A DNA stretch of 32,000 bases from an uncultured archaeon (GTDB taxonomy: Archaea; Iainarchaeota; Iainarchaeia; Iainarchaeales; Iainarchaeaceae), in the NCBI GenBank assembly GCA_964577555.1, contig CAZNZM010000001.1:87278-119277 (forward strand). The letters are read 5' to 3'. This document shows, piece after piece, positions 1-32,000 of the stretch. The notes beneath the pieces are model-generated. The model was not told the origin of the DNA. It did no database searches and worked only from the letters and a program-made list of their open reading frames with translations. The stretch's first letter is position 1; each line of letters begins with the position of its first letter. Both the position numbers and the translations under genes were made by a program.

Positions 1-140
1 ATCTAAAAAAAATGGCTCGCAAAACAAACACAAAAAAAAACAACCAACAAAAAAAAAATAACAAAAAAAAACAATTCAAAAAAAAATCTAAAAAAAATGG
101 CTCGCAAAACAAACACAAAAAAAAACAACCAACAAAAAAA
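1..140. repeat. A-rich tandem direct repeat. A 55-nt unit (atct-A8-tggctcgc-aaaacaaacac-A9-caaccaac-A7) occurs at 1-55 and identically at 86-140 (85-nt period). Truncated by the window edge.
   Basis: Read directly: nt 1-55 and 86-140 are identical, separated by a 30-nt A-rich spacer. On the - strand this is a series of oligo-T tracts just downstream of ORF 217-471. A diverged copy of the whole segment is at 9465-9600. Confidence 0.85.
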
Positions 141-216
141 CTCGGCTTGTGAAAAAAAGTTAAAAAAAATTGAATTTTAAATTTAAAAAAAATGTTTGGT
201 TAAAATTTGGTTTGGT

Positions 217-471
217 TTAGTTGGTGCAAGAAGTTTGGTCTATTCCGTTGTCGCGAAGGCATTGCAACAACTGGTCGTTTCTTTCATTAAGCCTATCCAC
301 AAGGTCTTTCATGGAATTGTAATCTTCGCTTTTTGCGGAATTAAGGTAAGGATCTATGAATTGATTTGTTGCAAACCCGCCAATTATTAATCCAATAATA
401 AATGTTAAGGCAAGCAGAATTCTTTCAGAAGTCCAAAAATATTGTATAAAACTTTCTTGAGCCATTTTCAT
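217..471 (-). CDS. Small hypothetical membrane protein (84 aa, one TM helix)
   Basis: ORF with one hydrophobic helix (ILLALTFIIGLIIGGFA) and a charged helical C-terminal part (SMKDLVDRLNERNDQLLQCLRDNG). No family recognised. The antisense ORF 196-390 looks like a shadow. Confidence 0.5.
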   Translation of the reverse strand: MKMAQESFIQYFWTSERILLALTFIIGLIIGGFATNQFIDPYLNSAKSEDYNSMKDLVDRLNERNDQLLQCLRDNGIDQTSCTN

Positions 472-570
472 AATGAGAAATTAACTTTATTTAAAATTGA
501 CGCATCAAGCAAGGCACATCCTTTGGTTTTTTTATGTTAATGTTTTGGCAATCGTTGATTTGGTGAAATG

Positions 571-1671
571 TTAAAAGTCTATGCCTTCGCCTTCTATGCC
601 CATTTCTTTCCTGAATATTTTTATTTTTGTGTTTTTGTCTTTAAGGTTTGGTCTTACAAGCAAACATATTCTGCTTGGCCTTGAAAAGTCTTTCAGGAAG
701 TAACCAGAAACTTCTGAAAATTTTTTGCTCCATGATTCTATTTCTTCAAATGTAGGCATGTTCTCTCTTGAAAGCCTTGAACGAGAATCGCCAATATGCA
801 TGTATGATTTTATTTCAACAAATTCTGGCTTCATTGTCCAAACAATGTCTGACCAATCTTTAAGTTTTGATTCGTCGTCGTTAATTCTTTTTATCAAAGT
901 AATTCTAATAACTTTTCGGGTTTTAAGGCTTGAAATAACTCTAAGCGAATTAAGAAGCCTTTGCCAGCCATCTTTGTGGACGCTTCTATTGACTTTGTTG
1001 AACAATTGTTCGTTCGGAGCGTCAAGAGAAACATAAAGTTGTGTTGGCAAATAATCCTTGTTTTGTGACATTTTTTCAAAAACCTCCGTCTTTTGGGCGT
1101 TTGTCACAAGAAAAACGCTTTTTGTTGCTGGCAGAGCCTTTATTTCCGCAATTAATTCGCAAATTTTTGGGTATAAAGTGGGTTCGCCTGACAAGGAAAT
1201 AGCCCAATGAGTCGGAACAAGAGATTTTTCATACCTTGTTTTGCTTACTTTTTCAGATCCGCCAAAACCTGTCAAAAGTTTTTTTCTTTGATGTATAGTG
1301 CCTGAAATTATTTTTTCAGGAGAATCAATGTCCAAGTCGTCAAGGTTTTTATTGCGCATCCATTCCATTGGCCTCCAACAAAAAATACAATTTTCATTGC
1401 ACCACAACACCGTTGGAGACATTTGAGCACAAGCGGAACATTCAATTCCATAAAATTTTTGCTTGTAACAAACACCTTCCTGCCTAAGAGCCTTTTTATT
1501 CCAAGAACAAATTTGGACTGCCGAATGCGAGCCGACAATAGCATACTTTGAATTCTTAAGCTTGGAAACCTGTTTTTTTGAAAGAAACTTGGTTTCATCA
1601 CTATTTGAACACTCGTAATTGGCTTCCGCGCCATCAAAAACTTCAATCTTTATAGACATACAAAATAACAC
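571..1671 (-). CDS. taw1: tRNA 4-demethylwyosine synthase (radical SAM, Taw1/TYW1)
   Basis: Radical-SAM CxxxCxxC in WCNENCIFCWRP. Collinear Taw1/TYW1 blocks: HSAVQICSWNKKAL, VCYKQKFYGIE, AISLSGEPTLYP, PTQLYVSLDAP, EIKSYMHIG. Archaea/eukaryote-specific enzyme. Confidence 0.93.
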   Translation of the reverse strand: MLFCMSIKIEVFDGAEANYECSNSDETKFLSKKQVSKLKNSKYAIVGSHSAVQICSWNKKALRQEGVCYKQKFYGIECSACAQMSPTVLWCNENCIFCWRPMEWMRNKNLDDLDIDSPEKIISGTIHQRKKLLTGFGGSEKVSKTRYEKSLVPTHWAISLSGEPTLYPKICELIAEIKALPATKSVFLVTNAQKTEVFEKMSQNKDYLPTQLYVSLDAPNEQLFNKVNRSVHKDGWQRLLNSLRVISSLKTRKVIRITLIKRINDDESKLKDWSDIVWTMKPEFVEIKSYMHIGDSRSRLSRENMPTFEEIESWSKKFSEVSGYFLKDFSRPSRICLLVRPNLKDKNTKIKIFRKEMGIEGEGIDF

Positions 1672-1725
1672 GTTTAGATTGATTTTAAAAATGAGGGCTG
1701 ATGTTAAAATCCAACCAAGCTCACT

Positions 1726-3229
1726 TCAAAGGAAAGTTCCAATCAAATGCAAAGCCAAAAAAGAAATCGACAAAAAAAAGATTGGAAAAAGCCCAAAAAA
1801 ATTGGCTAATTTCTTATTACCATTAAAAAATGCATAACTAACTGGTAAAACATTAATAGTCATTAAAACGGCTAAAAAGAATGAAAAAATAATCGAATCA
1901 CTCATGAGAATGGGAAAATGATATAAACCAAAAGTCAGTGAATATATAGAAATTATACCAAAAATGACAAAAAACGTAGCTGCAAAAGGAAAAAATATAG
2001 GCTTTACAAAATCTTTCTTAGAAACAAAATCGATTTTAGCTTTTGCAAAAGACTGATCAACCTTCAATAAATAAGAAGCAATACAAAAACCCAAAAAAGA
2101 AAGCAAATTAGCCAAACCCAACAAAGCAAACTTCAAAACGGATGGACTATTATTCCTAAAAACAAACAAACCAGACAATAAACTTCCAAGCATTGAAGCC
2201 ACAATAAAAACAATCAAACCAATTACAAAATAATTTTCAACATACAATTTCTTGATTAAAACAGATTCAGGCGCAGTAGGAACAACCCACAAATCATCCT
2301 TAAAATTACTTGAAGGAGAATTTATATTAATTCTTGTAAATTCAAGATTGACAATCCTGGTTCTATGATTAAAAAATTCCGCTATTTCAGGCTTTTGAAT
2401 TTTAGGATTATAATTGCCAATCAAATAATCTATTTTTGTATAATTTTTTATTTCGAGATAAATTTCAGGAGTAACGTGGCCAAGCACATAAATTGATACA
2501 GGCACCACATTTGCGCCATAAACACTTGCAGGTTTTAGCGGAAAATAAATTTTTTCATACGGAAACTTAACATAAACACCAATAAAATTAGTAGACGAAT
2601 TTTTAGCAACTTCATTTTCAAACATAAACTTGTTAAAATCGGTAATCCAAATAATCACAAAAGAGTAATCTTTGCCAATATATTCACGAATAATTACCAT
2701 AGATTCAGCAGGAAGATACAAATCATTCTCTTTAATATAATCATCAAAACCAGACGGATTCTTGGCACTCACTAACTCGGATTTCAAACCAAGCTCTTCT
2801 ACCGATTCATAAACTTCATAATTACCGCCAAACTTATAAAGAGTAGTATCATTTAAAAGAACAAAAAGAGGAAAAAATGAAAAAACTGGGAAAAAAACAT
2901 TACTAAAGCGGTGTAATCTAAGTTAGACTTTTTCATTTCGTTAACATTGTAACCTACAAGAGGGGGAAAATAATTAACTATATCAACATCAACATTTTCA
3001 GGCAATGAAGAAACAGGAAAAATCCAAACAGCTTTACTCCTTTGACTTCTTTTGGCTGAACAGCCAAAATCATGTGCTGAACTCCATCATAATAACTTAT
3101 TTCAGCCAATTGCCTGCCTTCATGTATCAATGCGAAACTAGCACGAGGCATTAATGAAGCCGAATGTATTATTCCGTCCGAGTAAACGCTGGAACATAAT
3201 ATCACAAAAAACAAAACAAAAAAAAGCAA
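1726..3229 (-). pseudogene. DUF2330-like secreted/membrane protein gene broken by two frameshifts (ORF pieces 2978-3229, an unlisted middle frame, and 1726-2787)
   Basis: The N-terminal piece has a signal peptide and ends ...HMILAVQPKEVKGVK. A second frame continues AVWIFPVSSLPENVDVDIVNYFPPLVGYNVNEMKKSNLDYTALVMFF. A third frame continues PSFSFFPLFVLLNDTTLYKFGGNYEVYESVEELGLKSELVS... into the 353-aa ORF, which has C-terminal TM helices. The pattern (FAW-type strand, G.YEV, DYIKENDLYLPAES, FPYEKIYFPL) resembles DUF2330; the family call is tentative. Confidence 0.6.
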
Positions 3230-3489
3230 ACCTTTTAATCATTCGATCAACACAATCTAACCAACAATACCTATAAAAGCTTTACACATTTTGTTAGCGA
3301 AAAAAACTAAAGAAATAAATTGTTTGAAAAAAGTGAATTTAAAACAAAAACTAAAAAGCAGGCTTTTTAAGGTGTATTTAAAGCAAACCAAAAAAGCCGG
3401 ATTTTTTTTGGTTATTCATCCAAAAGGCTTTTAAATAAGTTAATTGTTTCCTAATTACATAATAAATTTTTTTAAAAAAATACGAGGGT

Positions 3490-3762
3490 TTGAACATGTA
3501 CAAATATACTATTGCAAGGCAATTGGCAACCAAAAGGGTTATCACCAACAGAGGAGACGAAGTTGGAAAGCTTTTGGATCTCCTTGTTAATGAAGCAACA
3601 GGTGAAATAGAACACCTGCTTGTGGAAGTGGATAGGGAATCAAAAGTGACAAAGCGAATTGACGTTAAGGACAGAATAATAGAAATTCCTTATTCGGCAG
3701 TTACGGCTGTAAGCGACGTCTTCATTGTTGATGAAAGAGAGCTTGGCGTAAAAGAAATGTAA
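3490..3762 (+). CDS. PRC-barrel domain protein
   Basis: 90-aa ORF (TTG 3490, or ATG 3496 preceded by GAGGG). The sequence LATKRVITNRGDEVGKLLDLLVNEATGEIEHLLVEV...IEIPYSAVTAVSDVFIV matches the PRC-barrel pattern. Confidence 0.8.
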   Translation: MNMYKYTIARQLATKRVITNRGDEVGKLLDLLVNEATGEIEHLLVEVDRESKVTKRIDVKDRIIEIPYSAVTAVSDVFIVDERELGVKEM

Positions 3763-3768
3763 GCCATC

Positions 3769-3780
3769 TTTTTTGGTTTT
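3769..3780 (+). terminator. Oligo-T tract (T6-GG-T4) 7 nt after the PRC-barrel stop codon; candidate archaeal intrinsic terminator
   Basis: Sequence ccatcttttttggtttt lies directly downstream of the TAA at 3760-3762. Archaeal RNAP terminates at oligo-T runs. The AT-rich background lowers specificity. Confidence 0.35.
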
Positions 3781-4033
3781 AACTTTGAAAATGAAAAAAA
3801 ACATTAAAGCCTGTAGCCATATGCAAATTACGAATAACCAATAATCAAAACATTAAACTAATATAATACTTTTGGTGTTAAATTTACTTTATGCCTTTAG
3901 GAATGCCAACAAGTATAACAAAGTATACTTTAAGACAAATAAGGGAAGCGCTGGCAAATGCTAAAAATGAAAAAGGCAATCTTAAAAAAAATTACAGGTT
4001 TTATTAAGTGCATTCAGAACAACAATTGGAAAA

Positions 4034-4405
4034 TTGGAAGAAATCAGAAATAGAAAAGATGTCTTGAAAAAAAATTCAAAAGACAGGGCAATAACAGAGG
4101 CTGCAGATGCCTTGGCAGACCTTAACTTCATGCTTATCTACGGAATAGGAAACTATAAATTTGAAGGCATAAGCGGAAAAACTGCAAGATCATTTAGAGA
4201 AAATGTAAGAAGAGAATTTATCCGAAATTTACAAGAAAAAAATGGCGATTTCAAGGATGCTATTTCAAAACTTATAGAAGAAATCAAAAATAATAAAACC
4301 GAATTCATCAAACTTTATAAGGTAAGAAGACAAACTATCTTAAAAAGACTAATCTTAGAAAGACGAGAAAGAAAGAAATACTATGGGAAAAGACCAATAC
4401 CATAG
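4034..4405 (+). CDS. Hypothetical helical, basic protein. Probably the 3' part of a longer gene starting at ATG 3891 (see finding on the A8 tract).
   Basis: 123-aa ORF with a TTG start in the track. The upstream 38-codon ORF 3891-4007 joins it in frame if the A8 run at 3984-3991 had one more A. No family recognised. Confidence 0.55.
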   Translation: MEEIRNRKDVLKKNSKDRAITEAADALADLNFMLIYGIGNYKFEGISGKTARSFRENVRREFIRNLQEKNGDFKDAISKLIEEIKNNKTEFIKLYKVRRQTILKRLILERRERKKYYGKRPIP

Positions 4406-5591
4406 AATAAAAAATCAATTGAAAAAATTGGAAGGGGATTTAACCATTTCTAATACTAATCTATCAATGCAAATGGACAACTTGACCTTTGCCTATCTTG
4501 TGCATGAATTTGAACCAATTATTTCAGGCGGATATATAAATAAGGTTTCGGAACTTGAAGACAAGTCTTTGAAAATAAAAATTCATACAAAGCAAGGTTC
4601 TAAGGATTTGATAATAACAAAAAATTCCCTTTTTATTTCTTCATACTCGCATAAGGCAAGACATGGGAAAACCCCTTTTTCTGAATCGTTGAAAAAACAT
4701 CTTTATAACAAAAGAATAATTGGCGTTGAACAACACGATTCAGACAGAATAATTTTATTGAAATTTTCTGAATATTCTCTTGTCTTGGAATTCATTGGAG
4801 AAGGAAATAAAATACTCTTGGACAACTTGGGGAAAATAGTTTCCTGCCAAAGAAAAGAAGAATGGGCAGACAGAAAAATAGCAAAAGGCGAATCATACAA
4901 ATTTCCAAAGCACGCCGGATTGGATCCTAAAAATATTTCCAGTGAAGAATTCGGCAAATTGCTGGCTTCTTCAAATAAAGACTTGATAAGAACAATAATA
5001 TCTTCAGTAAACATTTCCCCGCTTGTCGCGGAAGAAATATTGTATAGGCTTAAAATTGAAAAAAATAAAAAAGCTTCAAGCGTTTCAGAATCTGAAGCAT
5101 TGCTTATAGCGGAAAATATAAAGAAAGAATATAATTTTGGCAGTTCCGGTGCACAGCCTTGTGCGTATAAAGAATTTTGTTATCCTTTCAAGCTAATGCA
5201 CATTGCCGAAGCGCCAAAAGAAATAAAATCATTGAACAGTTTTTTGGACGAAGAATTTGCAAATAAAATCGCCAATCATTTGGAAAACAAAAATGAAGCT
5301 AAAAAGCCTGGAAAAAAAACAAGCCTTGAATTCATGAAATTGCAACAAATAGAAGCCAAAAAGAAATTTGAAATCCAAATTTCGGAAGCAAAAGCCAAGG
5401 GTGATTTGATTTATTCAAAATACAACGAAATAGACGAATTGCTTAAACTTGTTCAAAAACTTGCTTTTGCAAAAAGAAGCGAAAAAGAAATTATTGAAGA
5501 AATAAAAAAAATTGCAGAAAAAGGAAATTCCGCCGCAAAAGCTTTCAAAAAACTTGACCTTAAAAATAAATTGATTGAACTCGAATTCTGA
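4383..5591 (+). CDS. NFACT-N domain protein (Rqc2/FbpA-like, ribosome quality control family), lacking the NFACT-R/DUF814 half
   Basis: MDNLTFAYLVHEFEPIISGGYINKVSEL...SLKIKIHTK...DSDRIILLKF...LVLEFIGEGNKILLD...YKFP matches NFACT-N. An HhH-like segment (NISPLVAEEILYRL) and one coiled-coil arm follow. The likely true start is ATG 4467 or 4473, in frame with 4383. Confidence 0.8.
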   Translation: MGKDQYHRIKNQLKKLEGDLTISNTNLSMQMDNLTFAYLVHEFEPIISGGYINKVSELEDKSLKIKIHTKQGSKDLIITKNSLFISSYSHKARHGKTPFSESLKKHLYNKRIIGVEQHDSDRIILLKFSEYSLVLEFIGEGNKILLDNLGKIVSCQRKEEWADRKIAKGESYKFPKHAGLDPKNISSEEFGKLLASSNKDLIRTIISSVNISPLVAEEILYRLKIEKNKKASSVSESEALLIAENIKKEYNFGSSGAQPCAYKEFCYPFKLMHIAEAPKEIKSLNSFLDEEFANKIANHLENKNEAKKPGKKTSLEFMKLQQIEAKKKFEIQISEAKAKGDLIYSKYNEIDELLKLVQKLAFAKRSEKEIIEEIKKIAEKGNSAAKAFKKLDLKNKLIELEF

Positions 5592-5830
5592 CAAAAAAAT
5601 GTTTTAAATAGCAAGCCAGCTTCATATATATTTTTTGATGTTGCATCGGCTTTTGCAAAGAATTAATAGTACATCAAAGACCATTCTTCTCAATAAAATA
5701 ATCAAAACTTACTAAATCTAAAAGCAAAAATGAAGTTTTGCAAGCAAGCCAAACAATGGCAACGTCTGAATTTTATTTTTTAAACAAACACAGGTAAAAG
5801 ATTAAATATTGGGTTTGAGTATATAAAAAC

Positions 5831-6343
5831 ATGAATAAAACAAAGGGACAGGTTGGAACTGAATACTTGTTTGTTTTGGCAGGCGTTATAGTGGTTTCCG
5901 TAATAGCTACAATCATGACTCTCAATTTGATTAATTCGGAAATCAATGGGCCTAGCACTGATTGGAACAAGTTTGAAAGCAAATATGCAAAATTAAACAT
6001 TATTTCAATAATTGACGATGATGAACACGAATATAAAGTAAAAGACAAACCTTTTGGCGGCTATTCATTTTTAAGAGTGGACACTGATAAAATGAAAGTA
6101 AAATTTGAAATAGTTGAAAATGCTCAAGATTATAATGTGTTTTTCAAACAAGATGGAAAACAAATATGCGGTCTGTTTAATCAAGGAAGTATAATAAAAG
6201 GTACTATAACCAGTAAAAGTATTTCTATCAATGGATGTACAAGCATGGTTTTGGGAAAACCAATAGATGTTGTAGTAACAGTAAGATATTCAGAAATAAG
6301 AAGCGAAACAGACATGGAAAAAAACTTTATGAAATTTACTTAA
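5831..6343 (+). CDS. Prepilin-like protein with class III signal peptide (orphan copy)
   Basis: The N-terminus MNKTKG-QVGTEYLFVLAGVIVVSVIATIM has a basic leader, KG-Q cleavage-type site, E at +5 and a hydrophobic helix. The remainder is beta-rich. An AT-box (gattaaatatt) lies about 25 nt upstream of the ATG. Confidence 0.75.
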   Translation: MNKTKGQVGTEYLFVLAGVIVVSVIATIMTLNLINSEINGPSTDWNKFESKYAKLNIISIIDDDEHEYKVKDKPFGGYSFLRVDTDKMKVKFEIVENAQDYNVFFKQDGKQICGLFNQGSIIKGTITSKSISINGCTSMVLGKPIDVVVTVRYSEIRSETDMEKNFMKFT

Positions 6344-6424
6344 CAAATTCTCTTTCCTTCATAAGTAGAAAAAATTTATATATTAGTTCTTTATGTTTTT
6401 TATTCAATTGGATTTTTTGGAGTT

Positions 6425-7045
6425 TTGGCATTGCTTGCAGTAATGCTTTCAGGATGTAATGGATCAACAAACATTGATGTAAGATTATATTCATATGACG
6501 AAAAAGGCAATTATATTCCAAATGTGTTTGTAAATGTATATGACGAACAAGGGTTAATAGTTGCTTCTGGCAAAACCAATGAAAACGGGTATACTGACTT
6601 CGAATTGCAAAGGCCAGAACAATATGAATTCTTCGGGAACAAAGAAGGTTATGAAAGTGCTTCAGTAAAACAAAATATTTATTTTGGAAACAATAAAGTT
6701 AGCCTTTACCTCAAAGAAAAAGAAAAACCAGCAACTAATAGATACTACGAAGGAGAAACAATAGAAGAAATAAGAGGAAAAGGAGAATACGAAGGCAAAA
6801 AACTAAAAATAAAAATTAAAGGAATTGTATACACTGCAAAAGGCGAACAAGAAGTAACACTAATACTATACGACCAAAAAAACAATACTATAGATGTAAG
6901 AACAGTAAAAACCGGAGACAACCTAAAAGACCACTTCAAAGACGAAAAAGACGATGAAATATTAAAAGACAACATATACATCACCAAAATAGAAATAGAC
7001 AAAAAATCAAAGACAGGATACATAGAAACAAAAATAACACAATAA
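6425..7045 (+). CDS. Putative lipoprotein with carboxypeptidase-regulatory-like (CarboxypepD_reg/PEGA-type) beta-sandwich
   Basis: Lipobox-like LSGC after a short hydrophobic start (start codon uncertain; TTG 6425). VFVNVYDEQGLIVASGKTNENGYTDFEL...YEFFGNKEGYES fits the CarboxypepD_reg pattern. An in-frame TAA is followed by 44 more sense codons (see finding). Confidence 0.65.
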   Translation: MALLAVMLSGCNGSTNIDVRLYSYDEKGNYIPNVFVNVYDEQGLIVASGKTNENGYTDFELQRPEQYEFFGNKEGYESASVKQNIYFGNNKVSLYLKEKEKPATNRYYEGETIEEIRGKGEYEGKKLKIKIKGIVYTAKGEQEVTLILYDQKNNTIDVRTVKTGDNLKDHFKDEKDDEILKDNIYITKIEIDKKSKTGYIETKITQ

Positions 7046-7202
7046 AAATTGGTGATTCAAATTCAATACAATTTGGCATCAGGCAACTATGTTAACGAAA
7101 GACAATGGATAATAGAAAATGGAGTATATGATAAAACCGCATATATATACTATACAAAAGCTAACGACAAAACAAAATAAAAAAATATGATAAGTAATTT
7201 TC

Positions 7203-7228
7203 TTGGAAGGGGTTTTTACCCTTTCCAA
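7203..7228. terminator. Hairpin between convergent genes (11-bp stem with one G-U pair, 4-nt loop) with T-runs on both strands
   Basis: ttggaaggggt-tttt-accctttccaa at 7203-7228, 2 nt beyond the pgk stop (7231-7233). The + strand continues ...taattttta. The - strand continues into a T7 run (7181-7187). Confidence 0.5.
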
Positions 7229-7230
7229 TC

Positions 7231-8451
7231 CTAATTTTTACCACCATTGTTGTTCTTTTTTTCCAATATTTCAAGGCCTGGCAATGGTTCGTTTGAAAGA
7301 AATTGCAGTAAAGCTTTTCCTGCAAGCGAAACGTGGCTGAAATCTTGGGGCATCAAGCCAAACATTGTTATAGCCCTTTCAGTATCGCCTCCGCCAAGAA
7401 TTGAAAAGCATCTGTGGAAGGCTATTGCTTCAAGGATTTTTTTTGTCCCTATCGTGAATTTTTTGTCTTCGTAAACACCCATTGGTCCGTTGAAAACAAC
7501 AACTTTTGAGCTTCTTATTTTCTTTTTGAAAATTTCTGTTGTTTCCCGGCCTATGTCTTTTGAAATGCTGTTGCTTGGCAGGCTTTTCACCATTATTTCT
7601 TGTCTTTTGCCGTTTTCTTCAACTGCCACATCAACTGGCAAAACCAGTTTGTTTCCGTGTTTTTCCAATATTTCTTTTGCTTGTGGCAAAAGCTTGTCAA
7701 ATCCTTTGTCTGCAAAAAATTTCTCTTTTGCGCCAAAATTAATTCCTTGTGCTTTCAAAAAAAGTTCGCCGAACAATCCGCCTATACAGGCTTCGTTGCA
7801 CATTCCTGATTCAAGCATTCCTTTGAGCAATGAAATTGAATCAGAAAGTTTTGAACCTCCTAAAACAACCAGTTTTCCAGCTTTTGTTTCTTTGCTTAGT
7901 TTATCCAATGCTTTTAATTCTCTTTCAAGAGTTGGTCCTGCAACGCATGGCATGTATTTTTTGAAGCCGACAACAGTTGCATGTGGTCTGTGGGAAACAC
8001 TGAGTGCGTCTTGGAGAAAAATATCCCCTAAAGGCCCTAATTTTTTTATGAAATCGTCATTTGCGTGTTCTTCTGGTGTTTTTTCAACCTCTTCATCTTT
8101 TTGGAATCTGGTATTGTCCAAAACTATTATTTCTCCGTTTTGCATGTTTTTTATTGCTGAAACATAATCTTCATCCCACTTGACAAATTTTACTTCTTTA
8201 TCAACAAATTTTCTAATAAAATCGGCGTGCCTTTTTAATGGAATGAATTGGTCAGGCTCTTTTGACCTGCCTTGGTGGCTCATTACGACAATTTTTGCGC
8301 CTTCTTCGCTTAATGCATAAATTGCTTTTGAATGTTCCCTTAGTCTTGAAGAAATTACTACTCTGCCTTCAACAACGGAGCTGTTCAAATCAGCCCTAAA
8401 AAAAATTGTTTTGCCTTTTAAGCTATAATCGAATACACTTTTGTATTTCAC
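7231..8451 (-). CDS. pgk: Phosphoglycerate kinase
   Basis: 406-aa ORF. N-terminal KGKTIFFRADLNS substrate-binding strand, MSHQGR, VVLGGSKLSDSI, VFNGPMGVYE and ILGGGDTE blocks are collinear with PGK. Confidence 0.95.
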   Translation of the reverse strand: MKYKSVFDYSLKGKTIFFRADLNSSVVEGRVVISSRLREHSKAIYALSEEGAKIVVMSHQGRSKEPDQFIPLKRHADFIRKFVDKEVKFVKWDEDYVSAIKNMQNGEIIVLDNTRFQKDEEVEKTPEEHANDDFIKKLGPLGDIFLQDALSVSHRPHATVVGFKKYMPCVAGPTLERELKALDKLSKETKAGKLVVLGGSKLSDSISLLKGMLESGMCNEACIGGLFGELFLKAQGINFGAKEKFFADKGFDKLLPQAKEILEKHGNKLVLPVDVAVEENGKRQEIMVKSLPSNSISKDIGRETTEIFKKKIRSSKVVVFNGPMGVYEDKKFTIGTKKILEAIAFHRCFSILGGGDTERAITMFGLMPQDFSHVSLAGKALLQFLSNEPLPGLEILEKKNNNGGKN

Positions 8452-8670
8452 GAGAACCCAATCCTCCCGAGGGAAAAAAACCCTTTAACTATATTTTTCT
8501 AAAAACAAATATTTATTATTAACCTGGTTTTGCAAAAAAAAATCAAGTTTTGGTTTTTAAAAATAGGGTTGATTTTTGGTGAATGGCAATTTACCTTGGA
8601 ATTCCTATTTTGGTTCGAATTGTTTGCCAATCTTTTTAAATTTGGATTTGTCAAATTTTATTTTGTAAAG

Positions 8671-9438
8671 GTGAATTTTTTGAAAGCGATTGATTTGAAA
8701 AAAGCCAGTGGTTTGCCGATAAAATTGATTGAAAACAAATTGGTTTTCGGAAAAGGAATGGAAAAAATCGAGCCTGATATAAGGACAAGGGAACAAATGT
8801 TGCCGGTGCTGAAAAACCCTGATTTTGCCTCTCCTAAGGAGTTTTATTACATGTATAGGGATGTCAAGTTGAAAAAAGATGAAAAAAAACTGATGGAAAA
8901 TAATGTTAGGTATGATATAACCGTACTTCCGCCTTTTTTGATTGGAGACGAATTTAACAAGACTTTCGGGCACTTTCATCCAAAAGTTCCTGGAACTGAA
9001 ACATGGTATCCTGAAGTTTACGAGGTTTTGCATGGCACCGCACATTATTTGTTGCAAAAGGAAAATGAAATGGTTGTGTTTGATGCAAGGCCGGGAGACA
9101 AGTGCATTATGTTGCCTGGCTATGGACATATAACTGTAAATCCTTCGAAAGAAACTTTGGTAATGGCTAATCTTGTATGCCCGGAATTCAAATCGGATTA
9201 TGAGCCAATAAAAATGTTGAAAGGCGGAGCTTATTATGAAACAATAAATGGTTTTGTTAAAAACAAAAATTATTCAAAAGACGTTTTAATAAAAATTATC
9301 GAGCCAAAGCAATTCCATGATTTTGGCATAACAAAAAAACCGCTTTATAAAGAGTTTTCTTCCGACCCAAAAAATTTTTTATGGTTGTCAAAGCCGCAAC
9401 AATTCATTCAAAAATTTGCAGAATATAATAAAAAATAA
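8671..9438 (+). CDS. pgiA: Cupin-type glucose-6-phosphate isomerase (cPGI, PF06560-like)
   Basis: Metal-binding cupin motifs TFGHFHP...EVYEVLHG and LPGYGHITVN align with Pyrococcus-type PGI (TKGHFH...EVY, PPYWAHRTVN). The track start 8530 adds an F/L/W-rich stretch that looks like translated T-rich intergenic DNA. GTG 8671 or TTG 8680 (after AGGTGA) is more plausible. Confidence 0.85.
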   Translation: MNFLKAIDLKKASGLPIKLIENKLVFGKGMEKIEPDIRTREQMLPVLKNPDFASPKEFYYMYRDVKLKKDEKKLMENNVRYDITVLPPFLIGDEFNKTFGHFHPKVPGTETWYPEVYEVLHGTAHYLLQKENEMVVFDARPGDKCIMLPGYGHITVNPSKETLVMANLVCPEFKSDYEPIKMLKGGAYYETINGFVKNKNYSKDVLIKIIEPKQFHDFGITKKPLYKEFSSDPKNFLWLSKPQQFIQKFAEYNKK

Positions 9439-9464
9439 GAAAAAATTAAATAGAAAAAATTTTC

Positions 9465-9600
9465 AAAAAAAATCTAAAAAAAATAGCTCGCAAAAAAAAC
9501 ACAAAAAAAACAAAAAAACAACCAAAAAAATAAAACAAAATTTCAAACAAAAAAATAAAAAAAATAAAAAGGCTCGCAAAAAAACAAACCAAAAAATTTT
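9465..9600. repeat. Second, diverged copy of the A-rich repeat segment seen at 1-152 (two GCTCGC cores about 86 nt apart)
   Basis: 9472-9495 (atctaaaaaaaatagctcgcaaaa) differs from nt 1-24 at one position. acacaaaaaaaa, caacc and a second ggctcgcaaaaa core (9571-9582) follow, as in locus 1. It fills the gap between convergent pgi and gap. Confidence 0.7.
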
Positions 9601-9620
9601 GGTGAAGTTTCTGAAAAAAT

Positions 9621-10610
9621 TCATAATTTCAAGTGTTTTATGACATCAACTATTCTTTGCGAATAACCCATTTCGTTGTCATACCATGAAACCACTTGAA
9701 CCAAAGTTCCGCCAATTACTTTTGTTAGTTTTGAATCAAATATGCTTGATCTCGTGTCACCAATTATGTCTGTTGAAACTATTGGTTCGTCAGTATAACC
9801 TAAAATTCCTTTTAGGCTTCCTTCAGCCGCTTTTTTCATTTCTGCGTTGATTTCTTCGGCAGTAGTGGGTTTTTCCAATTCTGCGGTTATGTCAACAAGC
9901 GAGCCAGCCGGGACTGGAACTCTTATGGCTTTGCCGTCTATTTTGCCTTTGAGTGCGGGAATTACTTTTGCAGCGGCTTCGGAAGCGCCTGTTTTGGTTG
10001 GAACTATGTTAATTGCCGCAGCCCTTGCCCTTCTGAAATCTTCGTGTGTTGCGTCAACAAGGTTTTGGTCATGAGTATATGCATGAATCGTCGTCATAAA
10101 GCCTCTTTTTATTCCGAATTTTTCATTCAGTACTTTCAAGACTGGCATGAGACAATTGGTAGTGCATGAAGCATTATCTATTACAGGATCTGAAAGCTCC
10201 AATTTATCAGTATTCACGCCCAATACAAAGCTTTGCATGTCTCCTTTGCCGGGAGCTGAAATTATTACTTTTTTTGCCCCGGCTTTTATGTGTCCGCCAG
10301 CATCGTCCTTTCCCCTGAAAACACCTGTGCTTTCCACAACTACATCAACACCAAGTTCTTTCCAAGGAAGCTGTTCAGGTTTTACCCTTAACGAAATGAC
10401 TTTGACTTTTTTCCCATCAATGACAAGATTATCGCCTTCCAAAGAAACCGAGCCTTTGTATTTGCCATAAACCGAATCATATTTGAACAAATATTTTGCA
10501 CTTTCAGCGCCTTGCGGATGATTCACAACCCAATCAATACCTTCTTCCCTTATACCTTGCCTTAAAACAAGCCTTCCAATTCTTCCAAACCCGTTTATTG
10601 CAACTTTCAT
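9621..10610 (-). CDS. gap: Glyceraldehyde-3-phosphate dehydrogenase, class I (bacterial/eukaryotic type)
   Basis: KVAINGFGRIGR Rossmann motif, active-site SCTTNCL, C-terminal WYDNEMGYS. GGAGGT abuts the first ATG (10616), so the second ATG (10610, MKVAING...) is the likelier start. Confidence 0.95.
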   Translation of the reverse strand: MKVAINGFGRIGRLVLRQGIREEGIDWVVNHPQGAESAKYLFKYDSVYGKYKGSVSLEGDNLVIDGKKVKVISLRVKPEQLPWKELGVDVVVESTGVFRGKDDAGGHIKAGAKKVIISAPGKGDMQSFVLGVNTDKLELSDPVIDNASCTTNCLMPVLKVLNEKFGIKRGFMTTIHAYTHDQNLVDATHEDFRRARAAAINIVPTKTGASEAAAKVIPALKGKIDGKAIRVPVPAGSLVDITAELEKPTTAEEINAEMKKAAEGSLKGILGYTDEPIVSTDIIGDTRSSIFDSKLTKVIGGTLVQVVSWYDNEMGYSQRIVDVIKHLKL

Positions 10611-10770
10611 TAACATACCTCCAAAACCGCTAAAGTATAAAATTAAGTAAAAACCTTAATTTAAACTTATAAGGAAAAAATTGTAATTTCTACAAAAGTA
10701 CTTTTTTACAAAAAAATAGGTTTTTTTAACTTTAAAAAAGCTAAAATACTAAATAGACAATTTATAATGC

Positions 10771-11742
10771 ATGGTTGAAAATATTGGAGGCATTCTTGTT
10801 CCGGAAACAAAGCGTTTTGATTCCAAGCAAGCTATAATTGGCTTAGCAATAAGCGCCATATTAATAGCCACGCCATTATACGTTTACAAACCTGGCTTAG
10901 ACACTGAAAATTTTATTTTATTATTAATTGCTGGAATAACAATGTCCTATTTTATTGCGTCTTCGCTGCAACAACTCAAAGAAAAAAAATTTGAAAATCT
11001 GGATTATTTAGACAAGGCAATTATTATTGCATTGCTAACTGTGATATTTATAGAAGCAATTATATTGACGTTATTTTTTATATCCCCAAACTTATTAGGA
11101 ATAAAAATTGAACAACCTGAAAACCCAAAAATAAGTTCCAATTACGGCTTGGCTGCGGAAAATTATAGGAAAGCAATTTTAACGGGCAATGAGGAATTAA
11201 TAAATGAAAAATTGAAAGAATTTGAAGAAGAGCAAAACAATGCATCTGAAAAGCTTGAAGAGGAATGCAAAAGCGACGAATACAAAGCAAGCGAGTTGTG
11301 CTTGCAAAAATCAAAAGCTGTTCAATGCCACAAAAAAATTGTTTCGGCTTTGGCTGAGCTTGGCAAACAACGTTCACAAAACCAAAACCAAACAGAAAAT
11401 TGCAAATCGGTTTTATCAAAAAATTCTTTGGCAGAATGCGTAATGGTGCTTGAAGCTTTGGGACTTCCGTCTAATTACTTTAATAATTTGTGTTCTCAGA
11501 ATCAATCAGGCGATTCCGCAAGCCAAGAAGACAACGTTGAAAACCCACAAAGCTATACTGATAAAAACGTGGAGTATGACCCAAACGAAGGAAAAAGCGC
11601 ATGTACTTTTTTCAACGGGTATTTTTGTGAACTTGAAGAAATATGTCCTGGCAATTTGCTTGATTATGGTTCAACAGACAGGTGTTGCGAAATTCCGTGT
11701 GTAAAAAAATACGAAGAAGAAATTAATGATTACAATGAATAA
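10771..11742 (+). CDS. Hypothetical polytopic membrane protein with helical Cys-containing region and C-terminal Cys-knot
   Basis: 323-aa ORF with about 4 N-terminal TM helices and a charged helical segment with spaced Cys. The C-terminus is CTFFNGYFCELEEICPGNLLDYGSTDRCCEIPC. No family recognised. Confidence 0.6.
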   Translation: MVENIGGILVPETKRFDSKQAIIGLAISAILIATPLYVYKPGLDTENFILLLIAGITMSYFIASSLQQLKEKKFENLDYLDKAIIIALLTVIFIEAIILTLFFISPNLLGIKIEQPENPKISSNYGLAAENYRKAILTGNEELINEKLKEFEEEQNNASEKLEEECKSDEYKASELCLQKSKAVQCHKKIVSALAELGKQRSQNQNQTENCKSVLSKNSLAECVMVLEALGLPSNYFNNLCSQNQSGDSASQEDNVENPQSYTDKNVEYDPNEGKSACTFFNGYFCELEEICPGNLLDYGSTDRCCEIPCVKKYEEEINDYNE

Positions 11743-11756
11743 CAGAGTGATTAGAA

Positions 11757-12713
11757 ATGCAAAAAAATTTCAGAAAAATAGTGTTTTTTATTATATTATT
11801 AATTGTGTATTTTACAGGAATTGCTTTTGCAGAGTGTTTAAACGCTGCGGATTGCAGTGAAGGAAAAATTTGTGTTGCGGGAGAATGTTCTGTTTGCAAT
11901 CAAAAAAACTCAGGATTGCCTTGTAGTGACGATTCGAAAAACGATTATAACAACGATGGCATATGCACTTATGACGGTTTATGCTCAGAGTCAGTGGTTT
12001 GTCTTGACATTTCATTGAACAAGCATTTTTTTGGTTGCCAGTGTGCCAACGGCTCGCCGTGTAGCATAAGGCCTTTTGGTGAATTCAATACAAACGGGGT
12101 TTGTCTAAACGAAAAATGCGAATCAAAGTATTGTTCGTCTTCCAACCCTTTAATTCCGCAAATTTGCAGTTCAATTGAAATAACGTGTTCTGAATCAAAT
12201 GAAGGCAAATTTTGCGATTATGTTGGGGATGGGGAATTTGCCCCTGAAGGAAAACGCTGTTATTCTGGAAATTGCTCAAAAGAGGCTATATTACAAAAAA
12301 AAGAAGAGGGTGAAAAACAAGAAAAAAAAATCGACAATCCTTTTTTTCCTAATCAAGAAACAATCCAAGAAAATACTTCTAAGATAAGTTTGGCAGAACT
12401 CATTTTTGGAAAAATAATTTTTGACAGAAATTTGTTCGCTGCGTTCATGCTTTTGGCACTAATAGGCTCTTATTTTGTATTCTTGAAAACCGGGATGTTT
12501 TTTCCAACAAATGCTTCAACAACCCAAAAACAATTAGCATTGGTTAAAAGATTTCTTGCGGCCGCCTTCCTCTTCCTATTGACTTTCCAATTAGGCAGGC
12601 TTTCAAATTATTATATTTCATTTTTGTTCGTCATACTTGTAGTGCTATCAATAATAATGTCCGACAATTACTTGAGAAAAGTAAAGGGGCAAAGGCAAGC
12701 AATAAAAGTTTAA
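11757..12713 (+). CDS. Secreted Cys-rich repeat protein with C-terminal membrane anchor
   Basis: Signal peptide MQKNFRKIVFFIILLIVYFTGIAFA-EC. Three Cys-rich modules (G-x-PC...NG-x-C...C). A K/E linker. Then 2-3 TM helices. GTGAT SD-like motif upstream. Confidence 0.7.
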   Translation: MQKNFRKIVFFIILLIVYFTGIAFAECLNAADCSEGKICVAGECSVCNQKNSGLPCSDDSKNDYNNDGICTYDGLCSESVVCLDISLNKHFFGCQCANGSPCSIRPFGEFNTNGVCLNEKCESKYCSSSNPLIPQICSSIEITCSESNEGKFCDYVGDGEFAPEGKRCYSGNCSKEAILQKKEEGEKQEKKIDNPFFPNQETIQENTSKISLAELIFGKIIFDRNLFAAFMLLALIGSYFVFLKTGMFFPTNASTTQKQLALVKRFLAAAFLFLLTFQLGRLSNYYISFLFVILVVLSIIMSDNYLRKVKGQRQAIKV

Positions 12714-12834
12714 GAAATTGAAAAAAAATCAGGACAATTTCCAAGGTATTATAACAAAAATTTCTAATAACAGAAAATCAACCAATTTATTAAATATTAA
12801 TTGTTATTTGTTTTATTTTAATGGCGGATAAAAT

Positions 12835-13803
12835 ATGTTGGATATAATTTCTTTCGGCTCTGCAACTGAAGATGTTTTCGTGCATGTTCCTAAAAGCAAT
12901 TTTGGCCAAAATGGTTGTATTTTTCACCCTGGAACAAAAATTGAAATAGAGGACATGGATTATTTTATTGGTGGCGGAGCAACAAATACTGCAGTTGGTT
13001 TTTCGCGTTTTGGCCTCAAAGCCGGGGCGGTATTTGCAATAGGTGATGATGAAAGCGGTGCAGCAGTTCTCAAGGAATTAAAGAAGGAAAAGGTGTATAC
13101 AAAAAATGCTTTGGTTGTAAAAGGCAAAAAAACTTCTTATTCGGTAATTCTCACGGGTTTTGGCAGGGACAGGGTTATTTTAGTTTATAGTTCTTCTACC
13201 GCGATGCTTAATAAAATCAGGATTAATTGGAAAAAAATCAAGGCTAAATGGTTTTACGTTTCTTCATTGCACGCTGAACCCAAAATGCTTAAGGAAATAG
13301 CAAGGCATGCAAAAAAAATTAATGCGAAAGTGGCATTTAACCCTGGACAAAAAGAGCTTGAGCTTGGAATTGGCGGAATAAAAAATATTTTTGGTAAGGT
13401 GAATATACTAATATTGAACAATCATGAAGCAATGAAGCTTACTGGTTCCGCCGATATTAAAAGGAATCTTGCAAAATTGCTTGAAATAGGAAAAGTAGTA
13501 GTTATAACCGAAGGACAAAATGGAGCTCACGCAACAGACGGAAATTTTGTTTATTCTATCAAGCCTTACGAAGTAAATGTAATTGATTCAACTGGAGCTG
13601 GCGATGCTTTTGGTTGCGGTTTTGTCGGGGCTTTTGTGAAAGGAAAAAGCATTGAGGATTGCATGAAATTCGGAACAGCCAACGCGTGTTCGGTTATCAT
13701 GTATTTGGGCACAAAAAACAAGTTGCTTCGCTGGAACGAAGTGCCGAAATTTATTAAGGAACATTCAAGAAACGGAAGACAGGTTGAAGTGAAAAATTTG
13801 TGA
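12835..13803 (+). CDS. PfkB-family carbohydrate/nucleoside kinase (ribokinase-like)
   Basis: N-terminal GSATEDVFV, GGGATNTA, and PfkB signature DSTGAGDAFGCGFV near the C-terminus. Substrate cannot be assigned from sequence alone. Confidence 0.9.
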   Translation: MLDIISFGSATEDVFVHVPKSNFGQNGCIFHPGTKIEIEDMDYFIGGGATNTAVGFSRFGLKAGAVFAIGDDESGAAVLKELKKEKVYTKNALVVKGKKTSYSVILTGFGRDRVILVYSSSTAMLNKIRINWKKIKAKWFYVSSLHAEPKMLKEIARHAKKINAKVAFNPGQKELELGIGGIKNIFGKVNILILNNHEAMKLTGSADIKRNLAKLLEIGKVVVITEGQNGAHATDGNFVYSIKPYEVNVIDSTGAGDAFGCGFVGAFVKGKSIEDCMKFGTANACSVIMYLGTKNKLLRWNEVPKFIKEHSRNGRQVEVKNL

Positions 13804-13839
13804 GATTTTTCTGCAAAACCAAAATAAACAATATATTTT

Positions 13840-14514
13840 TCATTCGTCTTTGTCAGAGTATTGTTCGTATTTTGAGTTGTTGAATCTGTAAAGAAATTTT
13901 TTTATTTTGCTTTTTTTATAAGTGTAAAAGTCGAGGACTTCGTGTTTTTGGCCGCAAAATTTGTTGAAATTTACTTCTTGACAGGGATCAAGAATGCAAA
14001 AGGTTCCTTGTGATTGATTTTCTTCTTTTTGATCAGGATTTTTTCTAATCTGATTCTCGTTTGTTTTCATTGTTGTAGGCAGTATTGTAACAACAAAAGC
14101 ATGGGGTAAGCCGTTTTCCAATTCTGCTATTACTACTTCTGCATTTTCGTCTCCAAGGCTGTAAAGCAATGAGCAAAGGAAAATCGCTTTGTCTTCGTCG
14201 TCAGCCACTTTTTCTGAAACTATTTCTTTTGGAGTAAGCCAATACGAAATTCCAATGTCAGGCTCAAAAGTTGTTATTTCATCCCGTACAAAGTTGAAAC
14301 ATTTTTCTGCGGCTTTTGAATAATTGACAGGGTATAAATAGTTTTCTCCTGAAAATGATTGAACAATTGATTGTATTGTAAGGTCATTCTTTGTAACCAT
14401 TGCTTTTATTTCGCCAACAGTTTTCTGTTCTTTCTCGTTTATTAGGTTAGAATAGCGATTTACCAGTATTTTAAGTATTTTTGCAAGAAGTTCAGGGTTA
14501 CTTTCATCACCCAT
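13840..14514 (-). CDS. Hypothetical cytoplasmic protein, possibly transglutaminase-like fold with the nucleophile Cys replaced
   Basis: 224-aa ORF. YWLTPKEIVSEKVADDEDKAIFLCSLLYSLGDENAEVV...LPHAFVV...ILDP resembles the W-x-P...G-x-C-x-D-x-A...H...D layout of transglutaminase-like proteases, but has D where the Cys is expected. The functional call is tentative. Confidence 0.45.
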   Translation of the reverse strand: MGDESNPELLAKILKILVNRYSNLINEKEQKTVGEIKAMVTKNDLTIQSIVQSFSGENYLYPVNYSKAAEKCFNFVRDEITTFEPDIGISYWLTPKEIVSEKVADDEDKAIFLCSLLYSLGDENAEVVIAELENGLPHAFVVTILPTTMKTNENQIRKNPDQKEENQSQGTFCILDPCQEVNFNKFCGQKHEVLDFYTYKKSKIKKFLYRFNNSKYEQYSDKDE

Positions 14515-14676
14515 AATAAATAATATTTATTTGGTAAAGTGGTTAAAACTTGCTTTTTTGAAAAACGATGAAATAAAAGGTTTTTAATGCCAAAACGGCT
14601 TAAATAACTAAAAAAAAGCTTTTTTTCGGAAAAAAGTAATATTTAATTGTCCAATTGCCTTATTTTATAGATTTTT

Positions 14677-15093
14677 ATGGAAAAATTCAAGAGAAAAAAC
14701 GGACAGGTTGCTTTTGAATATTTGATAGTAACGGGGTTTTTTTTGTTGGTTGCCGGAACTTTTTTTATATATGCAATTGTAACCGTGAATTCTTCTCTTG
14801 GAAGCCAACAAGGCAACGATGCGGTTTCAGTGATAGCAAGCAACGCAGATTTTGTAGCATCTTTGGGAAGTGGCAGCAACATAGTTTTTGACGTGGTTTT
14901 TCCAGACAATAGTACCAACTTGCAAATTTATGAAAAACAAGTAAGGCTTGTGGTTGGCTCTGGCGATAACGCCTCCAGTTTTTACGCTTATACAAAAGCA
15001 AATATGACTCCAACAACTATTCCGGTTGAAGGCGGAAAGCGTTATTTGAAAGCTGTTTTTTTTGATGGTAATGTCTTGGTGGTGGCAGAATGA
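14677..15093 (+). CDS. Prepilin-like protein 1 (class III signal peptide)
   Basis: MEKFKRKNG-QVAFEYLIVTGFFLLVAGTFFIYAIV: basic leader, G-Q site, E at +5, hydrophobic helix. First gene of the coupled cluster. AT-box atatttaat lies about 35 nt upstream. Confidence 0.8.
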   Translation: MEKFKRKNGQVAFEYLIVTGFFLLVAGTFFIYAIVTVNSSLGSQQGNDAVSVIASNADFVASLGSGSNIVFDVVFPDNSTNLQIYEKQVRLVVGSGDNASSFYAYTKANMTPTTIPVEGGKRYLKAVFFDGNVLVVAE

Positions 15094-15446
15094 AAGGACA
15101 AAGCTCTGCTGAAGCGCTTATAGGAGTTGCATTTATATTGTTAGTATTGCTGGTTGTTATTTGGCAAAGCATTGAAATGGAGTCAAAAAGAAAAATGGTT
15201 GAAAATTTAGAAATATCGAAAAATGAGTGTTTTAAAATCCAAGGAGCAATATTAGCGGTTTATAGTGTTCCGGAAAATTCCCAAATAGAAATTTTTTCAA
15301 GTGTTGATTTCAATATTTCTGGGGAAAAAATAATAATGAATGGATTCAATTGCGATCATGTTGGGAGTCCTATTAATAAAAATTTGAAAAAAGGAAATGT
15401 CAGAATAAGAAAATCAAATGGTGGATTTGATGTTAGCAACTTCTAA
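15090..15446 (+). CDS. Prepilin-like protein 2 (class III signal peptide)
   Basis: MKG-QSSAEALIGVAFILLVLLVVIW. The start overlaps the upstream stop (ATGA at 15090-15093). Confidence 0.75.
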   Translation: MKGQSSAEALIGVAFILLVLLVVIWQSIEMESKRKMVENLEISKNECFKIQGAILAVYSVPENSQIEIFSSVDFNISGEKIIMNGFNCDHVGSPINKNLKKGNVRIRKSNGGFDVSNF

Positions 15447-15924
15447 AGGGCAAGGATTAATAATAGATTTTTCTCTTGGGTTTTTCGTATTTATAATAAT
15501 TTTCATTACAATAACAAATGCATTCAATTCAAAAATAGAGGATATAAACAAAAAAAACGATTTGGAGGCAATGCGAATAAAAGCCGGAAATTCTATGAAC
15601 TTGCTTATTAGGTCTCCTGGAGAGCCAAGTAATTGGGAAAACCTGCCAATTTCTTCGGTAAAATACATAGGCTTGGCATCCAATGACAGAAATATATTGG
15701 AAACAAAACTTTCAGCGTTTTCTAATCTCGGAGAAAATTATTTTGAAGGAAAAAGAAAAATAGGTTTGGCGGAATATGATTTCTTTTTTGAATTCCAAGG
15801 GGTTGATGATGTTAATGCCGGTTTGGAGCCTTTTGGCGATATTGACAAGGTTGTTGAAACAAGAGTAGTAAGCTACAAGGGGGAGAGTGCAATTGCAAGA
15901 CTCGTTGTTTATAAAAGCGGATAA
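15418..15924 (+). CDS. Prepilin-like protein 3 (class III signal peptide)
   Basis: (MVDL)MLATSKG-QGLIIDFSLGFFVFIIIFITI. ATG 15418 or in-frame ATG 15430. Overlaps the upstream gene. Confidence 0.7.
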   Translation: MVDLMLATSKGQGLIIDFSLGFFVFIIIFITITNAFNSKIEDINKKNDLEAMRIKAGNSMNLLIRSPGEPSNWENLPISSVKYIGLASNDRNILETKLSAFSNLGENYFEGKRKIGLAEYDFFFEFQGVDDVNAGLEPFGDIDKVVETRVVSYKGESAIARLVVYKSG

Positions 15925-18487
15925 AGGTTTTGTTTTTTCAATGGATTCGCTTGTAGCTGCCATTGCTGTAGTTGGAGCAATAATTATTTTAAGCCAACAA
16001 GCTTATGTGTCGCTTGAAGTGGATGTGCAAACCCCAAAAATAACAGATGACGCTATTTTTTCGCTTGAACAAACAGGTTATTTAGCAAATACTTTGGATT
16101 CAAACAATGAAACAGAATCGGCAGTACTTATAAGGCAAAAACTGCTTGAAAGCCTTCCTCCCGGCTTTGACGCCAATGTCACCGTCACTACATATTATAT
16201 AGACAAACAAGCTTGTGCTTCGGAAAAAACTTTTGAAGCTTGCTTTCCAGATGAGAACAGGTTCAGTGGTTATGCTGGCGAACCGGCTCCAAAAGAAAGT
16301 TTTTCTTTCAAAAAATTTTTGTTAAGAAAGCAGGCGCCTGGTGATTGCAATGTTGCATACATGGTTTTTTCAGAACCTGAAGAAAAAATATTGGAAATAA
16401 TTACAGAATCTTATAATGAACACAAACCAGAAGCCTTGTTTGATGCAAATGCTATTAATGCAGTATTTGATGTAAATGTAAATCCTGACAATGAAATAGT
16501 ATGCGATCAAAACGTTAATGTTACTCTTTCAATCAGGATTCCGAAAGATGTCAGAAAAGCAGTGGATATTATGCAGGTTTTTGACAGAAGCGGTTCAATG
16601 AATGATTCAACGGTTTTAAGAGGCGAACTAGGCAAATTCACTTACAACCAAGGAACTTATACTTATTATCAGCCCCCGCCTACTTGTTCAAATTATGGAA
16701 ATTGGATTCAAGTTGGGTCTTTCTATTTAAGTTATGATCATTCTTCAGAACAAATTGTCAATGTGTATATGCATTATACTGGTTATGATGGAAATTGCAC
16801 TTATCCAAGGCTTAGGGTTAGAAGGCCTAATGGAAATTGGGTTCCTGGAAGCAGCGGCACTTCAAGTGCATCGCCAATAAGGGTTGGTATTTCCAGCGCA
16901 AAAAAAGGTACTTATACTGTTTGGGCTTGGTCTGATGAAAATATATGGTACGATATAAATGGAAGTGGTCCTGGAATGCCAACTGGTTCTTATGGAAGTG
17001 GTTATTTAAGCGGTGGTACATATACCTATAGTTATCCGCCAATACAATGTACTTCTTATTCAAATTGGCAGACAATTACGACTTTTAATGTTGACCAAAA
17101 CTTTGCCGCAATAGAACCTTCAATGTTGTTTAATAGGAAAAATTCATCATATACCGGTTCTTGTTCTGGTTCAAGGTTTAGAATAAAAAGGCCTAATGGG
17201 ACTTACGTGCCTGATATTAATGGAACGACTTCAACACAAATTACTGTGTCAAGCCCGACTGTTGGAATTCACACTATTGAAGCTTGGAGCGATAGAAACA
17301 TAACAAGCGATTTCAATGTTTATACAAGAAAACTTACTTCTGCAAAGGTTGCCGCAAAATCTTTTACTGATTCAAACTTATGGACTACTTCAGACAGCAT
17401 GGGTTTGGTTAGTTATTCAAGCAGTGCAACTTTGTCAAGAACGCTTCTAAAACTTACTGATTCAAACAAGGCTCTTATAAAAACTTCAATTGATTCTCTC
17501 ACTGCTTCAGGCACAACTGCTACTGGCGATGCAATAGCTTTGGCGACGCAAGAATTGCAAAGCCAAAGAGCAAACCCTCTAAGCATTAAATTTCAAGTAC
17601 TTTTGTCGGATGGGCAAAGCAACACTGGAATGTCTCCATTTACAGCTGCTGAACAGGCAAAAAATGCAGGAATAATAATATACACAATAGGTTTTGGAAC
17701 TGATGTAAATGCATATGAATTAAGTACAATTGCAAATATTACCGGCGGAAAATATTATTATACTTCTGACGCAAATACGCTTAATGAAATTTATCAATTG
17801 ATTGCTTTGGAAGTTGCTGAAATGGCAAACGATTCAAACGTTGTTGTGCCAATATATTCTGGAACTTTAATAGTAAACGACGGAAATGGGGTAATACAAG
17901 ACGGAAATTTGGTATTCAATGCAGGATCAATAACTGCAAGCACACCTTGGAGCACTACTTATACATTAAACTTTCCTTGTTTGAACCCCAATGTTTGCAC
18001 TGCATCAGCATTCACTTTTCCGGGCCCGGGTTCCATGTTTATATATGTTGACAGCAATGGAATTACAAGAAATGTTGATTTCAACGCATCAAAAACAGTT
18101 TCATTCAAAAAAAGAGATTTAAATGTAGAGTTTACCGGTGGGACTGTCTTGGGCAAAGACAATGTTGTTGTGGATTTGTTAGTGAAAAACACAGGACACC
18201 TTGATGCAAACTCAACCGACTTAAAACTATACCTGAATAGCTTGTTGTCTTCACCAAAACAAATAATCGAAGTTCCGCCGCTGTGTTCAACATATACGCC
18301 TGGTTGTACTAACAATAGTACAATATTTCAAGGCATAAACCTGGATTCCGAGGGTTTGATATACGGTTCTTTAAATGACGCCAATACTATAAGCGAGTGC
18401 CCAATAGGCAATATAGCTGCAATTAATTGTACTGGCGGTCCATTGACTCAAATATATTCAATAAAATACGTGATTTGGAGGAAATGA
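15887..18487 (+). CDS. Large prepilin-like protein carrying a vWA/MIDAS domain split by a tandem-duplicated insert, plus a CARDB/Ig-like C-terminal region
   Basis: N-terminus ...FIKADKG-FVFSMDSLVAAIAVVGAIIIL (GTG 15887, or TTG 15893 seven nt after GGGGGAG). MIDAS DRSGS at 16583-16597. vWA blocks GLVSYSSSA, LTASGTTATGDAI, VLLSDGQSN, IYTIGFG. The C-terminal segment DLNVEFTGG...VVVDLLVKNTGHLDANSTDLKLYLN is CARDB-like. Confidence 0.85.
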   Translation: MQLQDSLFIKADKGFVFSMDSLVAAIAVVGAIIILSQQAYVSLEVDVQTPKITDDAIFSLEQTGYLANTLDSNNETESAVLIRQKLLESLPPGFDANVTVTTYYIDKQACASEKTFEACFPDENRFSGYAGEPAPKESFSFKKFLLRKQAPGDCNVAYMVFSEPEEKILEIITESYNEHKPEALFDANAINAVFDVNVNPDNEIVCDQNVNVTLSIRIPKDVRKAVDIMQVFDRSGSMNDSTVLRGELGKFTYNQGTYTYYQPPPTCSNYGNWIQVGSFYLSYDHSSEQIVNVYMHYTGYDGNCTYPRLRVRRPNGNWVPGSSGTSSASPIRVGISSAKKGTYTVWAWSDENIWYDINGSGPGMPTGSYGSGYLSGGTYTYSYPPIQCTSYSNWQTITTFNVDQNFAAIEPSMLFNRKNSSYTGSCSGSRFRIKRPNGTYVPDINGTTSTQITVSSPTVGIHTIEAWSDRNITSDFNVYTRKLTSAKVAAKSFTDSNLWTTSDSMGLVSYSSSATLSRTLLKLTDSNKALIKTSIDSLTASGTTATGDAIALATQELQSQRANPLSIKFQVLLSDGQSNTGMSPFTAAEQAKNAGIIIYTIGFGTDVNAYELSTIANITGGKYYYTSDANTLNEIYQLIALEVAEMANDSNVVVPIYSGTLIVNDGNGVIQDGNLVFNAGSITASTPWSTTYTLNFPCLNPNVCTASAFTFPGPGSMFIYVDSNGITRNVDFNASKTVSFKKRDLNVEFTGGTVLGKDNVVVDLLVKNTGHLDANSTDLKLYLNSLLSSPKQIIEVPPLCSTYTPGCTNNSTIFQGINLDSEGLIYGSLNDANTISECPIGNIAAINCTGGPLTQIYSIKYVIWRK
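16652..17323 (+). repeat. Intragenic tandem duplication (two modules, 16652-17014 and 17015-17323) inserted inside the vWA domain
   Basis: The protein copies share GTYTY-x-x-PP-x-x-C-x-x-Y-x-NW ... YTG-x-C ... R-x-R-x-x-RPNG-x-x-VP ... G-x-x-T-x-x-AWSD-x-NI. Confidence 0.8.
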
Positions 18488-18488
18488 A

Positions 18489-19430
18489 GTGCAAAAAGGA
18501 ATTATTTTCACGATTATGGCTTTGGTTCTAATAGCCACAATAGCCACGCTATACATGTCAGAAAAAGAGGTAGAGAAGGGAAGGAGAGAAGCGTTGATTA
18601 AAAATAGTTCCTTCAACAAGGTGTCTTCAAAATATAGTGATATAAAACAAAGCATGCTTTCCTTGCCTTTGGCTGGAAAAGAAAAGGAAAACGCTGAAAG
18701 AATTCTTCCTTTTAATTATGGCGTTGACGGGAATTCTTTTTGGGTTGGCTTTGATTTGCCTGATTCAAGCAACAAGACACAAACTTATCTTGAAACCTTG
18801 AATGCTGCAAAAATTTTTTTGGACAATGAATGGAGAAGCGAAGGAGTTGCAATTAATGCTTCATTTCCATTGCCTTATTCTTGGGGTGCTACAAATTCAA
18901 GCGTTTCATTTTTAGTAATGCCGCAATGCATGAAATTTTTGTTAAAAGACGAAAACAACGTGTCTTTTGAATTCAAATGCCAAGATTATGAAATTTCAAA
19001 TGCAAAAAAAATTGACATAAACATATCTCTAAAGCCGGGGTTGGATTTCAATTCAATGGATTGCAAAATAAACGATTATTTGTCATGCAACCAAAATTAT
19101 GATTATAATAGTTATGACAACAGACCTTACATCAATATAAAATTCCTTGACCAAAATTGCACTTCTTGTTTTATTCCTTACAAAAAAATAAGAACACATT
19201 TTGACCCTTCTGAAGAAAATTTTTTGGAACTAAAATGTTCAGGCGCGAATTGCAAAAACCCGCCAATGGATATTAATTTTTCCAATTCTATAGAAATTTC
19301 TTATAGCGGGAAAAAAATAGAGGTAAAATACAACATTGATTTTAATTCAAAAATAACCGAGTTTTTGCTTGGTGATGCAAATTTTTCAGCCACTGATGTT
19401 TATTTCGGGGCAAGAAGGTGGAATAATTGA
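18489..19430 (+). CDS. Prepilin-like protein 5 (class III-type N-terminus), Cys-containing globular part
   Basis: GTG 18489 lies 7 nt after GGAGG (18477-18481) and 1 nt after the vWA gene stop. N-terminus MQKG-IIFTIMALVLIATIATLY. Six or more Cys in the C-terminal half. Confidence 0.7.
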   Translation: MQKGIIFTIMALVLIATIATLYMSEKEVEKGRREALIKNSSFNKVSSKYSDIKQSMLSLPLAGKEKENAERILPFNYGVDGNSFWVGFDLPDSSNKTQTYLETLNAAKIFLDNEWRSEGVAINASFPLPYSWGATNSSVSFLVMPQCMKFLLKDENNVSFEFKCQDYEISNAKKIDINISLKPGLDFNSMDCKINDYLSCNQNYDYNSYDNRPYINIKFLDQNCTSCFIPYKKIRTHFDPSEENFLELKCSGANCKNPPMDINFSNSIEISYSGKKIEVKYNIDFNSKITEFLLGDANFSATDVYFGARRWNN

Positions 19431-20512
19431 AAAATATTTTTTCAACCATTCTAGCTTTTTTTATAATTTTTTTTAGTGGATGCGCAAGCATATACGCGGA
19501 GCCACCTTCTTTAGAAGTCAATATAAAATCCGGACAATACATTGAAGGTGAAGAAATAAGTTTGGAAATTATTGCAAAAAATTCCCAATCGATAAAAATT
19601 TTTTTAGGAGAAAAAACCGAAGTTGTTGAATGCAACAATAATTATTGTTCAATAAGCAAAAAACTGAATTTAAAACAAGGTGTTTATAAAATAAAAGTCG
19701 TTGCAATAGGCGATGGCGGTAAAAAAGAAGAAACGGCAACAGTAGCAGTTTTAGGCTCTTCCAAAAGATGCGTAGAAGGATTGCTTGAAGGGCAATGTTC
19801 TTCTGAAAAACCGAAAATGTGCATTAATGGGGTTCTCAAGGACAAATGCTCTGTTTGCGGATGTGATAATGGGGCAAAATGCGTCGGAGAGTATTGCGAG
19901 ATTTTAATGCCAAAGGCAAGAAAAATCGAATTGGAATATCCTAAAAAAGTCGGAGAATCACAGCCTTTTAGAATTCTTGGAAAAATATTTTTTGAAGGTT
20001 TGGTTGGTTCAAAAAAAGCGGTTGTGAAAATTGTTTTAGGTGAAACCGAATTTATTAATGAAATTTTTATAAACACAAATGAAAAAATGGTTTCTGAATT
20101 TGAGGTTTTGATTCCTGCGATTAGGAAAGGAAAACATGATTTGAGAATTGAAATTTATGAAAACAATGAAAAAGAAAAACCGATAATAACTTATTTTGAA
20201 AAAGAAGCGATTTTAGTGGTTGAAAAGGGTGATAAATTGCCTGCTCCTAAAAACCTGAGTGGTTTTTCTGAGGGAAACGACATAATATTGAATTGGAATG
20301 AAGTTAATGGGGCAAACTCTTATAATATATACAAAAGCATTGATGCAAACCCTGCATTCATTTCCTATAAAGTAATCGGAGTTGCTTCCGGCGAAAATTC
20401 TTTTGTATTACAAGAACAAAAAAAAGGGACTCATTTTTTTGTGGTTACTGCGGTTGATATTTTTGGAATTGAAAGCGATTATAGTAACGTAATTGCCATA
20501 AATGTAAATTAG
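19427..20512 (+). CDS. Putative lipoprotein with Ig-like region, Cys-rich knot and C-terminal fibronectin type III domain
   Basis: The TTG start overlaps the upstream stop (TTGA). Lipobox-like FFSGC. Cys block CVEGLLEGQCSSEKPKMCINGVLKDKCSVCGCDNGAKCVGEYC. Fn3-like LPAPKNLSG...ILNWNEVNGANSYNIYKS...FFVVTAVDIFGIESDYS. Confidence 0.75.
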   Translation: MKNIFSTILAFFIIFFSGCASIYAEPPSLEVNIKSGQYIEGEEISLEIIAKNSQSIKIFLGEKTEVVECNNNYCSISKKLNLKQGVYKIKVVAIGDGGKKEETATVAVLGSSKRCVEGLLEGQCSSEKPKMCINGVLKDKCSVCGCDNGAKCVGEYCEILMPKARKIELEYPKKVGESQPFRILGKIFFEGLVGSKKAVVKIVLGETEFINEIFINTNEKMVSEFEVLIPAIRKGKHDLRIEIYENNEKEKPIITYFEKEAILVVEKGDKLPAPKNLSGFSEGNDIILNWNEVNGANSYNIYKSIDANPAFISYKVIGVASGENSFVLQEQKKGTHFFVVTAVDIFGIESDYSNVIAINVN

Positions 20513-20572
20513 ATGTTTATGCAAAGCAATAAATATTAAGTAATTCAACCAAGTATTAGCAAAGGTGAATAT

Positions 20573-21181
20573 ATGTCCCTGTTTGAAAAAATTGCAAAGA
20601 TTTTGCCTGGAAAAAAACCTGAAAATGAAAAATTAGAGCAAAGTTCAATATATGGTTCTAATGATACTGATATAAGCACTAAATATTCAAGCCAAAGCGT
20701 TGGAAAAAGCCCTGTGAATTCAATGAAAAACGATAAAATGCAAAGTTTTCAAGATAAAACAATAAATGAACAATTTAAAGAAAAGGAAATTAAGCTGCAA
20801 AAAAGAGTTGAGACTCTCAAAAATCCTCAAAAAATTAAAATGAACGAATTAAAAACTGAAAAAAAAGAAGTTCAAATTAAGAAAGAAGAGGAAAAAACGA
20901 ACAATAAAACTTATTTGGAAAACAATGAAAACAAAAATTTCATAGAAACCGACTTTGACAAAGTTGTTTCATATATAGCACAACATGGCAAAGCATCCTT
21001 TACTCAAATTTCAAGAGACCTTGGGCTTCCATGGAATAGAATTGAGGAATGCAGCAATATTTTAAGAAATGAAAAACAAATTGAAATTATTTATCTTCCT
21101 TTTGGCGATCCAATAGCAACGGTTGTAGGCTATTCTGAAAAAAACAAGGAAACGGATTTGAGAAGGCGCAGGGTGGCGTAA
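20573..21181 (+). CDS. Low-complexity protein with C-terminal winged-helix/HTH-like domain, translationally coupled to the pilus ATPase
   Basis: AGGTGA SD lies 4 nt before the ATG. The N-terminal two thirds is K/E/N/Q-rich. The C-terminal DFDKVVSYIAQHGKASFTQISRDLGLPWNRIEECSNILRNEKQIEIIY has wHTH spacing. The stop overlaps the next start (TAATG). Confidence 0.65.
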   Translation: MSLFEKIAKILPGKKPENEKLEQSSIYGSNDTDISTKYSSQSVGKSPVNSMKNDKMQSFQDKTINEQFKEKEIKLQKRVETLKNPQKIKMNELKTEKKEVQIKKEEEKTNNKTYLENNENKNFIETDFDKVVSYIAQHGKASFTQISRDLGLPWNRIEECSNILRNEKQIEIIYLPFGDPIATVVGYSEKNKETDLRRRRVA

Positions 21182-22689
21182 TGCAACAAGAAAAGCCTAT
21201 AAAAGAATATGAAATTTCTAATGGCAGTGCAAAATTTCTAATTAGAATTACTTATAAGCCCGGGGACTTTGTAAGAACCTATGAATTGGTGTTGCCTGAA
21301 TATGGTATAGGCACAAAAGCCCTTATTGAAAACATGAAAAGAGTAATAATATCTGACGAATCGCTTAAAGCAGAAAAAATGCTTGAAGCCAAGGAAATAG
21401 ACAGCATAAGAGCCATTTTTAAGGAAAAATCAGAGAAAATGCTTGAAAACGAACTTCCTAAAACTGATGAAAAAACCAGGAATATGCTTACTGAAATTCT
21501 GATAAACGAAATGCTGGGCATTGGTAAAATAGATTTTTTGCTTCTTGACGGAAACCTTGAAGAAATAGTTGTTAACAATTCGCAAGAACCTATTTGGGTT
21601 TATCACAAGGAATTTGGTTGGTTGAAAACCAATGTGGTGCCAGAGTCTGAAGAGCAAACTCTTAATTGGGCTAATATAATAGCAAGGCGTGGCGGGAAAC
21701 AAATCACCGTACTCAACCCTTTATTAGATACTCATCTTGTGACTGGAGACAGAGCTAATGCAACGCTTTTTCCAATTAGCAGCAAAGGTAATACAATAAC
21801 AATAAGGAGATTCAGACGGGAACCGTGGACGGTAACTGATTTTATAAGCAACAGAACAACAACCAGCGAAGTCATGGCTTTGATTTGGATGTGCATACAA
21901 TATGAAATGAACATGATTCTTTCAGGCGGCACTGCATCTGGAAAAACAAGTTTCATGAACATTTGTCTTCCGTTCATACAACCTAACCACAGAGTTATAA
22001 CAATAGAAGACACGAGAGAACTAATGTTGCCGGAATTTCTTCATTGGGTGCCAATGACTACAAGAGAAGCAAATGCTGAAGGAAAAGGCGAAGTTACGAT
22101 GCTTGATTTGCTTGTAAACAGTTTAAGACAAAGACCCGACAGGATAATCGTGGGTGAAACAAGAAGACAAAAAGAAGCGGAAGTAATGTTTGAAGCAATG
22201 CATACGGGGCACAGCGTATATACTACGTTCCACGCTAACACTGCTGAAGAAACCATAAGAAGATTTGTCAGTCCACCTATTGAAATACCGCCAACTGTTC
22301 TTGACTCAGTACATCTTAATGTAGTAATGTTCAGAAACAGAAGGCTTGGAGTAAGAAGGGTTTTGCAAGTGGCTGAATTCATTCCGGAAAAAAGGGGAAA
22401 CGAAGAAACTTTGAAAGCAAACACTCTTTACAGGTGGCACGCAGGCGATGACTCAATTACAAAAGATTCTGAAAGCATAAGGTTGTATGATGAACTTTCA
22501 TTGCACACTGGCTTGACTTATGATGAAATAAACAAAGATTTGACAATGAAGAAAAAAATTCTTGATTGGCTTGTAAAAAACGACATAAGACACATTTCAA
22601 AAGTAGGTGCTGTAATGGCTAAATATTATATGGATGAAAAAGAGATTTCCAGAATAGTTGAAAGAAACCTCAAACCTGATTTCATATGA
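21181..22689 (+). CDS. Type IV filament assembly ATPase (GspE/VirB11/PilB-ArlI superfamily, T2SSE)
   Basis: Walker A GGTASGKTS (21925-21951), Asp box ITIEDTREL, Walker B RPDRIIVGETR (from about 22141), His box GHSVYTTFHAN. The 502-aa length is typical of archaeal pilus/archaellum ATPases. Confidence 0.95.
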   Translation: MQQEKPIKEYEISNGSAKFLIRITYKPGDFVRTYELVLPEYGIGTKALIENMKRVIISDESLKAEKMLEAKEIDSIRAIFKEKSEKMLENELPKTDEKTRNMLTEILINEMLGIGKIDFLLLDGNLEEIVVNNSQEPIWVYHKEFGWLKTNVVPESEEQTLNWANIIARRGGKQITVLNPLLDTHLVTGDRANATLFPISSKGNTITIRRFRREPWTVTDFISNRTTTSEVMALIWMCIQYEMNMILSGGTASGKTSFMNICLPFIQPNHRVITIEDTRELMLPEFLHWVPMTTREANAEGKGEVTMLDLLVNSLRQRPDRIIVGETRRQKEAEVMFEAMHTGHSVYTTFHANTAEETIRRFVSPPIEIPPTVLDSVHLNVVMFRNRRLGVRRVLQVAEFIPEKRGNEETLKANTLYRWHAGDDSITKDSESIRLYDELSLHTGLTYDEINKDLTMKKKILDWLVKNDIRHISKVGAVMAKYYMDEKEISRIVERNLKPDFI

Positions 22690-23585
22690 ACAAAAAAAAT
22701 TTAGGAAAAATACCTTTTATGCCGATTCCGTCACAAATCATTATGGCTGTGACAAACAATTTTCTTGGCGTAGGCGGTGTCGTCTCAAAATTTTTTCCGA
22801 AATTGGAAGAATCTTTGGTTCAAGCGGATTTTGAAATACAAAAAGAAAGATATAGCGCGATTATAGCACTGGGATTTTTTATTTATTTAATACTTGGATT
22901 TTTAATTTGTTATTTATTTGCGATGCAATTTCAACCAAAAAACTCTTTTATAATAGGCATTCTTGGGGGTTTTTTTGCAGGAATTCTGGTGGCAATCCAA
23001 ATAGCTTTTTATCCTGCAATACAAGCAAAAAAAAAGATAAGAGGAATTGAAAGAAACCTTTTGTTTGGACTTAGAACAATATTGGTTGAAATAAAATCCG
23101 GAGTAACTCTTTTTGATGCGATTAATCTGGTTGCACAAGGAAATAATGGCGAATTAAGCAAAGAATTTTCCAAAGCGGTAAGAAAAATACAAACTGGAAC
23201 ATATCAAAACGTGGCGCTTGAAGAAATGGCTGAAAACAACCCGTCGGTTTATTTTAGAAGGGCAATATGGCAACTTGTTAACGGGTTGAAGTCAGGTGGA
23301 GACATAAGTACAATAATGCAAAGCCTTGTAGACGGGCTTTCAAAAGAAAAAGCCAATCAAGTGAAAAAATACGGCAATACGCTCAAACTTTTTTCCTTGA
23401 TGTATATGATGCTTGGAGCAATAATACCCGCCCTCGGAATAACCTTTTTGATAATACTTTCAACTTTCCCAAGCATGACAATAAATGAAACGGTTTTTTG
23501 GGGTTTGTTCGGATTTTTGGCTTTGGGGCAATTCATGTTCCTTGGCATGATAAAATCAGCCAGACCAAGCCTTCTTGGTGATTAA
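22686..23585 (+). CDS. Pilus platform membrane protein, single T2SSF domain (TadB-like half)
   Basis: ATGA overlap with the ATPase stop. TM helices flank the T2SSF-type block LRTILVEIKSGVTLFDAINLVAQGNNGELSKEFSKAVRKIQTGTYQNVALEEMAENNPS...IWQLVNGLKSGGDIS. Confidence 0.85.
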   Translation: MNKKNLGKIPFMPIPSQIIMAVTNNFLGVGGVVSKFFPKLEESLVQADFEIQKERYSAIIALGFFIYLILGFLICYLFAMQFQPKNSFIIGILGGFFAGILVAIQIAFYPAIQAKKKIRGIERNLLFGLRTILVEIKSGVTLFDAINLVAQGNNGELSKEFSKAVRKIQTGTYQNVALEEMAENNPSVYFRRAIWQLVNGLKSGGDISTIMQSLVDGLSKEKANQVKKYGNTLKLFSLMYMMLGAIIPALGITFLIILSTFPSMTINETVFWGLFGFLALGQFMFLGMIKSARPSLLGD

Positions 23586-23587
23586 AA

Positions 23588-24595
23588 ATGTATGAAGGGT
23601 TTTCATCATTAATTCCTAAAAAAGTCTATGAAGCTTACAAAAAAGAAATAATATATAATGGCTTGAAAATAAGGCCTGAAAAATTCATAGGTTTTTTGTT
23701 TTATTTTGGACTTCTTGGAGGAATAGGCGCAGGATTAATTTTGAATAGATTTTTCAAAATTGATTTTCTCGTGACTTTCATTGTTTTTTTCTTATCAACA
23801 TTTATTTTGGCTTTTGTTTTAATGCGACTTAAATCCGAATCAAAAGGAAGGATTGCGGAAAATGTCCTACCTGATGCTCTTCAACTAGTGGCGGCAAACA
23901 TGAAAAGCGGATTAACAACTGAAAGGGCGCTTTTTGTAGCCGCAAGACCGGAATTTGGCCCGATACAAGTGGAACTGCTTAATGCAAGTAAACGCATTTC
24001 TACTGGTGAAAGAGTTGAAAAGGCATTGTTAGGAATAAGCGAAGCAATAAATTCAACAGTGGTTGAAAAAACAATGTGGCTTATCTCTGAAGGAATAAAA
24101 AGCGGAGCCCAAATGGCAGACCTTCTTTACCAACTGTCAGATGATTTGAAAAACGAACAAGCAATAAAAGAGGAAATAAAAGCGAATATTTCAATATATG
24201 TAATACTAATAATTTTTGCGGCAAGCATAGGGGGCCCGTTGCTTTTTGGAGTAAGCTCTTTCATAGTGCAAGTTCTGACAACTCAAATAAGCAAAACACC
24301 TGAAATGACAACAAGCAAAACCACGGGGCAAAGTAACATGCAAGGAAATTTATCTTTAATATCTCAATTTGCATCCGGAAAAAGGAAGTTTGTCAGCATA
24401 GAATTCATAATACAATTTTCCGTAATAATGCTAATAATGACAAGTTTTTTTGCTTCTCTCACAATAGGAGTAATAAATACGGGCAAGGAAATAAACGGAG
24501 TTAAAATGATTATCCCGATGATTATTATTTCATTAATAATTTTCTATTCAACAAGAGCGGTTTTGCTTTCAGTATTCAAAAATCTTATAACTTAA
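23588..24595 (+). CDS. Pilus platform membrane protein, single T2SSF domain (TadC-like half)
   Basis: 2-nt gap after the previous gene. T2SSF-type block LPDALQLVAANMKSGLTTERALFVAARPEFGPIQVELLNASKRISTGERVEKAL...ISEGIKSGAQMADLL with flanking TM helices. Confidence 0.85.
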   Translation: MYEGFSSLIPKKVYEAYKKEIIYNGLKIRPEKFIGFLFYFGLLGGIGAGLILNRFFKIDFLVTFIVFFLSTFILAFVLMRLKSESKGRIAENVLPDALQLVAANMKSGLTTERALFVAARPEFGPIQVELLNASKRISTGERVEKALLGISEAINSTVVEKTMWLISEGIKSGAQMADLLYQLSDDLKNEQAIKEEIKANISIYVILIIFAASIGGPLLFGVSSFIVQVLTTQISKTPEMTTSKTTGQSNMQGNLSLISQFASGKRKFVSIEFIIQFSVIMLIMTSFFASLTIGVINTGKEINGVKMIIPMIIISLIIFYSTRAVLLSVFKNLIT

Positions 24596-24601
24596 AAAAA
24601 A

Positions 24602-25489
24602 TCATGATTTGAATAAATTCGGAAAAAATTTCCAAACACCAACAACCAACAAAATTATAATTCCAAGAATTACAACAGGATACAACAAATCCATTATGCT
24701 TATTATGCCTTGCCCTTGATTTTTAAATTCTCCTTGTGTTTGCTTGTTTTTATCATCGGAAACAATAACAGGCTTGATTGGTTTTTTCCCTGAAAGTTTG
24801 TTTGAATCGTTTGCCACTTGGGTTCCGGAAACATTAAAATCGATTCTTTTTTCCAAAGAATAATACTTTATTTTTTTGTCTGTGGAATAAACAGTTACAA
24901 GCGCAACATACTCGCCTTCTGAAGCTGGCTTCCAGAGTTTTTTAAAACTTGCATTTGTGGTTTCATTTGGCAGAACATTTTTCAATTTTAGGATGTCTGA
25001 ATGAACCACTTTATTCTTATAAGATATTTTCAATTCAATTAAGGCGTCTAAAGGGGCGTTGCCGTTTTCAAGATTTAAAGAAAGATTTTTGTCTTTCCCG
25101 CTTTTTAAGTCTTCAAGCAACAAATCAACATTAGAAATCTTTTTTATTGGTTGAGTGACACTTGGACTTTCCACTATGCCGGAACCGCCAGAAGAACCTG
25201 AACCTGTGCCACTTTGTATTCCGCTTTGCTGGGATTGGTTTGTGTTTGATTGTGTTTGATTGACACATGAACCGCAATCTGACGGACAATTACTGCAATT
25301 TTCACCGGATTGACAAATATTATTTCCGCATAAAACTGTTTCAGGGTCAAGTTCAGTTATATCAATATCGCTCGGAGTAGGCGGGTATGGAACAAAACCT
25401 GTTGTGGGAATTGAAATAGTCGTGGTTGAAAAAAAAACAAAAGATAATACTGCTAAGAAAATAAAAAAAAATGAATTATAAGTTTTCAT
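24602..25489 (-). CDS. Secreted, C-terminally anchored surface protein with Cys-knot, Q/S/G/N linker and CARDB-like beta-sandwich
   Basis: The likely start is ATG at 25489 (MKTYNSFFFIFLAVLSFVFFS signal). The track start 25579 adds an implausible leader. CGNNICQSGENCSNCPSDCGSC motif. C-terminal TM VVILGIIILLVVGVW. The stop lies 6 nt from the convergent platform gene. Confidence 0.75.
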   Translation of the reverse strand: MKTYNSFFFIFLAVLSFVFFSTTTISIPTTGFVPYPPTPSDIDITELDPETVLCGNNICQSGENCSNCPSDCGSCVNQTQSNTNQSQQSGIQSGTGSGSSGGSGIVESPSVTQPIKKISNVDLLLEDLKSGKDKNLSLNLENGNAPLDALIELKISYKNKVVHSDILKLKNVLPNETTNASFKKLWKPASEGEYVALVTVYSTDKKIKYYSLEKRIDFNVSGTQVANDSNKLSGKKPIKPVIVSDDKNKQTQGEFKNQGQGIISIMDLLYPVVILGIIILLVVGVWKFFPNLFKS

Positions 25490-25614
25490 AATGCTATAAT
25501 AAATGAATAACTTATTTATATAATCGTAACAATTTGTGATTAAAACCCAATTTTTTACAATTTTAAATTTTAAACGCATAAATTATTATTGCAACTTTGC
25601 AAAAAAAATAGGTT

Positions 25615-25636
25615 ATTGCTCCCTTTCGGGAGCAAT
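25615..25636 (-). terminator. Perfect 9-bp hairpin followed by T8 on the - strand, downstream of the candidate major pilin gene
   Basis: attgctccc-tttc-gggagcaat (25615-25636), 18 nt after the pilin stop. On the - strand it is followed by aaccta + T8 (25601-25608). Confidence 0.6.
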
Positions 25637-25654
25637 TTTATTTTATTATAAAAT

Positions 25655-26080
25655 TTATACTTGGCCGCTGCAGCTTCCTGTAGCGTTTTGGTCAAATGTG
25701 CCGTCATTATAACCCAAATTCAAGTTATAAGCTACATTTCCTGCTGGAGTTCCGGTGAGAGTCAATGTGAAGCTTTCACCTGGACTCACAGAGCCAGAAC
25801 GTGATGCAGGTGCAAGATCGCCTGTCCCGGAAGTCCTTGTAGCTGTCAATGCTACATTTGTGATTGTCTTACCGCTTCCGTTTGCTATTTCAACTTGCAA
25901 ACCTGTATTATCCAACTTGTAACCTTTAATAGTCATGTTGTTGGTTAATCCTGTACAAGTAGTCGATGTTTTTGGTATTATAAAGTACAATGCAGCAATA
26001 ACTGCTACAATGACAATCAGCGCCCAACCGTATGTCATAAGGTATTCAAGTGCTGATTGACCTCTTTTGTTACTAATCAT
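25655..26080 (-). CDS. Candidate major pilin (class III signal peptide; T/S/G/N-rich globular part)
   Basis: MISNKRG-QSALEYLMTYGWALIVIVAVIAALYFII is a textbook archaeal prepilin N-terminus. Two Cys near the ends of the globular part. N-x-S/T sequons NMT, NGS, NAT. Monocistronic with its own SD and terminator. Visibly more G+C-rich than its surroundings. Confidence 0.85.
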   Translation of the reverse strand: MISNKRGQSALEYLMTYGWALIVIVAVIAALYFIIPKTSTTCTGLTNNMTIKGYKLDNTGLQVEIANGSGKTITNVALTATRTSGTGDLAPASRSGSVSPGESFTLTLTGTPAGNVAYNLNLGYNDGTFDQNATGSCSGQV

Positions 26081-26085
26081 TTTTT

Positions 26086-26092
26086 CCCTCCC
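26086..26092 (-). promoter_or_regulatory. Strong Shine-Dalgarno (GGGAGGG) 5 nt upstream of the pilin ATG
   Basis: The - strand reads gtaaGGGAGGGaaaaaATG. Confidence 0.55.
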
Positions 26093-26137
26093 TTACGGCT
26101 TTTCATTATAAAGCCTTTGTTGTAAATAGGATTTTCT

Positions 26138-26149
26138 TATATATAAACT
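26138..26149 (-). promoter_or_regulatory. TATA-box-like element (- strand GTTTATATATAA) about 58 nt upstream of the pilin ATG
   Basis: The position is compatible with a 30-35 nt leader carrying the SD. The AT-rich background makes this weak. Confidence 0.3.
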
Positions 26150-26155
26150 ATTTGG

Positions 26156-26635
26156 TTAGGATTTCTTAAATTTGTGCTTTAATTTTTCTTCCACTTTTTC
26201 AGGAACGAATTTGCTTATGTCTCCATTATATGAAGCTATTTCTTTTACAACGCTTGAAGTGATATAAAAGTAATCGGGGCTTGTCATTACGAATACGCTT
26301 TCAATATCTTTGCCTATCAAAGAATTTACTATTGCTTGTTGGAATTCAAAAGGAAAATCGCTGGTTTCCCTCAAGCCACGAAGAATTATGTTGGCGTTTT
26401 CTTTTTTCATGAAATCAACCAGCAAAGAGTCAAATATTTTTACTTCGACATTTTTGATTCCTTTAACGCTTTCAACAACCATTTCTTCCCTTTCCCTTGC
26501 TGAAAATAAAGGTTTTTTTACTGGGTTTTCTGCTATTGCAACAACCAATTTGGAAAAAATTTTGGAACCGCGCTTTATAACGTCAATGTGTCCAAAAGTA
26601 ATTGGGTCAAAAGTACCTGGATAAATCGCCTTCAT
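26156..26635 (-). CDS. coaD: Phosphopantetheine adenylyltransferase, bacterial CoaD type
   Basis: MKAIYPGTFDPITFGHIDVIKRG (T/HxGH nucleotidyltransferase motif), ILRGLRETSDFPFE, ITSSVVKEIASYNGDISKFVP. Collinear with E. coli CoaD over the full length. Confidence 0.93.
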   Translation of the reverse strand: MKAIYPGTFDPITFGHIDVIKRGSKIFSKLVVAIAENPVKKPLFSAREREEMVVESVKGIKNVEVKIFDSLLVDFMKKENANIILRGLRETSDFPFEFQQAIVNSLIGKDIESVFVMTSPDYFYITSSVVKEIASYNGDISKFVPEKVEEKLKHKFKKS

Positions 26636-27226
26636 TTAAAAACCCTTCCAATTTTTAACATGCTGCGACAACTCTGAAGCTATTTGTTTTGCTTTAATGC
26701 TAATCTCTGAAATATTTGCGTCAGTATTAACTACAAAATGAGCTGCTCTTGAAACCCTGTCAAAAGTGTATTGAAATGCCACTCTTTTTTCAAATTCTTC
26801 TTCGGCAAAGCCAGATTTCAAGGCTCTTTGCTTGCAAACTTCATGCGGCGCGTATGTCAAAATTATTTTGTCAAAAAGCCGCTCCATCTTGGCTTCAAAA
26901 AGCAATGGCACTTCAACAAAACAAATATCTCCCACGTGGTTGATTTCTGAAATTTTTTGAATTACAATTGGATGAATTATTTGGTTAAGCCTTTTAAGTT
27001 TAATTGAACTGTTGAAAACTTTTTTTGCAAGAAGGCTTCTGTCTACTTTTCTGTTAACTACCACATCTTGCCCAAATTCATCACCTATTAATTTTATTAT
27101 CTCCAGCTTTTTGTAAATATCGGAAACTATTTCATCAGAATCATAAGTTGCATAACCAAGCCTTTCAAAAGCCCGCCTGAGAGTGCTTTTTCCTGAACCT
27201 AAATTGCCAGTAATCGCAACAAGCAT
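26636..27226 (-). CDS. coaE: Dephospho-CoA kinase, bacterial/eukaryotic CoaE type
   Basis: P-loop ITGNLGSGKST at the N-terminus, IIHPIV, VEVPLLFE blocks as in CoaE. Abuts coaD with no gap. Confidence 0.9.
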   Translation of the reverse strand: MLVAITGNLGSGKSTLRRAFERLGYATYDSDEIVSDIYKKLEIIKLIGDEFGQDVVVNRKVDRSLLAKKVFNSSIKLKRLNQIIHPIVIQKISEINHVGDICFVEVPLLFEAKMERLFDKIILTYAPHEVCKQRALKSGFAEEEFEKRVAFQYTFDRVSRAAHFVVNTDANISEISIKAKQIASELSQHVKNWKGF

Positions 27227-27331
27227 TATATAATAATGATTGAATTCAATAAAAATTTAGTGTATTTAAAAAGTGCAATTTAACGGTTTATAGCCTATGG
27301 TTAATTAAAGTTTTATTGTAAAGTTTCTTTT

Positions 27332-28699
27332 ATGAACGCGGAAATTTTCAGGGAATATGACATAAGAGGTTTAGGGGAAACTGACCTAACCGACGAAGTA
27401 GTTGTTAAAATTGGCAAAGCCTATGGGACAATGGTTTTACAAAAAGGCGGAAAAGAAGTAGTAATAGGAAATGACAACAGAGAAACAAGCCCAAGAATTC
27501 TTAAATCATTGGTTTCAGGAATTACAAGCACCGGACTTAAAGTTATATTAATAGGCGAAGCCACGACACCTGAACTTTATTTTGCAGTCAATTATCTTGA
27601 CAAGGACGGCGGAATAAATGTGACAGGAAGCCACAATCCGCCTGAATACAATGGATTCAAAATACTTGTTGGAAAAGAAGCAATACATGGCAAAGCCATA
27701 CAAAAATTGAAAAGAATTGCTCAATCTGGAAAATTTTTAGATGGAAGAGGCGATGTTTCAAAAATAAACATTGATAATGAATATTTGAATGAAATAGCAA
27801 AGCGGGTTAATGTCAAAAGAAAATTAAAAGTAGTGATTGATGCGGGAAACGGCATGGCATCAGAGCTTGCACCAAAACTTATGAAAATTCTTGGTTGTGA
27901 AGTAAAAGAACTTTTTTGTGAAAAATTGCAAGGATACCCGAATCATATTCCTGACCCAAGCCAAGAAAAAAATGTTGTTGAGCTTGAAAAAGAAGTTGTA
28001 AAAGAAAAGGCTGATTTAGGAATTGCTTTTGATGGCGATGCTGATAGAATAGGAATTGTTGATGAAAAAAGCAAACTTGTTTTCGGCGACAAGCTTCTTG
28101 GAATACTTGCAAAACACGAATTGGCAAAAAAACCAGGTTCTACAATAATCTTTGAAGTAAAATGCTCGCAAGGATTGGAAGAATGGATTTCTAAACTTGG
28201 CGGAAAACCATTAATGTGGAAAACAGGGCACAGTTTAATAAAAGAAAAAATGAAAAAAGAAAAAGCTATTCTTGCGGGCGAAATGTCAGGACATATGTTC
28301 TTTGCAAACGACTGGTATGGCTTTGACGACGCTTTGCTTGCGGCTGCAAAAGTAATTGAAATAGCATCAGCATCAAAAATGAAAATAAGCGAAATGGTTT
28401 CAGAACAACCGGATTACTTTGCTTCCCCGGAATATAGAGTTGACTTTCCAGACTCGGAAAAATTCGCTTTCGTTGAAAAAGCAAAAAAACATTTTTCAAA
28501 AAAATACAAAATAATTGATGTAGATGGGGCAAGAGTTTTATTTCCTAACGGGTGGGCCCTTGTAAGAGCCTCAAATACCCAACCAAAATTGATTTTAAGA
28601 ATGGAAGGCAAAACCGAAAAGGATTTAGAAGAAATAAAGAAAAAATTTCTCATGGAAGTAAAAGAATTTTACCCTAAAGGAATCAAACTAGCCGAATGA
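27332..28699 (+). CDS. Phosphohexomutase (phosphomannomutase/phosphoglucomutase/GlmM family)
   Basis: FREYDIRG start, catalytic TGSHNPPEYNGFK, metal loop FDGDADR, GEMSGH sugar-binding loop, RASNTQP phosphate-binding loop. Confidence 0.92.
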   Translation: MNAEIFREYDIRGLGETDLTDEVVVKIGKAYGTMVLQKGGKEVVIGNDNRETSPRILKSLVSGITSTGLKVILIGEATTPELYFAVNYLDKDGGINVTGSHNPPEYNGFKILVGKEAIHGKAIQKLKRIAQSGKFLDGRGDVSKINIDNEYLNEIAKRVNVKRKLKVVIDAGNGMASELAPKLMKILGCEVKELFCEKLQGYPNHIPDPSQEKNVVELEKEVVKEKADLGIAFDGDADRIGIVDEKSKLVFGDKLLGILAKHELAKKPGSTIIFEVKCSQGLEEWISKLGGKPLMWKTGHSLIKEKMKKEKAILAGEMSGHMFFANDWYGFDDALLAAAKVIEIASASKMKISEMVSEQPDYFASPEYRVDFPDSEKFAFVEKAKKHFSKKYKIIDVDGARVLFPNGWALVRASNTQPKLILRMEGKTEKDLEEIKKKFLMEVKEFYPKGIKLAE

Positions 28700-28814
28700 A
28701 TTGGTGAATTGATGCCTATTAAAGCATATTCAGCTAAAAATAAGTAGTATAACCTAATTTATGTGGTTTTAATAGATTTTTAAAAGGGAAAGACAGGTTA
28801 TATATCTGATAACA

Positions 28815-30596
28815 ATGCGTTTATCAGCACTTATATTGACAATTGTCTTGGTTATTGCGTTTTTACCATGCGTATTTGCATGGGACGTTTTTTGGCTCAG
28901 GGGAGAAGACACCCAAATATTGGTAAACGGAAATTTTCACAATTCAATTTCTGAAGGAAAGCCGACAGAATTTGTCAATGAAACCAAAATAGAATTAAAC
29001 CAGAAAAATAAAACTGTGGAATTTTATCATGAGCCTCTTCAAACCGACATAAAATTGTCTGGCAAAGCATATTTATGGATTTCCAAAATCAAAGGCTCTG
29101 GAAAATTAAGGTTCAACATTATTGATTTTAACCCCAATTCAAACAATGAAACCAAAATAGCATCTTCTCAATGGACAGAAATCATAAATGAAAAGCCATT
29201 CGAAGCCACAGCCGAGATAGGAGAAAGCTACATACTTGAAAAATCAAACATGCTAAAAATTTTGATTGAATTGTCAGGGGAAAAAGATTCGGCGGAATTC
29301 CTTTTAGACAAATTCGAAGAAGACTCGGAAACTTCTTGGAGCGCTCCAAACAACGAAATCTACTCAATAAAAGGAATACGCGAGACAGGGGCAATACTTT
29401 TTGACGCATACGGATTGCCACCAATAATTTGCAGAAGCCCGACTGAATGCCAAGACAATAACGCTTCAACCACTGACATATGCTTCTTTCCAGACACATA
29501 CAAATCATTTTGCGGAAACGAATATGAAGGCTGCACTATTTCATGCAACGAAAAAAAAGACTGCACAGAAAAAAAATTAGGCGAATGCATAAAGCCTGGA
29601 AGCTGTTCAAGTTATTGCTTATACGGCGAAGCCAAAACCAAGGAAATTCAACAAAACCAAGAAAACAAGAAAAAAACAGGATTGTATGTTGAATTACAAA
29701 AATTTTCGCAAAAAGAATACAAAAAAGGTTCATTTGTCAGAATAAGTGCAACAGTATTTGACAACTCAGGAAAAAAAATTTTCGACGCAAGAATGCGGGG
29801 AGAAAATTCACAAGGAGTAACCTTTCCAATGAGAGATATAGGAATAGGAACATATGAAGGGTTTTTCCAAATACCCAACCAAATCAAGCCAGGAATAATG
29901 TATGTCAAGGTTATAGCTGAACGCGAAGGAGTTGAAGCATCTGACGAAGAATCTTTCAAGATAACGAATTCAAAAATTAACCTGGAAATAACAACAAAAA
30001 AATCAAAACAAGTTGGATCGGAAAAAATAGTTTATTTGGCAAACAAAAATTCAGGAAATTTTGAAATAGGGGAAAAAATAATATTCAACGTCAAAGCTGA
30101 ATATGAAAACACAGAACCGGTAATAACTGATAATATTTACGCGGAAATAAAATCAAAGCCGATACAGCTAAAAGCAATAGATAAAGGATTATATGAGGGC
30201 GAATACTTAGTAGGCGAAAAAGATGAAGGAACACTGCCTGTAAAAATATATTTAGACGACGGCTATGGCAACCTCGTTGAAGAAAAATTTGAATTAACAA
30301 TAACCGGAATTACATTAACAAGTTGGCTCCTTCAAAACAGTTTATTAGTAGCAATATTAGGAACAATTGCATTAATTTTGATTTGGCACGGATTTTTGTT
30401 TATTGAACACAAAAACAAAATAAACGAACTAAAAAAAAGAGAAGCTGAAATAATTACGGAAATAAAAAACCTTCAAACAGAATATTTCATAAATGGAAAA
30501 ATAGACAAAAACGTTTATACAAAAAAAATGACTCATTTGGAACCGGAATTAAAAAAAATAAGGCAAGAAATAAGTGCTGCACAAAAAAACGGATAA
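28815..30596 (+). CDS. Large surface protein: signal peptide, Cys-rich knot, Ig/CARDB-like repeats, TM anchor, short cytoplasmic coiled-coil tail
   Basis: MRLSALILTIVLVIAFLPCVFA signal. Cys block CRSPTECQDNNASTTDICFF...CGNEYEGCTISCNEKKDCTEKKLGECIKPGSCSSYC. TM helix LLVAILGTIALILIWHGFLFI. The tail NELKKREAEIITEIKNLQTEYFINGKIDKNVYTKK is SHOCT-like (tentative). Confidence 0.75.
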   Translation: MRLSALILTIVLVIAFLPCVFAWDVFWLRGEDTQILVNGNFHNSISEGKPTEFVNETKIELNQKNKTVEFYHEPLQTDIKLSGKAYLWISKIKGSGKLRFNIIDFNPNSNNETKIASSQWTEIINEKPFEATAEIGESYILEKSNMLKILIELSGEKDSAEFLLDKFEEDSETSWSAPNNEIYSIKGIRETGAILFDAYGLPPIICRSPTECQDNNASTTDICFFPDTYKSFCGNEYEGCTISCNEKKDCTEKKLGECIKPGSCSSYCLYGEAKTKEIQQNQENKKKTGLYVELQKFSQKEYKKGSFVRISATVFDNSGKKIFDARMRGENSQGVTFPMRDIGIGTYEGFFQIPNQIKPGIMYVKVIAEREGVEASDEESFKITNSKINLEITTKKSKQVGSEKIVYLANKNSGNFEIGEKIIFNVKAEYENTEPVITDNIYAEIKSKPIQLKAIDKGLYEGEYLVGEKDEGTLPVKIYLDDGYGNLVEEKFELTITGITLTSWLLQNSLLVAILGTIALILIWHGFLFIEHKNKINELKKREAEIITEIKNLQTEYFINGKIDKNVYTKKMTHLEPELKKIRQEISAAQKNG

Positions 30597-30690
30597 AAAT
30601 ACCAAAAGACAAAGAGCGATATGTTTTTTAGCGGTAATAACTACGTTATTTGGAAACAATAAATGCCTTAATCGACTCTATGGTGTAAAA

Positions 30691-32000
30691 ATGGATGAAA
30701 ATAAAAGCAAAAACGAGCCACAAGAAAAAAAGCCGATTTTAGCCATATTCTCAAAATTGATTGGCACTGAAAAAGAAAAGGAAAAACAAATAGAAAACAA
30801 AGAAATACAAACATTTATACCTGAATTGAAAACTGACGGAAAAGGCAAGGTAAACGAAATAATAGTGGAATCGCCTTTAGATGAAAAAAATCCAGTCAAG
30901 AAAAACAAAGAAAAAAATAATGTGGAAGAAGAAGGCGGAGACCAAAAAGAAATAAAAGATGCAATTGAAGAAACAAAATTCATAAAAAATACTGCAAAAC
31001 TGCTTGATGAAAAGACTGATAAAAGCAACTATAATGAAACTGAAAAGACCGAATATGAAACAAATGGCAATTCGAAAGTATCTTTGCTAATTCTTGAAAA
31101 CCGAAATTACGATAAGGGGATTTCAATACTTTTAAAAAAAATGGCTTATGATTATGAAAAAAACATGTACGTTGCACTAAACGAAACCATAGAAGAAATG
31201 GAAAACAGGTTTTATGAAGAAAAAATAGAGAAAAAAAAATTTGTTATAATAGATACTCTGACTTTAGGATCAAAAAACGTCAATCAAAAAAAATATGAAA
31301 ATTGCATTTTTGTAGCAAGCCCTAATGCACTCATAGAATTAAGTCTTGCAATAATGCAAGGAATAAATAATTGGAAAGCAAAAGCCATTCTTTTTGACTC
31401 GATTTCAACCCTTTTGATATATGAAAACGAAAAAACGGTTTCAAGATTTGTGCGCTCGATAATTGGAAAAATAAGGGCTTCCGGAATAGACGCTTATTTC
31501 ACCGTATTGGCCGGAGATTCAAAAAAAGACGTTATAAAAGAATTGAGACCATTTTTTGACAAAGCAAACAATCTTGAAGAATTTGTTTCAGAGCAATTTC
31601 CCGGATTTGAAATAGAATCAATAAAAAGACAAAAATGGTACGATGAAGATGAAGAATTGGAAAATTATAAAACTGCACGCCTTAATTCGGAACCGGCAAT
31701 ATTCATGGCTGAAATACAGGCTTTGAAAAGAAAAATCAAGGATTCACAAAAAAACAATTTGATGTGGAAAGATTTGAATTATTTAAAAGAAAAATTGGAA
31801 AAGCTGGAAGGCATGAAAGAAAAAATAAACAAAATTGAAGGATTGACAGAAAATGAAAAAAATAAATACAAAGAAATTAGTGCAACTCTTGAAGAAGTAA
31901 AGGAAAAATTAAAAAAAATGGAAACGGTTTCAAAACTTGAAGAAGAAATCAAAGAGGTTTACAGAAAAATAGAGGAAATAGATGAAAAAGCGCAATTGAG
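30691..32000 (+). CDS. KaiC/RecA-superfamily-like domain protein with degenerate P-loop and long C-terminal coiled coil (3' end outside window)
   Basis: Not in the supplied track because no stop falls inside the window. I translated from ATG 30691 and the frame stays open to 32000. The core SLLILENRNYDKGISILLKKM...YVALNET...KFVIIDTLT...AILFDSISTLLIYE...IRASGIDAYFTV has KaiC/FlaH-like strand order, but ENRNYDKG sits where GxxGxGK[ST] is expected. After that the sequence is a K/E-rich heptad-like stretch. Confidence 0.6.
   Translation, partial: MDENKSKNEPQEKKPILAIFSKLIGTEKEKEKQIENKEIQTFIPELKTDGKGKVNEIIVESPLDEKNPVKKNKEKNNVEEEGGDQKEIKDAIEETKFIKNTAKLLDEKTDKSNYNETEKTEYETNGNSKVSLLILENRNYDKGISILLKKMAYDYEKNMYVALNETIEEMENRFYEEKIEKKKFVIIDTLTLGSKNVNQKKYENCIFVASPNALIELSLAIMQGINNWKAKAILFDSISTLLIYENEKTVSRFVRSIIGKIRASGIDAYFTVLAGDSKKDVIKELRPFFDKANNLEEFVSEQFPGFEIESIKRQKWYDEDEELENYKTARLNSEPAIFMAEIQALKRKIKDSQKNNLMWKDLNYLKEKLEKLEGMKEKINKIEGLTENEKNKYKEISATLEEVKEKLKKMETVSKLEEEIKEVYRKIEEIDEKAQL

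Follow-up and report, generated by a model that had tools for sequence, protein, structure and literature searches.

A conserved type IV pilus operon of Iainarchaeota encodes a putative VWA pilin-adhesin

Introduction

Makarova et al. (2016) catalogued Clade 1 and Clade 2 loci of archaea in which five or more minor pilins occur along with a pair of TadC genes and PilY-like tip adhesins, and in the same study archaeal type IV pilus (T4P) loci are linked with transglutaminase-like peptidases. AfGspE is named there as the Clade 2 exemplar, and two Nanoarchaeota genomes in that study also have Clade 2 ATPases. System 1, represented by the Clade 1 pilus Epd of Methanococcus maripaludis, has been reported from some DPANN. 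Split platforms and diverged pilins in DPANN loci have been noted (Makarova et al., 2019; Sivabalasarma and Albers, 2026). In bacteria, PilB of S. sanguinis is a modular vWA pilin and adhesin by experiment, probably located at the pilus tip; the accompanying pilin survey is built on bacterial InterPro entries and never mentions archaea (Raynaud, 2021).

Here we analysed a T4P cluster in a stretch of 32,000 nt (the window) from an uncultured Iainarchaeota archaeon. A preliminary description of this DNA had considered the locus unlike archaeal systems; such features are already present in Clade 1 and Clade 2 loci (Makarova et al., 2016), and we regard the locus as one variant among the archaeal machines catalogued so far rather than a kind of its own. 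It is likely to encode an adhesive type IV pilus of Iainarchaeota with a motor (g7-g10), a pilin module (g1-g6) and a shaft made of a separately encoded pilin, m2.

Results

Ten genes form a conserved pilus operon

The cluster consists of ten genes, g1 to g10 (Table 1), where eleven plus strand ORFs had been counted in the preliminary description; there is no room for another. Independent JGI calls on the source contig gave the same genes as the ORF list, and the JGI starts of g3 (ATG 15430) and g4 (TTG 15905) result in overlaps of 17 nt (g2/g3) and 20 nt (g3/g4). The junctions described earlier were all recovered: ATGA at 15090-15093 and 22686-22689, TTGA at 19427-19430, TAATG at 21179-21183, gaps of 1-2 nt before 18489 and 23588, and a sole 60-nt gap before 20573.

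The g1-g10 order recurs in genomes of Iainarchaeota, the complete genome of AR10 being one of them, and the order g1-g10/m2/coaD was found again in many Iainarchaeota, among them the complete genome CP010424. The g4 gene lies upstream of the ATPase gene in 30 of the 35 loci with enough flank. Some relatives (L005, L040) have the pilin and motor modules apart or in rearranged form, and three loci (L001, L033, L057) have the motor without a pilin module upstream. The cluster is a genuine type IV pilus operon which is conserved phylum-wide in Iainarchaeota (DPANN). The window also codes for glycolytic and CoA-biosynthesis genes.

Table 1. Features of the pilus locus and its neighbours (positions in the window; a slash marks the predicted cleavage position).
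Feature	Position	Strand	Description
u1	13840..14514	-	Transglutaminase-like (CEP76-peptidase/DUF553-like) protein; Pfam PF24656, E 7.5e-7; divergent from g1
Cluster g1-g10	14677..24595	+	Type IV pilus cluster, ten genes
g1	14677..15093	+	Small putative minor pilin, 138 aa; class III signal KRKNG/QVAFEY
g2	15090..15446	+	Small putative minor pilin, 118 aa; MKG/QSSAEA; ATGA overlap with g1
g3	15430..15924	+	Putative minor pilin, 164 aa from ATG 15430 (JGI); ATSKG/QGLIID; ORF opens at 15418
g4	15905..18487	+	Modular pilin, putative adhesin, 860 aa (866 aa as longest ORF); class III signal KADKG/FVFSMD
Insertion in g4 VWA	16604..17326	+	Variable; directly after the MIDAS DxSGS loop
g5	18489..19430	+	Minor pilin-like, 313 aa; MQKG/IIFTIM; conserved cysteines; orphan family
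g6	19427..20512	+	N-terminally anchored extracellular protein, 361 aa; one N-terminal hydrophobic segment; not a pilin
AT-rich gap	20513..20572	.	60 nt; border of pilin module g1-g6 and motor module g7-g10
g7	20573..21181	+	Cytoplasmic protein, 202 aa; Lys/Glu-rich low-complexity N-terminus, C-terminal winged helix; TAATG overlap with ATPase start
g8	21181..22689	+	Secretion-superfamily assembly ATPase, 502 aa; Pfam T2SSE 2.9e-32
g9	22686..23585	+	Platform half 1, 299 aa; one T2SSF (Pfam 1.4e-17), about 4 TM segments
g10	23588..24595	+	Platform half 2, 335 aa; one T2SSF (Pfam 8.7e-13), about 5 TM segments
Terminator-like element after m2	25601..25635	-	9-bp predicted stem TTGCTCCC-GAAA-GGGAGCAA (25616-25635), then T8 run (25601-25608)
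m2	25655..26080	-	Candidate major pilin, 141 aa; MISNKRG/QSALEYLMTYGWALIVI; outside 14677-24595
m2 expression signals	26086..26147	-	By sequence inspection: Shine-Dalgarno-like GGGAGGG (26086-26092), TATA-like TTTATATATAAG (26136-26147)

Five operon proteins carry class III signals

Class III signals were scored in the 43 window ORFs of at least 100 aa with a rule devised for this analysis (not FlaFind). Seven ORFs passed, namely g1-g5, m2 (25655-26080, minus strand) and an ORF at 5831-6343 (plus strand), and the remaining 36 failed. The five leading proteins had been proposed to carry such signals, and the N-termini quoted for them were all correct. Orthologs of the signal-positive proteins passed the rule as well (g1 30/31, g2 15/16, g3 37/40, g4 34/38, g5 36/38, m2 52/54), and each of the six families shows its own conserved motif: +5 Glu and +6 Tyr occur in 25 of 26 g1 orthologs, the signal-positive g2 orthologs have +5 Glu, a KG/Q....D motif is conserved in g3 orthologs and the Gly at -1 is invariant among g5 orthologs. 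The g1 and g2 proteins are full-length paralogs (hhalign 96%). For g5, no relatives were found in Pfam, NCBIfam or PDB, and its family has only 119 representatives at E<=1e-3 among 1.84 billion proteins.

Cleavage of the g1-g5 prepilins after the conserved Gly/Ala would require a PibD/EppA-type peptidase from another part of the genome. An A24-family prepilin peptidase gene had been reported missing from the window, and indeed none was found there or in about 10 kb of additional downstream sequence; the 80 relatives likewise have none within 10 kb of the cluster. Given m2 as the likely major pilin, a place as minor or tip subunits is probable for the five operon pilins, and the role as minor pilins in a tip complex which had been suggested for them is the best reading. 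They may form an initiation and tip complex comparable to the bacterial minor-pilin/PilY1 and GspHIJK complexes.

The g4 protein combines a pilin module with a VWA domain

The g4 protein, 100% identical to P0121 (860 aa), consists of a pilin-like helix and head, a VWA domain (Pfam E 1.2e-20) and C-terminal CARDB-like beta-sandwiches (nt ~17912-18484). It has a complete MIDAS, formed by DRSGS (nt 16583-16597), T538 and D569, and these residues are invariant (alignment A1). The AF2 model, based on a 9-sequence alignment, is confident in part (mean pLDDT 58.8): pLDDT is 70-91 for helix 13-57 with the alpha/beta head, 80-93 for the VWA domain (475-642) and below 30 for the insertion. Foldseek matches include vWF-A3, integrin I domains, SpaC, LapA vWFA and the S. 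sanguinis PilB pilin (7b7p).

The Pfam VWA match begins at residue 499, corresponding to profile position 34, and the insertion itself has no Pfam match. It consists of two tandem copies, of about 115 aa each, of an unrecognised, beta-rich domain (alignment score 199 versus 33 +/- 6 in shuffles). Most g4 orthologs have an LVIVD beta-propeller at this site (E 1e-17 to 1e-54), and the spacing between DxSGS and SDG ranges from 214 to 1204 aa among orthologs. This lineage-variable module beside the MIDAS is likely a specificity determinant. The g4 protein may display the VWA adhesion domain at the pilus tip.

What such a pilus would adhere to bears on the earlier proposal of a cell-cell contact apparatus in a reduced, probably host-dependent archaeon; in such a case the variable g4 module would set the host range. 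We consider this version doubtful. Most DPANN archaea are ectosymbionts, episymbiosis of the bacterial CPR analogues is reported to be driven by type IV pili (PMC9894109), and the module beside the MIDAS varies by lineage, as a specificity determinant should. Host dependence, however, is uncertain: Ca. Iainarchaeum andersonii is cited in a review as possibly living independently, and the window contains the glycolytic and CoA-biosynthesis genes mentioned above; cell-cell contact is therefore only one possible adhesion target. Moreover, the substrates of VWA adhesins are diverse and can be abiotic or polymeric, and the locus has no feature specific to cell-cell contact.

A stand-alone pilin downstream of the motor is the candidate major subunit

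The m2 gene, which was overlooked in the preliminary description, encodes a protein with a near-invariant mature N-terminus (G/QSALEY); across 95 sequences there is no variation at Q8, E12, Y13 and residues 14-21. Its AF2 model (pLDDT 91.6) shows a confident pilin fold with helix 6-34 and a beta-sandwich, and Foldseek relates it weakly (E ~5e-3 to 1e-2) to the solved archaeal pilins 8q30 (Aap) and 8fk7 (P. calidifontis). In 41 of 62 loci m2 is located at most 5 kb downstream of g10, and it is often duplicated. The 65-nt region at the terminator-like element has a predicted fold of -18 kcal/mol. The shaft would most likely be polymerised from m2, transcribed convergently just downstream of the operon. 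The protein is probably the major subunit; the assignment is not certain, since g1 and the pilin gene at 5831-6343 have the same motif. The latter is a second pilin gene in the window.

Alternatively, the machinery could build a short stalk of g1-g5, like the Sulfolobus bindosome or a T2SS pseudopilus, which holds the VWA protein, and possibly further proteins with class III signals, at the cell surface without a long filament, while m2 serves another function. Two of the five signal proteins are indeed large multi-domain surface proteins (866 and 313 aa), some relatives have the motor without an adjoining pilin module, and class III-signal binding proteins have been argued to functionalise TFF machineries (Sivabalasarma and Albers, 2026). 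The NCBIfam model of the bindosome ATPase BasE also matches g8, but its 138 bits are far below the cut-off of 1000 and lower than the FlaI and TadA scores. Substrate-binding-protein domains were not found in g1-g5 (Pfam, NCBIfam), and m2, encoded beside the motor in most loci, is of the small, classical pilin type with a near-invariant helix, which makes display without a filament improbable.

The motor has a secretion-type ATPase and a split platform

A GspE/VirB11-family ATPase had been recognised in the preliminary description, and the T2SSE match of g8 (E 3e-32) agrees with this. Its motifs are intact (Walker A GGTASGKT, Asp box ITIEDTRE, Walker B IIVGETR, His box GHSVYTTFH). Identity to homologs is 60-77% within Iainarchaeota and close to 50% for other DPANN, and 7 of 120 ATPase homologs have a PilB3_C domain. 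Among solved structures, AfGspE (2OAP) is the best match (229 bits), followed by FlaI (178) and CpaF (150). As judged from best-hit scores, g8 is not an archaellum ArlI.

The T2SSF membrane protein reported earlier is not a single gene: two genes each encode one T2SSF domain (Pfam). In two-domain platforms the counterpart of g9 is the N-terminal half (UpsF model 25-226 of 484) and that of g10 the C-terminal half (269-472 of 484); the two proteins are 28% identical across the T2SSF domain. This split platform is a key classifying feature. We propose that g8 acts as hexameric assembly ATPase and that a split inner-membrane platform is formed by g9 and g10, one half each. The T2SSE and T2SSF genes together with the five class III-signal proteins support the type IV filament machine suggested before.

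An archaellum or degenerate archaellum operon is very improbable, for although FlaI is the top NCBIfam model for g8, JGI labels several homologs 'flagellar protein FlaI' and KaiC/ArlH-like ATPases are encoded about 8 kb downstream, g8 reaches 277 of the 550 bits set as cut-off for the FlaI equivalog, the Clade 2 pilus ATPase AfGspE outscores FlaI, the platform is split unlike ArlJ, housekeeping genes separate the KaiC-like genes from the locus, and, as noted earlier for accessory genes, the locus has no archaellin domain and no ArlC/D/E/F/G/H/X (Pfam, NCBIfam).

The locus shares features with several known systems

Clade 2, called 'euryarchaeal-type' (AfGspE AF0659; Haloferax volcanii PilB3/PilC3 and PilA; arCOG01817 ATPases), resembles the locus in the ATPase match to AfGspE, in the stand-alone major pilin (here the candidate m2) with separate Ig-like minor pilins in the motor locus, and in the two tadC-like genes of many Clade 2 loci. 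The +5 Glu, which the pilins here combine with +1 Gln and +6 Tyr, is missing from Haloferax pilins; the g4, g5, g6 and g7 families are absent from the described components, and System 2 by definition has a single platform gene (2026 preprint), unlike the split platform found here.

Epd also has two platform genes with one T2SSF domain each, numerous minor pilins, a large adhesin and pilin N-termini with +1 Gln/+5 Glu. However, an EppA gene is present neither in nor near our locus, the gene order is ATPase-platform-platform instead of platform-platform-ATPase, the M. maripaludis ATPase and platform genes are at a separate locus, and the adhesin domain is DUF2341 there and VWA here. The Epd major pilin is about 70 aa without a globular domain compared to 141 aa with a beta-sandwich for m2, and m2 and g1 give no match to Pfam Class_IIIsignal (DUF361).

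Bacterial Tad/Flp systems (tadA-tadB-tadC, Flp, TadE/F/G) likewise have a split platform directly after the ATPase and two small paralogous minor pilins, the VWA-bearing pilin-like g4 parallels TadG, and some ATPase homologs are named CpaF or TadA by NCBI. The G/XXXXEY motif of these systems, called the 'Flp motif', is conserved in m2 and g1. In contrast, CpaF ranks last among the solved structures matched by g8, m2 has a globular domain, and the locus has no Pfam Flp or TadE match, no TadZ and no secretin. The N-half-like g9 and C-half-like g10 are the reverse of the TadB/TadC assignment in Denise (2019).

With S. sanguinis PilB, g4 shares a class III signal and pilin module fused to a vWA with canonical MIDAS and extra 'arms' beside it. 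It differs in being archaeal, in a variable module nested in the VWA and not appended, in C-terminal CARDB-like domains and in its sequence, where nothing but the VWA fold is shared (17-19% identity). PilY1 combines a VWA domain with a beta-propeller, as do g4 orthologs; the window copy has no propeller. As in the PilY1 and minor-pilin tip complexes of bacterial T4aP, g4 is encoded among four other minor pilins. The DPANN 'dark matter' pilus islands (Makarova, Wolf and Koonin, 2019, Fig. 2A) have ATPase, TadC and TadB genes amid unannotated signal-peptide proteins read as diverged pilins; the accessible text gives a general prediction and in it no VWA pilin, family-level dissection or major-pilin assignment appears.

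Accessory genes

The g6 protein had been described as an Fn3 lipoprotein. Its C-terminal Fn3 domain (nt ~20246-20509) stands at the profile level, with matches to chitinase A1 Fn3 (E 4e-7) and other Fn3 domains and none in Pfam alone; the lipoprotein part does not, as the lipobox Cys (FFSGC) varies among orthologs. Ten cysteines are invariant (module nt ~19631-19897; alignment A3). The protein would be a membrane-anchored Fn3/Cys-rich extracellular accessory component. Six of 21 g6 orthologs pass the class III rule, which we read as chance.

For g7 no TM segment is predicted. Its winged-helix matches are weak and those of orthologs clearer (HTH_Mga 4.6e-5, HTH_24 6.5e-4). Ortholog length ranges from about 190 to 1010 aa, and in each of the 37 loci with g7 it lies directly upstream of the ATPase gene. 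Its translation is coupled to that of the ATPase, and it probably acts as an adaptor or regulator.

The u1 protein, for which neither TM segment nor signal is predicted, is a conserved neighbour directly upstream of g1 in 13 related loci and a candidate accessory gene product of the pilus locus.

Organization of the pilus locus

The pilus locus is a run of consecutive genes on the plus strand which had been counted as eleven in the preliminary description; the run itself was found as claimed and consists of ten open reading frames, g1 to g10 (listed in the table below). The start/stop overlaps cited for it are all right (ATGA at 15090 and 22686, TTGA at 19427 and TAATG at 21179), and so are the spacings of 1-2 nt before 18489 and 23588 and the single gap of 60 nt before 20573. 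Ribosome-binding sites of the GGAGG/GGTG type are located upstream of most internal genes of the operon. The window, with a GC content of ~0.33, corresponds to bases 88-32087 of an 84,062-bp JGI metagenome contig, so that only 87 bp separate its first base from the end of the contig. The JGI gene calls, which were made independently, agree on the genes and place the starts of g3 and g4 at ATG 15430 (164 aa) and TTG 15905 (860 aa), respectively. A tRNA scan of the whole 32-kb window identified no tRNA genes. Around the locus the window encodes PGK, a cupin-type GPI, GAPDH, a PfkB kinase and PGM as well as CoaD and CoaE of CoA biosynthesis, and with genes of central metabolism and CoA biosynthesis on all sides the pilus locus lies in a housekeeping setting rather than on a mobile island.

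Features of the pilus locus and its surroundings (signal: orthologs with a class III signal, drawn from 80 related loci; the arrow marks the predicted cleavage position)
Feature	Position	Strand	Length (aa)	Signal	Motif	Description
Second pilin-like gene	5831-6343	+	170		MNKTKG↓QVGTEYL	
Next gene	6425-7045	+				Lipobox protein (LSGC), Ig-like/CarboxypepD_reg-type domains
Flanking gene	10771-11742					Cysteine-rich, secreted/membrane-anchored
Flanking gene	11757-12713					Cysteine-rich, secreted/membrane-anchored
u1	13840-14514	-				Transglutaminase/CEP76-peptidase-like, divergent
g1-g10	14677-24595	+				Pilus locus
g1			138	30/31	[KR][AG]↓QxxxEY	Pilin-like
g2			118	15/16	↓QxSxEA	Pilin-like
g3			168	37/40	KG↓Q....D	Pilin-like
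g4			866	34/38	[KR][GA]↓FxFSx[DE]	VWA pilin
g5			313	36/38	[KR]G↓[VI]LF[ST]	Pilin-like
g6			361			Fn3/Cys-rich protein
g7			202			Winged-helix protein
g8			502			ATPase
g9			299			Platform half
g10			335			Platform half
Flanking gene	24602-25579	-				Cysteine-rich, secreted/membrane-anchored
m2	25655-26080	-	141	52/54	↓QSALEYLMTYGWA	Candidate major pilin
Flanking gene	28815-30596					Cysteine-rich, secreted/membrane-anchored

The motor genes are located at the end of the operon. The ATPase expected from the preliminary description is present as g8, a T2SSE protein (Pfam, 2.9e-32) in which the Walker A (GGTASGKT), Asp (ITIEDTRE), Walker B (IIVGETR) and His (GHSVYTTFH) boxes are intact, but the platform consists of two T2SSF genes and not of one. 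The proteins g9 and g10 each contain one T2SSF domain (Pfam, 1.4e-17 and 8.7e-13) and 4-5 hydrophobic segments, and are 28% identical over T2SSF. On a model of the two-domain UpsF, g9 covers positions 25-226 and g10 positions 269-472, so that the pair is colinear with an unsplit platform, as simple fission would give. No matches were obtained when g9 and g10 were searched against PDB. The g7 protein has no transmembrane segment and combines a Lys/Glu-rich low-complexity part with a C-terminal winged-helix domain that is clearer in its orthologs (HTH_Mga 4.6e-5 and HTH_24 6.5e-4). Its length varies from ~190 to ~1010 aa among relatives, and its gene is always positioned directly upstream of the ATPase gene. 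One g8 homolog of 670 aa (P0109) carries a precomputed match to PF14890 (intein splicing), which suggests an intein-containing pilus ATPase in this relative.

Conservation of the locus

This archaeal type IV pilus locus is genuine and well conserved. Homologs of g8 are 60-77% identical in Candidatus Diapherotrites/Iainarchaeum and ~50% identical in Woese-, Aenigmat-, Micr- and Parvarchaeota. A BLASTP comparison of the window proteins with the ORFs of 80 species-representative loci showed the full order g1-g10, followed by m2 and coaD on the minus strand, in many Iainarchaeota (e.g., L002, L007, L008, L016, L034, L039, and L059). The complete genome CP010424 (archaeon GW2011_AR10; L013) has the same gene order, with no g2 detected. 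Among 35 loci in which the ATPase is at least 58% identical and the upstream flank spans 8 kb or more, g4 was found upstream in 30 and g5 in 29. The genes g4-g7 were present in none of 12 lower-identity loci from other DPANN phyla, and g1- or g3-like pilins in 4-6 of these. The pilin module (g1-g6) and the motor module (g7-g10) are separated or inverted in L005 and L040, and three loci of close relatives (L001, L033, and L057), one of them with 75% ATPase identity, have kept g7-g10, m2 and coaD with no g1-g6 upstream; these relatives have either lost the pilin module or carry it at another place in the genome. As the modules can be separated, inverted or absent, the 60-nt gap marks the boundary between them. 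The same locus (ATPase 52-64% identical) is also found in contigs that the species-representative collection assigns to MAGs of Chloroflexi/Chloroflexota, Falkowbacteria, Thaumarchaeota and Methanosarcinales (L027, L029, L031, L054, L058, and L076), which are most likely mis-binned DPANN contigs.

Class III signals and the candidate major pilin

Prepilin-type (class III) signals were predicted with a FlaFind-like rule of our own, which requires [KRDENQ][GA] among residues 1-45 and then 20 residues with a mean Kyte-Doolittle hydropathy of at least 1.6. Of the 43 window ORFs with a length of 100 aa or more, seven passed this rule, namely g1-g5, the minus-strand gene m2 and the gene at 5831-6343, and the other 36 failed. 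The signal proposed earlier for all five leading proteins was thus recovered, and it is kept in their orthologs (from 34/38 for g4 to 30/31 for g1). Its retention in the g1-g5 and m2 families, each with a motif of its own, is far above chance. The short basic leader, the Gly or Ala at -1 and the ~20-residue hydrophobic helix that define subunits of type IV filament (TFF) machines are found in g1-g5 and m2, and the structural models of g4 and m2 contain this helix. The g1 and g2 proteins are full-length paralogs, g1 and m2 are alike in the N-terminal 38 residues only, and g3 and g5 are distinct.

The likely major pilin, m2, was not named in the preliminary description and falls outside the range that it covered. 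The mature N-terminus of m2 is nearly invariant in 95 database homologs (Q8, A10, E12, Y13, L14, and T16-L21), which form a family of 134-175 aa whose named members are all Diapherotrites. A Tyr at +6, which completes a G↓XXXXEY motif, is present in 39/40 m2 orthologs, in 91/95 database homologs and in 25/26 g1 orthologs. The AlphaFold model of m2 (pLDDT 91.6) consists of a helix (residues 6-34) and a seven-strand beta-sandwich. Its full-length structural matches in Foldseek are archaeal pilins only, namely the Sulfolobus acidocaldarius Aap pilin (8q30) and a P. calidifontis pilin (8fk7), and are weak (E 5e-3 to 1e-2); the m2 profile gave nothing better than E ~0.03 against PDB sequences. By inspection, m2 is monocistronic: it is preceded by a TATA-like element and by GGGAGGG as ribosome-binding site, and downstream of it a GC-rich hairpin leads into a T8 run. 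An m2-like gene is located at most 5 kb downstream of g10 in 41/62 loci, frequently in two copies. Its conservation, fold, own expression signals and adjacency are properties to be expected of a major pilin, indicating that m2 is likely the major pilin and that g1-g5 are best read as minor pilins. The product of the second pilin-like gene, at 5831-6343, matches Pfam Class_IIIsignal with E 0.002, below the gathering score, and may serve as a further filament subunit or as the major pilin in place of m2. The next gene encodes a lipobox protein.

No A24-family prepilin peptidase was found in the window, in a further ~10 kb downstream taken from the contig of a second sample (together ~42 kb of this lineage), or, for 80 relatives, at a distance of up to 10 kb from the cluster, and no window protein had a prepilin peptidase match in Pfam or NCBIfam. 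When the window and 84 loci were screened for GxGD motifs combined with transmembrane segments, the only proteins returned besides T2SSF proteins were two unrelated candidates (L074 19102-20013 and L078 17554-18768). Genes for PibD-type peptidases often stand alone.

The VWA pilin g4 and the proteins g5 and g6

The VWA match of g4 (Pfam, 1.2e-20) opens only at profile position 34, at residue 499. The MIDAS DxSGS loop is found at residues 227-231 (TTG-start numbering) and is invariant in the family, as are T538 and D569. In the AF2 model of g4 (mean pLDDT 58.8), which is shallow owing to an alignment of only nine sequences, a long N-terminal helix (13-57) and an alpha/beta head (pLDDT 70-91) are followed by the confidently predicted VWA domain (475-642, pLDDT 80-93) and C-terminal beta-sandwiches, and residues 234-474 are unmodelled. 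Foldseek matches include vWF-A3, integrin I domains, BatB, the sortase-pilus tip adhesin SpaC, the LapA vWFA domain and the Streptococcus sanguinis minor pilin PilB (7b7p).

Most g4 orthologs, including that of AR10, contain an LVIVD-repeat beta-propeller between the MIDAS loop and the remaining VWA domain (E 1e-17 to 1e-54). At this site g4 of the window carries two tandem repeats of ~115 aa (alignment score 199 vs. 33 ± 6 for shuffles), for which no Pfam match was found. The distance from DxSGS to SDG is roughly 100 aa in a canonical VWA domain and ranges from 214 to 1204 aa in g4 orthologs. This variation in spacing and insert type makes the MIDAS-adjacent site a hot-spot for module exchange, and the "arms" that flank the MIDAS in PilB and RrgA are its positional counterpart. 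Three g4 orthologs (in L019, L041, and L075) are 1650-1880 aa long, with ~1000-1200 aa between MIDAS loop and SDG and thus very large nested inserts.

With a class III signal and a pilin module fused to a vWA domain with a complete MIDAS, g4 would, according to sequence and model, be a modular pilin of the S. sanguinis PilB type. PilY1-like tip adhesins combine vWA and a beta-propeller with a PilY1/PilC C-terminal domain; g4 of the window has neither a propeller nor a PilC-domain match, and the LVIVD propeller nested in the VWA domain of its orthologs is an analogy only. The survey of modular pilins by Raynaud et al. (2021) covers bacteria only, and a VWA-bearing class III protein in archaea is not mentioned in the literature searched, including Makarova et al. 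(2016), the accessible part of Makarova et al. (2019), and Sivabalasarma and Albers (2026). Going by these texts, g4 would carry the modular pilin principle over from bacteria to archaea, and its nested variable module is a candidate for substrate or partner specificity.

The orphan family to which g5 belongs is small, as a search of 1.84 billion proteins gave 119 representatives at E ≤ 1e-3, and no relatives were found in Pfam, NCBIfam or, using the g5 profile, PDB. The g6 protein, with one N-terminal hydrophobic segment and ten invariant cysteines, is not a pilin. It had been described as an Fn3 lipoprotein. The C-terminal Fn3 domain was borne out with an ortholog profile only (1K85 at 4e-7 and 3MPC at 2e-5), the g6 C-terminus having no match in Pfam, but the FFSGC lipobox is peculiar to the g6 of this genome.

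Relationship to known pilus systems

A T2SSE ATPase with all four boxes and a T2SSF platform, split into two genes, place the system in the TFF superfamily. By best hit, the locus appears closest to Clade 2 of Makarova et al. (2016). In a PDB search, g8 scored higher against AfGspE (229 bits) than against FlaI (178) and CpaF (150), and AfGspE (AF0659, PDB 2OAP) is a typical Clade 2/arCOG01817 ATPase. The ATPases of both Nanoarchaeota genomes included in that study fall in Clade 2, many Clade 2 loci contain two tadC-like genes, and PilA-type major pilins stand alone (Makarova et al., 2016). In gene arrangement, the monocistronic, adjacent candidate m2 corresponds to the stand-alone major pilin of Clade 2, which is of the PilA family (arCOG02416) and works with a motor locus that has minor pilins of its own. 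The PilB3_C domain was weak in g8 (E 0.077) and present in 7/120 homologs. A Glu at +5, which is absent from Sulfolobus and Haloferax pilins, distinguishes m2 from the latter.

The Epd system (Clade 1, System 1) shares with the locus two single-domain platform genes, as g9 and g10, and pilin N-termini with Gln at +1 and Glu at +5. However, Epd has a dedicated nine-TM peptidase, EppA, often encoded in the locus, whereas T2SSF genes were the only multi-TM GxGD genes in this locus and most of its relatives. The Epd major pilin is very short (~70 aa) and has no globular domain, in contrast to the 141 aa and beta-sandwich of m2. Clade 1 ATPases are the sister group of bacterial TadA/CpaF, and CpaF is the weakest of the three structures matched by g8 (150 vs. 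229 bits for AfGspE).

The bacterial Tad/Flp pilus is defined by an Flp major pilin, the pseudopilins TadE/F/G, TadZ and, in diderms, a secretin. Flp_Fap, TadE and Tad-N were not found in Pfam searches at E ≤ 0.1 to 1, and no TadZ/MinD gene is present in the window; of these components, nothing but the G↓XXXXEY motif and the analogy of a VWA pseudopilin is in common. In overall design, Tad-like features are the split platform right after the ATPase, the G↓XXXXEY motif in the candidate major pilin and in a minor pilin, a small paralogous pseudopilin pair (like TadE/TadF) and, by analogy, a VWA-bearing pseudopilin (like TadG). Pilins of M. maripaludis lack the +6 Tyr of Flp pilins (Nair et al.). 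That, among archaeal systems, the DPANN pilus corresponds best to the Tad/Flp pilus and resembles it in design more than the methanogen Epd pilus does is improbable in our view; if it were true, the archaeal donor of Tad would be a DPANN-like lineage, and the nested, swappable module of g4 an archaeal host or substrate-specificity cassette. An archaellum was rejected, as the FlaI equivalog NF058587 (NCBIfam) gives g8 277 bits against a cut-off of 550, no Pfam or NCBIfam match to archaellin, ArlC/D/E, ArlX, ArlF, ArlG or ArlH was found among g1-g7, m1 and m2, and KaiC-like genes occur only ~8 kb away, past housekeeping genes.

The system of this locus is a mosaic, in which the ATPase is Clade 2-like, the split platform recalls Epd and Tad, and the G↓XXXXEY motif is Flp-like, and this mixture of traits is a useful data point on the kinship of archaeal pili and the bacterial Tad pilus. 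The locus is no new kind of machine. The preliminary description had likened its set of pilin-like subunits to a bacterial minor-pilin complex more than to archaeal systems; the exact gene set was not found in the literature searched, but the kind of locus has been described. Makarova et al. (2016), whose DPANN coverage is two Nanoarchaeota genomes only, reported loci in archaea that encode five or more minor pilins along with two TadC genes and large tip adhesins of the PilY type, modelled after bacterial tip complexes. DPANN "dark matter" islands with an ATPase, TadC, TadB and signal-peptide proteins read as diverged pilins were presented by Makarova, Wolf and Koonin (2019). For DPANN, Sivabalasarma and Albers (2026) list subsystem 4A and System 1, the latter with two platform genes, and they note PilY-like adhesins in several systems. 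AR10 (CP010424) does not occur in the supplements of Denise et al. (2019).

Proposed assembly and function

Based on these features, we propose that g1-g5 and m2 would be cleaved by a peptidase encoded elsewhere and that g8, together with g9/g10, would pull the pilins out of the membrane. The minor pilins g1-g5 would prime assembly and remain at the tip, where g4 would display its MIDAS face and variable module, and m2 would form the shaft. In this scheme g6 may act as an envelope accessory protein and g7 may couple or regulate the ATPase. The machine had been put forward as a strong candidate for the cell-cell contact apparatus of a probably host-dependent archaeon. Host contact as an adhesion role is plausible for DPANN in general but has no specific support here: a review cites Ca. 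Iainarchaeum andersonii as possibly free-living, and glycolytic enzymes are encoded in the window. To our knowledge, almost nothing experimental is known about DPANN surface organelles. For the Iainarchaeota, the locus provides a parts list conserved across the phylum: a motor with its split platform, a probable major pilin, and five minor pilins including the VWA/MIDAS adhesin.

Neighbouring genes

The divergent gene u1 encodes a protein with no signal or transmembrane segment and is a conserved neighbour of g1 in 13 related loci, which matches the association of transglutaminase-like peptidases with T4P loci of archaea reported by Makarova et al. (2016). Approximately 5-10 kb past the operon end, L081 (11760-17026), the first part of which overlaps ~30574-32000 of the window, encodes an 808-aa DUF7504 protein followed by three KaiC/RecA-like ATPases (353, 243, and 197 aa; PF06745, DUF7125). 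A role in the regulation of archaella and archaeal pili has been proposed for ATPases of the KaiC type. None of the four cysteine-rich proteins flanking the locus has a Pfam match, and the two that were compared with the 80 related loci (11757-12713 and 24602-25579) gave no BLASTP match there. The CxxC-rich modules of these flanking proteins resemble the invariant-Cys module of g6.

Follow-up and report, generated by a model that had tools for sequence, protein, structure and literature searches.

A pilin-like protein with a vWA domain split beside its MIDAS, encoded in an Epd-like type IV filament operon of Iainarchaeota

Here, a protein of 866 aa is described, whose gene (15887..18487, taken from the ORF list) lies in a 32,000-nt stretch of archaeal DNA, referred to as the window; all coordinates are on the forward strand. 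The protein contains a single vWA domain with an intact MIDAS, which is divided next to the metal site by two tandem modules, and its gene is part of an operon for a type IV filament of the Epd-like ("system 1") kind. With a probability of about 0.6, the protein represents a large minor-pilin-like subunit at the apex (tip or priming position) of the corresponding pilus of Iainarchaeota.

The open reading frame is present as initially annotated. In-frame TTG codons at 15893, with GGGGAG located 7 nt upstream, and at 15905, the start implied by an 860-aa JGI gene call, are alternatives to the start at 15887; an identical protein is known from the JGI metagenome gene call P0001. The domain order is common to 61 family members. 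The relatives are nearly all found in Candidatus Iainarchaeum/Diapherotrites MAGs, and the window also encodes a Taw1-type wyosine enzyme and a cupin GPI, which bears out the archaeal origin.

A single vWA domain divided at the MIDAS loop

The first part of the vWA domain (16553..16606; splice test, AF2) comprises strand beta1 and the first MIDAS loop, and the second part (aa 481-646, 17327..17824; Pfam VWA, AF2, Foldseek) runs from alpha1 through alpha6. The signature DRSGS was found where it had been annotated, at aa 233-237 (16583-16597) within VDIMQVFDRSGSMNDS. Together with D233, S235 and S237 of this motif, T544 (17516-17518) and D575 (17609-17611) complete an intact MIDAS.

In the native protein, Pfam VWA (PF00092) matches aa 499-637 at profile positions 34-173 of 174 (E=1.2e-20), so that canonical vWA sequence indeed resumes downstream of the insert, and the beta1/DxSxS portion of the profile is missing from this match. 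Deleting aa 241-480 in silico extended the match to profile positions 1-173 with 96.6 bits, and deleting aa 244-478 gave the same positions with 90.8 bits. As controls, the C-terminal part alone scored 80.3 bits and a construct with a shuffled N-terminal segment 80.0 bits; splicing out the insert thus raises the VWA score by 10-16 bits. Furthermore, the alignment between the spliced domain and the solved vWA domains 4cn8, 6pyo and 9c4f is continuous from beta1 through alpha1, and where a relative has next to nothing in the slot, its VWA match begins at profile position 1-2 (P0036, 2-173; P0067, 1-117).

The AF2 model displays a confident beta1 (226-233) and, after the insert, the canonical order alpha1-beta2-beta3-alpha2-alpha3-beta4-alpha4-beta5-alpha5-beta6-alpha6 with a pLDDT >90 for the second part, which matches vWA structures in Foldseek with E-values down to 1.9e-13. 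The arrangement between the domains is uncertain in the full model (pTM 0.52). The splice test, the structure alignment and the AF2 order confirm that the DRSGS segment and the downstream segment form one split domain, as had been proposed. The helix following the MIDAS strand, initially described as absent, has rather been moved behind the insert, where KLTSAKVAAKSF forms alpha1 (H482-494).

Throughout the family, the metal site is well conserved. Among the 56 insert-bearing members, D233, S235 and S237 are kept in 54-55, and the five MIDAS residues each in 50-55. The DRSGSM and LLSDGQ strands rank with the most conserved 10-mers of the family; the third MIDAS segment, SGTTATGDAI, is less conserved (0.61).

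The insert and its variability across the family

The insert consists of 240 aa (16607..17326), with boundaries taken from family mapping and from aligning the spliced domain with vWA domains of known structure. It lies in the beta1-alpha1 MIDAS loop and starts 2-3 residues past the last MIDAS serine, ahead of helix alpha1, so that its annotated position beside the metal site holds. Two modules of ~110 aa each are present, identified by BLASTP and a module HMM. Copy 1 (aa 256-376, 16652..17014, HMM E=9e-36) contains Cys267 and Cys304 as well as a Gly/Ser-rich linker (~354-376), and copy 2 (aa 377-479, 17015..17323) contains Cys388 and Cys426. Both copies share 37% identity over 104 aa (BLASTP, E=6e-23) and are sisters in the module tree, which substantiates the tandem homology noted before. 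On DNA level they have strongly diverged, and the duplication is therefore old.

Modeled separately, copy 1 is all-beta (AF2, pLDDT 84), and residues 321-459 of the full-length model, covering most of module 2, have a pLDDT <50. The module is a beta-jelly-roll, whose fold resembles PPC-type domains and C-terminal domains of proteases only weakly. A PPC-like nature of the insert, as tentatively annotated, is not reflected in the sequence, since only one of 39 modules matches PPC (E=0.15).

The content of this slot differs widely within the family. Out of 61 members, 26 harbor an LVIVD repeat array, which is a beta-propeller according to co-matching Pfam models, 19 a single module, five two modules, five three modules and one ten modules; in five the slot is almost empty. 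The slot of P0032 additionally holds ConA-like lectin domains (Laminin_G_3). Bootstrapped trees need at least five switches of slot content, and five clades (bootstrap 93-98%) are of mixed insert type. Between P0006 and P0027, the modules share 51-57% identity and the scaffold 77%, meaning that the modules diverge faster. Among strain-level variants (92% identity), substitutions amount to 7.9% in the insert vs. 6.7-10.4% elsewhere; this lack of an excess gives no sign of ongoing point diversification.

This variability might also reflect relaxed constraint, in which case the insert would have no ligand role; it would either be tolerated by a permissive loop as a passenger or spacer, or cover the MIDAS as a cap. 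This would fit to the missing substitution excess between strains, to the poorly modeled module 2 and to the beta domains of CpaL from Caulobacter crescentus, which are modeled facing away from the MIDAS (PMC11870444). Nevertheless, the slot of the family lies inside the beta1-alpha1 loop, and that of CpaL follows alpha1. A folded insert is kept in 56 of 61 members, and the MIDAS is degenerate in four of the five that lack it. Its contents are recognized binding folds, namely the LVIVD repeat array, the ConA-like lectin and the jelly-roll, and conserved Cys and Trp positions are retained in every module. An insert unrelated to ligand binding is hence considered possible, yet unlikely.

Termini, operon context and localization

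The protein starts with a class-III-like signal (15887..15994), whose leader ends with K-G (G14) and is followed by the hydrophobic helix FVFSMDSLVAAIAVVGAIIIL, modeled by AF2 at residues 16-36. The motif [GA]-F-x-F-x-x-[DE] is found at the N-terminus of 48 of the 61 members, the leader glycine has a median position of ~12 and is preceded by K in 34. Of the prepilin-like N-terminus initially described, the class-III-like leader and the single hydrophobic helix stand. The bacterial G|FTLIE rule is missed, since the acidic residue is located at +6 and not at +5, and the leader presumably does not fit the strict FlaFind pattern either. The 32,000 nt of the window contain no prepilin peptidase gene.

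The helix is the sole hydrophobic segment, a C-terminal anchor is absent and the 14 cysteines are distributed in even numbers per domain, which speaks for an extracellular protein. The following N-terminal domain (aa 37-222, 15995..16552) contains four conserved cysteines (110, 119, 154, 206) and is modeled with helices 44-62, 65-72 and 75-89 followed by beta strands; the pLDDT is mostly 80-95, except for residues 160-186. No sequence relative of this domain was found in Pfam or the PDB, pilins included. Judged by the order of its secondary structure elements in the AF2 model, it is a candidate for a pilin-like head.

The region C-terminal of the vWA domain (aa 647-866, 17825..18484) is all-beta, with six conserved cysteines and a pLDDT mostly >90. 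Its second half (~aa 744-845, 18116-18421) had been annotated as CARDB/Ig-like. This holds on family level, where Pfam CARDB matches 12 of 20 relatives and the family profile matches PDB entry 3idu (E=1.2e-3); the protein of the window itself stays below the Pfam cut-off (15.9 vs. 22.7 bits). The chain ends with a strand (aa 854-866, 18446..18484, ...QIYSIKYVIWRK; AF2 strand 854-865), in which W864 is invariant (61/61); in 57 of 61 proteins, the chain stops no more than 2 aa from this tryptophan. By analogy to CpaL and GspK, this strand is predicted to dock back onto the N-terminal domain.

Upstream of the vWA gene, three small genes with overlapping reading frames, pilA-like (14677-15093), pilB-like (15090-15446) and pilC-like (15418-15924), encode proteins whose N-termini read ...G|Q ahead of a helix that is hydrophobic according to hydropathy; they are kept in 26-41 of 45 loci. 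Downstream follow the pilin-like gene E (18489-19430, MQKG|IIFT..., 43/45 loci), gene F (19427-20512, 32/45 loci), whose product has a signal peptide containing the lipobox-like FFSGC, and gene G (20573-21181, 22/45 loci). Five successive genes, the vWA gene and four pilin-like ones, thus share a G-terminated leader and a hydrophobic helix. The machinery is represented by a T2SSE-family ATPase (21181-22689, Pfam E=2.9e-32), which is nearest to afGspE 2oap (1e-66), then to FlaI and after that to CpaF, and by two platform genes with one T2SSF domain each (22686-23585 and 23588-24595; E=1.4e-17 and 8.7e-13). This gene order is kept in 45 loci, nearly all labelled archaeon, Iainarchaeum or Diapherotrites, and the operon recurs in more than 40 Iainarchaeota (DPANN) genomes. 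The gene content fits the definition of Epd-like/"system 1" filaments, which mediate surface attachment in Methanococcus (PMC6668835; bioRxiv 10.64898/2026.04.22.720090).

The vWA protein could also be an accessory to the pilus machine that is anchored in the membrane, with the helix as an uncleaved signal anchor and the vWA ectodomain stabilizing, anchoring or regulating the pilus at the cell surface. A similar role was once proposed for bacterial TadG, archaeal vWA regulators such as ArnB are among the structural matches (8s05, 5a8j), and the lone N-terminal helix, the leader outside the canonical prepilin consensus motifs and the window without a peptidase gene would agree with it. On the contrary, CpaL, the closest architectural analogue, is now assigned to the tip complex, and piliation requires its C-terminal strand (PMC11870444; bioRxiv 10.64898/2026.02.14.705861). 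A glycine at the leader end with an acidic residue six positions on, conserved in the family, is unexpected in a plain signal anchor, the same N-terminal design recurs in the four neighboring pilin-like proteins, and the cysteine pattern and size suit an exposed adhesin. An accessory protein thus appears rather improbable.

Class III signal peptides also serve to deliver sugar-binding proteins to the bindosome of Sulfolobus. A short pseudopilus or bindosome-like structure, in which the vWA protein captures substrates such as polymers or metal-complexed ligands instead of mediating attachment, would be in line with this, with lectin-type slot contents as in P0032, with the resemblance of the module to binding domains of secreted proteases and CBMs and with glycolytic genes flanking the operon, but it is very unlikely, as the gene content fits attachment-mediating pili, no transporter gene is present in the operon and the glycolytic genes are probably unrelated neighbors, since they lie on the opposite strand or set apart.

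Relation to known pilus proteins and proposed function

The architecture has a bacterial precedent. CpaL, the TadG orthologue of C. crescentus, is described from an AlphaFold3 model as having a prepilin-type leader, a pilin-like module and one vWA domain that is interrupted by a tandem of two beta-rich domains, and is modeled at the tip of the Tad pilus (PMC11870444). Its C-terminal strand complements the pilin-like domain, and piliation depends on this strand (bioRxiv 10.64898/2026.02.14.705861). The archaeal protein shares this overall design including the MIDAS and a conserved extreme C-terminus, and like CpaL/TadG it is encoded with small minor pilins, an ATPase of the FlaI/CpaF clade and two platform genes of a single domain each. 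The origin of Tad systems lies in Epd-like systems of archaea (PMC6668835).

However, the insert of CpaL begins ~40 residues past DxTxS, in contrast to 2-3 residues past DxSxS and before alpha1 here, and a variable slot is not described in the consulted passages on CpaL; the archaeal protein also has an additional C-terminal beta/CARDB-like region of ~220 aa. On sequence level, no relationship to CpaL/TadG was detected: Pfam Tad (PF13400), TadE (PF07811) and Tad_C (PF09977), all present in annotated Burkholderia TadG, are absent, and BLASTP against this TadG gave no match. The annotated Burkholderia TadG in turn has no vWA domain.

PilB of Streptococcus sanguinis (7b7p, Foldseek E=6.4e-7) likewise pairs a pilin module with a MIDAS-bearing vWA module and has a class III signal. 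It is a proven metal-dependent adhesin, probably at the tip, whose vWA domain binds host proteins and whose MIDAS is required for pilus function; protruding "arms" border this MIDAS, and one of these arms is a small beta-sheet (PMC8179133). These arms are short elaborations and not independently folded domains or arrays, and domain swapping at a fixed slot is not described. Furthermore, PilB carries the bacterial N-methylation-type motif IPR012902 and uses type IVa-like machinery in a monoderm.

The second-best structural match is SpaC (6m48, E=1.3e-12, 472 aligned columns), also a vWA pilus adhesin, followed by PitA (7w6b) and Mfa5 (6to1). Like RrgA, these are pilus tip proteins with inserted arms in a vWA/MIDAS domain and beta-sandwich domains. 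In contrast to their sortase or type V assembly and LPXTG-type signals, the protein of the window has one N-terminal helix and no C-terminal anchor, and no evidence for isopeptide domains was found in it. Integrin beta3 and alphaM/beta2 are matched as well. The alpha subunits of integrins carry their vWA I-domain as an insertion within a beta-propeller. The LVIVD-bearing relatives combine the same two elements by domain-in-domain insertion, but inverted, with the repeat array inside the MIDAS loop (26/61); the window protein has jelly-roll modules instead.

A large minor pilin with a variable exposed domain is also known from the Kil Tad pilus of Myxococcus, where KilN/TadG-like proteins form the backbone of the tip complex and the variable domain has been proposed to determine target specificity (PMC12075869). 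There, the variation stems from four alternative tip gene clusters within one genome and from a variable C-terminal domain; here, each locus has one conserved operon, and the variable insert lies inside the vWA domain. The initial annotation knew of no described archaeal equivalent. This agrees with the searchable literature, in which two overviews of type IV systems in archaea bring up vWA domains as regulators only or omit them; the architecture as such is known from bacteria, given CpaL. The survey of modular pilins in the PilB paper relied on a bacterial signature (PMC8179133).

The reading as an archaeal modular pilin or tip adhesin is supported by the leader, the helix, the filament operon and the matches to solved tip adhesins, from which we infer filament incorporation, tip location and adhesion. 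For the proposed apical subunit, a class III signal peptidase would cut off the short K-G leader, and the hydrophobic helix would anchor the protein in the filament core alongside the four further pilin-like proteins that the operon encodes. The N-terminal domain would serve as pilin-like head, onto which the C-terminal strand possibly docks. The remaining chain, the MIDAS vWA domain followed by beta-sandwich/CARDB-like domains, would be displayed as cargo. Its metal ion would bind a carboxylate of the ligand, and the domains emerging next to it, here two beta-jelly-roll modules, in the relatives one to ten modules, LVIVD repeats in an array or lectin domains, may supply or restrict specificity.

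The novelty lies mainly in the archaeal origin and the variable slot. With different domains at the same spot in relatives, this slot resembles a replaceable binding head of a type IV pilus. By swapping or re-copying the insert while the scaffold stays constant, the pilus would be retargeted in evolution.

The split vWA domain and its MIDAS

The vWA gene corresponds to a single long ORF of the window at 15887..18487 (+), which encodes 866 aa. Two alternative in-frame TTG starts, at 15893 and 15905, are equally plausible. Here, the former has GGGGAG 7 nt upstream, and the latter agrees with the JGI gene call of an identical protein, P0001, which is 860 aa long. The ORF list places the DRSGS motif at aa 233-237 (nt 16583-16597), as described in the initial annotation.

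On the native protein, the Pfam VWA profile (PF00092) reaches 74.9 bits against a cut-off of 23.8 (E=1.2e-20). The match spans aa 499-637 and only positions 34-173 of the 174 profile positions, so that the beta1/DxSxS part is missing from the downstream stretch, which agrees with the initial reading. After in-silico deletion of aa 241-480 the match extended over positions 1-173 and the score rose from 80.3 to 96.6 bits; deletion of aa 244-478 gave the same extent and a rise from 80.3 to 90.8 bits. A spliced construct with a shuffled N segment scored 80.0 bits, and its match still began at position 34. The spliced vWA sequence aligns unbroken to the solved vWA domains of PTMP1 (4cn8), CLCA1 (6pyo) and ITIH4 (9c4f). 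In this alignment the stretch 'vdimqvfdrsgsm' represents strand beta1 and the MIDAS loop and 'RKLTSAKVAAKSF' represents helix alpha1. The helix that had been described as absent after the MIDAS strand is thus present, displaced to the position behind the insert. Furthermore, relatives in which the insertion site is almost empty match the VWA profile directly, P0036 at positions 2-173 in one piece and P0067 from position 1.

A full-length AlphaFold2 model, built from a 48-sequence family alignment, has a mean pLDDT of 75 and exceeds 90 over most of residues 481-866. It contains a confident strand at 226-233 (beta1, pLDDT ~87-92), and behind the insert the canonical vWA order alpha1-beta2-beta3-alpha2-alpha3-beta4-alpha4-beta5-alpha5-beta6-alpha6. 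Residues 321-459, most of the second insert module, are poorly modelled, and with a pTM of 0.52 the inter-domain geometry is uncertain. A Foldseek search with this model returned vWA structures with E values down to 1.9e-13. These four independent lines, namely the splice experiment, the solved structures, the relatives with an almost empty site and the AlphaFold2 model, indicate that the two vWA segments form one domain, as originally proposed. Therefore, the insert lies in the beta1-alpha1 loop, 2-3 residues past the last MIDAS serine.

The MIDAS comprises D233, S235, S237, T544 and D575. Among the 56 insert-bearing family members D233 is kept in 54, S235, S237 and D575 in 55 each and T544 in 50, with Ser in five more. 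The DRSGSM and LLSDGQ strands belong to the most conserved 10-residue windows (0.73 and 0.74), and the third MIDAS segment, SGTTATGDAI, is less conserved (0.61). Judged by these residues, the MIDAS is complete and under constraint. An identity as a BatA/BatB-type aerotolerance protein was considered as well. The NCBIfam BatA model matches only in part (71.8 bits against a cut-off of 380), and this identity was rejected because operon context and domain architecture disagree with it.

Insert modules and the variable slot

The insert of the window protein consists of two modules, aa 256-376 and aa 377-479, which are homologous (BLASTP 37% identity over 104 residues, E=6e-23), confirming the claimed similarity of the two copies. 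At DNA level the copies are strongly diverged, and therefore the tandem duplication is old and not recent. In a module tree the two copies pair with each other before joining any other module, pointing to a duplication specific to this lineage; other lineages duplicated their modules independently.

No significant match to the module was found among Pfam and PDB sequences, the best being 9bab (DUF1102, E=0.09), and profile-profile comparison revealed no relationship to the C-terminal or N-terminal domains of the same protein. An index of 5.8 billion proteins was searched twice, with the two-module insert as one sequence and with a 39-sequence profile of the module family. Neither search gave a match, and as even P0001 and P0006, which are known positives, were missed, both are uninformative on the distribution of the module. 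Modelled alone from the 39-sequence alignment, the module is all-beta with six main strands (pLDDT 84, pTM 0.77). Foldseek gave nothing at E<=1e-3 for this model. Its best matches are the C-terminal beta-jelly-rolls of subtilisin-like proteases (Tk-SP 3afg, KP-43 1wmd, Kex2 P-domain), GOLD domains, TNF-like lectins and CBMs, all at E>1e-3.

The initial annotation had tentatively called the insert PPC-like. At fold level this label finds weak agreement in the collagen-binding domain of ColH (3jqw; TM 0.61/0.55, Foldseek E>1e-3), also among the best matches, which has a PPC-superfamily fold. At sequence level it does not hold, as the PPC profile PF04151 matches only one of 39 module sequences (E=0.15) and neither of the two modules of the window protein. 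The insert unit is more safely described as a beta-jelly-roll binding-type module. Each module copy conserves a Cys pair and a G-W-S-D motif.

An exhaustive HMMER search of 1.84 billion representatives yielded 102 proteins at E<1e-30, of which 61 share one layout: the N-domain is followed by the DxSxS strand, the slot, the remainder of the vWA domain and the C-terminal domain, where the slot is the site in the first MIDAS loop at which the inserts are carried. The homologue survey that had been proposed thus revealed a variable slot. The distance from the DxSxS strand to alpha1 falls into discrete length classes: 9-19 aa (almost empty), 115-162 aa (one module), 232-244 aa (two modules, as in the window protein), 290-302 aa (LVIVD repeats), 368-594 aa (larger combinations) and 1567 aa in a single protein, P0032. 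By content, the slot holds LVIVD repeats in 26 members, a single module in 19, a double or a triple module in five each and a ten-module array in one; in the remaining five it is almost empty. With an iterated module profile, 58 proteins were found to carry 116 copies in all, arranged in arrays of 1 to ~10. One LVIVD-type member, P0002, carries six LVIVD repeats (Pfam E=1.7e-43) together with beta-propeller model matches, and in P0003 the LVIVD insert itself contains a nested domain with a weak DUF4082 match. In P0032 (2207 aa) the slot contains two lectin domains of ConA-like type (Laminin_G_3, E=2e-39) in addition to some ten jelly-roll modules.

Neighbour-joining trees based on distances of the domains flanking the slot (200 bootstrap replicates) show that insert type does not track the phylogeny of this scaffold: five clades with 93-98% bootstrap support mix module and LVIVD types. 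In one of these clades the window protein itself groups with the LVIVD-type P0004 (187/200 replicates). Its scaffold is 47-53% identical to LVIVD-type proteins, while its modules are nearest to those of more distant scaffolds. Module copy number, too, changes quickly. In the pair P0006 (three modules) and P0027 (two modules) the scaffold shows 77% identity, yet the positionally matching modules only 51-57%. Point hypervariability of the insert, which predicts an excess of substitutions there, was rejected, as strain variants of the window protein (92% identity) show none. Diversification thus proceeds by domain exchange and copy-number change.

Four of the five members with an almost empty slot have also lost MIDAS residues (second Ser to Pro or Ala, Thr to Asn). 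The degenerate motifs read DLSRP, DQSRP, DRSRP and DRSTG in P0021, P0036, P0042 and P0060. In the fifth, P0067, DRSGSM is intact, but the N-terminus is of an ordinary Sec-like type and not a pilin-like leader; this protein also carries a Cys-rich insertion of ~35 aa after the DG of strand beta4. An apparent second insertion site of the vWA domain separates helix alpha3 from strand beta4 in P0083, P0098 and a 1209-aa orthologue from a complete genome (CP064981; 7995-11624 of locus L043), and the Pfam VWA match falls into two stretches there. In the L043 protein, this site holds one copy of a ~130-aa domain, and a further copy is nested in the LVIVD insert; the latter corresponds to the nested domain of P0003 with the weak DUF4082 match.

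Protein termini and the filament operon

At the start of the vWA protein stands a short charged leader with a terminal Gly (MQLQDSLFIKADKG); behind it comes a hydrophobic helix of ~20 residues (FVFSMDSLVAAIAVVGAIIIL), which was modelled at aa 16-36. A class-III-like leader motif is present in 48 of the 61 members, with the Gly at a median position of ~12 and a consensus behind it of F-x-F-x-x-[DE]. In archaeal pilins the E5 rule is generally absent. The prepilin-like leader of the initial annotation is borne out in part. The Gly-ended leader and the helix are there; the acidic residue stands at +6 (FVFSMD after the Gly), so that the bacterial consensus at +5 is not followed, and the Pfam N_methyl and class III signal families do not match the protein at E<=0.1. 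No gene for an A24 prepilin/preflagellin peptidase was found among the window ORFs scanned. Beyond the first 60 residues no hydrophobic segment occurs (maximum KD19 1.17), and the protein ends in YVIWRK, without the C-terminal sorting signal or membrane anchor of sortase-type tip adhesins (RrgA/SpaC). It contains 14 cysteines, an even number in each domain. N-x-S/T sequons number 17, where 12.5±3 would be expected. These features all fit an extracellular location.

For the N-domain (aa 37-222) the model displays a helix at 44-62, two more helices and a small sheet of strands 94-104, 125-130 and 139-148. Its profile found no sequence relative in Pfam or PDB, and no pilin was among the PDB structural matches for this part. 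The modelled layout is compatible with, and not proof of, a pilin-like head. The C-terminal 220 residues are all-beta. Here, the proposed CARDB-type region stands at family level, where the second half is CARDB-like (PF07705 matches in 12 of 20 relatives, best 6.6e-6; family profile against PDB 3idu, 1.2e-3); in the window protein itself the match stays below the cut-off (15.9-16.2 bits against 22.7). At the extreme C-terminus a strand is modelled at 854-865, and W864 is invariant in 61/61 members, 57 of which end within two residues of it. From the comparison with CpaL we predict that this strand docks on the N-domain. If so, the protein would be a minor pilin of GspK/CpaL-like type from which vWA domain, insert and CARDB-like region together form an excursion.

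The vWA gene is the fourth in a tightly packed, mostly overlapping row of genes from 14677 to 24595. Three small proteins and one of 313 aa within this row have a short Gly-ended leader and a hydrophobic helix like the vWA protein. The row further encodes a probable secreted or lipoprotein-like protein (F), a small protein (G), a T2SSE-family ATPase, which is nearest to Archaeoglobus GspE (2oap), then FlaI, then Tad CpaF, and two platform proteins with one T2SSF domain apiece. The ATPase and T2SSF genes lie 2.7 kb downstream of the vWA gene in the same orientation and are kept in up to 34 of 45 related loci. Across these loci the order transglutaminase-like gene (minus strand), pilA-, pilB- and pilC-like genes, vWA gene, E, F, (G), ATPase and two platform genes is preserved. 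In a scan with one genome per species, relatives were found in 42 loci, two complete genomes included, and nearly all are labelled archaeon, Candidatus Iainarchaeum or Diapherotrites. The window also encodes a Taw1-type wyosine enzyme and a cupin-type GPI, and together with the labels of the relatives this places the source among the Iainarchaeota, a DPANN lineage. In its type IV filament locus the vWA protein belongs to the conserved core.

With an ATPase, two single-T2SSF platform genes and multiple pilins, the locus is Epd-like or 'system 1' by gene content. Epd-like pili have been defined by such gene content (Denise et al., 2019, PMC6668835), as has 'system 1' in a 2026 survey of archaeal type IV filaments, where it is recorded from methanogens and DPANN (bioRxiv 10.64898/2026.04.22.720090). 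The pilA-like protein has no match in the PDB.

Several observations concern the individual genes and their surroundings. An A/T-rich TATA-like element (ATATTTAA, ~14640, in the region 14633-14676) lies ~30 nt upstream of the pilA-like ATG. It would fit an archaeal promoter from which the entire operon is transcribed with a very short leader. The adjoining divergent gene (13840-14514, minus strand) is transglutaminase/CEP76-peptidase-like (PF24656, E=7.5e-7) and is found at this place in 28 of 45 loci; it may be linked to the pilus in function, e.g., by cross-linking or processing. Gene F (19427-20512, +; 361 aa; 32 of 45 loci) begins with a signal peptide that contains FFSGC, a lipobox-like motif; its middle part is rich in Cys, and its C-terminal stretch is FN3-like. 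Gene G (20573-21181, +; 202 aa; 22 of 45 loci) is Lys/Glu-rich with a faint helix-turn-helix match and overlaps the ATPase start by one base. The window ATPase (21181-22689) is without an intein; the T2SSE ATPase gene of a groundwater relative (L002/L003, 14449-18754) contains one (Intein_splicing and a LAGLIDADG_3 homing endonuclease), its product exceeding 1535 aa. In about eight genomes (L043, 4726-7481, with the same gap in L024, L026, L029, L030, L040, L044 and L045) the pilB-like gene is expanded and encodes a 528-aa pilin-like protein without a Pfam match, and a further 447-aa ORF precedes the pilC-like gene. Operons of this kind may thus have another large subunit of pilin-like type.

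Directly upstream of the operon a glycolysis cluster (7231-13803; PGK, cupin-type GPI, bacterial-type GAPDH, PfkB kinase) is syntenic in L002 and L031. Between its GAPDH and PfkB genes lie two unrelated ORFs without a Pfam match. For the first (10771-11742) no counterpart exists among the 45 related loci, and for the second (11757-12713) one (L004). A 90-aa ORF at 3490-3762 (+) has a PRC-barrel-type look by eye only and lies in an otherwise ORF-poor, strongly AT-skewed stretch (2800-4000). No tRNA genes or Rfam families were detected in the window. One family member (L025, JBDRPR010000028.1, a 5.3-kb contig) is binned as 'Bacteroidota bacterium' and two are in Micrarchaeota-labelled bins; since the contigs are short and the distribution is otherwise exclusive to Iainarchaeota, these are probably binning errors and not transfers.

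Known pilus proteins and a proposed role

The closest precedent in design is CpaL, which is modelled as a pilin-like module with a vWA domain split by tandem beta domains (PMC11870444), a plan that the window protein with its candidate pilin-like head shares. The CpaL insert enters ~40 residues after the MIDAS motif and is modelled pointing away from the MIDAS, in contrast to the window protein, whose insert enters the MIDAS loop before alpha1. Since Tad pili descend from archaeal Epd-like systems (PMC6668835), the vWA-bearing apical pilins of both may go back to a common ancestor. At sequence level, an assignment to the TadG family was rejected. The window protein has no Pfam Tad (PF13400), TadE (PF07811) or Tad_C (PF09977) domain, and BLASTP found no similarity to Burkholderia TadG, which served as positive control (Tad 2.2e-10, Tad_C 1.3e-14). 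This TadG, reached through the ATPase, is itself without a vWA domain. When a plasmid collection was searched for a vWA-bearing TadG, tblastn with the window protein gave generic vWA matches to the C-terminal part only.

Among bacterial modular type IV pilins, PilB has been proven to be an adhesin with a vWA module, in which arms flank the MIDAS, and the survey of modular pilins rested on a bacterial signature (PMC8179133). Two archaeal type IV surveys give vWA only as regulators or not at all, so that within the searchable literature, which is incomplete, the statement that no archaeal equivalent has been described holds. The split with a tandem insert is less of a surprise than the initial annotation suggested, given the CpaL precedent (PMC11870444). 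The concept is known from bacteria, where type IV pilins with a vWA module occur. An archaeal, lineage-wide family of vWA pilin-like proteins appears to be new, and so does a fixed MIDAS-loop slot whose content, be it a jelly-roll array, an LVIVD array or lectin domains, was exchanged at least five times. An LVIVD repeat array inside a vWA domain, the inverse of the topology of the integrin alpha-subunit, appears to be new as well.

The best-supported reading of the observed operon, signal-like N-terminus, intact MIDAS and behaviour of the slot makes the vWA protein the large subunit at the apex of an Epd-like pilus, similar to a minor pilin. By analogy with PilB, with CpaL, with SpaC, PitA and Mfa5, which are structural matches of the window protein in Foldseek, and with the 'adaptable tips' of Myxococcus (PMC12075869), the leader would be cut after G14 and the N-terminal helix would enter the filament core. 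The MIDAS vWA adhesion domain would then be displayed at the pilus tip and bind in a metal-dependent manner, and the domain filling the slot would shape its specificity. A wider reading goes further and is tentative, its probability being roughly three in ten. Here, the family would represent in archaea what the apical minor pilin TadG/CpaL is within the Epd-like/Tad lineage, and might even be its ancestral form, with the MIDAS-loop slot as a programmable receptor-binding head. Exchange of inserts (jelly-roll arrays, an LVIVD repeat array, lectins) would retarget the DPANN pilus to other hosts or surfaces, and LVIVD repeats within a vWA domain would mirror the integrin head in inverted form.

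The vWA scaffold with its permissive MIDAS-loop slot may interest protein engineers. The family extends the idea of the modular pilin, surveyed with a bacterial signature only, to archaea and offers a point of comparison for CpaL/TadG on whether a vWA-bearing apical pilin predated the archaea-to-bacteria transfer behind Tad pili. The family also bears on how DPANN archaea recognize and attach to partners or surfaces. For the Iainarchaeota, a lineage-wide, operon-conserved candidate pilus adhesin is now defined, in which the part most likely setting specificity is a single loop at the metal site that has repeatedly been given different binding domains.
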